A stretch of DNA of 64,000 nucleotides from an uncultured bacterium (GTDB lineage: Bacteria; Chlamydiota; Chlamydiia; Chlamydiales; 2-12-FULL-49-11): the NCBI GenBank assembly GCA_964552055.1, contig CAZKFL010000003.1, positions 21,614 to 85,613 of the forward strand. Direction: 5' to 3'. Positions 1 to 64,000 of the stretch are shown here, piece by piece (position 1 is the first letter of the stretch; the number at the start of each line of letters is the position of its first letter). The notes beneath the pieces are model-generated. The model searched no databases. It was not told the DNA's origin and saw nothing but the letters and a program-made list of their open reading frames with translations. Made by a program: the position numbers and the translations under genes.

Positions 1-90
1 TTTGATGGTCTCATGAGAGTGAGCTAAAGACTCTTCCGCAGAAATGGTGCTTAATGCAAATAATGTAAAGAGTATGATGGGTTTTTTCAT
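1..90 (-). CDS. 5' end (30 codons) of an exported hypothetical protein; the gene continues past the left window edge
   Basis: A reverse-strand ATG at 88-90 abuts the stop (91-93) of the upstream SDR gene. The translation MKKPIILFTLFALSTISAEESLAHSHETIK looks like a signal peptide. The frame is open to position 1. Confidence 0.4.
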   Translation of the reverse strand, partial: MKKPIILFTLFALSTISAEESLAHSHETIK

Positions 91-999
91 TTATTTTCCT
101 TTTGATTCGTTATATTTTCGGATCTCTTCAAGATAGATATCACCCGTAAGATCTAGAAGTTTGGGAGATACATGACTCTTTGCTCTTTCACTTGTTTGAT
201 ATCTCAATTTTGGCTTGGGGTCTTGTATAACACTAAAAAGAAACTTTGCGATCTCTTGCGGAGATTGTGGAAATTCAGATTCTGGAAGAAGCTCAGGATG
301 CGCCATCCGTTCTGTTATATCTGTCCTAATCTCATCAATAAATGATTGATAAGGATTATTCGAAATTTCTCTCTTTCCAATAAATAATGAAAATTGAGTA
401 GCAAGAAGTCCGGGTTCTACAATAGATACAGAAATATTATAGGGCTGAACTTCGATACAAAGTGACTCAGAAACTGATTCTAATGCAACTTTACTAGCGG
501 CATACATACTGCCAAAAGGACATGTACAGAATGCGTTTGTAGAAGTTATGTTGATGATATGTCCTGCTTTTTGATTTCGCATATTAGGAAGGACTGCCTG
601 AATGAATTTAATAGGAGCGAAGAGATTCACATCCACCTGCTCTTGAATTTCTTTGGTTGTAAGCCCTTCAACAGGTCCTATAAGCGCATATCCTGCATTA
701 TTGATCAGAATATCAATGCGCCCTTCTTTATCTAGAATAGTTTGAACCGCAGATTGAATAGATGTCTCATCTAACAAATCAACAGAAAGAAAATGAAGAT
801 TCTCTTTTACGGGAAGAGAGGCCTTGTAAGAAGGTCTAACTGTGCCATATACTGTGAATCCATTATTTACTAGATGCTCAGCTGTTGCAAGCCCTACACC
901 TCTAGAAGCACCTGTAATAAGAGCGACTCTAGTCTCCTTTGCGCAAGTAGGAAAAATAAATAATGCATTCATCGCTAATAAGATAAAAAATCTATACAT
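91..999 (-). CDS. short-chain dehydrogenase/reductase (SDR) family oxidoreductase
   Basis: Has the TGxxxGxG cofactor motif (ALITGASRGVGLA), an NNAG motif and the catalytic YxxxK (YAASKVAL). Length is 302 aa. Confidence 0.9.
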   Translation of the reverse strand: MYRFFILLAMNALFIFPTCAKETRVALITGASRGVGLATAEHLVNNGFTVYGTVRPSYKASLPVKENLHFLSVDLLDETSIQSAVQTILDKEGRIDILINNAGYALIGPVEGLTTKEIQEQVDVNLFAPIKFIQAVLPNMRNQKAGHIINITSTNAFCTCPFGSMYAASKVALESVSESLCIEVQPYNISVSIVEPGLLATQFSLFIGKREISNNPYQSFIDEIRTDITERMAHPELLPESEFPQSPQEIAKFLFSVIQDPKPKLRYQTSERAKSHVSPKLLDLTGDIYLEEIRKYNESKGK

Positions 1000-1245
1000 A
1001 GCATCCTTTTAATTTAATCACTTGTTCATACTATCAAAGCATTCCAATAGTGTCTCTTTAAAATTAAGTTTTTCTTAAATCCTTTTATTTTTTGTAAGTT
1101 TTTTTAAAATAAAGATTAAGATCTAATAAATCGTGGTAGCTGGTATAATTATAGGGATTTTGATACTAAAAAATCTGTTTTAAACCCGGCGAGGGTACGG
1201 GAAGAACAGATTACGATTAATAGAAGCCTATAAAGGAAAAATTTT

Positions 1246-2028
1246 ATGAAAGCTGTTTCAACCTACTTAGAATCTTTAAGACCAGATGCTAACCGTCTTA
1301 TGCAGAATATGCAATGGCAAGAAACCGGTAGGGCAATTTGTACTGGATGTAGCATTTCAGATCGTTTTTTTGAAAATTTAGCTACTAGACCTTGGCAAAA
1401 CTTATCGGGAATTATTACCATTTTAGCGGCAGTTGCAATTATCGCATCGAGCGGGTCATTAATAGGTGGAGCAATTCTTGGGGTTCTTGGATTAGGAATT
1501 CTTGCTCATCGGTTACTTACCTTGCCCAACTGTTTGTCTTTTAAAGTTTATATGGATTCTTGGATGGTTAATATTATAGGTAAACAGAATATTCATGATG
1601 TACCTATTATCCCTAGAGGCCAACGAGAAATAAATACTCCATTTGCTGTTACTAGCGATATAGTCTACGCAGGATTCGGTAGTCTCTGTTGTGGTTCTGA
1701 CACAGCAACAGTTCCGGTATATTGGTTTAAATATGAAATCCATCAGGCATCTAGTCCAATAAGTGTGGTTACGGATCTAATATCAGTTGATACGGGCATT
1801 GATCCTGAATATCGAAGTAGCAGAGGAGACCGGAGTCAAATTGGGGGATACAATGAACTATCCAGTTTTGGTTGGGGAATTGCCTCTAACCGTCCTGAAA
1901 AAATGGCCAAAATTATTGATCGGTTAACTAGACTGCTGAATGGGGAAAAGGTTGGGATTTTAGATGACAAAGGTAATGAACAGCCTGTGTTAGATACTAC
2001 ATATGTTCAATTAGTAAAGACTAATTAA
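1246..2028 (+). CDS. hypothetical membrane protein with a bilobed hydrophobic hairpin (Inc-like topology)
   Basis: Long ORF containing a ~45 aa two-lobed hydrophobic stretch (IITILAAVAIIASSGSLIGGAILGVLGLGILAHRLL). No recognisable enzymatic motif. The antisense ORF 1513..1743 is judged a shadow. Confidence 0.6.
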   Translation: MKAVSTYLESLRPDANRLMQNMQWQETGRAICTGCSISDRFFENLATRPWQNLSGIITILAAVAIIASSGSLIGGAILGVLGLGILAHRLLTLPNCLSFKVYMDSWMVNIIGKQNIHDVPIIPRGQREINTPFAVTSDIVYAGFGSLCCGSDTATVPVYWFKYEIHQASSPISVVTDLISVDTGIDPEYRSSRGDRSQIGGYNELSSFGWGIASNRPEKMAKIIDRLTRLLNGEKVGILDDKGNEQPVLDTTYVQLVKTN

Positions 2029-2082
2029 ACCAGGAGAATTTTTCTGCAAATACCTACTCATCCCTTACGTAGCGTTCTTAAC

Positions 2083-2475
2083 ATGTGTGCTGGAATAAGT
2101 TCAACCATGCGAGATGAAGATTTTGCAATAATTGAAACAGCGATAAATACCAATGATCGAAGCCCTGCAATATTAGAAATTACTTCAAGGGCTATCATGT
2201 AAAGCATTATCCTTGGAGGACATCGTCGTACAGTTGAGGGAGTTTATGCATTAAACAAACAAGATGCATTGAATGCTCTCACTGATAGGATAAGTCTATC
2301 TCCTGCGGGAGAATCTTGCCGATTATTAGGGACTCTATTTATTGAAGCCTTATGTGATGCTAAATTATCAGGCGCAGACTCGGTGACTATTCATTTTCCA
2401 GGCGATTTTGATGTTTCTGGAGATCCCCAATTCGAAGCTGATACAGAGAGCTTTCGCGATAATCTTGATGCATAA
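2083..2475 (+). pseudogene. hypothetical gene interrupted by an in-frame TAA (2200-2202)
   Basis: The ATG at 2083 opens a 39-codon ORF ending in TAA at 2200-2202. The same frame stays open to 2475 (the track ORF 2269..2475 begins at a TTG). No family was recognised. Confidence 0.25.
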
Positions 2476-2482
2476 ATTATAT

Positions 2483-3097
2483 CTATATAATTTTCAATAA
2501 AAGCAATTGGTTAAATACCTTTTCATACTCCGCGAGCGTCATTGCTTTTTTCTCTTTAAATGATTGCATCACGGGTGCGTCTTGTAATTGAATCTCTCCA
2601 TCCTTTTCAGTGATCACTTGAAAACGCTCTTTTTCTGCAGGGCCTCGCACAATAAGACTTACCGTGTTGGGCTCTTCGATAATGGAATGATATTGAGAAT
2701 GATGCAATGTATAGCAGCTTCCTATATTTTCATGCCGAATCATGGCAGGAGTTAGGCAATATTTCATTGTTGTAAGCTGTTCCATTCGATAAATAGTGTG
2801 GTGATAGCCTCCGGAAAGGATTCGTGTTGAAAAATTCCAACGATGATTGTGAGCCCTTCCAATATCGATTTGATCTTGAGCGTTAACTTTATTGGGGTGG
2901 CCCGAATAAACATGTAGCCGAATCTGCATTTTTTTATCTTCGCTATTCCACAATACCAGCTTATCGACTCCCTCATAATGGACAGAATGAGAAAAGAGTT
3001 CCTCATTCTTTGGGATATCTAAGACAAGTTTGCGAAGTTGAGTGAGAGTCTTACGGGATAGCTCTTGAGCTATATTACTAAATTCAAAAAGTTTCAT
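2483..3097 (-). CDS. hypothetical protein, possibly a cupin-like metalloprotein; last gene of the riboswitch operon
   Basis: His-rich beta-strand motifs (GRAHNHRWNFSTRILSGGYHH ... YTLHHSQYHS) resemble cupin HxH...H metal sites. A 4-nt start/stop overlap with the upstream gene at 3094-3097 suggests translational coupling. Confidence 0.55.
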   Translation of the reverse strand: MKLFEFSNIAQELSRKTLTQLRKLVLDIPKNEELFSHSVHYEGVDKLVLWNSEDKKMQIRLHVYSGHPNKVNAQDQIDIGRAHNHRWNFSTRILSGGYHHTIYRMEQLTTMKYCLTPAMIRHENIGSCYTLHHSQYHSIIEEPNTVSLIVRGPAEKERFQVITEKDGEIQLQDAPVMQSFKEKKAMTLAEYEKVFNQLLLLKII

Positions 3098-3846
3098 GAC
3101 CTACCAATCCTATCAATTAAAATTACGGAGGCGATGTTATGTATGATAAGGGAGAGGGCGCTAAGAGGCCATCCCCGATAGATTTTGAAGATCCCATTTC
3201 GAGTAAATAAGTGGGATGGAGAAATATTTTGTGCCTGTTTCAGGGTGTTTGCGATATCGAATGGGGCGGATAGCAGGCTTACAATAAAAGCGACTTGGAC
3301 ACCGATTTTGACTAGTTGCGAAAGAGGTAAAGACCCTCCTGATAAAGCAATCGATTGTTCTCTAAGGTATTTTTGAGCTATTAAAAAAGCAGTCCAAGTC
3401 ACAGAAAGTTTAGACCAATTGGTGCTAAACCCGTCCCATCCATTTTTAAGAGAAAATTTGCTTGTTCCTCTAAAAGCAGAAATAATTTTGGCTCTTTCTA
3501 AAGGAGTCCCGATAGCAGCGTCAATTGTAGCGATCGATAAGCCAGTAAGAGCAAGGCCTGGAAGATTTTCTATTTTGTAGCTCTTTAAAAGAGGGGGTAT
3601 GCCAGTAATCATAGGCCAGCACCAAATTTGTTTTAAGCTGGTTTTTACTAATTGGGGAGCAAGCCCTTTATAAAAAGCTGCTAGTCCTTCTTCACGAAAC
3701 AATGTTAAAGCTACTTGAATACAATTCGATTCAGGTAGAGCGCATTGCTGACGGATTTTGACCACTTCCATGGGGAAAATGAGTGTGTGTACAGTTATTC
3801 CCCTTGCGACTCCCCATAAGCTACTTGATAATAAATCGTTACTCAT
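3094..3846 (-). CDS. mitochondrial carrier family (SLC25-like) membrane transporter
   Basis: Three spaced carrier signatures Px[DE]xx[KR]x[KR]-like: PMEVVKIRQQ, PLERAKIIS and PFDIANTLKQ. They sit ~85 aa apart, each following a hydrophobic helix. There is a 4-nt overlap with the MFS gene. Confidence 0.75.
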   Translation of the reverse strand: MSNDLLSSSLWGVARGITVHTLIFPMEVVKIRQQCALPESNCIQVALTLFREEGLAAFYKGLAPQLVKTSLKQIWCWPMITGIPPLLKSYKIENLPGLALTGLSIATIDAAIGTPLERAKIISAFRGTSKFSLKNGWDGFSTNWSKLSVTWTAFLIAQKYLREQSIALSGGSLPLSQLVKIGVQVAFIVSLLSAPFDIANTLKQAQNISPSHLFTRNGIFKIYRGWPLSALSLIIHNIASVILIDRIGRS

Positions 3847-5087
3847 AAAGCTTTTTCCGGTTTTTTAACTTTGGACATCATGATGATTCCACTACTCGCT
3901 AGGCCTAATATCATCCAGTGCCAGGAGGCGCTTGCTACCATTCCTGTTTTTTGAAAAGACCAAAGAGCCAAAGCTGCGGTAGGGCTGCCTATCGCTTGAG
4001 AGCCTAATGCATATCCCAGAGAAATAATGGCATAACGAGCATTTGAAGGAACAAGCTGGCTAGCCCAAGCATGAAATGGGGCAAAAAATGCAACACCAAT
4101 AACAACGAAGGCTGCTCTCACTGCAATAAGCAAAGGAAGGGATGCGCCTTCTAATAACAAAAACAGTGGGATTGCTAATAAAACAACACCCAAAGAAGCA
4201 GATAACATCAACTTCTCTCTTGACATTCGGGAGGCCACCCACCCAAAAAATGGTAGGGCACAAAAATCAAAAATGAGCAAATACGTGTTGATTCTCATCA
4301 CTTCTGCTTTTGTAATTGTTGATATGAGGGGAATAAACCCATTCATTAAAACTAATGCTATAGAATAGCATGCAGAACCAAAACCGGAGCAAATCACAAT
4401 GAATAGAAGAGCTTTTCTATGCGTCCAAAGAGTGCTCTTTAAATTTGTGAGCGTTTGGGAAAACTTGATCGGTTCTCGAGAAACTGGAGCAGAACGCCTA
4501 AATATGCAGCCAAAAAGCGCTGTTGCACAACCACATAAATAAAGCAGTCGCCATCCCGGATCTATAAAATTATACCTAGCAAGGAGGAAAACTCCAAGCG
4601 ATGCTAAAAGATGGCCGCCAAGAGTAGATGCGTTATAAAAACTACTGAGTAAATCGTGCCGTTTTTCAGGGGAGTTTTCCAAAAGAAAAATCGCCCCTCC
4701 CATTGTCTCTCCCGCTGCCAAAAAGTTTTGAAAAACCCTTCCAAAGAAAAAAATCAAAGGAGCTAACATGCCAACTTGAGCGTAAGTAGGGCTCAAAGCA
4801 ATACAACCCGAAATCAACGACATTCCTGCTAAAGTTAAAAATAGAGCATGTCTTCTTCCATAAACATCTCCAATATAACCAAATACCAAAGATCCAAGAG
4901 GACGCGCTAACATTCCTAATGGGATAATCGCATACGTCAAAATCAGCGCAGTAAGCGGGTCTTTGTTCGGAAAAATTAAGGGGGCTAGAAATGGAGATAG
5001 GAACCCAAAAAGAGCGGTATCATAATGCTCAAAAAGGTTGCCTAAACATGCATTCCAAAGTTGGAAACGGGATGTAGATGTAGGCAT
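3843..5087 (-). CDS. MFS transporter (metabolite:H+ symporter / ProP-like subfamily)
   Basis: About 12 hydrophobic helices and the loop 2-3 motif GFLARPLGSLVFGYIGDVYGRR. I prefer the ATG at 5087 (MPTSTSRF..., AAGGAG 8 nt upstream) over the TTG at 5132 used by the track. Confidence 0.9.
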   Translation of the reverse strand: MPTSTSRFQLWNACLGNLFEHYDTALFGFLSPFLAPLIFPNKDPLTALILTYAIIPLGMLARPLGSLVFGYIGDVYGRRHALFLTLAGMSLISGCIALSPTYAQVGMLAPLIFFFGRVFQNFLAAGETMGGAIFLLENSPEKRHDLLSSFYNASTLGGHLLASLGVFLLARYNFIDPGWRLLYLCGCATALFGCIFRRSAPVSREPIKFSQTLTNLKSTLWTHRKALLFIVICSGFGSACYSIALVLMNGFIPLISTITKAEVMRINTYLLIFDFCALPFFGWVASRMSREKLMLSASLGVVLLAIPLFLLLEGASLPLLIAVRAAFVVIGVAFFAPFHAWASQLVPSNARYAIISLGYALGSQAIGSPTAALALWSFQKTGMVASASWHWMILGLASSGIIMMSKVKKPEKAL

Positions 5088-5097
5088 ATTTGAATCT

Positions 5098-5124
5098 CCT
5101 TGGTAAAAGATAAAACCACCAAGG
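5098..5124 (-). promoter_or_regulatory. candidate Shine-Dalgarno-sequestering helix (expression platform of the TPP riboswitch)
   Basis: In the mRNA, CCUUGGU pairs with ACCAAGG across a 13-nt loop. The 3' arm overlaps the AAGGAG SD of the MFS gene. Confidence 0.45.
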
Positions 5125-5170
5125 GGAAGCAATAAAAAGAAATATGGAAAAAAGACTCTTCTTATACATT

Positions 5171-5256
5171 CACTCTTCCTACGCCAGCACTACCCGGTTC
5201 AGGTGTAAGGGACTCTCTCAGCTAAGATTGCCTATGACAACTTAGCACCCCTGGTG
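5171..5256 (-). promoter_or_regulatory. TPP (thiamine pyrophosphate, THI-box) riboswitch aptamer
   Basis: The reverse strand reads CACCAGGGGUGCUAAG...CUUAGCUGAGAGAGUCCCUUACACCUGAACCGGGUAGUGCUGGCGUAGGAAGAGUG. This matches the conserved GGGGUGC, CUGAGA, ACCUGA and GCUGGCGUAGGAA blocks of the E. coli thiM/thiC class. It lies 84 nt upstream of the MFS start. Confidence 0.9.
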
Positions 5257-5309
5257 TTTAAAATGAGACAAGTGTATATTTTCATCGATATTTTTAGCAA
5301 AGGAGAAAT

Positions 5310-6107
5310 ATGGATCAAAAAATCTATAAAGAATGGATTGCAGGAGTCTTTGATAGATCTGCCAATAAATATGGCGAAGGGAGCAATTGTTTTTTTGATT
5401 ACTTTGCTAAAGAGCTTGTTAAATTTGCAAATTTGCCACGTGGGGCGACTGTTTTAGATATTGCCACAGGTAGGGGGGCAATTCTTAAAGAGATATTGGA
5501 AAGCATTGGCACAGAAGGTAAAGTTGTAGGCATTGACATTAGTTCTAATATGATTGCGGAGACTAAGCAGAGGTTTAATTATCCTAATATCGATCTAATC
5601 TGCATGGATGCTGAAAATTTGAAGTTTGAAGATGCATCATTCGATTATGTCTTTTGTGGCTTTGCTCTTTTTTTCTTTCCCGATTTGCAAACAGCTTTAA
5701 AGGAGATTTTGAGGGTTCTTAAGCCTCGAGGCAAGTTGTTTATTTCTACCTGGGGAGAGGGGGATATCCAAGATCAAGCTTTTGATGATGTGTATAAAAA
5801 ATTTGAATTAAATGTGAAAACTCTCAAACACGATTTAAGCAATGCTAATGAGATTGAAAAAAATTTAAGGGCAATCGGATTTAAAGAGATAGAAATTGTT
5901 CCAAAAGAATTAGACCACATCTATCCAACTTTTGAAGATTGGTTTAATTCTCTATGGGATCATGCTGGCCGTGCTAAACTTGAAAAATGTAGCCCCGAGC
6001 AATTAATGGAATTACGTCATGATCTTGAGTCTATATTAAAACCCCATCTAAAACCAGATGGCTTGCATGAGATACTTCGTGCCAATTTTGCCACAGCAAC
6101 AAAATGA
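5310..6107 (+). CDS. class I SAM-dependent methyltransferase (UbiE/COQ5-like, Methyltransf_11 type)
   Basis: Motif I VLDIATGRGA, followed by VVGIDIS, DAENLKFEDASFDYVF and LKPRGKLFIS. Confidence 0.85.
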   Translation: MDQKIYKEWIAGVFDRSANKYGEGSNCFFDYFAKELVKFANLPRGATVLDIATGRGAILKEILESIGTEGKVVGIDISSNMIAETKQRFNYPNIDLICMDAENLKFEDASFDYVFCGFALFFFPDLQTALKEILRVLKPRGKLFISTWGEGDIQDQAFDDVYKKFELNVKTLKHDLSNANEIEKNLRAIGFKEIEIVPKELDHIYPTFEDWFNSLWDHAGRAKLEKCSPEQLMELRHDLESILKPHLKPDGLHEILRANFATATK

Positions 6108-6123
6108 GGCTAAGTAGAATATA

Positions 6124-6975
6124 ATGTTTACAATGACAAATGGTGCTCAAATTTTTTACAAAACCTTTGGTAAAGGAGATCCGATCATTCTGGTTCATGG
6201 CGGTCCTGGACTAAGTCATGATTATCTATTACCTTACTTGGCTAAACTTGCAGAGACGAATCTTGTTATCTTTTATGACCAACGTGGCTGCGGCCTATCA
6301 ATGGATGAAATCAATTCAGATTCCATTCAGATTGAAACATTTGTAGAAGATCTTGAAGCAATAAGAAGTGAGCTTGGACTTAAAAAGATAACTATACTGG
6401 GTCATTCATGGGGAGGCTTTTTGGCAATGAAGTATGCTATTGCCTATCCTGAATTCGTTCATAAGTTAATTCTATTAAATTCATTGCCTCCATCATCAGA
6501 CGAGTTTTCCTTATTCAGGCAAGAATGGGCAAGTCGAATGGAGTCTTATCAGGATGAAATTAAGCAGATTATGGAAACTCCAGAATTTGTCAAAGGAGAA
6601 GAATCGACCACTCAAAAATACTATCAAACCATTTTTGGAAGGTATTTCTATGATCCTGAGAAAGTAAAGCTCCTCAATCTAGAGATGAAACCAGATGCTT
6701 TTATCAATGGGCAAAAGGTTTATGCAATATTTAGTCAGAATCTACTTTCTAAACCTTTTAATCTTCACGATCAACTTAAGAGACTCGATATCATCACGTT
6801 AATAATTCACGGAGATTCAGATCCAGTTCCTCCTTCCACAGCTCAAAAGCTCCATGAAAGCATTCGTGGCTCTAAATACCATTTAATCAAAAATTGTGGT
6901 CATTTCCCCTTTGTCGAAACTCCGGATGAGTTATTCTTGCATTTAAATAACTTCCTTAGAAATGATTATGATTAG
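6124..6975 (+). CDS. alpha/beta hydrolase, proline-iminopeptidase-like (S33)
   Basis: HGGPG oxyanion motif, GHSWGG nucleophile elbow, and late Asp/His residues (GDSDPV, CGHFPF). Confidence 0.85.
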   Translation: MFTMTNGAQIFYKTFGKGDPIILVHGGPGLSHDYLLPYLAKLAETNLVIFYDQRGCGLSMDEINSDSIQIETFVEDLEAIRSELGLKKITILGHSWGGFLAMKYAIAYPEFVHKLILLNSLPPSSDEFSLFRQEWASRMESYQDEIKQIMETPEFVKGEESTTQKYYQTIFGRYFYDPEKVKLLNLEMKPDAFINGQKVYAIFSQNLLSKPFNLHDQLKRLDIITLIIHGDSDPVPPSTAQKLHESIRGSKYHLIKNCGHFPFVETPDELFLHLNNFLRNDYD

Positions 6976-6989
6976 AAAAAGGGTGTTTT

Positions 6990-8039
6990 ATGATTGAACA
7001 AAAGGTTTGTCTTGCGAGTGATAATTGGACTCCGGTGCATCCTTTAGTGATACAGGCTGTAATCGAAGCAAATGTTGGATATGCTCCTTCTTATGGATCT
7101 GATCCGTGGACTGAGGAAGCTGGAAAGTTAATTCAGTCAGCTTTTAAATCTAATTGCAAGGTCTTCATGGTTCCAACGGGAACTGGTGCAAATATCATAG
7201 GACTTAAACTTAGTTGCCACAGGCACGAATCGGTTATATGTACCGACATTGCACATATTCACTATCAAGAATCTGGTGCTGCTGAATCCATTATTGGTTG
7301 CAAACTCCTAACCGTTCCCCATCAAGAGGGAAAAATTACTCCGGATACGATAGTTAAAAAATTAATAAGTGAACGAGCATTTGGTAAGCATTCTACATCT
7401 CCTCGTGTTTTGTCGATTACTCAGCCGACTGAGGTAGGGACTGTCTACAGTTTAAAAGAACTTGAGGCTTTGTCTAACTTGTCCAAGAAAGAAAATTTAC
7501 TTCTCCACATTGATGGAAGTCGCCTTTATAATGCAGCAGTTAGTTTGAATATTTCTTTAAATGAGATGATTCATGCAATCCGTGTAGATATTTTATCGCT
7601 TGGAGGCACTAAAAATGGATTAATGGGCGCCGAAGCTCTTCTTATCTTTAATCCTGATCTCTATGAAGGAAGCGATCATTTGCATAAGCAAACCCTTCAA
7701 CTTTTATCAAAAATGCGCTACCTTTCCGCTCAATACATCCCTCTATTTAAGAATAATTTATGGCATACACTTGCCACAAATGCAAATCAAAGAGCTTTAG
7801 AAATTGCGCAGGTAATCAAAAGCATTCCTCAGCTTTCTTTAAGTTATCCAGTTGAGTCAAATCAAATCTTTTTTACCGCTCCCGCTTCTTGGATACCCTT
7901 AATTCAAAAAAAACTCTCTTGCTATCTTTGGAACAGCGAAAAAAATGAGGTTCGTTTTATTACTTCATGGAACACTTCTGAACAAGATGTAATTGACGTA
8001 AAATTAGCGTTTTCTGAATTGGCGCATAACCTAGTTTAA
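6990..8039 (+). CDS. PLP-dependent threonine-aldolase / beta-eliminating-lyase family enzyme
   Basis: Fold-type I layout with TGTGANI, HIDGSRL and the PLP-lysine motif SLGGTKNG, typical of low-specificity threonine aldolases. Confidence 0.75.
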   Translation: MIEQKVCLASDNWTPVHPLVIQAVIEANVGYAPSYGSDPWTEEAGKLIQSAFKSNCKVFMVPTGTGANIIGLKLSCHRHESVICTDIAHIHYQESGAAESIIGCKLLTVPHQEGKITPDTIVKKLISERAFGKHSTSPRVLSITQPTEVGTVYSLKELEALSNLSKKENLLLHIDGSRLYNAAVSLNISLNEMIHAIRVDILSLGGTKNGLMGAEALLIFNPDLYEGSDHLHKQTLQLLSKMRYLSAQYIPLFKNNLWHTLATNANQRALEIAQVIKSIPQLSLSYPVESNQIFFTAPASWIPLIQKKLSCYLWNSEKNEVRFITSWNTSEQDVIDVKLAFSELAHNLV

Positions 8040-8050
8040 AGGATCTCTTT

Positions 8051-8767
8051 ATGACAACTCCACTTTACATGCAAGACGCTTACCTTAAAGAAATGGAAGC
8101 AACTATTCTTGAAATCACAAAAGAAACTGACAATCGATGGCTAATAGTATTGGATAAAACAATTTTTTATCCAAGAGGCGGTGGACAATCCACGGACCAA
8201 GGCTTCCTATTTACTGAAAATTGGAAAGGCAAAGTAAGCCAAGCCTTACAAAAAGAAGATAAAATTGTTCATCAAGTTGAGGGGAGCGAGCCCCCCTCCA
8301 TTGGTACCATGGTAAAAGGAGTGATTGATTGGGATAGACGTTATCTCCATATGAGACTTCATTCAGCCGGACATGTAGTCGATTTTGCTCTCTATCTTTT
8401 AGGTCTTGCTCCCGTCTTACTTCTTCCCCTAAAAGGTGATCACGGAAAAAAACCTGTCATTTGTTATCAAGGAATTGTAGAAAAGGATTTTAGAGAAGAT
8501 CTAGAGAAAAAAGCTAATGAACTAGTTACTCAAAATCTACCGTTTAAAACACGATTTGTGAGCTATGAAGAACTGGAATGTGAGTCAATTTACCTACAAC
8601 CCGGATTGCCCAAAAACAAACCTTTAAGGCTTCTTACACTACAAGGAGTGGGTAGCGTAGCAGATGGTGGCACTCAAGTGCATAATACAGTTGAAGTTGG
8701 ACAAATCACGATTCTACCTTTAGAAAAAAAGGACGGGATGACTTTTGTGCATTATCGAATCGTTTAA
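8051..8767 (+). CDS. AlaX-type alanyl-tRNA editing-domain protein (tRNA_SAD)
   Basis: HxxxH zinc motif (HMRLHSAGHVVD) and a late GG..V motif (VADGGTQVHNT), as in free-standing AlaRS/ThrRS editing domains. Confidence 0.8.
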   Translation: MTTPLYMQDAYLKEMEATILEITKETDNRWLIVLDKTIFYPRGGGQSTDQGFLFTENWKGKVSQALQKEDKIVHQVEGSEPPSIGTMVKGVIDWDRRYLHMRLHSAGHVVDFALYLLGLAPVLLLPLKGDHGKKPVICYQGIVEKDFREDLEKKANELVTQNLPFKTRFVSYEELECESIYLQPGLPKNKPLRLLTLQGVGSVADGGTQVHNTVEVGQITILPLEKKDGMTFVHYRIV

Positions 8768-24661: not shown

Positions 24662-27550
24662 ATGGTAAATAGTATGAGTGGTGATTTTAGATTAAGTGTT
24701 AGAGCTGAAGGACATGACTATCAATTTAGTTTAATCGAAACCACTCCTGATGAAGCAGATGTCACTTTGAATGGCGTTAGTTATTCTCTTACCACAAGTT
24801 CTGATAATGAGAGAATTAAACGAATAGTATTAGCTCATGTAGGCCTTCCCAAAACAGTGGAAGGATTAGTCAGAAATATCAGACATATTGATGGGATTGA
24901 AGAAGTTTCTTTTACTCCGATTGCGAAAACACATGCTGTTGCGGTATCTTCGCTGGCAGCTAAAGAAGCTGCTCCTGTTACTGCTGATCGAATTCAAGCG
25001 GCACGCGCATATTTGGACAAATTAAGAAGCAACCCTAGATTTTCAGGGGTTGTTCTAATTGGGGTTGGGGATGATATCGTGGCAGAGGAAGTTTTCCAGT
25101 CAGATAGTGTTGCCCAGAAACCGATCACGACTTCTATGCCATGGAATATTCAATCTATGGGTAAAAAATTCACTGAAGTAGCTATTATGCAGCTTGTTGA
25201 AGAAGACCTGATCAGTTTAGACACCCATATTCGTGATATTTTAACACTTGAAGATACTCAGTTGACCGATGCAGGGGAGTTTGAGCGCTTGTCTGGAGAA
25301 GATGATGGTGCTTGTTTACTCTCCTCTTCAGTGACAATAAGAGATCTATTAACGCATCGAGGAGGATTGGTAGGAGGATTTGAAGCTCCAGCACAATTTA
25401 TTTCTGAAGAAGTGGGAAAATACCACTACTCCAATCCAGGGTTTGCATTACTTGCTAAGGTTGTGGAAAGAGTGACTCATAAAAGTTTTGGTGATTATGT
25501 TAATGAGTATATTTGGAGGCCCTCAGGTATTACAGAATCTGCGAAATTTATTCACGAAGTGCCAAAAGCTAGTGATATTGCCGATCATTTCGTCTCTTCT
25601 ATGGTCGTAGAAGATATTAGGCCAACAAGTGCCACACCATCTCCTGCACATGGATATGGCTGTTTTTGGATGATGCCAAAGGATATGTGTAAATTTGCAT
25701 TGGCACTCGCAAACGGTGGGTTGTTTAAGAAACCAGAGACTGAAAAAATCCTTCACACACAAATATATGGTTGGGAACCTTCGTCTGACGAATTCCCTCA
25801 TTCGGGATATACATTTAATGGAAGAAGTCGTGATGCTTCATCACATTGTAGTATTGTTACCCAAAGAGATTTCCCAGATGCTCCAATTGCGGCTGTGGTT
25901 TTTTCAAATTTTACATTGGGAGCAGATGCAGGAGATGATATAATGCAAGCTTTATGTAACTTAAAATCTGTTCAATCTCTTAAAAAACAAGAAGAAGGAA
26001 TTGCATTTCTACAAAATCTTTTACAACTGCAAACAAGACAAGATAGGAAGGTTCTTCTTCAGGAATTTTTATCTACAAATCCAAATCCGAGTTATTTTTT
26101 TGACCTTAGCAGAACCTTGTTTGATAGAGGGCGAAATGACCTAATATCAGAAATAGCGGAAGGTTTGCCAAAAGAACTAAGGGATGATATATATACAGAT
26201 TTCAGCACTATTCCTGAACTTGTGGAAGTGGCTAAGTTATTTAAGTCTCCCGAAAGAGTAGCTGCTGAAAAAATGGATAGCTTATCCGAGTCAATGGCTA
26301 GAGAGGCATTTTTTTCGGGGTCGGTGCTTGTAGAAAAGGATGGTAAGGTGCTTCTTTGTAAAGGGTATGGAATGGCTACGGATTCGGTACCGAATGATTC
26401 ATCTTCTCGTTTTTATATTGCTTCTACAAGCAAACAATTTACAGCTGCCGCAATTATGAAACTTCAAGAAGCGGGAAAGATAGATCTACATAAATCAATT
26501 AATAACTATCTACCACCTGAATATCAATCTGAAAAATGGGAGGATGTTACTGTTCATCATCTTTTATCGAACACGTCAGGATTATATGATTTTCAAGATA
26601 CAGAAAATTTTGAAGAAAGATCTCGCTCTTTGACAGTGGATCAGATGATAAGAGAAGAAAAGGAGAAAGATTTAGAGTTTACGCCTGGATCTCAATTTGC
26701 ATATAGAAACGTGGGATATGAAATCCTTGGCAGTATTATTGAGCATGTTAGTGGAATGGCATATAGAGAATATCTATTGGAACATATTCTTATTCCTGCA
26801 GGAATGATCTCTTCAGATGTTCAAAGAGATGTCCACGAACTCGATCCTAGCACTTCTATTGGATACAAGTTAGATGATGAAGCAACAACGCTTGTTAAAG
26901 TCGTTCCAAAAGAGATTCGGCTTTTTCGTGCTGCTGGAGGTATTATATCAACTGTATCCGATCTAGCGAAATGGAGTCATGTACTCGATGATGGAGGGAG
27001 TGTTTTAAAAAAAGAATCGGTTGCCTTAATGACTACTCCAAATATAGATCATTATGGGTATGGGCTTGCTGAGATTGAAATGGGAGGAAAGAGGGTAATT
27101 CAGCATAATGGCGGTTTATCTGGCTATGCTTCCACATTTTGCAAGTATCCTGATGACAATCTTTTTATTACAATTTTGTCTAACAATCAATCAGTTGCAC
27201 TTGATAATCTTGCGGGGCGATTTGTAAATATTCTTTCTAATCCTGATAGTGTATCTGTTGAAGCAGTCCCTGCAGAAGGTATTGATTTATCCAAATTTGT
27301 TGGAATTTATAAATGTGAAGCAGAACCATTTCAATATAATTTTTCTCTTTCTTCGACGGGTAGATTGAATGTCGTGGATGTTTCCGGAGAAAGACCCTCT
27401 CCCATTTTTCACACATGCCTTTTATCTAATGGACACGTTTTTGTTCCTGAGATAGGACTTGAATTTGAAAAACGGGCCGATAGCAAAATGTATATGTATC
27501 ATCCTACGCAGAGTGATCCTATTGATGTTTTAAATCCTATAGAAAAATAA
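24662..27550 (+). CDS. 962-aa protein with two beta-lactamase-fold serine hydrolase domains
   Basis: Two SxxK sites (QSMGKKFTE and IASTSKQFTAAA). The second domain is closely similar to 23129..24658 (WEDVTVHHLLSNTSG, DLAKWSHVLD). Confidence 0.85.
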   Translation: MVNSMSGDFRLSVRAEGHDYQFSLIETTPDEADVTLNGVSYSLTTSSDNERIKRIVLAHVGLPKTVEGLVRNIRHIDGIEEVSFTPIAKTHAVAVSSLAAKEAAPVTADRIQAARAYLDKLRSNPRFSGVVLIGVGDDIVAEEVFQSDSVAQKPITTSMPWNIQSMGKKFTEVAIMQLVEEDLISLDTHIRDILTLEDTQLTDAGEFERLSGEDDGACLLSSSVTIRDLLTHRGGLVGGFEAPAQFISEEVGKYHYSNPGFALLAKVVERVTHKSFGDYVNEYIWRPSGITESAKFIHEVPKASDIADHFVSSMVVEDIRPTSATPSPAHGYGCFWMMPKDMCKFALALANGGLFKKPETEKILHTQIYGWEPSSDEFPHSGYTFNGRSRDASSHCSIVTQRDFPDAPIAAVVFSNFTLGADAGDDIMQALCNLKSVQSLKKQEEGIAFLQNLLQLQTRQDRKVLLQEFLSTNPNPSYFFDLSRTLFDRGRNDLISEIAEGLPKELRDDIYTDFSTIPELVEVAKLFKSPERVAAEKMDSLSESMAREAFFSGSVLVEKDGKVLLCKGYGMATDSVPNDSSSRFYIASTSKQFTAAAIMKLQEAGKIDLHKSINNYLPPEYQSEKWEDVTVHHLLSNTSGLYDFQDTENFEERSRSLTVDQMIREEKEKDLEFTPGSQFAYRNVGYEILGSIIEHVSGMAYREYLLEHILIPAGMISSDVQRDVHELDPSTSIGYKLDDEATTLVKVVPKEIRLFRAAGGIISTVSDLAKWSHVLDDGGSVLKKESVALMTTPNIDHYGYGLAEIEMGGKRVIQHNGGLSGYASTFCKYPDDNLFITILSNNQSVALDNLAGRFVNILSNPDSVSVEAVPAEGIDLSKFVGIYKCEAEPFQYNFSLSSTGRLNVVDVSGERPSPIFHTCLLSNGHVFVPEIGLEFEKRADSKMYMYHPTQSDPIDVLNPIEK

Positions 27551-27615
27551 AAAATTATTTTATTCTTTCTCCATCTAATATAAAATTGAACTGATTTCTA
27601 ATGCAGGAGTAAAAT

Positions 27616-27834
27616 ATGCCTCTGATTCAGGGCAGCAGCGAAGAAAGCATACATGCGAATATAAAAAAACTGATAGGGGAAGGGTATAAAAGAAAGCAAG
27701 CCGTTGCGATTGCTTATAGCATAGCAGAAAAGGCGAAAAGCAATGACGACCAAATTGAGAAAAAGCCACTTCAATACAAAAATCATTACATAAGTTCATC
27801 TGAACGAGATCCTCAGCAGTTTCCATATCTATAA
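27616..27834 (+). CDS. small conserved phage/plasmid-associated protein
   Basis: MPLIQGSSEESIHANIKKLIGEGYKRKQAVAIAYSIA resembles a small family I recall from phage contexts. This is from memory and unverified. The two antisense track ORFs here are shadows. Confidence 0.45.
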   Translation: MPLIQGSSEESIHANIKKLIGEGYKRKQAVAIAYSIAEKAKSNDDQIEKKPLQYKNHYISSSERDPQQFPYL

Positions 27835-27932
27835 GAGGCAATTCCTTTCAAAGATAAAATAAATATGTGTAGTTATTAAGAATATTTTATTAAGATCAAT
27901 CGGTTTAAAATAATTCCAGCATAGGATCTTAT

Positions 27933-28454
27933 ATGACAAATACAAAAATGAAAATGCCAGTTCTAATTGAACCACTAATCAGCACTCTTCATAACATTCA
28001 ATCCAAAATTGATGATGCTGCCGGTGCTCTGATTGCACTAGAATTACGGCTGCGCATCATAGCGCAACTTGAACCCAAAGTACAAGAGGAACTAAAAAAG
28101 AAAACTTCAGATTTTTTCTATGAAGCTAATTTGAGTTATCTTATCACTGCTGTGCTAGAAGTATTTCAAGAAAAACTTGATCCAGCAGAACAAGAGCTAA
28201 TAAAAAGTTGCAGAATGCCCCGAAATAAGCTGGCTCACGCAAGTTTTGTAGAATTTTTGATTGAATTAAATGGAGAAGCGGAAGGAAGAGTGATTGACCC
28301 AAAAACTGGGAAAAAAAACTCGTTAGAAAAACACGATCTTGTAGAGGGAGCAAAATGTATAGAACGGGGCTCTGGATTACCTCAATTTTCTAGCAAAGTT
28401 AAAATAACGATACAAATTCTCGAATCAAAAATTATGCGACATCTAGAAACTTAA
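27933..28454 (+). CDS. HEPN-motif protein (candidate RNase / abortive-infection-type)
   Basis: All-helical 173-aa protein with an Rx4H motif of the RNxxAH type (RNKLAH, nt 28221-28238). Confidence 0.5.
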   Translation: MTNTKMKMPVLIEPLISTLHNIQSKIDDAAGALIALELRLRIIAQLEPKVQEELKKKTSDFFYEANLSYLITAVLEVFQEKLDPAEQELIKSCRMPRNKLAHASFVEFLIELNGEAEGRVIDPKTGKKNSLEKHDLVEGAKCIERGSGLPQFSSKVKITIQILESKIMRHLET

Positions 28455-28460
28455 TCTGAG

Positions 28461-28709
28461 CTACTTACTCCAATCTCTAGGATCAGGGAAAACCTCAGGG
28501 ACATAGAGGGCAAAGTCTTTAGCTTCTCGGTCACATATGAAGACAGAGGTGACTGCTGAAGTGCTGCCGGTTTCTACCTTGTCGTTTTCAAAGCAGGCGC
28601 TGGACCAGGCTTTTTCTATTGCTATTTGTTCCGTTGGAGCTTCAACCTCTACCATAAAATATTGGGTAAAGGAGAGACCGACGCGCCATTTTGGAAACTT
28701 TTTAGCCAT
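28461..28709 (-). CDS. hypothetical phage protein
   Basis: 82-aa ORF lying 18 nt downstream of the fibre gene on the same strand. Confidence 0.4.
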   Translation of the reverse strand: MAKKFPKWRVGLSFTQYFMVEVEAPTEQIAIEKAWSSACFENDKVETGSTSAVTSVFICDREAKDFALYVPEVFPDPRDWSK

Positions 28710-28727
28710 AGTTTGCCATATCCTTTC

Positions 28728-29432
28728 TTACGTTACGTCGATATTTCCTTGAGAGATACCTGTGCATGTCCAATCTGTATTTGCTACTGTGCAAAGAAGT
28801 TGAATAGCGTCATACTGATTACTTGAGTCTAAGTGACCTCCTGTACCAGTTGTGGTATCTTGATTACCAAAATGAATTGTTTGCCCTGCATTTTGAGCAA
28901 TTTGCCAACCACCAGATCCATGTCCGATTATCCAAACAAGATCGCCAAAGTCAGACACTGTAGGAAGGGTCGCGGTGACAAGAGCTGTGTTATTTGTAAC
29001 ATATCCCGTGTTGATTGCCATTGTTTGGGTAGTATTTGTTACTTCAAGGAAAGGAATTATAATAGCCGGGGGAGCCCACTTAACACCTTCTGGCAGGGAA
29101 GAATCTGTGGTTAGAACTTGATTATCGGGTCCTGCCGGAAGTCGGATGTTATTGGAGGCTGTCCGGACTAGCAAATCTCCTTGGGTGGTAAGGGGAGAAA
29201 TATTGTCAAATGCAGTAGAGGGGTCGGCAACATCTGAAAGATTGTTCGCTACTTCGAGTAAATCGGCGATTGTTGTTCCTGAATCTTGGATGACCTTTCC
29301 TGTATTATCGGCATAGGTTGCAATGTCACCCTGAATAGAAGAATTGGGTCCAATGACATTGCCCGTACTACTGCCTCCAGTCCCAGATTTATCCAGATTG
29401 TTCGTAAATGGGTTGTATCCGTAAATACTCAT
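28728..29432 (-). CDS. tail fibre / receptor-binding protein, third copy of the GGW-IAQN tip domain
   Basis: The C-terminal ~95 aa (GYVTNNTALVTATLP...GSGGWQIAQNAGQTIHFGN...TGGHLDSS...LLCTVANTDW) are paralogous to 46931..47596 and 48139..48801. Also has the QVLTTDSSLPEGVKWA motif. Confidence 0.7.
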   Translation of the reverse strand: MSIYGYNPFTNNLDKSGTGGSSTGNVIGPNSSIQGDIATYADNTGKVIQDSGTTIADLLEVANNLSDVADPSTAFDNISPLTTQGDLLVRTASNNIRLPAGPDNQVLTTDSSLPEGVKWAPPAIIIPFLEVTNTTQTMAINTGYVTNNTALVTATLPTVSDFGDLVWIIGHGSGGWQIAQNAGQTIHFGNQDTTTGTGGHLDSSNQYDAIQLLCTVANTDWTCTGISQGNIDVT

Positions 29433-29440
29433 GATTTCCC

Positions 29441-29716
29441 CTATGAAAAATAAGTCGCGCGGTTAGTCCAGCTATAAATGAAGCCGGCTCCCGCATCAGG
29501 TATCTGGACTCGACTAATAAAATTATTGCTGTCATAGCTAAGTTTGCGGATAAACCAAGTCGTATTATTGACATTTTCATTTGGAACTGCAGAAAAACCT
29601 ACAAAAAGAGGCCTTCCCGCGCTATCATTATCGAGCCTCTGTTCATAGAAATCATTAGTTCCTAAAGTAGAGGCGAGGTTATTGATTTGATCAAAAACAT
29701 TAATAGGGATGGGCAT
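29441..29716 (-). CDS. hypothetical phage protein upstream of the outlying fibre gene
   Basis: 91-aa ORF ending 8 nt before the fibre start. Confidence 0.4.
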   Translation of the reverse strand: MPIPINVFDQINNLASTLGTNDFYEQRLDNDSAGRPLFVGFSAVPNENVNNTTWFIRKLSYDSNNFISRVQIPDAGAGFIYSWTNRATYFS

Positions 29717-30041
29717 GAATCACTCCTTTGACCAAAGTCTAAGGCTATTTGATGCTCGTCCAACAAAAAGGAATTTTGTACCAAACTACTAGTCTTCTCG
29801 ATATTGCGACCTGTAAGTACAGCTATCACTTTTTTGGGTAGTATCTTCCTTCAAGTCTTCTTGATAAGCTGGAGATAGCATAGCAGTACCTTGAATAAAC
29901 TCAGGTATCGACATCCCTTCGAGTGATTCCTCATGTCTAACATTTGGCATAGCACAGCCTTGTGCAATGGTTACTTTTTTTTAAAATGTGATGTTAGTTT
30001 GGTTTAGAGGAGTAATTGAGTTCTTACGGGTCTTAAAAGAC

Positions 30042-30392
30042 CTATACTGTTGCTGTTCTATGAGCTGCCTTATACTCACCAAAACTATTTTGATCATAGG
30101 AAGAATTACCCATTCTTGCGGTATAATGAGCTTTGACTTTCGTTTTAATTAAATTCGTGACCGTCTCATTTTGACTCATTGAGTCTAACATGAACCACTG
30201 ACACCAATGTTCTCCGGACTGATCTACTTTTTTAAAACTAGGGGCAGCAATAAATATACTGCTTCCATCCTTTGTTCTTTGCACTTTATAACGCAAAATG
30301 ATTTGTCCAAAAAACCTGAGGCTTGCAACGCCAAGATACTTTTCCGCAGGAGTCTCATCGAAAGTTAAGAATTCAACTTGAGTCTCTTCCAT
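30042..30392 (-). CDS. hypothetical phage protein, possibly SpoVG-like
   Basis: The pattern GVASLRFFGQIILRYKVQRTKDGSSIFIAAPSFKK loosely parallels SpoVG (AIASITLD..FVVHDIRVI.G.NGLFVAMPSKR). The similarity is weak. Confidence 0.4.
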   Translation of the reverse strand: MEETQVEFLTFDETPAEKYLGVASLRFFGQIILRYKVQRTKDGSSIFIAAPSFKKVDQSGEHWCQWFMLDSMSQNETVTNLIKTKVKAHYTARMGNSSYDQNSFGEYKAAHRTATV

Positions 30393-30551
30393 ATGCTTGA
30401 TTTCCTATTGTTAATATTTAGTCTCCTTCGGATTTGATTGACCCTCGCATAACAGAAAGCCGGCATCATTACCGAGTAGTATGCGGCATTATTTGCCACC
30501 TGAATACGTACCCACAATAAAGACTTTACCCTAATAATACAAAGCTAATTT

Positions 30552-31064
30552 TCATTTTTCAAAAATTTTATCCATTGGCATTGGAGCATGTTCCTCTATT
30601 ATTTCCCGAATCAATTGAGATACAGAATAGATCTCTCCTTTTTGACTTGATTTTTCAATAGCAAGACGCTTTAAAAACTTATGGTAATCTTTTTCCACTC
30701 TGATACAGACCATTGTTGATTCTTTAAACGACCTTTTTCCTTCTTTCTTTTTATTACCAGGCATCTCTGATAATGGCCTCCGATTGTGGGGGCCTACCCA
30801 TCTACAATTCTCCTTGCAAAAATTATGATCAAGACTAATAAGCTCAATCCCATCACAATCATCTGGCCTAGGGCCCATGTCTTCAAAAAACTTTATGAAA
30901 GAGCTCTTCCATTCGGGGCACATTGTAATGCCGCGACCGCCGTAACTCTTGTAGCTTTTCGCGTTTTTGTTGAAGCAAAGCATCTTGATCCTGATCCAAG
31001 TCTTGTGCTCCTTGGATTTTGTCATTTTGTGTGTTGTCATGTGTCTTGGGTTCCTTGAATTCAA
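30552..31064 (-). CDS. phage DNA-binding protein of the W..M..RC...Y..YGGRGI family
   Basis: KTWIRIKMLCFNKNAKSYKSYGGRGITMCPEWKSSFIKFFEDMGPRP...NCRW. The real start is probably the ATG at 31040 or 31025. Confidence 0.6.
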   Translation of the reverse strand: MNSRNPRHMTTHKMTKSKEHKTWIRIKMLCFNKNAKSYKSYGGRGITMCPEWKSSFIKFFEDMGPRPDDCDGIELISLDHNFCKENCRWVGPHNRRPLSEMPGNKKKEGKRSFKESTMVCIRVEKDYHKFLKRLAIEKSSQKGEIYSVSQLIREIIEEHAPMPMDKIFEK

Positions 31065-31509
31065 AATTTATCTCATCGTCATTTACTGGGAATTCTCTAA
31101 GGATCAACCCACGTAAAAACTTTGGAATGGAAATATTTTTCTCATCGGCAAGCTTTTTAATTACGATGAAGTTTTCAAAAGGGATAGAAAATGAAACGAT
31201 TTGATTCTCATCTCGCTTCCAATGTGTAGGTCCAAATGTCTGAACATGATTATTTGGATTTAACGGATGATTTTTTTTATGCACTACCCCATGGCATGTA
31301 TTACAGAGCCAATATATTGATAGTGGCCTTCCATAATCAACATGATGTGCCTTAAGTTTACTATGCTCCAATGTGCAAAGGTCACAGCAAGAGGGCTTTT
31401 CTATTCTTCCCTCTTTTAAAGCTTTCGCGACATCTCGCCGTGCAATGGCTTTCCTCTTATATTCTAAACATTCATCATCTTTGACTTTATATTTCCCCGG
31501 AAACGTCAT
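30883..31509 (-). CDS. HNH endonuclease-motif protein with an RHH-like C-terminal region
   Basis: CCDLC...LKAHHVDYGRPLSIYWLCNTCHGVVH (HNH / zinc-finger pattern). The low-complexity tail overlaps the next gene by >140 nt. Confidence 0.6.
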   Translation of the reverse strand: MTFPGKYKVKDDECLEYKRKAIARRDVAKALKEGRIEKPSCCDLCTLEHSKLKAHHVDYGRPLSIYWLCNTCHGVVHKKNHPLNPNNHVQTFGPTHWKRDENQIVSFSIPFENFIVIKKLADEKNISIPKFLRGLILREFPVNDDEINFEFKEPKTHDNTQNDKIQGAQDLDQDQDALLQQKREKLQELRRSRHYNVPRMEELFHKVF

Positions 31510-31512
31510 AAA

Positions 31513-31731
31513 TTAGCACTTCACCTTTTTGGGTCGTCCTTTTGATCTAGAAACAGGCTTTACTTGCCCACCAGTAATAAAATAAATTTTTTGAGCCGTT
31601 TCTTCAGCGATTGTTTCATTCTTTTTTGCCTTCCAAATTACTTGCCGAGTGCATCCTGAAAGCCTAGCCAGTTCATTAGTCTCCATATTGTTTTTTCTTA
31701 ACCAACGCTCAAGTTCCGTAGATTGTTTCAT
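31513..31731 (-). CDS. Cro/CI-type helix-turn-helix regulator
   Basis: The HTH segment TNELARLSGCTRQVIWKAKKN. It is divergent from the rightward early operon across a 138-nt promoter region. Confidence 0.65.
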   Translation of the reverse strand: MKQSTELERWLRKNNMETNELARLSGCTRQVIWKAKKNETIAEETAQKIYFITGGQVKPVSRSKGRPKKVKC

Positions 31732-31835
31732 CTCTCCTTAAACCCCTTTTAAATTTTTTCAGTATATCGCACTGTAAATTGTTTTTGTTAATCTTTTTAG
31801 TTTGCTTAAAACCTTGATATGTATAAATTTCTGTC

Positions 31836-31852
31836 CACAAGTCTCCAAAGGT
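31836..31852 (+). promoter_or_regulatory. 17-bp element CACAAGTCTCCAAAGGT, copy 1 (copy 2 at 32710-32726)
   Basis: An exact 17-nt repeat found upstream of two rightward genes (31870 and 32818). I found no other copy by eye. Confidence 0.4.
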
Positions 31853-31869
31853 AAAAAAGGACCCAAATC

Positions 31870-32139
31870 ATGATTAGAAAAAAAATAGATAAATTATTCC
31901 TAAAGTCGCTCACTTTAGAGCGCGCTATAAATGAAATTTTTGAATTAACGGAAACATTCAAGTACGACCTAATCAAAGCTAAAAGAGCTAGCGAGAAATC
32001 TGGAAAATATACCGTTTCCTGCCTCTTTCGAGTCCGTCAACTCCTCATTGACCTAGAAAAACTAGGATCACAATTTCGCAAATTATCCATTTCGTATGAA
32101 AAAGATCTACAAAAGAATAAAAAGGACCCAAATGAATAA
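31870..32139 (+). CDS. hypothetical basic helical protein (first gene of the rightward early operon)
   Basis: 89-aa ORF overlapping the next start by 8 nt. Confidence 0.5.
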   Translation: MIRKKIDKLFLKSLTLERAINEIFELTETFKYDLIKAKRASEKSGKYTVSCLFRVRQLLIDLEKLGSQFRKLSISYEKDLQKNKKDPNE

Positions 32140-32689
32140 TTCAGATGAGATCCCTCCAGGATATGCCAGAGTCACAGAAGTCCTTCAAGCGTACACATCC
32201 TTTGATGGAATTGATCCTGCTGTTCTTGCAAAAGCAGCAGAGAGAGGGACTCGAGTTCATAAATACTGCGAGCTTTATACACAAAATCTACTCATTGAAA
32301 AAATAGATAATGATTGCCTTCCATACGTTCAAAGTTTCATTCAATGGTTTGATAAAATGATTGAAGAGGTCTGGATAAGTGAAATGAGACTTTCTTGCAG
32401 TAAGTATCGCATCACAGGCAAACTCGATATGATTGCCACCATTAAAGGAGATAAAACCGAGACCCTAATTGATCTAAAAACTCCGCAGCAAGCAAGCCTT
32501 TCATGGCAATTGCAAACCGCCGCGTACCGCTATCTTATGAAGGCAAGCCAAGGTATCGATATTTCAAGGCGCATTTGCCTGATCTTGGACAGAAATGGTA
32601 CCCTACCAAAAGTCATCGAATATACTAATCACGAAGCAGATGAGCGCTTATTTTTAAATGCTGTTGAGCTCTTCCATTTTTTTAAATAG
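32132..32689 (+). CDS. PD-(D/E)XK nuclease (Cas4 / lambda-Exo / YqaJ-like)
   Basis: GTRVH...GKLDM...LIDLKT...QLQTAAY matches D...(D/E)xK...QxxxY. I prefer the ATG at 32132 (MNNSDE...). Confidence 0.65.
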   Translation: MNNSDEIPPGYARVTEVLQAYTSFDGIDPAVLAKAAERGTRVHKYCELYTQNLLIEKIDNDCLPYVQSFIQWFDKMIEEVWISEMRLSCSKYRITGKLDMIATIKGDKTETLIDLKTPQQASLSWQLQTAAYRYLMKASQGIDISRRICLILDRNGTLPKVIEYTNHEADERLFLNAVELFHFFK

Positions 32690-32709
32690 AAATGCCAAAA
32701 AAAGGTTCT

Positions 32710-32726
32710 CACAAGTCTCCAAAGGT
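32710..32726 (+). promoter_or_regulatory. 17-bp element CACAAGTCTCCAAAGGT, copy 2
   Basis: See 31836..31852. Confidence 0.4.
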
Positions 32727-32817
32727 TAATTTTTTTGCTCTAAGAGTGCTTTTCTAGTAGGCAAAATTCATGTGATTACATATCGTGTTGCGTATAACAA
32801 ATGGTAGAGTCTAAAAA

Positions 32818-33117
32818 ATGGATTTGAGCTACAAAATACAAATAGCCTACGAAGCACAAACAGACCGAATGATTGATGAAATGTACAGCCCCACCTGCAT
32901 TGAATGCGAAATGTGCCGTGAATACTTTTATTCAAACTGTGCTCTTGGAATAAAATACGACTCAAATCTAGACTTTTGTTCTGACAGGTGTGTTGATCTT
33001 TGGGAAGAAACATTTTCACATGACTATGCAGAAGGGGAATTTAACAACCTGGACAACCAGTCATCCATACACCCATCTTTCTGTACACCCAATCATACAA
33101 TAAACCAAAAGGATTAA
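32818..33117 (+). CDS. hypothetical Cys-rich (zinc-finger-like) protein
   Basis: CIECEMC...C...CSDRC pattern. 99 aa. Confidence 0.45.
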   Translation: MDLSYKIQIAYEAQTDRMIDEMYSPTCIECEMCREYFYSNCALGIKYDSNLDFCSDRCVDLWEETFSHDYAEGEFNNLDNQSSIHPSFCTPNHTINQKD

Positions 33118-33120
33118 CAT

Positions 33121-33720
33121 ATGTTCGATTTTGAAGAGGCTAATGAGGCGATTAAGAAAAATGAACTCCTGAACATTGAAGCAGGGGGCATGACCATTGA
33201 GCAAGCAACTCAATTGCTAGTTAAAAAACTCGATCTTACCCCACTAATTTCTAAAGCATCAAATCATGCGATTGAAAATGAGGAGAGTGCTAGTCAAGCT
33301 CTATCCATGAGCCTTCAGGCTAGAAAAATTCGCAAGCAACTCGACGAAACCAGACTCTCTATTATCCGACCTCATCTTGATTTTCAAAAAGCGATAAACA
33401 AAATCGTCAAAGAATACGAAGCAAAACTCGAAGAAATCGAAACCAATCTTAAGATGAAATTAGACACCTACCTCCAACAATCTGCCTCAACAAACAATTC
33501 TTCCTTCATTGCCCAATCAAAAGAAATGTTCGTTGAAGATGGCAAACTCACAAAAGTAAAAAAGTGGGTCTGGGAATTAGAAAATGAAACCTTAGTTCCT
33601 CGAGAATATTTATGTTTAGACACAAAGAAAATTGACGAAGCCATTAAACAAGGAGTTCGCAATATCCCGGGACTTAAAATCTTTGAAAAAGAAGAAATCA
33701 GCATGAGAATCAAAAATTAA
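33121..33720 (+). CDS. hypothetical coiled-coil protein of the recombination module
   Basis: 199-aa ORF packed tightly between neighbouring genes. Confidence 0.5.
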   Translation: MFDFEEANEAIKKNELLNIEAGGMTIEQATQLLVKKLDLTPLISKASNHAIENEESASQALSMSLQARKIRKQLDETRLSIIRPHLDFQKAINKIVKEYEAKLEEIETNLKMKLDTYLQQSASTNNSSFIAQSKEMFVEDGKLTKVKKWVWELENETLVPREYLCLDTKKIDEAIKQGVRNIPGLKIFEKEEISMRIKN

Positions 33721-33729
33721 GGAGACCCC

Positions 33730-34602
33730 ATGAATCAATTAGTTAACCGCAATTCCTTCTCAATACCCATAGGGCAAGAGATGGATCAAATCATTTCAGT
33801 CTGCAAAGTTTTAGCCACTTGTCCTTACTATCAGAAACTAGGCTCAGGAGGAGTCCTGGCAATCTACTTAACCGCCAGAGAAATGAATCTCCCTCTAATG
33901 ATGTGCCTTAATGGAGGCATGTACACATTTTCAGGCCTTGTAAGCCTTTCTGCTCAACTCATGAATATGCTGATTGTGAATGCCGGACACAGAGCAGACG
34001 TCCTACAACTCGATGAAAAAATATGCCGAATTAAATTCTGGCGCTCCGACCGCCCAAAAGACAATTGCACCTTTGAATATGAATACACAATTGAAATGGC
34101 AGCAAAAGCAGGCTATCTCGGCAAAGACAATTGGAAAAAAGCCCCCAAAGACATGCTTTTTAGCCGCTGCCTTTCAGGTGGGTCACGAAAATTTATGCCA
34201 GATGCCATCATGAACGCCTATACCATAGGAGAGCTTGGAGAAGAAGATGGAACGACCCCAACAGCATTACCTGATCTCTCCACTCGTACAATAGAAGCTT
34301 ACAAAACCCCAGAAGAACCATCAAATGAGATCGAACAAGAAAAAGCGGACAGTTATGAGGACTTTTGCCAAAAACACCTTTGCGAGGACGACAAGGTGGC
34401 TTACGTCCGTAAAATCGCTCAAGCTACCAACAAGACAGAAACTCAAATTATCCATTCCGCCATCTCCAATGAATCAGGTTTCATAACGGCTTTTAATAAG
34501 TGGAAAAGTGATCAGGTGAATATGGAGAAAAGAAATAAACCCAATTTTGAACCAATTACAAACCAAGCCACGCCATTAGAAAATTTGTCAGCTACTGCAT
34601 AA
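33730..34602 (+). CDS. RecT-family single-strand annealing protein
   Basis: The core ...LAIYLTAREMNLPLMMCLNGGMY...NWKKAPKDMLFSRCLSGGSRKFMPDAI resembles RecT (W..P..ML..R......R...PD). An exonuclease gene lies upstream. Confidence 0.6.
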   Translation: MNQLVNRNSFSIPIGQEMDQIISVCKVLATCPYYQKLGSGGVLAIYLTAREMNLPLMMCLNGGMYTFSGLVSLSAQLMNMLIVNAGHRADVLQLDEKICRIKFWRSDRPKDNCTFEYEYTIEMAAKAGYLGKDNWKKAPKDMLFSRCLSGGSRKFMPDAIMNAYTIGELGEEDGTTPTALPDLSTRTIEAYKTPEEPSNEIEQEKADSYEDFCQKHLCEDDKVAYVRKIAQATNKTETQIIHSAISNESGFITAFNKWKSDQVNMEKRNKPNFEPITNQATPLENLSATA

Positions 34603-35114
34603 ACTTTAGATTTATTAAGAGGGAAATACTGAATCATATGTTTTATGTCTGATAATATCTGTTATGTTGAAAACTGCAACTTTTTTAAATGTGCATCTTA
34701 AAAAGACGTGTTTATTTGACTTGTATAAAGCGATCTCCGAAAAAGTCATGAGATCATATTAGCAAAAAACAACCCCTTTCTAAACTTGCTTATTTTTCAA
34801 AATCGATGGTACTCCCTATTTTTTCAATTTTCCACATTCAAAATACATGTGATTTATGTAAAAACAAGTAAGCAATAACAGCACAAAATGTCATATCAAA
34901 AAACCTACGAACTTCATATTAGGGGACAAATAGTATAATACACCATACCCTGATATAACCAGCTGTCCATACATATGGATTTATGGTTGTATGGATGACT
35001 GGATGTATGTTTTTACAGACTCCCCTCTTTACGACTGTCCAATTTTCCATACTCCCAATCAACCAGCTTGCCATTCAACTGGCTTAATGGATGACCAACC
35101 TGTTTTTTAAATTC

Positions 35115-35154
35115 GGTGAATGAAAGGGGTCGATTTTGTTTACAATTGTTTACA
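35115..35154 (+). repeat. isolated full-length iteron (GGTGAATGAAAGGGGTCGATTTTGTTTACAATTGTTTACA)
   Basis: Same 40-nt unit and orientation as the array at 37241-38024, but separated from it by two genes. Confidence 0.8.
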
Positions 35155-35239
35155 GCGCAATTTAATTACAACCTCCCTAATCCTGGTATTCGCTTGACAA
35201 CCTGGATAACCAATTACTATATCTTCTTTAGAGGACGTT

Positions 35240-36307
35240 ATGCACATCAACTGCTCCAGAGGAGCCTACACATATTCCATTGATTTAGAAGAATCTACTT
35301 CTGGTGATTTGGCTATTGGAGGAAAAAGATTTAATCTAAGTGTTTCCGGAACTGATCCTGAGTTAGATAATTTGCAACCACTAATCCGAGCTGCTTTTGA
35401 AAGCTCAACTGGCCAATTAAGTGACCTAACAGCTAAAACCATAAGCGTAGGTTTTGATGTAAAGGGTGCAAGGGAAAGATATCCTGGCACTGGGGTAGAA
35501 CTGATTTCTAGGATTGAAGAAACAGTCCATAGAACTATTGATACCATGGATTATGATGGTCTCAAACCCTATTTAAAATTACTTGATGAGCTTGATGCTG
35601 GAAAAGATCTTTCCGAAGCTTCTCTCTCATTAGAAAAAGATGAAAGAGGGACCATATGTACTGGAGTGACCTTAGCTATATTAAAAAATTTGTACCGTGA
35701 ACATGAAATTACAGGTATGGTTGCAGGAGGAGAAGATCTCGGTCATGCTGCTGCAATAATCGAATGCCAAGATGGTTATGTTCTAATTGATAACCGCTCG
35801 ATTAAAGATAACCGGCTCTTTTTTGCCCCTTTTAACACGACGATTGAATACAGCTTTATAGACATAGCTAATGATCCTCCTACTGTTACATTTAAATTAA
35901 CTGCTGGCCCACCAGGCTCTCCCACACCATTAACTCAAACATATGGAACTGAACCTCACATATTTTTAACTGACCTACCGAATATTGGTGATTTAATTTC
36001 AAAAGCCTATATCCAACATACCATTACCTCATATATTCCCATCGTCGTCTACCGAGAAGATGGGAGAGCCTTAAAAGATATCAAAGTCTCCCCAAGCAGA
36101 AATACCGTCACCTTAAAAGATCACATCACAGGTATTAAAAAAGAATTCACATTTAAGCAGATTATGGATGGCGAATTGTCCATAGATGAACTAAAAGCAT
36201 TTATGGGAAAAAGGGTCTTCCACTCAAAAAGGCGAACAGTTTATGAAGAAATTATTCGAGTTGTTAGTCAAATCGAAAGAATCCGATCACTTTTTTCCGA
36301 AAAGTAA
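35240..36307 (+). CDS. cargo protein: shared N-terminal module plus a candidate Cys-His-Asp (transglutaminase / NAT / papain-like) core
   Basis: The N-terminus YTYSIDLEESTSGDLAIGGKRFNL matches the N-termini of 23129 and 24662. ERGTICTGVTLAIL...LGHAAAIIECQDGYVLIDN gives C-29-H-15-D spacing. A possible sigma70 promoter reads TTGACA (35194-35199), 18 nt, TATATC. Confidence 0.65.
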   Translation: MHINCSRGAYTYSIDLEESTSGDLAIGGKRFNLSVSGTDPELDNLQPLIRAAFESSTGQLSDLTAKTISVGFDVKGARERYPGTGVELISRIEETVHRTIDTMDYDGLKPYLKLLDELDAGKDLSEASLSLEKDERGTICTGVTLAILKNLYREHEITGMVAGGEDLGHAAAIIECQDGYVLIDNRSIKDNRLFFAPFNTTIEYSFIDIANDPPTVTFKLTAGPPGSPTPLTQTYGTEPHIFLTDLPNIGDLISKAYIQHTITSYIPIVVYREDGRALKDIKVSPSRNTVTLKDHITGIKKEFTFKQIMDGELSIDELKAFMGKRVFHSKRRTVYEEIIRVVSQIERIRSLFSEK

Positions 36308-36328
36308 ATTTTACCGTGAAATTTTTTA

Positions 36329-37156
36329 TTACTTAGAATCTAAATACACAGATCGCTCTCCAGCTCGTATTCTCCATGATGATCCCGACATCCCAAATTC
36401 CAAGTCTGCAACATGATTTTTTGTTGCAACTTTTAGCATCTTATCTTTTAGTGCATTGTTTAATTTGAGAATTAATGGACCGCTAAATTCTTCCTTACTC
36501 AATATAGAATCATCCACAGAAATGACAAGCGCCATATGTAACCCAGCAGAAATTGGATTGTCTCCCTCATAAATATTTTTACGATCATCAAAAAGTAGTT
36601 CTGCAATAATAAAAGAAGTACCAGTTGGGCTTGTAGTCAAAACAACTTGAGATATTTTGAATTTCCATTCTGGTTTAATAATCGCGCTATATCTATTTAC
36701 AACATTTTCAATAGTAGGAGGTGCGTCGCATTGATCAAAAAGATCACGGCACACCTGTTTCAATGTTTCAGAACTACAAAAGCCTCTTGGTTGCGTATAA
36801 AGTAAAGTGGCATGCAGTTCTTCACCAATTCCAGGCCTACTTTTTTCCTCATAGTGTGTTATCAGTACTCTGTTATTTTCATTCTTAAGCAGAATTTTTG
36901 CATTAGAGAAACAGTCATCCCTCTTAACTTCAAAGGTGTTTTTTAAAATATTTCGAGTAAGTGTATTGACTTCTTTAATCCCAAGATAATCAAATCCACT
37001 TTCTTCTTCGAAATGAATTTTACCGCCGATTTTCCATGCAGAATCATCCATATTCTTCACTTGACTGGTTTCATTTTTCAAAGAATCCATTGCAATTACT
37101 ACGCTGGAGATACTCATTAGCAAACCCAGAGTTAAAATTAAAATTGATTTTTTCAC
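36329..37156 (-). CDS. secreted hypothetical protein (cargo)
   Basis: Signal peptide MKKSILILTLGLLMSISSVVIA. One HxTx motif (LHATLLY) and a degenerate second one (LHMALVI). Confidence 0.6.
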   Translation of the reverse strand: MKKSILILTLGLLMSISSVVIAMDSLKNETSQVKNMDDSAWKIGGKIHFEEESGFDYLGIKEVNTLTRNILKNTFEVKRDDCFSNAKILLKNENNRVLITHYEEKSRPGIGEELHATLLYTQPRGFCSSETLKQVCRDLFDQCDAPPTIENVVNRYSAIIKPEWKFKISQVVLTTSPTGTSFIIAELLFDDRKNIYEGDNPISAGLHMALVISVDDSILSKEEFSGPLILKLNNALKDKMLKVATKNHVADLEFGMSGSSWRIRAGERSVYLDSK

Positions 37157-37240
37157 TAATTTTCCATTTTTAAATATGCATATGCTTAATTTACAATATT
37201 ATAAGTGAAATTTGGGTAATACACAACATACTTAATCTGT

Positions 37241-38024
37241 AGTGACTCAGAAGGGTCGATTTTGTTTACAGCTGTTTACAAAGTCTTCAATTTAAGGATG
37301 AGGAAGCAAATTGATCGCAATAAAAATAACGTTAAGCCCCTGGATATGTTAGCTAAAACTAAATTATGTATTTGTTTATAAATAAGTTGTGTTTTTCCAA
37401 TCTAAAAATAAAGTGATTGAGAAGGGTCGAAAAAAGTGAATCACTATGGTCGTTCTTGTTTACAAAGCAAAATAATCCCCAGCAAAAGGAGTGAAGAAGA
37501 GAGGTCGATTTTGTTTACACTTGTTTACAAATCGAATCTTTGTGACTTGAGTATGGCTCAAAAACTCTTCTATTAAAAAACCGATTGTACTTTTGTGTAG
37601 TGAAGAATGGGGGTCGAATTTGTTTACATCTGTTTACAAAGAGAGAATTTTTCATTAGACAAGGTATTTTGCTCTCGAAGTGAAACGAGAGAGAGCATTG
37701 TGTTTACTGCGAAAGCTGTAAACAGATTTATATTCTTATTGAATATAATTAGACTTGTTTACTTAAGCGTAAATATTAGTGGTTTAACGACTTGCAAAAG
37801 CACCGGTGATTGAGGGGGGTCGGTATGGTGACTGAGAGGGGTCGGTATAGTGATTCACGAGGGTCGATCCTGTTGATAATGGTGAGTGAGAAAGGTCGAT
37901 TTTGTTTACATCTGTTTACAAAAAATAGCCTTGATATAGAAGAGTTTTTAAATCTAATAGCTAGAATGTCAATAAAATAGCTAAATTTGCTACGAGCGAA
38001 TGAAACAGGTCGGTTTTGTTTACA
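37241..38024 (+). repeat. iteron array / probable replication origin
   Basis: Full units RGTGAnnnAGnRGGGTCGAWTTTGTTTACAnnTGTTTACAA at 37241, 37490, 37599 and 37881. Partial units at 37411-37464, 37697-37730, 37805-37880 (three left halves, GTGAyTGAGnGGGGTCGGTAT) and 37998-38024. All share one orientation, with an AT-rich stretch at 37300-37410. The track ORFs 37607..37813 and 37776..38039 are repeat artefacts. Confidence 0.85.
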
Positions 38025-39636
38025 AGAATTTGGCAGCAAAAGTTTTTATCTTGTCAGATACTTCTTTGGTGATCTGCCTTTTTTCATTTAAGAGATAGCT
38101 TACCATTTGACCTGTAATACCGAGATGGTTGCCAAGTTGTCGTACATTCATTTGAGATTTTTTATAAATTTCTCTAAATTCATCAATGTTGACAATCTTG
38201 TCTTCTTTTTTCTCGAGAGCGGGAATTTCTTTATTTGCTTGGATGAGTTTTATTTCTTGTCCGAACCATTCGGGTGGCGTTAGGGTAAAAGAGCAACTAA
38301 AGGGATTTTCACATTCGGAAGGAAGTCCTTTTTCTCCGGTATGGGCCCATGCTCCTAAGTAACCGTGTTCTTTCATGTAATTGAGTTCTGACTCTAGTGA
38401 CCTTAAATCTCTTAATTTGTATTTACTTTCTGATCCTAGATGACACCAATCCATTAGGTTTGTGACGGAGATTTTTTGTTGTGGGCTCATTCTCCAAAAG
38501 ATTGCGAGCAGTGGGGTCAAATAGATTGTTAGTGGGTGTTCTCTGTGGTTTTCTTGCGCAATTTTTTTAAGCAGTTTTGTATATTTAGCGGATTGACCAT
38601 CTTTTGGGTCGAATGCATTTTTATACCAAAAATCGGTGGCGCGAAGTTTGATTTTTTCATCAATGATGACTTTATCAAATATTTCTTGTTGGAAGCCATC
38701 TATGCTAAATAAACGCTCTCCTCGAAGCACTTCGCTTTTTCCATCTTTTTTTCGGGCTGTGATAAAAAGGCTTTGGAAGATTCTAATAACTTCGCTTGCT
38801 GTCTTTTTTAGCTCATGATCATAGGAACCGTTGGCTTTCTTTTTGTGGCCAAGTCTGGCTAAATGATCGTTAACGCTCCAAATGAAATGTCCTTTTCTGA
38901 AGTTTTCTTCCATGCCAATCAATAATCCTAAGAGATGTCTTAGGCCTTCAGCTCCAAATGTACGCTTGATATAGAGGGCTAGGCTAACTTCTCTAAAATG
39001 AATATCGGATTTAAAAAGTGAGATATCAATTTGAGCGGAGGCCTCTACCTTTGGGTTGTCGCTGATAATGGCGATATGCTTAGAATGGACTTCTTCTTTA
39101 CCGCTTTCATAGGAAGTTGTTTTTTCTACTTTTATGATAGAGGAGAAGAATTCTTCTGCCTCTTTATGTTCTTTTTCGGTCCATTCTGAATGAGGTTTTG
39201 TTAACAATCGTCTTGGGATCATGTCCGGTTTTCCTGCAAACATGGCAAGCAACGTAAACATCAAGGGATGGGAAGGTAGAGCAAATGTCTCTTTATTTGA
39301 GGATTGTTCCACGATTTTTTCAATGGCCTCTTCAATGAGGGAACGTTGAGCCGTAGGACCCATTTCGCTGAGTATATTTTTTAAAGAGTTGAGCTGGTTC
39401 GGAGAAAAATCTTGAATGGAAGATGTGGTCGATTCCCATTCTTTACTTTCAGAGCGAGGTACTTCGCCAAGAGAGACTCCAAGTTGTTGGAGATCGTCAA
39501 CAGTATTGATATTGATAGTTTTTCCTGTTCTGTTATCTACAACATGGAGCTTTTTATTGACTACAGAGAGTTTATAATCAGGTTCATTGTCGATTTCAGG
39601 AACAATTACTGCTTTTTCTTCTTTTGTTTTTACCAT
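38020..39636 (-). CDS. putative iteron-binding replication initiator with a C-terminal XRE-type HTH
   Basis: 538-aa ORF directly abutting the iteron array (the last iteron overlaps its stop). C-terminal HTH is VRQLGNHLGITGQMVSYLLNEKRQIT. The functional call rests on position. Confidence 0.55.
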   Translation of the reverse strand: MVKTKEEKAVIVPEIDNEPDYKLSVVNKKLHVVDNRTGKTININTVDDLQQLGVSLGEVPRSESKEWESTTSSIQDFSPNQLNSLKNILSEMGPTAQRSLIEEAIEKIVEQSSNKETFALPSHPLMFTLLAMFAGKPDMIPRRLLTKPHSEWTEKEHKEAEEFFSSIIKVEKTTSYESGKEEVHSKHIAIISDNPKVEASAQIDISLFKSDIHFREVSLALYIKRTFGAEGLRHLLGLLIGMEENFRKGHFIWSVNDHLARLGHKKKANGSYDHELKKTASEVIRIFQSLFITARKKDGKSEVLRGERLFSIDGFQQEIFDKVIIDEKIKLRATDFWYKNAFDPKDGQSAKYTKLLKKIAQENHREHPLTIYLTPLLAIFWRMSPQQKISVTNLMDWCHLGSESKYKLRDLRSLESELNYMKEHGYLGAWAHTGEKGLPSECENPFSCSFTLTPPEWFGQEIKLIQANKEIPALEKKEDKIVNIDEFREIYKKSQMNVRQLGNHLGITGQMVSYLLNEKRQITKEVSDKIKTFAAKFL

Positions 39637-39641
39637 TGCGA

Positions 39642-41984
39642 TCAGCTCTTTTCTTTTAGTGTGGATAAGGGTCTATCAAATACTAGAGAGATGGTTTGAT
39701 TAGATGGACCGTTGCGATTTTTAAGAACAACTAAGTCAAGATCAACCATGCGATTCATAGAAGAATCACCTTTGGCATCGGCTGATTCTTTTGCACCATT
39801 CCAAATACCTAAGACAAGTTTTGCATCATTTTCTATGTCGCCCGCTTCGCGTAAGTTATCAAGTCTTAATACTTCTGATTTTGTGGAACCTCTTCCGAGC
39901 TGAGCTCCTAAAATAATAGGGACAGAGTTGAATTTTGCTGTTTCAAGGATGCTTTCAGAGATTTTTTGAAGCTCGAGTTGTCTAGTGGAAGATTTTCCTC
40001 GAAATTTTATTTTTTGGATGTAATCAATAAAGATGGCGCCCATTTTCCCCCGTTCTTTGAGGCTTGCGATTTCTTTTCCCAAGTCATCTACAAAAAATGG
40101 ATGATCGCAAACAACTAGTCGATGAGATTCTGTCCAGGATTGAAGTGTAATGATAGCCTCGTTAATTTTAGGAAGTTTGTTGATGCCCCCTCTGAGATAT
40201 CCCTCTAAATTTGAGAGATTGTTGGCTTCATTAATGCATTCGCCACTAAGGATGTTCAAAATTTTTAAAAGGATCTGATTTTTTGGCTCTTCATAGGAGA
40301 AAAAATAGAATTCGCGATCAGGATATAATTTGACCATGTTTACAAAGAAATTCAATAATGTAGTCGTCTTTCCATGCGAAGGCCTTCCTGCAATGATTGT
40401 GATGGCTTCTTGAGGGATTTGAATGGTCTTATCAATTGACTTGTATCCGGTTTTTAGCCCTTCTTGAATATTTGATAAATCTGCTTTTAGATTATTTACT
40501 GTATATGGCTTCACTTGGAAAGATTTAGGTTTGTCTTCATTTTTTAATTTTGAAAGGAGTTGACTCGCTTTAGTAAGGTCTCCTTCAGAAATGAGTTTTT
40601 GAGTTTCTTCTAAAGATTGTTTGTATTTTTCGGCATCGTCTTGAATTTTTTGTTCTTTTAGTGCTTTTGCAAGAATGTCATCGCTTTCGTTGGGAGCCAA
40701 GTTAAAAATGTCTTCTATCTCTTTTTTAAAAATACTTTTTCGGAATGCATCATCAATTTGAGCATATGCTTTAGAAGCCCCGCCAAGGGCTGAAAATCGA
40801 CCGATATCGGTTGCCAGGTCATATTTATAGGAAAAATAAGATGGAAGCCACCTAACGCGCGCCTTAGCCTTTTCTTCAACAATCCTTTTAAAAGCTTCAG
40901 GACCGTTTGCTTTTACGTATTCATCAGGATCCTTGAATGGAGCTAGTAGATGTGGAGGAAGGATAAATGTTTCAATTCCATTTTTTTCTAAAAGTTCTGA
41001 GGCTTTTTTTGCCTTTTCAATAGATCCTATTTCGCCTTTGCTATCCTTACTGTCGTTGTCAAAAACAATAATTACTCGCTCAATTTCATAAATTTTTAAA
41101 CTTTCAATATGTTTTGCAGATAATTCTCCTTGTCCAGTGGCTGCGATATTTTTTATTCCTAAACATGGAAGATAGGCAGCGTCGGGAAGGCCTTCTACTA
41201 AGATGAGTTGTTTTTGTTTTCGGCATTGGTAAATATTGAAAGGATCGTCTTTTTTAAGACCGGCAGTATAACTCCACCGATGAAGTTTTCCTTCATTATC
41301 AGAGATCCCTTCCTTAATTGTAGCTCTTTTGGCAAATCCAAGAATTTTACCAAATCTATCTCTGTATGGAAGAGCTGCTCTAAATTGATCTCCACCGTTT
41401 CCATTGAGCTTGATCGAAGTTGCTTCATGCTCCCTTTCCTTGGGAAGCTTGGATTTTAAATGTTCTCTTATTTTAGTGTCTTCTGGCCAATAAATCCATT
41501 CGGTAGTCTGAAGTTTGATAGGATCATATCCTCTGACTTCAGTTAAATAGTCGAGCGCTTCTTTTCCTTCTGAAGTGAATAAGAGCTCCTTTCCATATTG
41601 AAAGATCATCTCATAGAGATAGGAAGTTGGATAGGACGATTTTTCAGGGAGTGAAAAATTACCTTTTTGCAGCTCTTCGATTAGATCGGTACGGAATGTT
41701 TCAGCGAGATATTTACAGGCCTCTACAAAATTAAGACCTTTTTCTCTTTGGATAAGCTCAATGATATCAAATGATTCATTGCAGCTAAAGCAATGTAAAT
41801 GACCCCAACCCGGGCCTAACTTGCAACATTGTGAGCTTTTTGAATCGTGACCTGCAATGCAGTTGCCTACTAAATAGCCTCCAACTGATTTAAATCCTAG
41901 TTTATGCCGGAGATCAAGATGGTCGATAACCTCTTCTACTCGTATGGAGGCTTTGAGCTTTTCTTTAGCCAAATTACCGATCAT
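39642..41984 (-). CDS. bifunctional DNA primase / DnaB-family replicative helicase
   Basis: CHC2 zinc finger (CIAGH...HCFSCNESFDIIELI), TOPRIM (LILVEGLPDA ... VIIVFDNDSKD), Walker A IIAGRPSHGKTTT and Walker B AIFIDYIQKI. Confidence 0.9.
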   Translation of the reverse strand: MIGNLAKEKLKASIRVEEVIDHLDLRHKLGFKSVGGYLVGNCIAGHDSKSSQCCKLGPGWGHLHCFSCNESFDIIELIQREKGLNFVEACKYLAETFRTDLIEELQKGNFSLPEKSSYPTSYLYEMIFQYGKELLFTSEGKEALDYLTEVRGYDPIKLQTTEWIYWPEDTKIREHLKSKLPKEREHEATSIKLNGNGGDQFRAALPYRDRFGKILGFAKRATIKEGISDNEGKLHRWSYTAGLKKDDPFNIYQCRKQKQLILVEGLPDAAYLPCLGIKNIAATGQGELSAKHIESLKIYEIERVIIVFDNDSKDSKGEIGSIEKAKKASELLEKNGIETFILPPHLLAPFKDPDEYVKANGPEAFKRIVEEKAKARVRWLPSYFSYKYDLATDIGRFSALGGASKAYAQIDDAFRKSIFKKEIEDIFNLAPNESDDILAKALKEQKIQDDAEKYKQSLEETQKLISEGDLTKASQLLSKLKNEDKPKSFQVKPYTVNNLKADLSNIQEGLKTGYKSIDKTIQIPQEAITIIAGRPSHGKTTTLLNFFVNMVKLYPDREFYFFSYEEPKNQILLKILNILSGECINEANNLSNLEGYLRGGINKLPKINEAIITLQSWTESHRLVVCDHPFFVDDLGKEIASLKERGKMGAIFIDYIQKIKFRGKSSTRQLELQKISESILETAKFNSVPIILGAQLGRGSTKSEVLRLDNLREAGDIENDAKLVLGIWNGAKESADAKGDSSMNRMVDLDLVVLKNRNGPSNQTISLVFDRPLSTLKEKS

Positions 41985-42016
41985 GTCAAATCCCCTTCGA
42001 GTACATTTTAGATTTT

Positions 42017-42517
42017 TCAGTTATTTTCTTGTTCTTCCATGCTGATGAGTAGTTGGATTGCTTCACAAATCATTTCTGATTTTTCTGTAGCTCTTCCTTG
42101 TAATATTCGGTTTGCATAGAGATCATTAAATGCCTTATGAATGTCTTCTCTTAAGTTAAAGGTCATTTTACAAGTGGGAACTCGTTGATTTTTTGATTGC
42201 TTGCTCAGGATAATTGGTTGTCTGGCTGGGTGGGGTTCCGGCCTAACATCCGTCTGGGTGGGTGGAAATGTGGGTTGTTGGAAAGTTTGCGTAATGGGTG
42301 GCTGGACTTCTGGCTGACTGGTCACCCGGTTGATAGGATTTACGGGTTGTTGGTTGTCCAGTCGGTTGGTTTGTTGGATTTCTGTATTACCATCTTTCTG
42401 GTTGTCTGGTTTACCAACCGTTTGATCATCAAACATTTCTCCTAAACCCATCTTACGTTTTTCATTCATTTGGAGTTGTTTTTTAGATTTTTCTTTGAGT
42501 TCATTAATTCCTGACAT
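42017..42517 (-). CDS. ParG-like ribbon-helix-helix centromere-binding partner of ParA, with a Gln/Pro-rich linker
   Basis: The C-terminus KMTFNLREDIHKAFNDLYANRIL...EMICEAIQLLI is RHH-like and sits immediately downstream of parA. I prefer the ATG at 42517 (MSGINELKEK). Confidence 0.55.
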   Translation of the reverse strand: MSGINELKEKSKKQLQMNEKRKMGLGEMFDDQTVGKPDNQKDGNTEIQQTNRLDNQQPVNPINRVTSQPEVQPPITQTFQQPTFPPTQTDVRPEPHPARQPIILSKQSKNQRVPTCKMTFNLREDIHKAFNDLYANRILQGRATEKSEMICEAIQLLISMEEQENN

Positions 42518-43283
42518 TAGATAGTCTCCCCATAACTTCATTAACTAAATTTCCATATGCTTCCGCTCCAGAGCATTTTGGATCATGGTCAAATACTGAT
42601 TTACTAGATTCCTGAGCTTCACTGAGCTTTATATTCTCGGGAATTTTGGTTTCAAATACCTTATCGCCAAATAGATCGTTGACGGCATCTAATACGCGCT
42701 TTGCTAGATTGCTTCGTGTTTTAAAAAACGTAAAGAGAACACCCATAATTTGAGCATGATGATCTACTAGGCTGCCAGCCTTTTCATTTGTACAATTGAT
42801 AGATTCTAAAAATGACTGAATACCTGCAAGGCTAAAGTAATCAAGTTGAACAGGTAAAATAATATGTTCTGCTGTTAAAAATGCATTTGCTAAGAGCGTG
42901 TTGAAAGTGGGAGATGTATCGATAATAATATAGTCGTATTCTGCATATTTTAGTTTTTTTCTTAAGACAAATTCCTTTGCTGTAGTTTGCGCGAGTTTAT
43001 ATTCTGCTGCTGATAGCGAGTTGTCAGAAGGGATTACATGTAGATTAGGAATATATGATTGTTGGACTACATCTTTAACGGTACAATTGTCTTGGCAGAG
43101 AAGCTCTGCAATTGTTTGGCGATTTTCTGTCTTGATTCCAAGACCTAGGCTTGAATGGCCTTGCGGATCCAAATCAACAAGGAGGACTCTGTTACCTGCT
43201 TTAGCAAGCCCTGCGCTTAAGTTGATTGAGGTAGTTGATTTTCCAACCCCGCCCTTTTGATTTGAAATAGCAATTTTGTGCAT
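42504..43283 (-). CDS. parA: ParA/Soj-type partition ATPase (small, type Ib-like)
   Basis: Deviant Walker A KGGVGKST (IAISNQKGGVGKSTTSINL), LVDLDPQG and IIDTSP. Confidence 0.9.
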   Translation of the reverse strand: MHKIAISNQKGGVGKSTTSINLSAGLAKAGNRVLLVDLDPQGHSSLGLGIKTENRQTIAELLCQDNCTVKDVVQQSYIPNLHVIPSDNSLSAAEYKLAQTTAKEFVLRKKLKYAEYDYIIIDTSPTFNTLLANAFLTAEHIILPVQLDYFSLAGIQSFLESINCTNEKAGSLVDHHAQIMGVLFTFFKTRSNLAKRVLDAVNDLFGDKVFETKIPENIKLSEAQESSKSVFDHDPKCSGAEAYGNLVNEVMGRLSNVRN

Positions 43284-43436
43284 GAGTTGAGTCCTTGCAT
43301 TCTATGAGTCTTATCTATTACTCCAACTTTAAGATACCTCAACTTTTAAGTAAACAGTGAAATGATGATTTACTGGAATCCATGATATTGATAAAATGAT
43401 GAAAATTTATGATAACTCGATATAACAAGGTCAATA

Positions 43437-43634
43437 ATGGAAAAAAAATCTGATGAAACTGTTCCAGAAAAATCAAAGAGAGCTCGTATTACATTAGAGT
43501 GTTCATCGGAGATCAGAAAGTTGATACGAATCAAAGCTGCGCAAGAAGATAAGAGTATGAATGATTTCATTCTATCAATTGTGTTGGAGAAAATGCAAAA
43601 AGACAAAGAAGTTTTCGTTTCTACAAAAGGATAA
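43437..43634 (+). CDS. ribbon-helix-helix (CopG/Arc/antitoxin-like) protein
   Basis: RITLECSSEIRKLIRIKAAQEDKSMNDFILSIVLEKM fits a beta-alpha-alpha RHH pattern. It ends 15 nt before the kinase gene. Confidence 0.55.
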   Translation: MEKKSDETVPEKSKRARITLECSSEIRKLIRIKAAQEDKSMNDFILSIVLEKMQKDKEVFVSTKG

Positions 43635-43649
43635 AGACCTCAGAGTATT

Positions 43650-44549
43650 ATGGATAATTTCGTCACTTTATATCAACAACTCCTTGGTCTTCAAAAAGCT
43701 ACTTTTTCACGGATTGATCATGACGATGCAATGGTTGCTATCGTTTATAAGATCACCCAATCCGATGGTGAGCAGTTCATTTTAAAAATATGCACTCGCG
43801 GCAATGACTATTTACGCGAGGTATATTTTTTGAACCATTTTGCTGGCGAATTACCAGTGCCGCGTATTATACAGCTTGTGGAGCCTCAAAAGGGTGTTGA
43901 CGGTGCCATTTTAATGGAGTGTCTGCCAGGAGCGCTTCTTAAAATAGCAGACTTTACTGATGCCCTAGCTTATGAAATGGGTTCTCTGCTTGCGCGAATT
44001 CACCTCAACCGTGTGCCAGAAGGCTATGGCGATCTTATACAACCCAATGATTTAAGGCCAGATCCCCGTATTCATTTTAGTTTGAAGTTTGAGGAAGGGC
44101 TTGCAGAATGCAGCAATCACCTTCCACTGGCATTGCTTGAACAATCCATTCGCTATTATGGTGAGCATGTCAATCTCTTGGATTCTGTTGACGGACCTTG
44201 CTTGATCCACCGCGATTTTCGAGCTGGGAATGTGATGGTTTATAATGGCAAAATTCAAGGGATTATTGATTGGTCTTCAGGACGCTCAAGCTTTGCGGAA
44301 GATGATTTTTGTCCTATGGAACATGGAGAGTGGCCAAACCACCCTGCTAGAAAAAAATCCTTTTTAGAAGGTTATGGAAGCATTCGCCCTATCCCTGATT
44401 ACAATGCAATCATGCCGTTCTTACGCTTAAATAGAGCGATTGCTACAATCGGCTTTACCGTCAAGCGTGGAACTTGGGAAAGCAGTAACTCTCGTGTATA
44501 TCAGTTTAATCGTCGGTTTCTTGAAACGTTTTTTCAAAATCGATTATAA
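43650..44549 (+). CDS. kinase-fold phosphotransferase (APH / choline-kinase / ePK-like)
   Basis: Catalytic loop LIHRDFRAGNVMV (HRDxxxxN) followed by IIDWSSG (DxS/DFG-equivalent). N-lobe FILKIC Lys. Confidence 0.75.
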   Translation: MDNFVTLYQQLLGLQKATFSRIDHDDAMVAIVYKITQSDGEQFILKICTRGNDYLREVYFLNHFAGELPVPRIIQLVEPQKGVDGAILMECLPGALLKIADFTDALAYEMGSLLARIHLNRVPEGYGDLIQPNDLRPDPRIHFSLKFEEGLAECSNHLPLALLEQSIRYYGEHVNLLDSVDGPCLIHRDFRAGNVMVYNGKIQGIIDWSSGRSSFAEDDFCPMEHGEWPNHPARKKSFLEGYGSIRPIPDYNAIMPFLRLNRAIATIGFTVKRGTWESSNSRVYQFNRRFLETFFQNRL

Positions 44550-44616
44550 GAATTCTAAATTCAGCTGGATGCCCAGTCATCCATTTTGTAAGAGGGGAAA
44601 CAAACCAACCGGCCGG

Positions 44617-44652
44617 CCACCCAACTGGGTATCCAGAAATCCGGTTGGGTGG
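44617..44652. terminator. stem-loop between convergent genes (possible bidirectional terminator)
   Basis: CCACCCAAC (44617-44625) pairs with GTTGGGTGG (44644-44652), a 9-bp stem. A weaker TGGATG/CATCCA hairpin followed by TTTT lies at 44566-44587. There is no strong U-tract after the main stem. Confidence 0.4.
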
Positions 44653-44690
44653 AAATCCATATAACCAACTCTCTTATTATGAAGGAGTTT

Positions 44691-45416
44691 TTAAATTTCG
44701 TAATATGTTATATAAGCCCATTGAGTTGCTGTAGCTGCGTCTGTATTAATCACTATGGAATCACCTGCATTCATAGAGATGGGATTCGATACGTTAGCAT
44801 TGGCATTGTTTGCGACTGCTGTATTTTGCAAATATTGATTGCCAGTCCCAGGGGATTCACCATTTGGAACGTGATAGATGTTGATGTTTCTGCTTGCGCC
44901 CGAAATATTTTTATAGAGACCACCAGAGGCGTTTACGTACACTCCGCCACTGCTATCGATAGCGATTGCTGTGCTTCCTGAATCCACAGTCAAAAGTGTA
45001 TTATTTCCAGCAGATAAGCTCAGTAATCGAGCTGTGTAAAGAGGGGTTGAAATGTCCATTTCCATGACTCTTACCCAAAGATTTCCACCCGGGTTAGAGT
45101 TCACAATAACGGAAAAGCTTTCTCCTGCATTTATCACTTGTCCAATAAAAAGACGAGCCGCAGTTCCTAGAAGTGTATTCAAGGGAGTAAGAGGATAATA
45201 GGTACCACTCACTTTTATATTGAGACTTCCCGTCATACCTGGAGAAGCTCCGGCGCCATATATCCATGTAAGAAAGGCTTTTTTTCCAGAGGGACACGTA
45301 TAGATATCGACCGTTCCAGAAGTGCTACCGGAAAAGCCATTGACAAACTTAGCTCCTCTAATCAAGGGGCCATAACCACTGATAAAACCTACACCGTTAA
45401 TTACATTGTTACCCAT
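44691..45416 (-). CDS. tail-fibre-cluster paralog 3 of 3 (YTCPxGK / VPNGxSPG family)
   Basis: VDIYTCPSGKKA, IYHVPNGESPGTGNQ and NAGDSIVINTDAATATQWAYI are shared with the two upstream genes. Confidence 0.65.
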   Translation of the reverse strand: MGNNVINGVGFISGYGPLIRGAKFVNGFSGSTSGTVDIYTCPSGKKAFLTWIYGAGASPGMTGSLNIKVSGTYYPLTPLNTLLGTAARLFIGQVINAGESFSVIVNSNPGGNLWVRVMEMDISTPLYTARLLSLSAGNNTLLTVDSGSTAIAIDSSGGVYVNASGGLYKNISGASRNINIYHVPNGESPGTGNQYLQNTAVANNANANVSNPISMNAGDSIVINTDAATATQWAYITYYEI

Positions 45417-45417
45417 T

Positions 45418-46170
45418 TTATAGCTCCATTACATTGACCCATGCGGTCTGAGTTGCACTGGCTACGTTTGTATTGCACACTATGGAATCTCCTGCATTAA
45501 GCATCACTCCACCTCCAAGTCTAGAGGAAACGGCTGCATTATTTACCGTTTCAGTTGCCAGCTGATTTGTTGATCCAGGAGATCCACCATTAGGAACCGC
45601 ATACCAAACAATATTTGCGCTGCTTCCTGAATTGTTGAAATAGAAGACCTTTTTTAATGTAAAATTTACTGTTATCCAGGGGTCCAATAGAATAGCATTG
45701 TACCCAGTGGGACATGTGTAAATGGTATTATTTCCATTTGACATACTCACAACCTTGCTGCTCTTGATTGGGGCTGTGTTATCGAATTCAACGATGTTTG
45801 CCCATAGATTCATACCAGCTTGTGTGGTGTTAACCCCTATTCTTTCTCCGGCTTCTAGAATTATCGATACGGAAGTCGGGGCGTTTAGGTTCATTAGCTG
45901 ACCCTGTGAAAGAGTGGCGACGTTTCCAGTTCCTCCTATGCGATAATAGGTGCCACTTACATAAAGAACAGGGTATATCGTGGTTGTTGTTCCAGCGTTA
46001 TTATAACCTGTGATGTAGGTCACGCAAGCTCTTTTTCCTGTAGGACAAGTGTACATGTCTACGTTTCCAGATCCTGCATTTGAAACAAAGGCAGCAGGGA
46101 ATTTTACCGCTGGTAAGTAGACTCCTTGCGGATGATAAATTAAATTATTGATAATGTTATTATTAGGCAT
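45418..46170 (-). CDS. tail-fibre-cluster paralog 2 of 3
   Basis: VDMYTCPTGKRA and NNTIYTCPTGYNA (internal duplication), WYAVPNGGSPGSTNQ, and NAGDSIVCNTNVASATQTAWVNVMEL. Confidence 0.65.
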   Translation of the reverse strand: MPNNNIINNLIYHPQGVYLPAVKFPAAFVSNAGSGNVDMYTCPTGKRACVTYITGYNNAGTTTTIYPVLYVSGTYYRIGGTGNVATLSQGQLMNLNAPTSVSIILEAGERIGVNTTQAGMNLWANIVEFDNTAPIKSSKVVSMSNGNNTIYTCPTGYNAILLDPWITVNFTLKKVFYFNNSGSSANIVWYAVPNGGSPGSTNQLATETVNNAAVSSRLGGGVMLNAGDSIVCNTNVASATQTAWVNVMEL

Positions 46171-46929
46171 TTAAAGCTCCATCATGTTTACCCACGCCCA
46201 TTGCGTAGCGGTTGATGCGTCTGTATTTATAACAAGAGTGTCTCCTGCATTCATACAATTGCTTGCAAATTGATTTCCTAAAAACGCTCCATTGGCAACA
46301 GCTTGAGTGGTTGTAGGCAAAAGCATGTTGCTTGCGCCAGGAGAACCTCCGTTTGGAACGTGATAAAGAGAGATGCTTCGGCTTCCGCCGCTGTTGTTCC
46401 AATAATTGGTTGCCATTGCAAGTGAAGATTGTGTTGCGATTGGGCTGAGATTGCTAAACATGAAAATAGCAGATTTATCTGCGGGGCAGGTATAGAGAAT
46501 GTTATTTCCGCTCGATAATGAAAGAAGCTTAGAGGTCATGTATGGAATATCTGAATCATATTCCATGATCGAAATCCAAACATTGATCGAGGAGGTCGAT
46601 TGATTTGTCGAAATGCTCTCCCCAGCTTCCAAAATGATGAGATTGACAATCCCGCCTGCAGCAACGCCAATAGAAGAAGCAGTTTGTGTGGAATTGAGAT
46701 TGTAGTAATTTCCGCTCGATTTAAGCATAGGAGTTATGCTCGCAGACCCAGACGGAGAGCAATAATTGATCTGCATGACCGCAGCTCTTTTTCCTGCTGG
46801 ACATGTGTACCAATCTACGGTTCCGCTAGCTGCGGGATTTCCTTGGATAGGTACAAAAGCAAGCCCAGATAGCTTGTTTGTATATCCAGCGCACATTGCA
46901 TATCTATTTATAAAATCTTGTACAGGCAT
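46171..46929 (-). CDS. tail-fibre-cluster paralog 1 of 3
   Basis: VDWYTCPAGKRA and NNILYTCPADKSA, LYHVPNGGSPGASNM, and NAGDTLVINTDASTATQWAWVNMMEL. Confidence 0.65.
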   Translation of the reverse strand: MPVQDFINRYAMCAGYTNKLSGLAFVPIQGNPAASGTVDWYTCPAGKRAAVMQINYCSPSGSASITPMLKSSGNYYNLNSTQTASSIGVAAGGIVNLIILEAGESISTNQSTSSINVWISIMEYDSDIPYMTSKLLSLSSGNNILYTCPADKSAIFMFSNLSPIATQSSLAMATNYWNNSGGSRSISLYHVPNGGSPGASNMLLPTTTQAVANGAFLGNQFASNCMNAGDTLVINTDASTATQWAWVNMMEL

Positions 46930-46930
46930 A

Positions 46931-47596
46931 TTAAACCACCGTTAAGTTACCGATTCCGGAACGGACAAGCCAATCTGTGTCCGCTGTAATACAAAGCAAC
47001 CGTACTGCGTCGTATCTTAGAGATGAAGAAAGACTACCTCCAGTTCCCGTTGTTGAGTCGACGCCTTCCATATGGATGACTTGACCCGAGTTTTGTGCAA
47101 TTGTCCAACCGCCTATTCCTTTTCCAGCTACTTCAATCATATCTCCAACTATAGAACTTGAGGGAAGAGTAATAGTCACTACGCTTGTATTGTTCGTGAT
47201 ATAGCCGTTATTGACAGCAGCAGCCTGAGAGGTCCCCGTTACTTCACTCCATGTAATTCCTCCGCCACCACCGCCGGCTGCAGCCCATTTGACTCCGGAT
47301 GGTTGTGTGGAGTCAGCAGTTAAAACAAATGTGTCTGTTCCGACAGGTAATGGTGTGAAAGTTCCAGAGCCTGTTCCAATGAGAATAACACCTTGCGCTG
47401 TGTAATCTGCAAAACCGATCAGGGTATCTGTTGATCTGTTGGGAAATGTATAAATACCTGAGCCAGAAAATTGATTGGTGAGGGTATAATCCCCATTTCC
47501 ATTATAGGTAACGGTTCTTTTAGTACTACCGCCACCAATACTAAATCCAAGCGTTAAGTTGGAAATGTCTAAGTTAACTGATGAATTGTGTGCCAT
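46931..47596 (-). CDS. tail fibre protein B (shared N-terminal ~110 aa, variant GGW tip)
   Basis: I prefer the ATG at 47596 ([14 protein letters not shown]...), colinear with 48139..48801. Also has [22 protein letters not shown]. Confidence 0.75.
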
Positions 47597-47600
47597 AATT

Positions 47601-48101
47601 TTAATCCAATAAATATCCGTAAATGAATGAAATACCAGCAGCTTGCAATGAGACAACTTTTGATGAGGTCCCAGCTACCTGAATTGTAAAGTAGGCTGTA
47701 TCGTTTGCATTCATTCGGGCAAATATGTTTGATGCAATTTGCAATGTTTGTGATGCGGAGGAGGGGATATTAGCCCCCATTTCCACAAGCCGATATTCTC
47801 TAGATGAAGTCACGCACTTCAGGCAATAGACACTCATATTTGGGATAAGACCTTGTGTATTGATAGAAGCCCCCAAAATATAATTTCCTAATACTGGGGC
47901 TGTAAAAATTCCTGTAAGAGGATCATAATTTGAGTTTTGATCTATGATAACATTATCACAAGGGATCTGAAAAACAGTTCCATCGCCGGTAACATTTTCC
48001 AAATCTGCGTTTAACTGAGCAAAAAACGTACACTGTAATGGATGTGTAACTTGATTATCCTTAACGATAACCGGAGTATTTATAGAGTTATGTTGAACCA
48101 T
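47601..48101 (-). CDS. C1q/TNF-like globular-head domain protein
   Basis: TFFAQLN...[39 protein letters not shown]...[12 protein letters not shown]...SFIYGYLLD follows the C1q head consensus (FSA...F..V..N.G..Y...TG.FT.PV.G.Y.F...L..GD.V...F.G.LL). Confidence 0.6.
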
Positions 48102-48138
48102 GTTACAATATCTATTACAGTGAGGTTAATCTTGATTT

Positions 48139-48801
48139 TTAAACGACGTCTAAACTTCCAACTGAGTTAATTACTCTCCATGTAGTATTGGCTACTACGC
48201 AAAGGCATTCTAAGCCATCGCCAGGATCGGATGAGGCTAAGCTTCCACTGACGCCTACAGTTGTAACTGTGTTTCCAAATTTGACGGATTGCAACGCGTT
48301 CTGAGCTAATAGCCAACCACCTGCTCCATTTCCACAGATTTTGAAGACCGTTCCTTGAGCAGCTGTAGTTGGGAGGGTTAATGTGACTAAAGCAGCGTTG
48401 TCAGCGATATAGCCGGTATTGACCGCAATTGTTTGGGAAGTTCCTGTGACATCTACCCATGAGCTGATGCCGCCACCACCTGCAGCTGCCCATTTTATCC
48501 CTGAAGTTTGAGTAGAGTCTGCGGTTAAAACAAAAGTGTCTGTTCCAACAGTTAATGGGCTAAAAGTGCCTACTGCTGTACCAATTAAGATTACCCCTTT
48601 TGCGGTATAGTCTGCAAAGCCGATTAGAGTATCAGCTGCTCTATTGGGGAGTGTAAAAACACCAGCACCAGCAAATTGATTGGTGAGGGTATAATCTCCA
48701 TTTCCGTTATAAGTAACGGTTCTTTTGGTGGTACCACCACCAATACTAAATCCAACCGCTTGGTTAGTAATATCTAGGTTGACTGACGAATTGTGCGCCA
48801 T
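48139..48801 (-). CDS. tail fibre protein A
   Basis: [42 protein letters not shown]...[22 protein letters not shown], with the tip [17 protein letters not shown]... Confidence 0.75.
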
Positions 48802-48902
48802 ATTTTTGCCTCTTACTTTGTTGTTAAACGATGTTTATGCCTTCCAAGGCATTGGGTTTTCGTTGGGAAATTTGGGTAAGAGGGACACAATTTAAATTGA
48901 GT

Positions 48903-49244
48903 TTATTTCGAAGGCCCATGACGGAGAGCTTTCCTTTTTGGTTTTTTAGGAACTTGTTCAAGAATGTATTCTTTGCTTTGTTGAAGTAATTGACTTAGGA
49001 GGATTTCAAGAGATTGAAGACGATTTCTCATTTGTTCAATGGATTGCTGCAATGCAAACATACGGTTTACCTCAATTTGTTGTTGAATCAACATTCTTTT
49101 AGGAGCGCAGTCGGTGATAATTTTTGGCTGTCCGGTTCCTCCTTCTTGCCACCATGATTCCATGTAATTTGGGCACTCCTTTTCTGATGTGCATAGTTTG
49201 CTCTTAACGAAGGGGCAGTTTTCTTTGCATGACGTACAATCCAT
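48903..49244 (-). CDS. hypothetical Cys-rich plus coiled-coil protein in the fibre cluster
   Basis: 113-aa ORF with DCTSCKENCPFVKSKLCTSEKECP followed by heptads. Confidence 0.45.
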   Translation of the reverse strand: MDCTSCKENCPFVKSKLCTSEKECPNYMESWWQEGGTGQPKIITDCAPKRMLIQQQIEVNRMFALQQSIEQMRNRLQSLEILLSQLLQQSKEYILEQVPKKPKRKALRHGPSK

Positions 49245-49266
49245 TGAGTTCTCCTTTAGTTAGTTT

Positions 49267-49872
49267 TTAGGGTTGTTTTTGACATAAAATTCCTGTTGCG
49301 GCTAAAGGCCTCCAAGCGGACCCATGATTGTGGGCTTGGCTTCCACCTACGCTGGAGGTCGTCGCAAAGTTGGTTCCGCTTTGATTGGTGCTTCCCACTT
49401 TTTGAGGCGCAAGATTTCCCTTTTGATCCGATTTGTAGAGAGTGATTTGGTGAGTATGGGCTGGGATTTGATCGGTCGTAAGAGTGTGATCCGCTGTCTG
49501 CCACGTTCCTTGAGGTAGAGCTCCCCCAACGGTATAGGTAGATCCACCTTTGACTCCAAGTAGGCAATCTCCAATAGGCATTGTCACCCATCCACTAGGA
49601 GCTACATCTTGATAAAACCAAAGTTGAGTACCTGCGACAAAGCTAACCTGGTCAAACCGAATTTGATAATTCGTTGAACCTCTTCCTATTACGAGCAAGT
49701 CGTTATTTATGGCTGTGCTTGGAAGGGGATCGAATAGAGAAATGTCAAAATTTCTTATTTGGGCAATCGTTGCTTTTTTGTCTGTAAATCCTTGGTGGAC
49801 AATTGTAAGATCGTTTGCTGGATCGATTACGTCTACAGGATCAAGATCGCTTATTAATACAGGTGTGCTCAT
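49267..49872 (-). CDS. tail fibre protein with a phage tail-collar (MdpB-like) C-terminal domain
   Basis: PSGWV...DHTLTTDQIPAHTHQ...GGSQAHNHGS parallels tail-collar proteins (P.GW...H.L...Q.P.H.H...GG.Q.HNN.QP). The ATG at 49872 has AAGGAG upstream. Confidence 0.65.
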   Translation of the reverse strand: MSTPVLISDLDPVDVIDPANDLTIVHQGFTDKKATIAQIRNFDISLFDPLPSTAINNDLLVIGRGSTNYQIRFDQVSFVAGTQLWFYQDVAPSGWVTMPIGDCLLGVKGGSTYTVGGALPQGTWQTADHTLTTDQIPAHTHQITLYKSDQKGNLAPQKVGSTNQSGTNFATTSSVGGSQAHNHGSAWRPLAATGILCQKQP

Positions 49873-49885
49873 AGTTTGTTTCTCC

Positions 49886-50353
49886 TTAAGACGGAATAAT
49901 TTTTGATTGTCCCCAAGCAATGATGGTTGTTGGATCAGTAGCCCCTGTAATGGGGACAGAAGTTCCGGAAATCACGCCGATCGCTAAGGTTGCACTCGCT
50001 ATTGTTGTTAAAGTCACTGTTCCTCCAATATTTGCTCCAATAGCATAGAGATAGCTTGCAGGGCTTGCTGTATCAACGGCAAATAAGATGCAAAGAGAGC
50101 TGGAGATCGGAAAGATATTGGTTCCCGATCCATCTGTGACGATTGCTTGCTCTTCTTGTTGGTTAAGCCAATTTAGCCATCTCCAGGTATAACGGGCTAA
50201 CCAGTTGAACCAATTGCGGGGTGGATATTCAAGTCTAGACCATCCCTCCAGTTTTTTTTCAGGAGGGGGTTCGAGAACATTATTTTGACCTGATATTGGA
50301 TCTACAACATCATTTTCGGCCCATTCAGGAAGGATTGTTGGTTTTGTTATCAT
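49886..50353 (-). CDS. tail fibre / baseplate-attached fibre N-terminal protein
   Basis: PEWAENDVVDP...PPPEKKLEGWSRLEYPPRNWFNWLARYTWRWLNWL is a recurrent myophage fibre N-terminus motif. Confidence 0.55.
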   Translation of the reverse strand: MITKPTILPEWAENDVVDPISGQNNVLEPPPEKKLEGWSRLEYPPRNWFNWLARYTWRWLNWLNQQEEQAIVTDGSGTNIFPISSSLCILFAVDTASPASYLYAIGANIGGTVTLTTIASATLAIGVISGTSVPITGATDPTTIIAWGQSKIIPS

Positions 50354-50363
50354 TCTAATCTCC

Positions 50364-51122
50364 TTATGGTGATGGTGGTGCTGAGCCGTTAAACATGATT
50401 ACTTCTGCTATTTGCCCGGCTCCAGTCGTATCAATGTCGGGCGTTCCGTATTCTGCAAAGCAGCCTCCAAATGTTGGATTACTAACATTTCCAGCGTTGA
50501 CGGCTAAAAGATTGGTCACTTCTACTTGCAGATTTCTGAGGTCAAATGGGTTGGATTCAAATGGTGAAACATTAAGCAGTTCGATGATTGGATCTCCACT
50601 GAATACAAAAGGGAGGGAAACTCCATAAGTTGCTGTAATAGTGGTGTATTGAACGGCTGCCGGACTTACTGATTGAAGAGCCGAAACCAGGGTTTCTGGA
50701 GGAACGGAGAAAGTGGTGCCATCTGTATCCATTTGGAAGGCGGCTGGATAATATTCGTGGTATCGGATTTTTGTCGCTTTAGTCAAAAATTGGAGAACAG
50801 CGATTACTTCTTCAGGAGTGCCATTCGATTTGTTGATGAAAATTTGAAATTTCAACTTCTCCTTATAATCATCATCAGACTCATCGGGCAGGCGGCTTAG
50901 CCCTAAAATTTGTCCAAGACCATCGAGTTGAACGCCAACAGATGTATCAATTGCCCGATTAAATTTTAGCGTTTGATTGACATCATCTATCTCTTGAAAC
51001 TGAGTGACAAAAGCCTGGATTAATTTCTGGAATCGGTTATAGTCTCCACCTAATAAGCTTTGTTGAAATTGACTAGCTAGAAGGACGATCGCTCTTTGAA
51101 CATGGTTAGAAATCAATGTCAT
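50364..51122 (-). CDS. baseplate wedge-associated protein (P2 gpI / DUF2612-like)
   Basis: LDGLGQILGLSR...ESDDDYKEKLKFQIFINKSNGTPEEVI pattern, positioned directly after Baseplate_J. Confidence 0.55.
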   Translation of the reverse strand: MTLISNHVQRAIVLLASQFQQSLLGGDYNRFQKLIQAFVTQFQEIDDVNQTLKFNRAIDTSVGVQLDGLGQILGLSRLPDESDDDYKEKLKFQIFINKSNGTPEEVIAVLQFLTKATKIRYHEYYPAAFQMDTDGTTFSVPPETLVSALQSVSPAAVQYTTITATYGVSLPFVFSGDPIIELLNVSPFESNPFDLRNLQVEVTNLLAVNAGNVSNPTFGGCFAEYGTPDIDTTGAGQIAEVIMFNGSAPPSP

Positions 51123-53104
51123 ACAGTCACCGTGATGCGCGATGGATCAAATATCGCAATTTCATTTTCTTGGATGGGGATGTCAGAGGTGTCATAAAGA
51201 GGGCTGTCGCCTGGGCCATTCGTTGCGGCGATTTGCATAGCTCCGCTTGCAATTCCAGGGATGGTGAATATTTGGGCAAGAACGCGCTGTAAAAGAACAT
51301 CGACGCCAATCCCAAGATCATTACCGTAAGTATTGAGAGCTTCTGCTACTAAGTCTTGCCCATTCGGAGGGAAGGTCTCTTCGGAATAGAGAGTCAATGT
51401 AACTGTAATCCAAATGTAAATCGGAGTAGGTCTGCTGAAATTGATAACTTGCTGCTCGCCTTGTGAGTCGGTGACGGTAAAGGACGTATTGCCGAATGTT
51501 TCGATCCCAGCCGGTTTTGTAAGCCAGATTTTAGTTGCAACGTCAGCATCAGAACCTCCTTCCACGACTGCTTCGAAACTTTTTGCGAGGCGACCACCTT
51601 TAAATACAGCTTGTGCTTGACTTGCACCGCCTGTAACTGCAAATGTTGTAATAGAGACTTCAACAGCTTCGTTCATGGATACTGTGATTGTCAGATTTGC
51701 CGTTCCGCCTACAATAGCAGAAGCAATTTGAGGTTGATTAGATAAGACGATTGCTATTGCATTCATCGTATCTAGATGTGAAGTTGCAAATGTGATAATC
51801 GGAAGAGTTTGAATTGTGTTAAAAACAATTGTGATTGTATTTCCAGTGACTAAATCTTGATTCAAAACGATATTAATTGGTTCTTGAGTCATTGTCCTAT
51901 TTTCAAAAATAAAAGCAGAGGTAACTCCTAGAACTTGTTGGAGAAGCCTTGCTCTAATGGACTCTACGGTTCCTGCTCCTAAAAGACGGATAGAGTTATT
52001 TCTTCTGATTCTAAGTTCTGCATCTGTTTCAATTAGACGGCCAGTCACCCCAGCCTTTGGGTTATTGATTGAATTCCAACCAGAAATAGGGGTGAGGATT
52101 TCGACCAATGTATTGATAGGAGCGGCAATGGGGGCAAAGTCTTGTGATAGAAAAGTAATGGGGGAAGATTGAGAGGAGATACTTAAATTCGTTCCAACGC
52201 TGATGGAAAAAGGCACATCGGGGTCATTAGCTATAATGGATAGACTTCCTATTAGGTCTGTTGCTAATATGGAGGAAATTGTCGTATTGATAATACTTGT
52301 TAAATTTTGAGAAATTGCATTGACTGTGGGTGCATCAAAAGTTACAGCATAGGTTGGTTGTGATGCACCACCGGTTATAACAATCGAATTAATGACAATA
52401 TTTTGTCCGAGCACAGGGATGATACTGATAATATTAGGGTTTGTCGGTGTAGCAGATAGGACATTAGGATTAGATGCGATTGCCATGGCTAGATCAGTAA
52501 GTGTTTGATTATTATCTGTATCAAATGGAACAGCTGCTAATGTAGTGCCATTAAGAGTTGCTATAATCGAATTCCCTGTGACAAAACTCCCTGTAAAAGT
52601 GATGATCGGAAGCGAATAGGTGAGAGCCTGATTATTAATGATGGTAGTGTAAGATTGTGGTGCTGATGATCCAACCTGAATGGTTACGGATGCTGCATTG
52701 GATTTTGTGATAAAGCTATCAGATTGGCAGAAAAAAACTGCGCCGGTATCAGTAATTCTAGCTAAAGATCCTTGATTGATGAGAGTTCCTTCTAGTCCCG
52801 CGCAGACAGCAGTAACATTTGTTTGTTGAGCCGCAAGTCTTGTAATGGCATTTAATTGGACAACATTATCTAAGCTAATCCCTTCAGCAGAATTAGGGTA
52901 TTGGCTAAAATAGACGTCTTGCATATTTTCCCAGATATCAGCCTGAACTTTTGAGATTACGCCGATCAATTGGCCAAAGATAGATTGGGGATCAAGATTG
53001 ATTTCGCCAAAAGCAGCTATTAAAAGATTTTGATTTTCTGCCTGGATATCAGGAAGTCGTTTGATTTTAAATCCTTGTGGAGTTAGCCCGAATGGAGATG
53101 TCAT
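51119..53104 (-). CDS. Baseplate J-like protein with large inserted decoration modules
   Basis: The N-terminus GFKIKRLPDIQAENQNLLIAAFGEINLDPQSIFGQLIGV...QYPNSAEGISLDN is typical of gpJ/gp6. It is 661 aa, with inserts at residues ~150-310 and ~415-500. Confidence 0.8.
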   Translation of the reverse strand: MTSPFGLTPQGFKIKRLPDIQAENQNLLIAAFGEINLDPQSIFGQLIGVISKVQADIWENMQDVYFSQYPNSAEGISLDNVVQLNAITRLAAQQTNVTAVCAGLEGTLINQGSLARITDTGAVFFCQSDSFITKSNAASVTIQVGSSAPQSYTTIINNQALTYSLPIITFTGSFVTGNSIIATLNGTTLAAVPFDTDNNQTLTDLAMAIASNPNVLSATPTNPNIISIIPVLGQNIVINSIVITGGASQPTYAVTFDAPTVNAISQNLTSIINTTISSILATDLIGSLSIIANDPDVPFSISVGTNLSISSQSSPITFLSQDFAPIAAPINTLVEILTPISGWNSINNPKAGVTGRLIETDAELRIRRNNSIRLLGAGTVESIRARLLQQVLGVTSAFIFENRTMTQEPINIVLNQDLVTGNTITIVFNTIQTLPIITFATSHLDTMNAIAIVLSNQPQIASAIVGGTANLTITVSMNEAVEVSITTFAVTGGASQAQAVFKGGRLAKSFEAVVEGGSDADVATKIWLTKPAGIETFGNTSFTVTDSQGEQQVINFSRPTPIYIWITVTLTLYSEETFPPNGQDLVAEALNTYGNDLGIGVDVLLQRVLAQIFTIPGIASGAMQIAATNGPGDSPLYDTSDIPIQENEIAIFDPSRITVTV

Positions 53105-53463
53105 GCTACAAGCTCCTCTGTTAGAGTGATTTCACCTTGCGTAGTGATAACAGAAAAGGTGATGGAATATATGCGACGCCTTGCATCAAAATTGCTTGTG
53201 AAACTGAGGATTTGATTTACACCATACGTATCAAGAATTTCTTCTTTAAGAACGCTTTCAATGAGGATTTGATTGGGAGCTTTGATAAAGAAATCATCGA
53301 AATAGGGAATGCCGGCAGTAATATCTAGAAACCATTCTCCTAGGATAAAGCGAAGCCTGATCATCAAATTTTGAGCGATTTGATCACGACCTTCTACTAG
53401 GTGAAGGTCAAAATTTTCTAAGAGCAAATCGCCGGTTGCCGTATCCAACGCAATATCTTTCAT
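53101..53463 (-). CDS. small baseplate wedge protein (positional equivalent of gpW / gp25 / XkdS)
   Basis: DTATGDLLL...LVEGRDQIAQNLMIRLRFILGEWFLDITAGIPY. It overlaps the Baseplate_J start by 4 nt. Confidence 0.55.
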   Translation of the reverse strand: MKDIALDTATGDLLLENFDLHLVEGRDQIAQNLMIRLRFILGEWFLDITAGIPYFDDFFIKAPNQILIESVLKEEILDTYGVNQILSFTSNFDARRRIYSITFSVITTQGEITLTEELVA

Positions 53464-53516
53464 AGAGCCTCGTTAACTGATAAATGGTTATAAGAGGGTG
53501 TTTGAGTTAATTGAGG

Positions 53517-54167
53517 CTAGGGAATGGATCCCTTGATAGAGTCTAGAGCTAATTTTAGAGTTGCGTACGTGGGTCCTACACCTTGGAAAATTGGCCCTCC
53601 TGGAGCTGTTGTCACAGAAGTCAGCAAAATTCCAAGTATACTACTAACGATATCAAGCACTTCTACTGAAGCATTTCCTATCGCTACTTGTGAAGCCGTT
53701 TGAATTTGAATATTCCCACTAGCTTTAATTCTTATACTAGAGTTTTTGTAAGTTAAAAGCACGTCTTCATTGTTTTCAGACAAAGATTTTTCTGAAAATG
53801 GCATTAAACCCATGATTGCAACGGCATCTGAAAGATCAAATTTTCTGGGATCATTTGGAGCGACTATACCTCCAACTGACTTCCAAAGATCGGTGCTCCT
53901 TTCAATAAATAGAAGCAAACAGGTGTCACCTGGTAAAACAGGGAAAGTTAAACTAGCTCCGCCCGCTTTTGGAAAAATTACAGGGACATTATTTAGAACC
54001 GGCATTTCTTGAGTGGACCCGTCCAAATAACTCTTCTTTAAACAGGGTTGTATTGAAGCATTTTGAGTTGAGTAGTCATATGACACTATTTGGCCAGGAA
54101 GCGCCGTATGGACGTCGTATAATTGAAATTGGATAGCTTGTCTTATTGCATCGGTCATTGTAGTCAT
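53517..54167 (-). CDS. baseplate spike/hub protein (Mu gp45 / Gp138_N-like)
   Basis: LPGQIVSYDYSTQNASIQPCLK...MPVLNNVPVIFPKAGGASLTFPVLPGDTCLLLF. Confidence 0.65.
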   Translation of the reverse strand: MTTMTDAIRQAIQFQLYDVHTALPGQIVSYDYSTQNASIQPCLKKSYLDGSTQEMPVLNNVPVIFPKAGGASLTFPVLPGDTCLLLFIERSTDLWKSVGGIVAPNDPRKFDLSDAVAIMGLMPFSEKSLSENNEDVLLTYKNSSIRIKASGNIQIQTASQVAIGNASVEVLDIVSSILGILLTSVTTAPGGPIFQGVGPTYATLKLALDSIKGSIP

Positions 54168-55027
54168 ATTAAAATAATCTCTATGGTTGAACGCCAGTTT
54201 GGACCAAAAGTATCTCCCTCATGTTTGATGGAGAAAACTGAGTAAGGACCATTGAGCCCAATTCTTTGGGATTTTACTTTGATTAAATCTCCAGGGAGAA
54301 TGTCGGGGCGTAATGTTGTGGTAACGATATAGCCTGTTTTAGGTCCGTCTAAATATAAGCAGGCTCTTTTATCTGTAAATCTTTGAGGGATACCGATCAT
54401 TCCTGTATCGGCATTGATTTCTACAGCCGGTTTAGAAGTTGTGCCAAATTGAGGGATAATTTGAAGCTTTCCATTTTGGACGCTCCATTTTAATCCAAGC
54501 CTTGATACCGTTTTATCGATCGCATTTTTTCCCATTCCGATAAATTCAAATCCCTGTTCATAAACAATATTATCTGTGGGAGAAAACTCAGAAATAGTCA
54601 GTCCCATTTGCTCGGCGATTGTCTTTACAACCTGCCGCACAGAGACTTTTTCTTTGAAGCTAACGGATATATTTTTTTGATTTAGAACTCGTTCTCCATC
54701 GCCGCAGTCTAAAGTAGTGATGATTTCAGGTTGTTCATAGGCGTGACTGACCTGAGTAGTATTCCCAATGAAAAGCAATTGCTCTCCGGCATCTTGGCTG
54801 TATCCGGCTGATACAATGACTTGGTCTCCATAATCTTTAATTCTATTTCGATTTTCTTGGCTTAAGTTCCATATTTTTACTGAGGCCGTATTGGCTGACC
54901 ATGCTAAGTTCTTCTGCATTGAGAAAGACATCCGCAGATTCGTAAGTTTTATGCTGCCGATATATCCATTGAAAGTAGAATTTCTTAGATCAATTTTAAC
55001 GCTTGCAATTCGCTTGAATTTAGTCAT
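54164..55027 (-). CDS. baseplate hub / tail protein (gpD / XkdQ / gp27-like)
   Basis: Called from size, position and beta-rich sequence. There is a 4-nt overlap with the spike gene. Confidence 0.45.
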   Translation of the reverse strand: MTKFKRIASVKIDLRNSTFNGYIGSIKLTNLRMSFSMQKNLAWSANTASVKIWNLSQENRNRIKDYGDQVIVSAGYSQDAGEQLLFIGNTTQVSHAYEQPEIITTLDCGDGERVLNQKNISVSFKEKVSVRQVVKTIAEQMGLTISEFSPTDNIVYEQGFEFIGMGKNAIDKTVSRLGLKWSVQNGKLQIIPQFGTTSKPAVEINADTGMIGIPQRFTDKRACLYLDGPKTGYIVTTTLRPDILPGDLIKVKSQRIGLNGPYSVFSIKHEGDTFGPNWRSTIEIILI

Positions 55028-55348
55028 TTAAATAAACTCTCCTAAGGAGTAGTAAATGAGTTCCGTCACTTCTCCCATGTCATAACGTTGAATTTTACCT
55101 TGGCCTCCGATGATATTTTCACAAACAATATCTCCACTTGGCTTATTGTTAACTACGTACTGAGCTGTTAAATCGTAATTGGCAACTACTTTAATCCCGA
55201 GAATGAGAGGAACTAAATCACGTGTTAAAATATCCATTACCCAGTACTCATTCATTGCATTCCAGCTAAAAGAGAGGATAAAAGTTTGACTATCCAGTTC
55301 AATCTGTTCTTGCCATTGAGAGGGTTCTTTAAATGGAATAATTTGCAT
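55028..55348 (-). CDS. hypothetical tail/baseplate assembly protein
   Basis: 106-aa ORF packed between tail genes. Confidence 0.45.
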   Translation of the reverse strand: MQIIPFKEPSQWQEQIELDSQTFILSFSWNAMNEYWVMDILTRDLVPLILGIKVVANYDLTAQYVVNNKPSGDIVCENIIGGQGKIQRYDMGEVTELIYYSLGEFI

Positions 55349-55995
55349 TATGAGGCTCCCAGAATTTGACTTTTAACAGAGAGGACAGCAGGTAAAATAT
55401 TGTCTGGAATGGGAGTTAATGATTGAACGCCTATATTAATTCCGCTGGAAGATTGGTCTTTTAAGCTATCGGGAGGATCATTTTGAATGATAGGATAGTT
55501 AGCATTGGAAGCCACAGTGTCCCTCGGTATTTTAGTTTGAATCCCTCCAAAAATATTTCCTTGATCAAGCAGTAACCTAACAGAAGTGTCGAAAACAATT
55601 CTTTGAAGTTCAATGTTGAATGTGAGGGACTGCCCACTTCTTATATCTCTCGGTACATCCAGGGTTGTGATGGCCATATTTTTATAAACTTTCAATCCGG
55701 TGACTACGGTTACCACATCTCTATTTTGATGGAGCTGAATCAGACGATTGAAGGCATCAATAGATCTGTTAAATGGAGCAAAAATGGAAAGTGGAGTGTC
55801 AGTAACTAGGCCTACAAGGACTATGATGTCGGGTTCATTGATAATATGATCTGAAATGATGGTTCCATCTTCCACAGGGTAATTTGTTATTCGGGATGCA
55901 AAACGGTGCTCCTCGCGGATGGTTACATCTAAATCGATCGATCCGATTTTAGGACTTGGATATTTTTTCCCAAAGAGAAGAGATAAGACCATCAT
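55348..55995 (-). CDS. conserved tail/baseplate assembly protein following the tape measure
   Basis: IDLDVTIREEHRFASRITNYPVEDGTIISDHII pattern. The call rests on position. Confidence 0.45.
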   Translation of the reverse strand: MMVLSLLFGKKYPSPKIGSIDLDVTIREEHRFASRITNYPVEDGTIISDHIINEPDIIVLVGLVTDTPLSIFAPFNRSIDAFNRLIQLHQNRDVVTVVTGLKVYKNMAITTLDVPRDIRSGQSLTFNIELQRIVFDTSVRLLLDQGNIFGGIQTKIPRDTVASNANYPIIQNDPPDSLKDQSSSGINIGVQSLTPIPDNILPAVLSVKSQILGAS

Positions 55996-57062
55996 TCCAC
56001 CTGTGGGTTGTTGTTATAGATTTCTCGTACTTGATCGATTAGGGCGCTTTTAATTGCTTCATCAACTGTTTCACGTAGGACAACTTGCTGCTGTTCAGTT
56101 GTTCCTGATGGAACTTGCATCTCTATCTTTGTATCGATATTAAAGTTCTGTTCTGTGACGGCAGGAGCATTTTTGACTGCCTGATTCTCCATGATTCGGT
56201 TGATTTTCTGAGTAGATTCAAATTCAAGGTCAGGGATTTCTGAGAAATCGGATAGGATCTCGCGATTAATCCCTTGGCCTATTAGATTGAAAGCTCCTTT
56301 AATCCCTCGAACTACATAACCAACGCCCTTCATGGTAACTTCAAGAACTTTTACTCCAGCTGTAATTGTCGGTAAGATGTCTTCGATAAAGGCTATCTTG
56401 AAAGATTCAAAAGTGTTCCAAAAAGTTCGGATCGATTTATTAACGTCTTCAAAAGCAGGGAGGGAATTTTCGAGAGATTTGGCATAATCTGTATATTTGC
56501 TACTCAAAACATCGAGATTCTCTCCGGCTTCTATTGCAAATTTGATGAATTTTTGAGCATCTTCCTCTCCAAAGAAGAATTTTGCTATGGAGAATTTTTC
56601 AGTTTCTGTGCGCGCTTCATTGATTCTCTTAAGAATGTCGATAAAAAGATCGCGGGCGTTCTTGACTTCTCCGGTGAAATTATCACGGAATTCAATCCCT
56701 GTAAAATAGGCAATGTTTGCCAAATCTCCCATGCCGTACTTGGCATCACGGAGCATCTTATTTAAGCTTTTTAGAGCTGATTCAAAGTTGTTTGGATCAA
56801 TTCTAAAATCTTCAGCAGTTCTCCTCAATTTCAGAAATTCTTGAAAGGAGATGCCTATGTTTCTTGCTAAGTCATTTGCATCGAGAGTAGCATCGGAAAT
56901 GTCTTTGAAAAAATCTAAGGTCTTGGAAACAAAGGTAGCAGCAGCTGTTGCAGCAATCGCAAATTTAGTTTTAAAGCCGATAATAGTGCGGTTGAAATCT
57001 TCAACCCCTTTCTTATCAACTACAAATCCAAGAACGGTTGTTAGTTCTCTAACTACAGTCAT
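55992..57062 (-). CDS. tail tape measure protein (short, 356 aa)
   Basis: Lies immediately downstream of the G/GT chaperone pair. It is helical with a hydrophobic AIAATAAATFV segment. Confidence 0.6.
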   Translation of the reverse strand: MTVVRELTTVLGFVVDKKGVEDFNRTIIGFKTKFAIAATAAATFVSKTLDFFKDISDATLDANDLARNIGISFQEFLKLRRTAEDFRIDPNNFESALKSLNKMLRDAKYGMGDLANIAYFTGIEFRDNFTGEVKNARDLFIDILKRINEARTETEKFSIAKFFFGEEDAQKFIKFAIEAGENLDVLSSKYTDYAKSLENSLPAFEDVNKSIRTFWNTFESFKIAFIEDILPTITAGVKVLEVTMKGVGYVVRGIKGAFNLIGQGINREILSDFSEIPDLEFESTQKINRIMENQAVKNAPAVTEQNFNIDTKIEMQVPSGTTEQQQVVLRETVDEAIKSALIDQVREIYNNNPQVE

Positions 57063-57693
57063 TTTGCCCCTTTCTTTTTAGATTCTTCCAATAGATCAAG
57101 CCTCATATCGAGTAGAGCATTAGCTCTTATTAGATCATCTAAACTCCAAGCACGTTCGATCTCCTCTAAAGAAGCAATCCCTTCTAATATTATGCGCCAG
57201 AAAAGAAACTCGCTCTTTATGTCCGGATGGAGGTTTTTCTCGTATCTGGCTGACGATTCTGCGACATTGGAGTTGCCGCTTCGAATAGGCGTCCAATACC
57301 GCTCTCCCCAAAAAAAGAACCAAAATTGCAATCGATAACAAACCATAAGACTTGCATAAGAGTTGCCAGATCGCCGGCAAATTCTACATCGATGACAGAA
57401 TCTGTAAGTTCCATCCCATCCTTTCTAACTCCTTGGCATAGTTCAATCACTAGGCTTTCAAAAGTTTTGTCATCAAGCTGCGCCATTAATGACTCTACTG
57501 CACTTATCGCTTCTGCTTTTGAAAAGGGAAGGCCAGTTATGCTTTCATTTCCTGCTCCAGGGAGAAATAGATGGGCAAGAGCTGGACCGAATAGGCGCAA
57601 TAATTTAGCTTTTAGACGGAGAGCTCTTCTAGCTGGAAGCTGAGTAACAGAATAGACAGCTCCATGAATTTGTTTTTCTTTTGTTTGAATCAT
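57059..57693 (-). CDS. tail assembly chaperone frameshift product (gpGT analogue, -1 PRF at 57310-57316)
   Basis: The zero frame reads ...GGT TCT TTT TTT GGG. The -1 frame continues TGG GGA GAG... (WGERYW...) to 57059, overlapping the tape measure start. Confidence 0.6.
57217..57693 (-). CDS. tail assembly chaperone (gpG analogue)
   Basis: Located between the tube and tape measure genes. Contains the slippery site near its 3' end. Confidence 0.7.
   Translation of the reverse strand: MIQTKEKQIHGAVYSVTQLPARRALRLKAKLLRLFGPALAHLFLPGAGNESITGLPFSKAEAISAVESLMAQLDDKTFESLVIELCQGVRKDGMELTDSVIDVEFAGDLATLMQVLWFVIDCNFGSFFGESGIGRLFEAATPMSQNRQPDTRKTSIRT
57310..57316 (-). other. T_TTT_TTT -1 programmed ribosomal frameshift heptamer
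   Basis: A run of seven A on the plus strand, which is an X_XXY_YYZ heptamer in the chaperone zero frame. Confidence 0.6.
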
Positions 57694-58124
57694 ACATTTA
57701 CTCCATTGCTTCCTACAAAGACATCAAGATCAACGAGATCAAGTACCCATTCGCGATTTGCTAGGTCTTTCCCAAATTCAGAGGAGGGGTATTTTTTAAC
57801 CCATCCCGTTGCACTAAAATAGATAGAGGTTCCGCTTAAATCTTTGACTAAGATTGGGATAACACCAGCATTTGTGAGTTCATCAATGTTAGCAAAGCCA
57901 GAGAGTACATCATTGCTCGGACTTGACTGTTTGAGAGTGAGTGTCATATTTCCAGAGCGATTGTTGCTCTTAATTCGCGTGCTTGTTCCGTCTGCTCCGG
58001 TGACCTTTGTCCATTGATCATCATCTCTATCGACAGTAAGGAATGTACCGTCAGAAAAACCGCTCATAGGAACTCCGCCTACTGTAATGATGACTTGTTT
58101 TGGGTCGTAAGTTCTTACTGTCAT
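57690..58124 (-). CDS. tail tube protein (DUF3277/XkdM-like)
   Basis: KQVIITVGGVPMSGFSDGTFLTVDRDDD pattern. It lies directly downstream of the sheath gene. Confidence 0.7.
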   Translation of the reverse strand: MTVRTYDPKQVIITVGGVPMSGFSDGTFLTVDRDDDQWTKVTGADGTSTRIKSNNRSGNMTLTLKQSSPSNDVLSGFANIDELTNAGVIPILVKDLSGTSIYFSATGWVKKYPSSEFGKDLANREWVLDLVDLDVFVGSNGVNV

Positions 58125-58142
58125 AAAATTATCTCCTCTTTT

Positions 58143-60023
58143 TTAAGCGCTTACGGTTCCAGTAATATTAATGGCGTGTATGGCTCCTGATAATGTTGCC
58201 TGGAATTTGACATTCCTTAAAATTCTCTGAGCTTTGTCATTTGGTGGGACGTTTGCTGCTAATGGAACTGTTACAGTTGGAGCGGGATCATTTGCAATAA
58301 AGTTATTATTGATTCCAAGTTGAAGAGCTCTCCTCACTTCTGCTTCAATTGCTGTGATTCCAGCATCAGTATAGGGAACTTTATTACTATTGACCAATAC
58401 AGAATAGACAAATTCTTGAATTCTGGAAGTTAACCAATCTACACCACGAACGATATCAATGAATTCTCCTTGGGCAACTGTGCCTTCTCTTGTGATTCCT
58501 ACGCCTCCAATGAATTCGTAAGTGTTGGCTTCTTTATTTCTGGCATTTTGCGATTGCGTAGTTGTGAGATTGGAGTAAGAGATGGAACTCAGTTGTTTAA
58601 ATTTCCAAGTTTCAGACCCTGGATCAAGGGGAAGGACTCCACCGAACCAGGCACATTCAGGAAAGTCGGTTTCAGCATCTTGATGATAGAGAACAAATGT
58701 GCGCACATATCCAGATTGATTACATTTAGCTGCAATGGAAGAAAGATCGATACCAGCGGCTACATTGATAATATTGGGATCATCTGAGGCTGTTCCAAAG
58801 AGTTTAATTTGACTCTCTGCCCACCCTGCCGCTGAAAAAACTGTTGCTAGAGTTCTGTCTGTGAGAGCAAATGCGTACCAAGTGTCATCAACTAATTGTA
58901 CTGCATTTAAGTCATTTACAACGGTGTCAGAAGGGGTTAATGGACTAATAATCAGGCCAAACTGCTTACTTAGAATACCGTCTGATACGCCTAAAACAAA
59001 GCCTGTTCCAGGAACGTTTGCTGTAACTTCAAAACTTCCATTTAGATTGTCTGAAGCACTTACTGGAACAGATGTTTGAGAAGAAATAATTGCAACAAGA
59101 GCTGCCACAATATCTTCATTGGTCTGAACATCAGTTAAGGTGGTATATGTGAAGTCGATTCCATTGATAGTCACGGTATAGTCTGTGTTGGGTTCTACTT
59201 GAGTAACTGTAATGCGGGCAGCATCTGGGTTTACAATGCTTGAATTTACATTTAATGTGTAAGGAGTTCCTGGAATGGCAGCCGTTAAGCCGAAAGTTCC
59301 ATTTAAATTATCAGTTGCTGTGACTCCAAGTGTTGCTGCATTAATAGCAGCTACTAACGAGTTAGCAATTGTTTCAGGGGAAACCGGTTGAGTTGGTGTT
59401 GTGGTGGTAGCTGTTGGTTGACTAGCGCCTCCAGTGACAATAAAAGAATTAATAATTGCTGAAACATTTGATTTTCCGAACACATTGATTATCAGATTTG
59501 AACCAGTGATACTTACGGAATCAACGGCAGCATTTGCCTCTAAAGCTGTTGCAATATCGTTCATTGTAGTGATTTGATCAGTATCAAAAGGAATAGAAGT
59601 TAATGAAGTGCCGTTTAAAGTGATTGCAATAGAGTTGCCTGTAACAAAATTTCCGCTTAAGGTGACTATTGAGTTTTGAGCAGTAGGTGCAGAAGGTACT
59701 GTAATGTCTGTTGAGTTGATGGTAGTTGTATAGTTGAAGGGAGACATAGCAGTCTCCACAGAAATTGTAGCGCTATCGACGGTTCTGCGACCAATTGCTA
59801 TTTGTTCAGGGCTTAATGTTTGGCTAAAAGATTCTTGTGCAGCAATGTATTCTAAGTCTGTTGGGAAAAAGTCATTGGCTACGCCCTGAATGTTGCTGTA
59901 GAATCTAATGCGATCATTAAATCGTTTATGAGTACCCAAAATCATGAGGAGTCCAAAACCAGCTTCTGAGACAGCTTGAGTATCACGGGTAATCTGTACA
60001 TTTACGATGTCGCTTAATGGCAT
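58143..60023 (-). CDS. contractile tail sheath protein (DUF3383-like) with ~270 aa of inserted decoration modules
   Basis: The N-terminus [24 protein letters not shown]...RIRFYS and the C-terminal core are typical for a sheath. The insert spans residues ~90-360. Confidence 0.7.
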
Positions 60024-60031
60024 GGTTCCTC

Positions 60032-60583
60032 CTAAGGTATTGTATTTGTGTGATCATAGACCACTGTTCCGCTAGCATCTTGATAAATTTCTTCTACTTC
60101 AAGGGTCTCGATCAGACCTAAATTATCTGGATAGTCTTGTCCTATTCTAAAGAGAACATCCATGGCAGCCCTTTTTTCAAATCGGGAATCCAAAAGTTCT
60201 GTCGTGTCATTAATGCCAAAGTGATTTACAAATACGATTCCATTGGCCCTCAGTGTATCTAGAACGGTCTGCATTTGCAGGCTACTTCTTAAGTTTTCAA
60301 GACGGGTTACACAGTCGCCGCCATAGGTTTGAATTTGGAGAGTGAATTCTCGATCTCCTACCATGTTGACTAATCCATTGATATCGGCTTCAGGGGTATA
60401 GTCTTCGCCTATTTGATTCAAAGAGCTAAGTAATAAAGTCACATATGGCTGAGTTGGCCTTGGCGCATTTTCATTTAAGAAGATAACAGAGCACCCGGGG
60501 GAGTTAGCTAAGGCCCAATTGTAGAGATTTGTCTTAACTGTCTCAAAATTAATCGTCATTCTTTTTTTCTCCATATAGGACAA
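60032..60583 (-). CDS. neck / tail terminator-type protein
   Basis: [12 protein letters not shown]...[16 protein letters not shown] pattern and position. The start may be the ATG at 60559. Confidence 0.45.
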
Positions 60584-60749
60584 GAACAGAGTGAAGTTGA
60601 TATCCCTCCATTTCCATATTCAGCGCGTAAAATGTGTCGTATTTGATGTCGAAGAGACGCCATCCGTTATCTTTGAGGTCCTTTAAAAACTCGTTCAATC
60701 TGAATCCGAGTACTAAATAATCTGTTTCTGAGATGACTTTAGCTTTCAT
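60549..60749 (-). CDS. small hypothetical head-tail joining region protein
   Basis: 66-aa ORF whose start overlaps the upstream stop by 1 nt. Confidence 0.35.
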   Translation of the reverse strand: MKAKVISETDYLVLGFRLNEFLKDLKDNGWRLFDIKYDTFYALNMEMEGYQLHSVLVLYGEKKNDD

Positions 60750-61105
60750 TATTGTCCCTCTAGTCGCAAGACTATGTATTTATAGTGGTTTACAATTCCC
60801 ATTACCTGGGTGTTTTGCCATGGAAAGACTTGAACTGCTTCAAAAGTCTTGCCGAAAAAAAGGATCAGGTCAGGATTTAAAGCTGTAATTGTATTGATTA
60901 AGGTTGATGTAAATAGTTTGTAGCCCTCTGAGTCTCTTCTTGCTTCTGGCAGTTCTTGCATCTCTTCACCTTTCATAGGTTGGATGCTGGATGTTATTTG
61001 AGTGTCTGTATAAGCGCCGTCACTCCAACGTCCATTCGTATAACCACCAGTTTGAAAGCGGCGAAGTGTTATTGGAGAGCGGAAGATTTCAAAAGGTGAG
61101 GTCAT
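60749..61105 (-). CDS. head-tail adaptor/completion protein (positional call)
   Basis: 118-aa ORF in the connector gene run. Confidence 0.45.
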   Translation of the reverse strand: MTSPFEIFRSPITLRRFQTGGYTNGRWSDGAYTDTQITSSIQPMKGEEMQELPEARRDSEGYKLFTSTLINTITALNPDLILFFGKTFEAVQVFPWQNTQVMGIVNHYKYIVLRLEGQ

Positions 61106-61584
61106 TTTATAACCACCTTATATCGGACTGACTGCACCATTTGCCCAAAATCGATTAATGGTTTTGAACTCTTTTTAATAGAAATAGTTCTTGGAGAGTT
61201 GGGAGGAGAGATAATAGCGCGGATCTTTTGTACGATTAATTTGGTCGTCAATTGCCCTATCAATCCAAGTGACGTTTCTGTTGTTCTTTTCCCGGCTATA
61301 ATTTTATTGTATTCTCCTTGAATTGCTCTATTGATCAATGTCTTATTTTCATCAAAGCTAGTAGACATAAATGGTCTAGCAGGAATGATTTTTGTTCCGA
61401 ATTCATTTTCTGCTGCTATTTGAGGGATTGAAAGACCCGCTGTTTGTTTCCGCTTACCTTTTACTTGAGTCGTAGTGACGGTTCCTTCTTGAAATCCAAC
61501 TTTCACATGGGAGCCATTTAGCAAAGCAATTTGCTTTTGGATCTCTGCAAAACCTAAATCCTTATCTTTCACAACAGCACGCAT
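61102..61584 (-). CDS. HK97 gp10-family head-tail connector protein
   Basis: IAAENEFGTKIIPARPFM is the family hallmark (NEFGT...PARPF). Confidence 0.7.
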   Translation of the reverse strand: MRAVVKDKDLGFAEIQKQIALLNGSHVKVGFQEGTVTTTQVKGKRKQTAGLSIPQIAAENEFGTKIIPARPFMSTSFDENKTLINRAIQGEYNKIIAGKRTTETSLGLIGQLTTKLIVQKIRAIISPPNSPRTISIKKSSKPLIDFGQMVQSVRYKVVIK

Positions 61585-61975
61585 TGATCACCGCAAAGTT
61601 TGGGGGTAAATTTGTTACAGTTGAGCCGATGACTGTTCGCTTGATTAAATCCTTGTACAATCTTCCGTATTGAGTAGCGTCTAAAATAGAGGAATCGGGT
61701 CCGATAGCTAGTCCAATGGAAAGCTCTCCTTCGCTAAGATTAGTAGCGATGCCAGTTTGAGGGTTTGTTTGTAATTGAAGCCAATGAGCCAAAAGATAAA
61801 CGTAGGCCAGGATACCACAGCATGATAAGACTTGTTCATTGACTTGGCATCTCAATAAACCGATCATGGTATTGTAGTTAGCTAAAATCATTGGATCTGT
61901 AGTAAGAAACTGAGGTGCAATAACAAACAATGTATTAATTATCGTTTGACTTGGTATTGGATCCGAAATGCTCAT
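61562..61975 (-). CDS. head-tail connector / head completion protein (DUF4054-like)
   Basis: LFVIAPQFLTTDP...YVYLLAHWLQL pattern and position. Confidence 0.5.
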   Translation of the reverse strand: MSISDPIPSQTIINTLFVIAPQFLTTDPMILANYNTMIGLLRCQVNEQVLSCCGILAYVYLLAHWLQLQTNPQTGIATNLSEGELSIGLAIGPDSSILDATQYGRLYKDLIKRTVIGSTVTNLPPNFAVINACCCER

Positions 61976-62318
61976 TCTCTTCTTCCTCTGCTTGATGGGA
62001 AATTTTATGAAGTTGTTTTTTAGCTGCGTCTATTACTTTGTCCCTATCTTCACTATCGATAATTCGATTTAGATAAGCATGGTCAAAAATTTGTGGGATG
62101 AGTTTCATCATTTCTTTAACGGGTTTTTTGCCATCCGCCTCTGTATCCTGAGATTCAGGGAGAATAACAATGAGTCCTTCTTCAATTCTGAATTGAAATA
62201 AAGGGTGAAGGAGGAGGGCTTTTAATTCGCCCTCCGGAATTTCATTGATTCCTGGCATCAGACGACTTGTGAAGTTACAATAGTAGACGTTTTTACCGTT
62301 GTACTTAACTAGAGCCAT
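61935..62318 (-). CDS. hypothetical head protein downstream of the capsid gene
   Basis: I prefer the ATG at 62318 (MALVKYNGK...), which overlaps the capsid stop as TAATG. Confidence 0.45.
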   Translation of the reverse strand: MALVKYNGKNVYYCNFTSRLMPGINEIPEGELKALLLHPLFQFRIEEGLIVILPESQDTEADGKKPVKEMMKLIPQIFDHAYLNRIIDSEDRDKVIDAAKKQLHKISHQAEEEENEHFGSNTKSNDN

Positions 62319-63247
62319 TAGATTCCCTCCCCAATAGATAGTGAAAGTGGGTAATATATAATAATCCCTCCATAACGAGACTCGCAATTGATAATGAACT
62401 CAAGTCCGCGCTCTTGAGGCGGATATTGAGTAAATGGCATTGGAATCTCCATTGTGAGTTTGTCAGGGTTCTTCTCATAAGCGATCATGATATCAACGCC
62501 TGAAGGACCGGCACCTTTCAATTCAGGAACCCAGTCAACAGTTGTGATGAACGGGTTATTCTGAATAAAATATTCTAAGATAGTTGTATCGCTATTAGCA
62601 GAACGAGGGGTTGAGGAGATTAAAGTGTATTGATCGATAGGGAGAATCAATGTATTTGGCATTTCAACCCCATTTGTAAGAGCTACAATACCATTTGACA
62701 ATTGGTTCATATCGCGTAAAATTTGATCGGGAGTTTTGGTTGTCCAAAGAGTAGAACCTCCAGTACCATCTGCGGGAACAGAAGCTGCTGGAATATTTGG
62801 GTTATTAGTTAGGCCAAGAATGTTGGCAGTATTATCTCCGAACCAGGCAAGCTTGTTCACCTTTTGGTCATTTGCTCTTCGAGTGGCGTTGGCTTGCCGT
62901 TGGGTAAGGCTTCGCCCTACAAACATCGCAGCTCTAATTTCTTGCATCGAATAACCATAGCTTGCTCCAATAGATTTCACTGGCGTGATGAATTCTTTAC
63001 CGCGAATATCGCAACGAGGGAAGTCATCGGCATAACTCGAAATGATTCGAGCAAGACCAGTTTCTTCAAACGATTGGTAAGTAATTGATTCTGCACCCGG
63101 ACCTGCCTCAGTACTAACCGGAATTAGTTTAATGGCTTTTAGGGGAGGGAATTCAATATCGTAAGATTTTGATTTTATGTACTCAAGTTCACGAGCAAAG
63201 AATGCTGTCTCTGCCGAGTCGAGATTAACGCTAACAATTTTATTCAT
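62318..63247 (-). CDS. major capsid protein (DUF2184-type, HK97 fold)
   Basis: FFARELEYIKSKSYDIEFPPLKAIKLIPVSTEAGPGAESITYQSFEETGLARIISSYADDFPRCD matches the DUF2184 capsid N-terminal consensus as I recall it. Confidence 0.8.
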   Translation of the reverse strand: MNKIVSVNLDSAETAFFARELEYIKSKSYDIEFPPLKAIKLIPVSTEAGPGAESITYQSFEETGLARIISSYADDFPRCDIRGKEFITPVKSIGASYGYSMQEIRAAMFVGRSLTQRQANATRRANDQKVNKLAWFGDNTANILGLTNNPNIPAASVPADGTGGSTLWTTKTPDQILRDMNQLSNGIVALTNGVEMPNTLILPIDQYTLISSTPRSANSDTTILEYFIQNNPFITTVDWVPELKGAGPSGVDIMIAYEKNPDKLTMEIPMPFTQYPPQERGLEFIINCESRYGGIIIYYPLSLSIGEGI

Positions 63248-63260
63248 TTTACTTGTCTCC

Positions 63261-64000: not shown

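Follow-up and report, generated by a model that had tools for sequence, protein, structure and literature searches.

A conserved TPP riboswitch precedes genes for an MFS permease, a mitochondrial-carrier-fold protein and a cupin in Chlamydiota

Overview

We found a TPP riboswitch aptamer upstream of three overlapping genes in a 64 kb stretch of DNA, which we call the window. The genes, all on the minus strand, encode (in order after the riboswitch) an MFS permease, a mitochondrial-carrier-fold protein and a cupin. On balance, we lean toward the interpretation that TPP represses this operon, and that the operon serves a Rhabdochlamydiaceae-like chlamydia, obligately intracellular and auxotrophic for thiamine, in acquiring thiamine compounds. 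The two transporters are the best current candidates for the uptake of vitamin B1 from the host by chlamydia-like bacteria. The features are listed in Table 1.

Table 1. Features of the operon and its leader in the window
Feature	Position	Strand	Basis
Candidate promoter: TTGCTA (5300-5295), 16 nt, TATACA (5278-5273)	5273..5300	-	Read from sequence
TPP riboswitch aptamer (THI element)	5158..5262	-	RF00059 covariance-model match
Expression platform (predicted)	5096..5129	-	MFE and centroid folds
MFS permease, MHS-like, 414 aa, first cistron	3843..5087	-	Pfam MFS_1, Sugar_tr
Short mitochondrial-carrier-fold protein, 250 aa	3094..3846	-	Pfam Mito_carr and AF2 model; start overlaps MFS stop
Putative 3-His cupin, 204 aa	2483..3097	-	AF2 model; start overlaps carrier stop (ATGA)

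The riboswitch and its expression platform

The aptamer matches the Rfam model RF00059 over model positions 1-105 of 105 with a score of 58.5 bits (gathering threshold 54.3, E 6.6e-09), and this match is the sole Rfam hit across the 64 kb window. The first-pass annotation had placed a TPP aptamer at 5171-5256 on the minus strand, an interval that falls within the match, and had proposed RF00059 as the model against which to check the leader; the score bears this out. The CUGAGA and ACCUGA/GCGUAGG motifs are both found in the aptamer. Its 3′ end is separated by 70 nt from the start codon of the MFS gene, which is on the same strand. Judged by score, leader position and conservation, the aptamers in the window and at orthologous loci belong to the TPP riboswitch class. 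Roughly 10 nt 5′ of the aptamer is a sequence that might function as the promoter. It is absent from the output of a consensus scan because its -10 hexamer ends in A.

The leader has a predicted expression platform in which an anti-Shine-Dalgarno arm can pair with two alternative partners. This arm, CUUCCCCUUGGUGG (5129-5116), pairs with ACCAAGGAG (5104-5096), a sequence that contains the Shine-Dalgarno AAGGAG (5101-5096). The resulting 9-bp hairpin is present in MFE and centroid folds alike. The arm is also complementary to the aptamer 5′ strand ACACCAGGGG, and the duplex of arm and aptamer has a dG of -18.8 and a z of -3.5 in the window, with values of -15 to -21 and -2.6 to -4.7, respectively, in most loci. 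A hairpin that sequesters the Shine-Dalgarno is predicted 5′ of the first gene in 16 loci, and its sequence differs among loci, with CCUGG/CCAGG becoming CCUUGG/CCAAGG by a change on both arms. In three loci (L016, L020 and L024), the Shine-Dalgarno and start codon lie in or against the aptamer 3′ strand. These predicted structures suggest that the platform is conserved, the anti-Shine-Dalgarno arm having mutually exclusive partners: the Shine-Dalgarno or the aptamer 5′ strand.

Conservation of the hairpin was judged by per-sequence folds and duplex energies, not by formal pair counting, which we dropped because two sequences had the hairpin 3′ arm misplaced in the MAFFT alignment. Folded as a whole, the leader does not exceed shuffled sequences in stability (z -0.63), and therefore local alternative pairings alone were used. 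We rejected a transcription-terminator platform, as a scan of the window leader found no terminator-like site from the aptamer to the start codon.

We propose that, when TPP is low, the 5′ strand of the unliganded aptamer (CACCAGGGG) would pair with the downstream, pyrimidine-rich anti-Shine-Dalgarno arm. With this arm held by the aptamer, the Shine-Dalgarno would be free and the MFS gene would be translated. Ribosomes ending one cistron would restart at the ATGA overlap, such that the carrier and the cupin would be made in step. Upon binding of TPP, the aptamer would close, the freed arm would pair with the Shine-Dalgarno and the whole chain would be switched off at the level of translation.

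The encoded proteins

Two 4-nt ATGA overlaps, which had been claimed for the gene junctions at 3846-3843 and 3097-3094, are both present in the sequence. The start codon of the MFS gene is most likely the ATG at 5087 rather than the TTG at 5132, with AAGGAG upstream. The first-pass annotation of the product as an MHS-type MFS transporter agrees with its Pfam matches to MFS_1 (68 bits, cutoff 33.4) and Sugar_tr (53.9 bits, cutoff 22.3). Its best NCBIfam model, TIGR00883 (metabolite/H+ symporter), aligns over the full length (residues 16-394 to model positions 1-395), though its score of 207.6 bits is under the cutoff of 443.45. By these sequence matches, the protein is MHS-like and lies outside the curated TIGR00883 subfamily. 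Its best 120 relatives are 67-88% identical to it. The few with a source name are from Chlamydiales-type MAGs, and the protein names are generic.

The second protein had been described as an SLC25-like carrier, and both a Pfam match to Mito_carr (PF00153; 66.5 bits, cutoff 22.3, two repeats detected) and the fold of the AlphaFold (AF2) model support that description. The model (pLDDT 88, pTM 0.85) has six long helices and short matrix helices. In Foldseek searches, it aligned over ~280 columns with a TMq (TM normalized to query length) of 0.80 to UCP1 and 0.70 to the ADP/ATP carrier; the top structural matches are UCP1 and an oxoglutarate/malate carrier. When the three thirds of the protein were compared as profiles, the alignments brought the signature motifs into register, with weak but consistent E-values of 1e-3 to 1e-4. 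The carrier profile gave repeat-level matches only to proteins in the PDB, namely GGC1 and UCPs. As judged by the model, the mitochondrial-carrier (SLC25) fold with six helices and three repeats is confirmed.

The first two signature motifs of the carrier, P25-M-E-V-V-K30 and P115-L-E-R-A-K120, are almost invariant in the clade. The third, P195-F-D-I-A-N200, has an almost invariant N where Px[DE]xx[KR], the pattern of the matrix salt-bridge network on helices 1, 3 and 5, expects K/R. The cytoplasmic network, [FY][DE]xx[KR], is degenerate: helix 2 reads W-C-W-P-M-I-T, which has neither an acidic nor a basic member of the pair, and helices 4 and 6 have partial matches only (YLRE and IDRI). Members of the clade have 230-280 aa and the window protein has 250, fewer than the ~300 aa that serve as a criterion for SLC25. 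The protein is thus a short and very divergent carrier, which we compare with the TPP carriers Tpc1 and SLC25A19 by analogy. Its K and R residues number 14 on the matrix-equivalent face and 5 on the opposite face of the model, a distribution that fits insertion into a bacterial membrane with the same polarity as in mitochondria. We found 129 relatives, of which the few with an organism name are from chlamydial MAGs, and a profile search retrieved 152 clusters below 1e-30. One match to the profile (P0421) is on a bacterial contig, adjoins an ATP synthase operon and is without a riboswitch.

The third protein has no Pfam or NCBIfam match at E below 0.05. The first-pass annotation had called it a His-rich cupin-like protein that a Pfam Cupin search could check. 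The Pfam search gave no match, and the description was borne out by structure prediction. The AF2 model (pLDDT 89) has a cupin barrel, and the PDB entries that it matches best are mercaptosuccinate, ergothioneine, 3-mercaptopropionate and cysteine dioxygenases (E ~1e-6, TM ~0.5). Seven residues are invariant (H83, H85, R86, H100, H132, H133 and H137), and H137 is followed by ...VSLIVRGP..., without His-x-Tyr. The modeled protein resembles a thiol-dioxygenase-like cupin beta-barrel with a 3-His metal site. By sequence, it is in neither CDO_I nor PCO_ADO, and the catalytic Ser-His-Tyr is not evident. The family has 60 members, all in close relatives.

Conservation of the operon in Chlamydiota

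We studied a carrier-anchored sample of 23 Chlamydiota species genomes (MAGs) that encode the carrier, in which 22 loci are informative for the riboswitch, and a second sample of MFS-anchored loci, 16 of them informative. The riboswitch occurs upstream on the same strand in 19/22 informative carrier-anchored loci. Seventeen of these aptamers score above the gathering score, one is exactly at it and one is below. In the MFS-anchored sample, 9/16 informative loci have a riboswitch at the gathering score, and there is one weaker match in addition; here too, every match is upstream on the same strand. An MFS gene is directly 5′ of the carrier gene in 19/23 loci, with overlaps of 1 or 4 nt. The riboswitch occurs directly 5′ of the carrier gene in one locus that does not have the MFS gene (L010), and 5′ of the MFS gene alone in two others (L030 and L034). 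Therefore, each transporter is individually under the apparent control of TPP. Genes in six loci (L018, L019, L023, L029, L031 and L036) have no detectable riboswitch.

At least 13 loci have a divergent ThiE-like (TMP-TENI) gene as the first gene, whose best model is thiE; this position ties the module to thiamine. The thiamine-scavenging interpretation made in the first-pass annotation is thereby much strengthened, given that orthologous Chlamydiota operons share the riboswitch and most have the ThiE-like gene. That annotation also stated that the operon has no thiamine biosynthesis gene. This is true of the window, in which no such gene occurs in the operon or the rest of the 64 kb, but it is not a property of the module, as most orthologous operons carry the ThiE-like gene. 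We rejected a thiE elsewhere in the window, because none was detected by tblastn with three ThiE-like queries from chlamydiae. L026 has a shortened ThiE-like gene, and the window, L007, L016, L020 and L024 have none; both transporters are kept in these cases. In the lineage of the window, its absence has the appearance of a clean, lineage-specific loss.

The ThiE-like proteins score 88-128 bits against TIGR00693, all below its cutoff of 145.1. We compared the Mg2+ and pyrophosphate ligands of B. subtilis ThiE (Q57, R59, K61, N92, D93, D112 and S130), after checking the numbering against the chain of the S130A mutant, 1g67. The ThiE-like proteins retain Q57, R59 and N92 and have variable or replaced residues at the positions that match D93, D112, K61 and S130. 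Since these proteins are without the Mg2+-binding Asp residues of B. subtilis ThiE, the ThiE-like partner does not identify the substrate of the transporters.

Function of the operon and alternative explanations

Rhabdochlamydia is reported to be unable to make thiamine (PMC9997750), and the eukaryotic carriers Tpc1p and SLC25A19 transport ThPP and ThMP (PMC9311062). In the function that we favor, the MFS permease and the carrier would both be in the bacterial inner membrane and would import thiamine compounds of the host. If the TPP carriers of eukaryotes are a guide, the carrier would most plausibly handle the phosphorylated forms (TPP/TMP), and the cupin could be a clade-specific accessory enzyme. 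Several facts count against thiamine uptake: the known substrates of the MHS-type MFS family are organic acids and osmolytes rather than vitamins, the carrier has diverged greatly, and some loci have no detectable riboswitch.

Alternatively, the transporters could import HMP and thiazole (or their phosphates) for the ThiE-like enzyme to join, in which case the ThiE of the window organism would be elsewhere. This idea accounts economically for two transporters, one for each of two precursors, and for the TMP-TENI gene at the head of many operons. Moreover, Rodionov-type comparative genomics has established that HMP and thiazole transporters are often under the control of TPP riboswitches. However, the scores of the ThiE-like proteins below the thiE cutoff and the lack of conservation at the positions of D93, D112 and S130 argue against this idea, as does the persistence of the transporters where the gene is shortened or absent. 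Given also that no thiE occurs within the window and that little free HMP or thiazole is expected from an animal host, we regard such precursor salvage as rather unlikely. A different type of alternative is that the transporters carry dicarboxylates or oxo-acids and thus offset the stalling of TPP-dependent enzymes when TPP is low. Such substrates are typical of MHS permeases and of carriers of the oxoglutarate or uncoupling-protein type. The curated models nearest to the MFS protein are indeed tricarballylate, alpha-ketoglutarate-type and ProP symporters, and the best structural matches of the carrier include the oxoglutarate/malate carrier in addition to UCP1. These matches are at the level of fold or family only, the co-occurrence of the ThiE-like gene favors a thiamine substrate, and we know of no TPP riboswitch that controls non-thiamine metabolism. 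This bypass is accordingly a very improbable explanation.

The first-pass annotation suggested that the module might tap the TPP of a host organelle. In such a two-membrane relay, a secreted carrier in the inclusion membrane or in mitochondria would release TPP, which the MFS permease would then import. Insertion into a eukaryotic membrane would come naturally to a carrier of eukaryotic type, and LncP is a precedent for a bacterial mitochondrial carrier that is delivered to host mitochondria (PMC3252375). The tight coupling of two unlike transporters could mirror two successive barriers, and control by bacterial TPP would fit as well. Nevertheless, we found no support for this proposal, and three observations make it improbable: the carrier gene is translationally coupled to that of an inner-membrane permease, the K/R bias of the carrier fits normal inner-membrane insertion, and the carrier has six spans, while known type III secreted membrane proteins nearly all have one or two (PMC6110835). 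No secretion signal or chaperone gene was apparent, by methods that do not detect such features. Finally, the operon could be an artefact, arising from a false-positive riboswitch or from an assembly error that put a eukaryotic gene on a bacterial contig. The window aptamer is just 4 bits above the gathering threshold, and the carrier family is regarded as eukaryotic. The comparative data refute this explanation, whose probability we consider negligible. The riboswitch recurs at orthologous loci, so a chance hit was rejected, and 23 species-level MAGs, along with additional metagenome contigs, have the arrangement. Eukaryotic contamination or a chimeric assembly was likewise rejected, as the ORFs overlap, the three genes have the same GC content as the window, and the divergence of the neighboring MFS and carrier genes is correlated (Spearman 0.73, n=24).

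Obligately intracellular bacteria that do not make thiamine must import it or its active form, and to our knowledge no thiamine or TPP transporter is known in chlamydiae. By its position, the riboswitch points to two concrete, testable candidates for this uptake. It also acts as a free functional label, in that it suggests what an orphan SLC25 branch and an orphan MFS clade may transport.

Comparison with known systems

Like the riboswitch of E. coli thiM, the new riboswitch has an RF00059 aptamer and an anti-Shine-Dalgarno segment that can pair with the Shine-Dalgarno or part of the aptamer. The operon also resembles riboswitch-controlled operons for thiamine transporters (thiBPQ, thiT, pnuT and cytX, among others) in that transport genes are under TPP control. 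Unlike those systems, it encodes an MHS-type MFS permease and a mitochondrial-carrier-fold protein, families that we do not know to carry thiamine in bacteria, and control would be exerted via overlapping cistrons. It would clearly illustrate how the effect of a translational riboswitch can spread through such cistrons.

SLC25 is viewed as a family that arose in eukaryotes and is rare in bacteria, where its members are secreted effectors. The large chlamydial clade, located in riboswitch-controlled bacterial operons, challenges this picture and bears on the origin of SLC25. It shares six helices, three repeats and, on the first two odd-numbered helices, Px[DE]xx[KR] with the eukaryotic TPP carriers (yeast Tpc1p, human SLC25A19 and the Drosophila and plant TPCs), from which it differs by its third motif, its degenerate cytoplasmic network, its bacterial operon and its size (250 versus ~300-320 aa, the matrix loops of repeats 2 and 3 being shortened). 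The link to TPP comes from a riboswitch for the chlamydial carrier and from transport assays for the eukaryotic ones (PMC9311062). The Mito_carr proteins of Legionella (LncP), L. longbeachae and Neorickettsia are similar in that a carrier gene is found in an intracellular bacterium (PMC3252375, PMC5621508). LncP, an effector of the Dot/Icm system, is delivered to host mitochondria and transports ATP (PMC3252375). In contrast to LncP, the chlamydial carriers are shorter, controlled by a riboswitch, coupled to a bacterial permease and present in many Chlamydiota lineages.

The first-pass annotation knew of no description of this combination of elements. We found none of the riboswitch-controlled operon in the literature that we searched (on riboswitch, mitochondrial carrier, chlamydiae and thiamine), although the chlamydial Mito_carr proteins themselves had been mentioned, in one sentence on a Pfam listing that places them in "a few Chlamydiales" (PMC5621508). 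We tentatively entertain the more specific, and somewhat doubtful, possibility that these proteins are native inner-membrane cofactor transporters, that the carriers are the first SLC25 members to be seen working in a bacterium's own membrane and under bacterial control, and that chlamydiae thereby have their missing importer of TPP or thiamine phosphates. If so, an ancient exchange of the carrier gene between chlamydiae and early eukaryotes, in either direction, would be indicated, because many Chlamydiota lineages have the carrier and its divergence tracks that of the MFS protein. Such an exchange would resemble what happened with the ATP/ADP translocases.

The putative cupin shares its barrel and the H-x-H ... 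H triad with thiol dioxygenases (cysteine, 3-mercaptopropionate, mercaptosuccinate, ergothioneine and PCO/ADO). It is set apart from them by the lack of a sequence-family match, the TM of only ~0.5 and the Ser-His-Tyr that is not evident after the third His. The spacing of its His residues (83, 85 and 137) matches that in rat cysteine dioxygenase (86, 88 and 140). Relative to the thiol dioxygenases, the protein has an extra N-terminal segment of three helices.

Organization of the operon

A TPP riboswitch (RF00059) is the sole Rfam match in the window, all 64 kb of which were scanned. It is followed on the same strand by three ORFs, encoding an MFS permease, a mitochondrial-carrier-fold (SLC25-like) protein, here called the carrier, and a cupin. 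The riboswitch and three genes described in the first-pass annotation are thus confirmed, and the ATGA overlaps that it claimed at both gene junctions are present. Its family assignments were also right, as seen in matches to MFS_1, Sugar_tr and Mito_carr and in a cupin barrel in the predicted structure of the third protein. The GC content of the three genes is the same as that of the remaining window (0.39-0.42). Coordinates, including those for comparison loci from other genomes or metagenome contigs (handles beginning with L), are collected in the table.

Coordinates of features in the window and in comparison loci
Sequence	Feature	Coordinates	Strand	Remarks
Window	TPP riboswitch RF00059	5262..5158	minus	58.5 bits, gathering score 54.3; full model covered
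Window	Pyrimidine-rich anti-SD arm	5129-5116		CUUCCCCUUGGUGG
Window	Shine-Dalgarno region	5104-5096		ACCAAGGAG
Window	ORF 1, MFS permease	5087 to 3843	minus	most likely start (ATG); AAGGAG at 5101-5096, nine bases before
Window	ORF 2, carrier	3846-3094	minus	start overlaps ORF 1 end (ATGA)
Window	ORF 3, cupin	3097-2483	minus	start overlaps ORF 2 end (ATGA)
Window	Class I SAM-dependent methyltransferase	5310-6107	plus	UbiE/COQ5-like, 89 bits
Window	Phage-like region	~28000-64000		examples: 58143-60023, 51119-53104, 54164-55027, 55992-57062, 62318-63247, 39642-41984, 42504-43283
Window	Tandem arrays of paralogous ORFs	13105-14770; 18151-21847; 44691-48801; 23129-27550 with 35240-36307
L003	ThiE-like gene	4020-4727
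L004	ThiE-like gene	4023-4730
L008	ThiE-like gene	4041-4736
L026	ThiE-like gene	4100-4504		truncated
L004	Nudix hydrolase	6737-7189		Pfam NUDIX, 55 bits
L024	Nudix-like ORF	7243-7686		judged by eye only
L024	Methyltransferase homologue	4171-4461	minus
L035	Methyltransferase homologue	3868-4158	minus
L027	MFS permease	4498-5748
L027	Carrier	5748-6551
L025	Longer carrier	6001-6909
L031	Longer carrier	6439-7344	minus
L009	Near-perfect hairpin	5788-5950
L018	Near-perfect hairpin	691-895
L040	Near-perfect hairpin	9869-9967

Divergent from the riboswitch operon is a methyltransferase gene; two distant loci have a homologue (30% identical) at the corresponding position, which could be a coincidence or a functional link.

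Expression platform

We found no terminator-like site in the leader. Immediately 5′ of the start codon is a predicted hairpin, in which a pyrimidine-rich arm pairs with the Shine-Dalgarno region. Such a sequestering hairpin is predicted 5′ of the first gene in 16 loci, regardless of that gene's identity, and between lineages CCUGG/CCAGG becomes CCUUGG/CCAAGG, with changes in both arms. The arm is also complementary to the aptamer 5′ strand (ACACCAGGGG), and in most loci the predicted duplex has an energy of -15 to -21 kcal/mol and a z-score of -2.6 to -4.7 relative to shuffled arms. The E. coli thiM riboswitch works by three-way competition of this kind among arm, Shine-Dalgarno and aptamer strand, and the chlamydial leader resembles it in this respect. 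Without TPP, the aptamer strand would occupy the anti-SD arm and the ribosome-binding site would be open; with TPP, the aptamer would close and the arm would block that site. Three comparison loci (L016, L020 and L024) are more compact, with the Shine-Dalgarno and start codon in or against the aptamer 3′ strand. Given that TPP control would act on translation of the first cistron only, repression likely reaches the downstream genes via the conserved overlapping stop and start codons.

Conservation across Chlamydiota

Searching the protein collection with the carrier gave 129 relatives, all lacking a functional name; where an organism is given, which is seldom, it is a MAG of Rhabdochlamydiaceae or Chlamydiales. 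When GTDB species were scanned with one genome each, 23 carrier-anchored loci emerged, the majority labelled as Chlamydiota MAGs and several as Verrucomicrobia, Acidobacteriota or "uncultured bacterium"; we take the non-Chlamydiota labels to reflect mislabelled chlamydial bins. At 17 of the 23, RF00059 matches upstream on the same strand above the gathering score. The match is exactly at that score in L022 and below it in L009 (42.9 bits, with an inserted hairpin). Upstream sequence is absent from the data for L021, and there is no upstream match in L018, L019 or L023. The MFS gene is directly 5′ of the carrier gene in 19 of the 23, with overlaps of 1 or 4 nt. Some MAGs with the operon are complete or nearly so, among them OY970369.1, CAWHDP010000002.1 and CAWHZZ010000001.1. 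A further sample, drawn independently from metagenomes with the MFS gene as anchor, comprises 25 loci; nine have a match above the gathering score, one (L040) a weaker match (38.5 bits), and six informative loci no riboswitch match.

Across loci, the identities of the MFS permease and the carrier to those of the window are correlated (Spearman 0.73, n=24), so the pair has largely been co-inherited, with the carrier evolving faster. An outlier is L027, whose permease is 74% identical to the window protein and whose adjacent carrier is only 39% identical, a contrast that points to replacement by another carrier lineage. Three loci contain long, near-perfect hairpins that match numerous microRNA precursor models from plants and animals, in every case below the gathering score; these probably represent palindromic repeat elements. 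In L009 such a hairpin lies between the MFS and carrier genes and disrupts their usual overlap.

Operon variants

At least 13 loci have another gene (~230 aa), absent from the window, between the riboswitch and the MFS gene (the table lists three intact examples; there are ~10 more). Its product is a TMP-TENI protein (Pfam 78-115 bits), and its best NCBIfam model is thiE (88-128 bits, cutoff 145). This ThiE-like gene ties the module to thiamine. The first-pass annotation had noted that the operon contains no thiamine gene. This is true of the window operon, and no thiE occurs within the 64-kb window, but it does not extend to these relatives.

We aligned the ThiE-like proteins to the solved B. 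subtilis ThiE, with numbering fixed via the S130A mutant chain. Residues Q57, R59 and N92 are shared with the chlamydial proteins, which show no conservation at the positions of the Mg2+-binding aspartates D93 and D112, of K61 or of S130. These proteins form a conserved yet divergent TMP-TENI clade, with invariant residues of its own (C50-V-Q-x-R-D55, Y101-x-E103, D141 and K146). On this alignment they probably do not act as standard thiamine phosphate synthases, and they may have another function. The gene is truncated in L026 and absent from the window, L007, L016, L020 and L024, and is in the process of loss. The window operon has the leader, hairpin and start codon of its relatives, joined straight onto the MFS coding sequence.

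In L010 the riboswitch is directly 5′ of the carrier gene, with no MFS gene, and in L030 and L034 it precedes an MFS gene with no carrier gene; each transporter seems to be separately under TPP control. Next after the carrier gene in L004 is one for a Nudix hydrolase, and a Nudix-like ORF is two genes downstream in L024. Plants and yeast have Nudix enzymes that act on damaged thiamine diphosphates, although a link between these neighbours and the thiamine operon is speculative.

The encoded proteins

The permease matches Pfam MFS_1 (68 bits) and Sugar_tr (54 bits). Its best curated model, TIGR00883 (metabolite/H+ symporter subfamily), matches over the full length at 207.6 bits, well under the cutoff of 443.

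The carrier matches Mito_carr (66.5 bits), and its AlphaFold model, built on 73 relatives, has a pLDDT of 88 and a pTM of 0.85. The predicted structure has six long helices, with short helices between helices 1 and 2 and between 5 and 6, and when the three thirds of the protein are aligned to one another, their signature motifs fall in register. A Foldseek search of the PDB gave significant scores solely for mitochondrial carriers, with query-length-normalised TM-scores of 0.80 for UCP1, 0.75 for an oxoglutarate/malate carrier and ~0.70 for ADP/ATP carriers, each over ~280 columns. The protein is nonetheless atypical for its fold: it is short (250 aa; 230-280 aa in its clade), Px[DE]xx[KR] occurs on helices 1 and 3 but is P-F-D-I-A-N on helix 5, and the cytoplasmic-side motifs are degenerate. 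Lysine and arginine number 14 on the matrix-equivalent face and 5 on the opposite face, which matches the positive-inside rule for a bacterial inner membrane, with mitochondrial polarity.

When 1.84 billion representative proteins were searched with a profile, 152 clusters scored below 1e-30. Among the best 150 of these, ~120 consist of short proteins like that of the window, followed by longer carriers of 280-310 aa. One of the longer carriers (L025) is encoded next to an operon for an F-type ATP synthase, on a bacterial contig of 158 kb, and has no riboswitch. Another longer carrier gene is an extra one in L031, convergent with the thiamine operon; both are ~300 aa and more canonical. Bacterial carriers are thus more numerous than the literature suggests, and several families appear to exist.

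The third protein has no match in Pfam or NCBIfam. Its model is a cupin barrel (pLDDT 89), and thiol dioxygenases lead its PDB matches (mercaptosuccinate, ergothioneine, 3-mercaptopropionate and cysteine dioxygenases, together with PCO; E ~1e-6, TM ~0.5). H83, H85 and H137 are invariant, with the same spacing as in the cysteine dioxygenase metal triad, but the remainder of that enzyme's catalytic motif is not evident. With 60 members confined to the clade nearest the window, this family is a late addition to the operon.

Probable function of the operon

The operon is most simply read as a TPP-repressed module that would take up thiamine compounds for an intracellular bacterium unable to make them. 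The comparative evidence supports thiamine scavenging as a likely role, in line with the first-pass annotation. A spider Rhabdochlamydia is reported to lack B-vitamin synthesis, thiamine included (PMC9997750), and the eukaryotic proteins Tpc1p and SLC25A19, which share the carrier's fold, transport ThPP and ThMP across the inner membrane of mitochondria and do not transport thiamine (PMC9311062). Together, these reports favour phosphorylated thiamine for the carrier and thiamine or a related compound for the permease. We lean slightly towards an arrangement in which both would be in the bacterial inner membrane, the carrier as importer or exchanger and the permease as proton-coupled importer.

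Salvage of pyrimidine and thiazole precursors via the ThiE-like enzyme is an unlikely alternative, given the residues that this protein lacks. Export of the carrier to a host-derived membrane, like LncP, is less likely again. Bacterial homologues of mitochondrial carriers do include secreted Legionella effectors, and are listed for L. longbeachae and Neorickettsia (PMC3252375); Pfam's listing of Mito_carr in a few Chlamydiales has been mentioned in passing (PMC5621508). However, more than two membrane spans are rare among surveyed type III substrates (PMC6110835), the lysine and arginine bias suits ordinary inner-membrane insertion, and the gene is translationally coupled to the permease. None of these points is decisive, but they leave the earlier proposal of host-organelle TPP tapping unsupported. 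Least probable of all is a TPP-sparing metabolic bypass with substrates other than thiamine.

TPP riboswitches preceding thiamine transporters are well known, but to our knowledge no bacterial thiamine transporter comes from either of the families seen in this operon. A full-text search, whose incomplete coverage leaves an earlier mention possible, turned up neither this operon nor any riboswitch-controlled carrier. This is a TPP-riboswitch transport operon made from unprecedented parts. It supplies testable candidates for a missing vitamin importer of chlamydiae, and places a eukaryote-type carrier under plainly bacterial control.

Other features of the window

A large part of the window is a contractile-tailed phage-like region. 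PHROGs matches include tail sheath (367 bits), major head protein (320 bits), baseplate wedge and hub, tape measure, primase/helicase, a RecT-like protein and a ParA-like partition protein. Since the chlamydial phages known to us are small Microviridae, a myovirus-type prophage or phage-plasmid adjoining genes of a chlamydia may merit its own study.

The window also has tandem arrays of paralogous ORFs. One comprises four ORFs (~90-155 aa) with a common N-terminal "...TRPMSPFARARAS..." segment, and another six ORFs (~165-250 aa), several with a VDxYTCPxGKRA motif. Others are two pairs of ORFs of 240-325 aa, and two large ORFs share an N-terminal SIxLxE..GxxxIGGxR region.

Follow-up and report, generated by a model that had tools for sequence, protein, structure and literature searches.

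A Mitochondrial-Carrier-Family Protein Encoded in a TPP Riboswitch-Headed Operon of Chlamydiota, Most Likely a Thiamine-Related Transporter

Introduction

The SLC25 fold of mitochondrial carriers is thought to be essentially restricted to eukaryotic organelles, and a gene for such a protein in a chlamydial genome raises the question of whether its product serves the bacterium itself or a membrane of the host. LncP and Lpg1137 (predicted) are the only characterized bacterial carriers of the SLC25 family and are secreted effectors (PMC3252375, PMC5621508), which speaks against a role in the bacterium's own membrane. Proteins of the Mito_carr family listed by Pfam in "a few Chlamydiales" have also been mentioned already (PMC5621508). 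The carrier gene analyzed here lies in a window of 64 kb, the whole stretch of DNA under study. The original prediction, framed on LncP, overlooked a TPP riboswitch that heads the operon, and this context points to a thiamine-related role in the bacterium.

Fold and Repeats of the Carrier

The product of this bacterial gene is a solute carrier of the SLC25 fold, with six helices in a threefold repeat (Table 1). The protein matches Pfam PF00153 (Mito_carr) with 66.5 bits (E 1.8e-18; cut-off 22.3), two stretches of it pass this profile independently, and PF00153 is present in all 120 of 120 homologues among the matches listed. When the family alignment was cut into thirds and these were compared profile to profile (hhalign, pairwise P 1.6e-4 to 6.8e-4), they fell into one register, with the P of Px[DE] and the G of [YW]xG coinciding across the three repeats. 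The AlphaFold2 model shows six long helices (pLDDT 87.3, pTM 0.84) and superposes on UCP1 (Foldseek, 8hbv, E 2.7e-9, TMq 0.80) as well as on the ADP/ATP carriers 4c9h and 1okc, the TMq over UCP1 and the ADP/ATP carriers ranging from 0.67 to 0.80. The surroundings of the gene are bacterial, with a dense prokaryotic operon and a riboswitch, and homologues are found on Mb-scale Chlamydiota contigs.

Table 1. Features of the carrier operon, in positions of the window.
Feature	Position	Strand	Basis
TPP (THI-box) riboswitch aptamer	5158..5262	minus	Rfam RF00059, 58.5 bits, E 6.6e-9
Leader and predicted expression platform	5088..5157	minus	Read from sequence; MFE fold
MFS transporter, metabolite/H+ symporter type, 414 aa	3843..5087	minus	PF07690 E 1.1e-18; TIGR00883 207 bits (under cut-off 443)
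SLC25-fold short mitochondrial-carrier-family protein, 250 aa	3094..3846	minus	ATG-to-stop ORF; Pfam, AF2, Foldseek, repeat alignment
Cupin-fold protein, 204 aa, last operon gene	2483..3097	minus	AF2 pLDDT 82; Foldseek

The original prediction had proposed an SLC25-type carrier of less than canonical length, to be checked by profile search, repeat count and comparison with the ADP/ATP carrier, and each of these is borne out by the results above. The three motifs that it quoted are likewise all present (PMEVVKIRQQ, P25-Q34; PLERAKIIS, P115-S123; PFDIANTLKQ, P195-Q204), while the signature, to which it likened every repeat, is canonical only in repeat 1, as the second basic residue is missing from repeat 2 and repeat 3 has N for K/R. 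The shortness of the protein is accompanied by changes on the matrix side: in the model, the short matrix helix is absent from repeat 2 and reduced in repeat 3.

Carrier Signature and Predicted Substrate Site

The carrier shares with UCP1, the ADP/ATP carrier and Ggc1 the three repeats, the six transmembrane helices and, in repeat 1, Px[DE]xx[KR]x[KR]xQ with [YF][KR]G. Unlike SLC25 carriers, which have about 300 residues, the family has 250–260, with the matrix helices lost or reduced as described, a degenerate third repeat and a bacterial riboswitch operon. PxExxK is kept in repeats 1 and 2 of most family members; Px[DE]xx[KR] does not extend to all three repeats, with repeat 3, where its motif was found (178 members), reading PxDxxN in 158 and carrying K in only 1. 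In the family alignment, helices 2, 4 and 6 end without a recognizable cytoplasmic network of the [FY][DE]xx[KR] type; in the carrier, their ends read WCWPMITGIP, AQKYLRE and ILIDRIGR. At the end of helix 4, Q158 and R162 are invariant and the acidic residue is absent.

Only repeat 1 aligns to solved carriers by HMM and, therefore, the substrate-site residues were read from the internal repeat register (G+7, backed by the repeat alignment). The contact points obtained in this way are K68, K146-L147 and S232, with contact point II occupied across the family by KL (96), KR (19) or RL (8). Human SLC25A19 and yeast Tpc1p provide a precedent for the carriage of TPP and ThMP by this fold, and the rule for their nucleotide class places G[IVLM] on helix 4 as contact point II (PMC9311062). 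The carrier resembles these two in its fold and, by context, in a thiamine-related cargo, whereas it lacks the G[IVLM] pair and the family has K-[LR] in its place. The contact-point residues in fact fit no known substrate class, which counts against a thiamine transporter. The residues K68, K146, Q73, W75, W77, H236 and N237, which line the cavity, are strongly conserved.

Operon and TPP Riboswitch

In the window, the operon runs from the TPP riboswitch through the MFS and carrier genes to the cupin-like gene. The MFS stop codon and the carrier ATG share a 4-nt ATGA overlap, and so do the carrier and the cupin-like gene; read from the sequence, both overlaps amount to apparent translational coupling. 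Co-transcription of carrier and MFS, as originally predicted, is upheld by the adjoining genes and their overlap. The MFS protein was, however, misjudged as "a normal bacterial MFS pump", being instead a conserved partner, encoded next to the carrier gene in 21 of the 24 loci of the family. Its probable start is the ATG at 5087, the reading frame in the ORF list reaching back to a TTG at 5132. Alignments with homologues begin near residue 14–20, and the 414-aa form is also given in the public annotation of an identical contig (assembly GCA_013566075.1).

The cupin-like protein matches no Pfam or NCBIfam family. It has invariant histidines (H83, H85, H132, H133 and H137) and 60 homologues, none annotated, those with a taxon name being from MAGs of Rhabdochlamydiaceae or Chlamydiales. 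Foldseek relates its model to thiol, ergothioneine and cysteine dioxygenases with E of about 3e-6 and TMq of only about 0.44. The gene lies 3' of the carrier in loci L002, L004, L005, L023 and L027 and is restricted to that sub-clade.

The aptamer is the sole Rfam match in the window. It covers the whole model (positions 1–105 of 105) above the gathering threshold of 54.3 bits and is placed 70 nt 5' of the MFS start. Pair-keeping double changes were found at 9 of its 20 predicted pairs, in P3 and in other stems. Downstream, a predicted leader hairpin, CCUUGGU (5124-5118) with ACCAAGG (5104-5098), masks the Shine–Dalgarno AAGGAG (5101-5096), and CCUUGGUGG may pair instead with the aptamer 5' strand CACCAGGGG. 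An analogous helix sequestering the Shine–Dalgarno was predicted in locus L009. Transcription termination was considered as well, and the scan revealed no intrinsic terminator downstream of the aptamer; no convincing stem accompanies the U-run that follows the aptamer and, therefore, translational control is favored. According to an earlier report, riboswitches are rare among Chlamydia (PMC2258182).

Conservation of the Locus in Chlamydiota

The carrier is a member of a large Chlamydiota family and not a unique case. The family, of about 260 aa, comprises 157 clusters at 50% identity and was found here only in Chlamydiota MAGs. Conservation was counted over 24 independent Chlamydiota loci, 23 of which could be evaluated for the riboswitch. 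In 19 of these 23, the operon is preceded by a TPP riboswitch in the same orientation, a count made up of 16 loci at or above the gathering threshold, L008 and L015 with E<1e-4, and one 3' half at a contig edge. No riboswitch was found in L017, L018 and L022, and L024 has only weak matches, which speaks against a general thiamine link. The operon includes a thiE-like gene (identified by PF02581; TIGR00693 101 bits) in 15 loci, in 14 of them between the riboswitch and the MFS gene.

Two loci tie the carrier to thiamine more directly: in L009, the riboswitch immediately precedes the carrier, without MFS or thiE, and in L018, thiE immediately precedes it. Across the 24 loci, the linkage extends down to about 38–45% protein identity. 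The genes 3' of the carrier vary (DUF4258, COX2-like, esterase, glyoxalase, GNATs, another MFS, Dxr and NUDIX) and, since they are not conserved, the core of the locus is riboswitch-[thiE]-MFS-carrier. The vicinity of the operon was also searched for further thiamine genes such as thiD and thiM, and the 3' genes again varied between loci. Because thiE occurs neither in the operon of the window nor elsewhere in its 64 kb, no one substrate model fits all loci.

Origin of the Carrier

The best matches to the family profile outside the family are full length, with E from 1e-33 to 1e-41 and 25–29% identity. They form a sister clade of carriers of about 290 aa from ciliates (Tetrahymena and Ichthyophthirius), a Caedibacter MAG and a Simkaniaceae MAG. 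The nearest eukaryotic relatives found are thus uncharacterized ciliate carriers rather than annotated TPP carriers. The sister clade shares with the family KQxWxWP/KQxYRWP, PLER[AL]K and PFDxx[NK]T, and differs from it by full-length matrix loops and the canonical PxDxxK in repeat 3. It is well supported that the carrier is eukaryote-derived, with its closest relatives in ciliates and protist endosymbionts, and was recruited for thiamine-related transport. An extension of the thiamine link to the sister clade was considered and dropped: its Simkaniaceae, Caedibacter-like and L028 loci have no TPP riboswitch even at E 0.1, and the bacterial loci examined have no MFS or thiE neighbor.

Proposed Function

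Genes controlled by TPP riboswitches are known to serve the biosynthesis, salvage or transport of thiamine in the cell that carries them. As the gene cluster is switched by such a riboswitch, the carrier is most likely a thiamine-related transporter for bacterial metabolism rather than a Legionella-style effector for host mitochondria, and the genomic context favors the bacterium's own uptake pathway. We therefore propose, at a probability of about 0.55, that the carrier imports a thiamine-pathway compound for the bacterium across its own inner membrane under TPP-riboswitch control.

The ancestor of one group of environmental chlamydiae would have gained the carrier gene from a eukaryote. The gene would now be expressed on one mRNA with the MFS gene and, in most relatives, with a gene for a ThiE-like thiamine-phosphate synthase, the TPP riboswitch standing at the head. 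At high TPP, the aptamer would bind TPP and the 3' hairpin would hide the ribosome-binding site, turning the operon off, while at low TPP, the operon would be translated. The carrier would reside in the bacterial cytoplasmic membrane, which is the favored location, with its "matrix" face toward the bacterial cytoplasm, and would import a phosphorylated thiamine compound (TPP or ThMP) or else either substrate of ThiE, leaving the second moiety or a different form to the MFS partner. The analysis shows the fold, the family membership, the operon structure, the riboswitch and their conservation; switching mechanism, direction, substrate and membrane are what we infer from the sequence and its context.

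As for the membrane, the three "matrix" loops hold 13 K+R against 7 on the opposite face, a charge bias that, judged from the sequence, would fit matrix-side-in insertion by the positive-inside rule. Sec-type N-terminal signal peptides on two bacterial members of the sister clade (P0303 and P0307) also speak for the inner membrane. The carrier family itself has no signal peptide, which speaks against it. By a crude Hessa sum, the carrier helices (6.6) are less hydrophobic than the helices of the MFS protein from this operon (3.7) and about level with those of the ciliate and sister proteins (7.6–7.9), so that the helices give no indication of having been adapted to SRP/Sec insertion.

These membrane features bear on a different arrangement, in which the carrier would be exported, for example by chlamydial type III secretion, into the inclusion membrane and admit host TPP or thiamine compounds to the vacuole lumen, from which the co-expressed MFS protein in the bacterial inner membrane would take them up. 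In favor of such a two-membrane relay, two unlike transporters are strictly paired behind one thiamine-sensing switch; moreover, the carrier, a protein of eukaryotic type, is free of a Sec signal peptide, and its helices, unlike those of the MFS protein, are moderately hydrophobic as in secreted membrane effectors. However, L009 and L018 have the carrier without an adjacent MFS gene, the charge bias suits ordinary inner-membrane insertion equally, and we know of no riboswitch-controlled secreted effector. Delivery of a bacterial carrier to a host membrane does have a precedent in LncP (PMC3252375). We regard this relay as unlikely, and its more specific form, a vitamin B1 gate in the inclusion or another host membrane, made only under TPP starvation and acting in series with the MFS protein, as slightly less likely still.

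It seems improbable that the carrier is inserted, like LncP, into the inner membrane of host mitochondria to release TPP or nucleotides or to manipulate the organelle otherwise. The fold and the intracellular bacterial lifestyle are those of LncP (PMC3252375), the carrier comes, like LncP and Lpg1137, from intracellular bacteria of protists and was presumably acquired from a eukaryote (PMC3252375, PMC5621508), its nearest eukaryotic relatives are carriers of protists hosting such bacteria, and host mitochondria hold about 35% of cellular thiamine in human cells (PMC9311062). By published description, LncP transports nucleotides in host mitochondria after translocation by Dot/Icm and has the canonical signature in all three repeats; in contrast, the carrier here is shortened, has degenerate motifs and belongs to a riboswitch-controlled metabolic operon. 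It appears translationally coupled to a bacterial MFS gene and in most relatives lies 3' of thiE, a gene for a cytoplasmic enzyme. Moreover, with truncated matrix loops and degeneracy in both salt-bridge networks, the protein is a less obvious candidate for normal TIM22-type biogenesis and for strict exchange.

A role unrelated to thiamine, either transport of nucleotides or another cofactor or a non-transport function like that of MTCH2 or of the carrier-fold structural subunits of Tetrahymena complex IV (Foldseek matches 3–4 of the carrier), would agree with contact points that match no thiamine or nucleotide carrier class and with loci lacking the riboswitch (L017 and L022), but is very improbable given the linkage over 24 loci, including riboswitch-carrier alone in L009 and thiE-carrier in L018, and cavity residues conserved as in a working carrier.

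Significance

The riboswitch-regulated transporters of thiamine or its precursors include ThiT, ThiBPQ, PnuT, ThiV, CytX, ThiXYZ, ThiW and NiaP-type MFS proteins. Like these thiamine-regulon transporters, which stand behind a TPP riboswitch and often beside thiE, thiM or thiD, the operon here places transporters behind the switch, and the MFS protein fits among them. The carrier is unrelated to them in sequence and fold, PF00153 being its sole match. In the literature, we found no report tying a bacterial mitochondrial-family carrier to thiamine or a TPP riboswitch, and nothing relevant on TPP riboswitches in chlamydiae.

For Rickettsia, the import of thiamine diphosphate has been inferred, with no transporter known (PMC5615194). 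As to how obligate intracellular bacteria obtain this cofactor, the operon, widespread in environmental chlamydiae, offers two candidate transporters. Export of the carrier would make it an effector regulated by a metabolite and, if it were a gate in a host membrane, part of a riboswitch-controlled two-membrane nutrient relay made from a stolen eukaryotic carrier. Action in the inner membrane of the bacterium, which we favor, would give the first example of a mitochondrial-type carrier whose native role is bacterial and would add a new structural class to the thiamine regulon. Together with its sister clade in ciliates and endosymbionts, the family would provide a concrete example of a gene that passed from host to symbiont and was then remodeled.

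Identity and Predicted Structure of the Carrier

The carrier gene and its three signature motifs (PMEVVKIRQQ at P25–Q34, PLERAKIIS at P115–S123 and PFDIANTLKQ at P195–Q204) are present as the original prediction described them; the gene lies on the minus strand and encodes 250 aa. The product matches Pfam Mito_carr (PF00153), the absence of which had been named beforehand as one of two refuting outcomes, at 66.5 bits (E 1.8e-18), where the curated cut-off is 22.3 bits, and two stretches pass separately; NCBIfam has no model for it. In sequence comparison with solved structures, only repeat 1 could be aligned, both with the carrier sequence (UCP2, E 3.9e-7) and with the family profile (Ggc1, 1.2e-14), repeats 2 and 3 being divergent. 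When the family alignment was split into thirds and these were compared profile to profile, all three pairs aligned in one register (P-values 1.6e-4 to 6.8e-4), with the prolines of Px[DE] matched to one another and likewise the glycines of [YW]xG.

The AlphaFold2 model, computed from 35 aligned sequences, is confident (pLDDT 87.3, pTM 0.84) and contains six long helices, so that the second refuting outcome, a topology at odds with the six-helix threefold repeat, did not occur either. The short matrix helix is present in repeat 1, absent from repeat 2 and reduced in repeat 3, and this explains the length below the canonical size that had been remarked earlier. The top Foldseek match was UCP1 (8hbv; E 2.7e-9, TM-score value 0.80), followed by carrier-fold subunits of Tetrahymena complex IV and carboxyatractyloside-inhibited ADP/ATP carriers, with no significant match beyond these three groups. 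Taken with the Pfam score and the in-register thirds, the modelled fold identifies the protein as a three-repeat member of the mitochondrial carrier family.

A TPP Riboswitch Heads the Carrier Operon

The carrier is the middle gene of three tightly packed minus-strand genes, and its start overlaps the stop of the MFS gene by ATGA, which bears out the proposed operon with an MFS transporter. For the latter, the ORF list gives a TTG start at 5132; the ATG at 5087 is favoured on three grounds: an AAGGAG lies before it, the public annotation (414 aa) uses it, and the homologues all start at the matching position. An Rfam scan of the whole window returned a single match, a full-length thiamine pyrophosphate (TPP) riboswitch lying outside the carrier coordinates, at the head of the operon, with 70 nt between it and the MFS start. 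A predicted leader hairpin would cover the Shine-Dalgarno sequence, while the leader segment CCUUGGUGG could alternatively pair with the aptamer 5' strand CACCAGGGG; judged by base complementarity, these pairings would form mutually exclusive on and off structures, as is usual for a translational TPP switch. A scan found no intrinsic terminator after the aptamer.

Coordinates and strands of features in the window
Feature	Position	Strand	Details
204-aa ORF	2483–3097	minus	start overlaps carrier stop by ATGA
Carrier ORF	3094–3846	minus	ATG to stop, 250 aa
MFS transporter	3843–5087	minus	PF07690; TIGR00883-like (metabolite/H+ symporter), 207 bits, under the model cut-off
Predicted leader hairpin	5124–5118 / 5104–5098		CCUUGGU / ACCAAGG
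TPP riboswitch, full-length	5158–5262	minus	Rfam 58.5 bits, E 6.6e-9
Beta-lactamase/transpeptidase-like gene	23129–24658	plus	PF00144
Beta-lactamase/transpeptidase-like gene	24662–27550	plus	962 aa, two PF00144 stretches
Phage-like block	~38000–64000	minus	many small co-oriented ORFs
Primase/DnaB-type helicase	39642–41984	minus	in phage-like block
Baseplate_J protein	51119–53104	minus	in phage-like block
DUF3383 sheath-like protein	58143–60023	minus	in phage-like block

The third gene of the operon encodes a 204-aa protein matching no Pfam or NCBIfam family; its 60 homologues are all unannotated, the named ones coming from chlamydial MAGs. Its model (pLDDT 82) has three N-terminal helices followed by a cupin barrel, and the structural search ranks thiol, ergothioneine and cysteine dioxygenases first (E ~3e-6, with a TM-score value of just ~0.44). 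The invariant residues His83, His85 and His132/133/137 are compatible with a 3-His metal site. This gene belongs to the operon only in the sub-clade of the window's close relatives.

Elsewhere in the window, two PF00144 genes adjoin each other, and the phage-like block may be a prophage or a cluster for a phage-tail-like particle.

Family Distribution and Conserved Gene Order

A collection of 5.8 billion proteins yielded 129 relatives of the carrier; among the matches listed, these measure ~245–285 aa, all contain PF00153, and the sole named one is from a Rhabdochlamydiaceae MAG. The family profile retrieved 157 clusters at E ≤ 1e-30 from 1.84 billion cluster representatives. A scan with one genome per species gave 26 loci, all in MAGs that bear the label Chlamydiae, Chlamydiia, Chlamydiales or Parachlamydiales, or wrongly that of another phylum, and 24 of them are family members with 38–70% identity to the window carrier. 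The MFS gene lies directly 5' of the carrier in 21 of the 24 family loci, and a same-strand upstream TPP riboswitch at or above the Rfam gathering score was found in 16 of the 24 (L001–L007, L009–L011, L013, L014, L016, L019, L020 and L023). L008 and L015 have weaker matches (E < 1e-4), and L012 retains the 3' half alone at its extreme contig edge, so that the total reaches 19 of 23 evaluable loci, L021 being left out since its contig is cut at the MFS start. No upstream riboswitch was detected in L017, L018 or L022, and L024 gave only weak matches. Across the loci, 9 of the 20 predicted aptamer pairs show compensatory changes.

In addition, 14 loci carry a thiE-like gene, coding for a thiamine-phosphate synthase of the ThiE type, between the riboswitch position and the MFS gene (PF02581, E 3e-23; best model TIGR00693 thiE, 101 bits, short of its cut-off of 145). 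L018 has the carrier immediately after thiE; in L009, the riboswitch lies directly 5' of the carrier without MFS or thiE, again with a predicted Shine-Dalgarno-sequestering helix. These two arrangements indicate that the thiamine tie belongs to the carrier and not just to its neighbours. Even a 323-aa carrier of 24% identity (L026) still follows an MFS of 61% identity. The genes 3' of the carrier vary from locus to locus, and the conserved unit is thus riboswitch-[thiE]-MFS-carrier.

Several loci show features of their own. L008 has a long inverted repeat between MFS and carrier (5788–5950), which several models of plant microRNA precursors pick up below threshold. In L023 (3968–7784), every gene of the unit (thiE, MFS, carrier and cupin) is broken across several frames, through indel errors in long reads or through decay of the operon; the bin is labelled Acidobacteriota, probably wrongly. 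L022, the sole thiE-containing locus with MFS in which no TPP riboswitch was detected, bears several Acido-Lenti-1 RNA motif copies, one above gathering, upstream of the unit (147–560). A NUDIX hydrolase gene overlaps the carrier gene end in L003 (6737–7189) and is not kept in other loci; damaged thiamine diphosphates are substrates of some NUDIX enzymes. L027 (GCA_013566075.1, JACCDY011106647.1, 3.3 kb) has a riboswitch-MFS-carrier-cupin stretch identical to the window, and contig numbering beyond 1.1 million suggests symbiont or contaminant reads in a large, probably eukaryotic, assembly.

Signature Motifs and Substrate Site

Motifs were counted over 210 near-full-length family members. In repeat 1, PxExxKxRxQ occurs in 100 members and close variants in the remainder. 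Repeat 2 has PxExxK (127) or PxExxR (27), without the second basic residue or the glutamine brace, while repeat 3 has PxDxxN in 158 of the 178 members with the motif found, K in just 1, and retains the brace Q204. At most two of the three matrix salt bridges can therefore form, and the cytoplasmic [FY][DE]xx[KR] motifs are unrecognisable in the family alignment; together with carrier theory, this weak cytoplasmic network suggests that the carrier need not be a strict exchanger. The contact points, located seven residues after the G of [YF][KR]G and confirmed by repeat alignment, are K68 (K 135, R 24), K146-L147 (KL 96, KR 19) and S232 (S 105, A 23). These residues make the family no obvious orthologue of mitochondrial TPP carriers, and the two conserved cavity lysines would suit an anionic, phosphorylated cargo.

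Sister Clade in Ciliates and Protist Endosymbionts

Below the family, the profile search returned full-length matches (E 1e-33 to 1e-41) to ~290-aa proteins with KQxYRWP, PLERLK and PFDxxKT motifs, full-length matrix loops and 25–29% identity to the window carrier. This sister clade includes the ciliate proteins XP_001019963.2 of Tetrahymena thermophila ('carrier protein') and one of Ichthyophthirius ('mitochondrial carrier protein'), a protist transcript of the MMETSP collection, a 'Caedibacter sp.' MAG with a TLC nucleotide transporter at the same locus, a bacterial contig with F-ATPase genes, and a Simkaniaceae MAG that has the gene twice in tandem (L025, 5134–5964 and 5964–6857) in riboswitch-free surroundings. 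No TPP riboswitch was detected in the bacterial sister-clade loci, even at E 0.1. The bacterial members P0303 and P0307 have Sec-type N-terminal signal peptides; the starts observed in the clade (P0303, P0307; L028, 6001–6909) read MRMYQILLLFILLLGIPFQGHA.. and MFKIKKKITSFFLFVSFCYCAQA.., hinting that these carrier-fold proteins may go into the bacterium's own envelope.

Role, Membrane and Cargo

As a rule, a gene under riboswitch control codes for an enzyme or a transporter that handles the switch's ligand, or precursors of it, in the same cell. Based on this rule and the linkage data, the carrier probably functions in thiamine-related transport (probability about 0.85). The bacterial inner membrane is somewhat more likely than not the site of action, because translational coupling links the carrier with an MFS of that membrane and, among its relatives, with the gene of a cytoplasmic enzyme. 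The sister-clade signal peptides also count for this siting, as does the distribution of K and R (13 in the three matrix-side loops versus 7 on the opposite face), which gives the orientation expected by the positive-inside rule.

Export to the inclusion membrane, where the carrier would serve as a relay, is rather unlikely. Export to a host membrane in general is favoured by the fact that the sole characterised bacterial carriers of the mitochondrial carrier family are effectors (PMC3252375), and by moderately hydrophobic helices (crude Hessa sum 6.6 versus 3.7 for the MFS); the same sum is 7.6–7.9 for ciliate and sister proteins, no different from the carrier's. A mitochondrial effector resembling LncP of Legionella, which has been characterised (PMC3252375) and had supplied the original analogy, appears improbable, as the TPP riboswitch and the kept thiamine operon point elsewhere. 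A function unrelated to thiamine is the least probable, given the same linkage. The original interpretation is thus partly supported: the carrier identity holds, the LncP-type view is not favoured, and the riboswitch had gone unnoticed.

For thiamine-related transport, one enzyme (ThiE) with two substrates adjoins two transporters, suggesting import of the two precursor halves, pyrimidine and thiazole, or of their phosphorylated forms. Where thiE is absent from the operon (the window, L006, L014, L019 and L020), import of thiamine, thiamine monophosphate or TPP fits better.

An older survey found riboswitches to be rare in Chlamydia (PMC2258182), and for the thiamine diphosphate transporters of obligate intracellular bacteria a gap in knowledge is recognised (PMC5615194). 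Literature searches on these topics yielded no paper tying a bacterial carrier of this family to thiamine or a riboswitch, and no description of TPP riboswitches in chlamydiae. The fold and the type of regulation are known; the combination and the host are new, and the form is remodelled. Overall, these proteins look like a carrier subfamily common to ciliates and bacteria living inside protists, one branch of which, in chlamydiae, lost length and became part of a thiamine operon.
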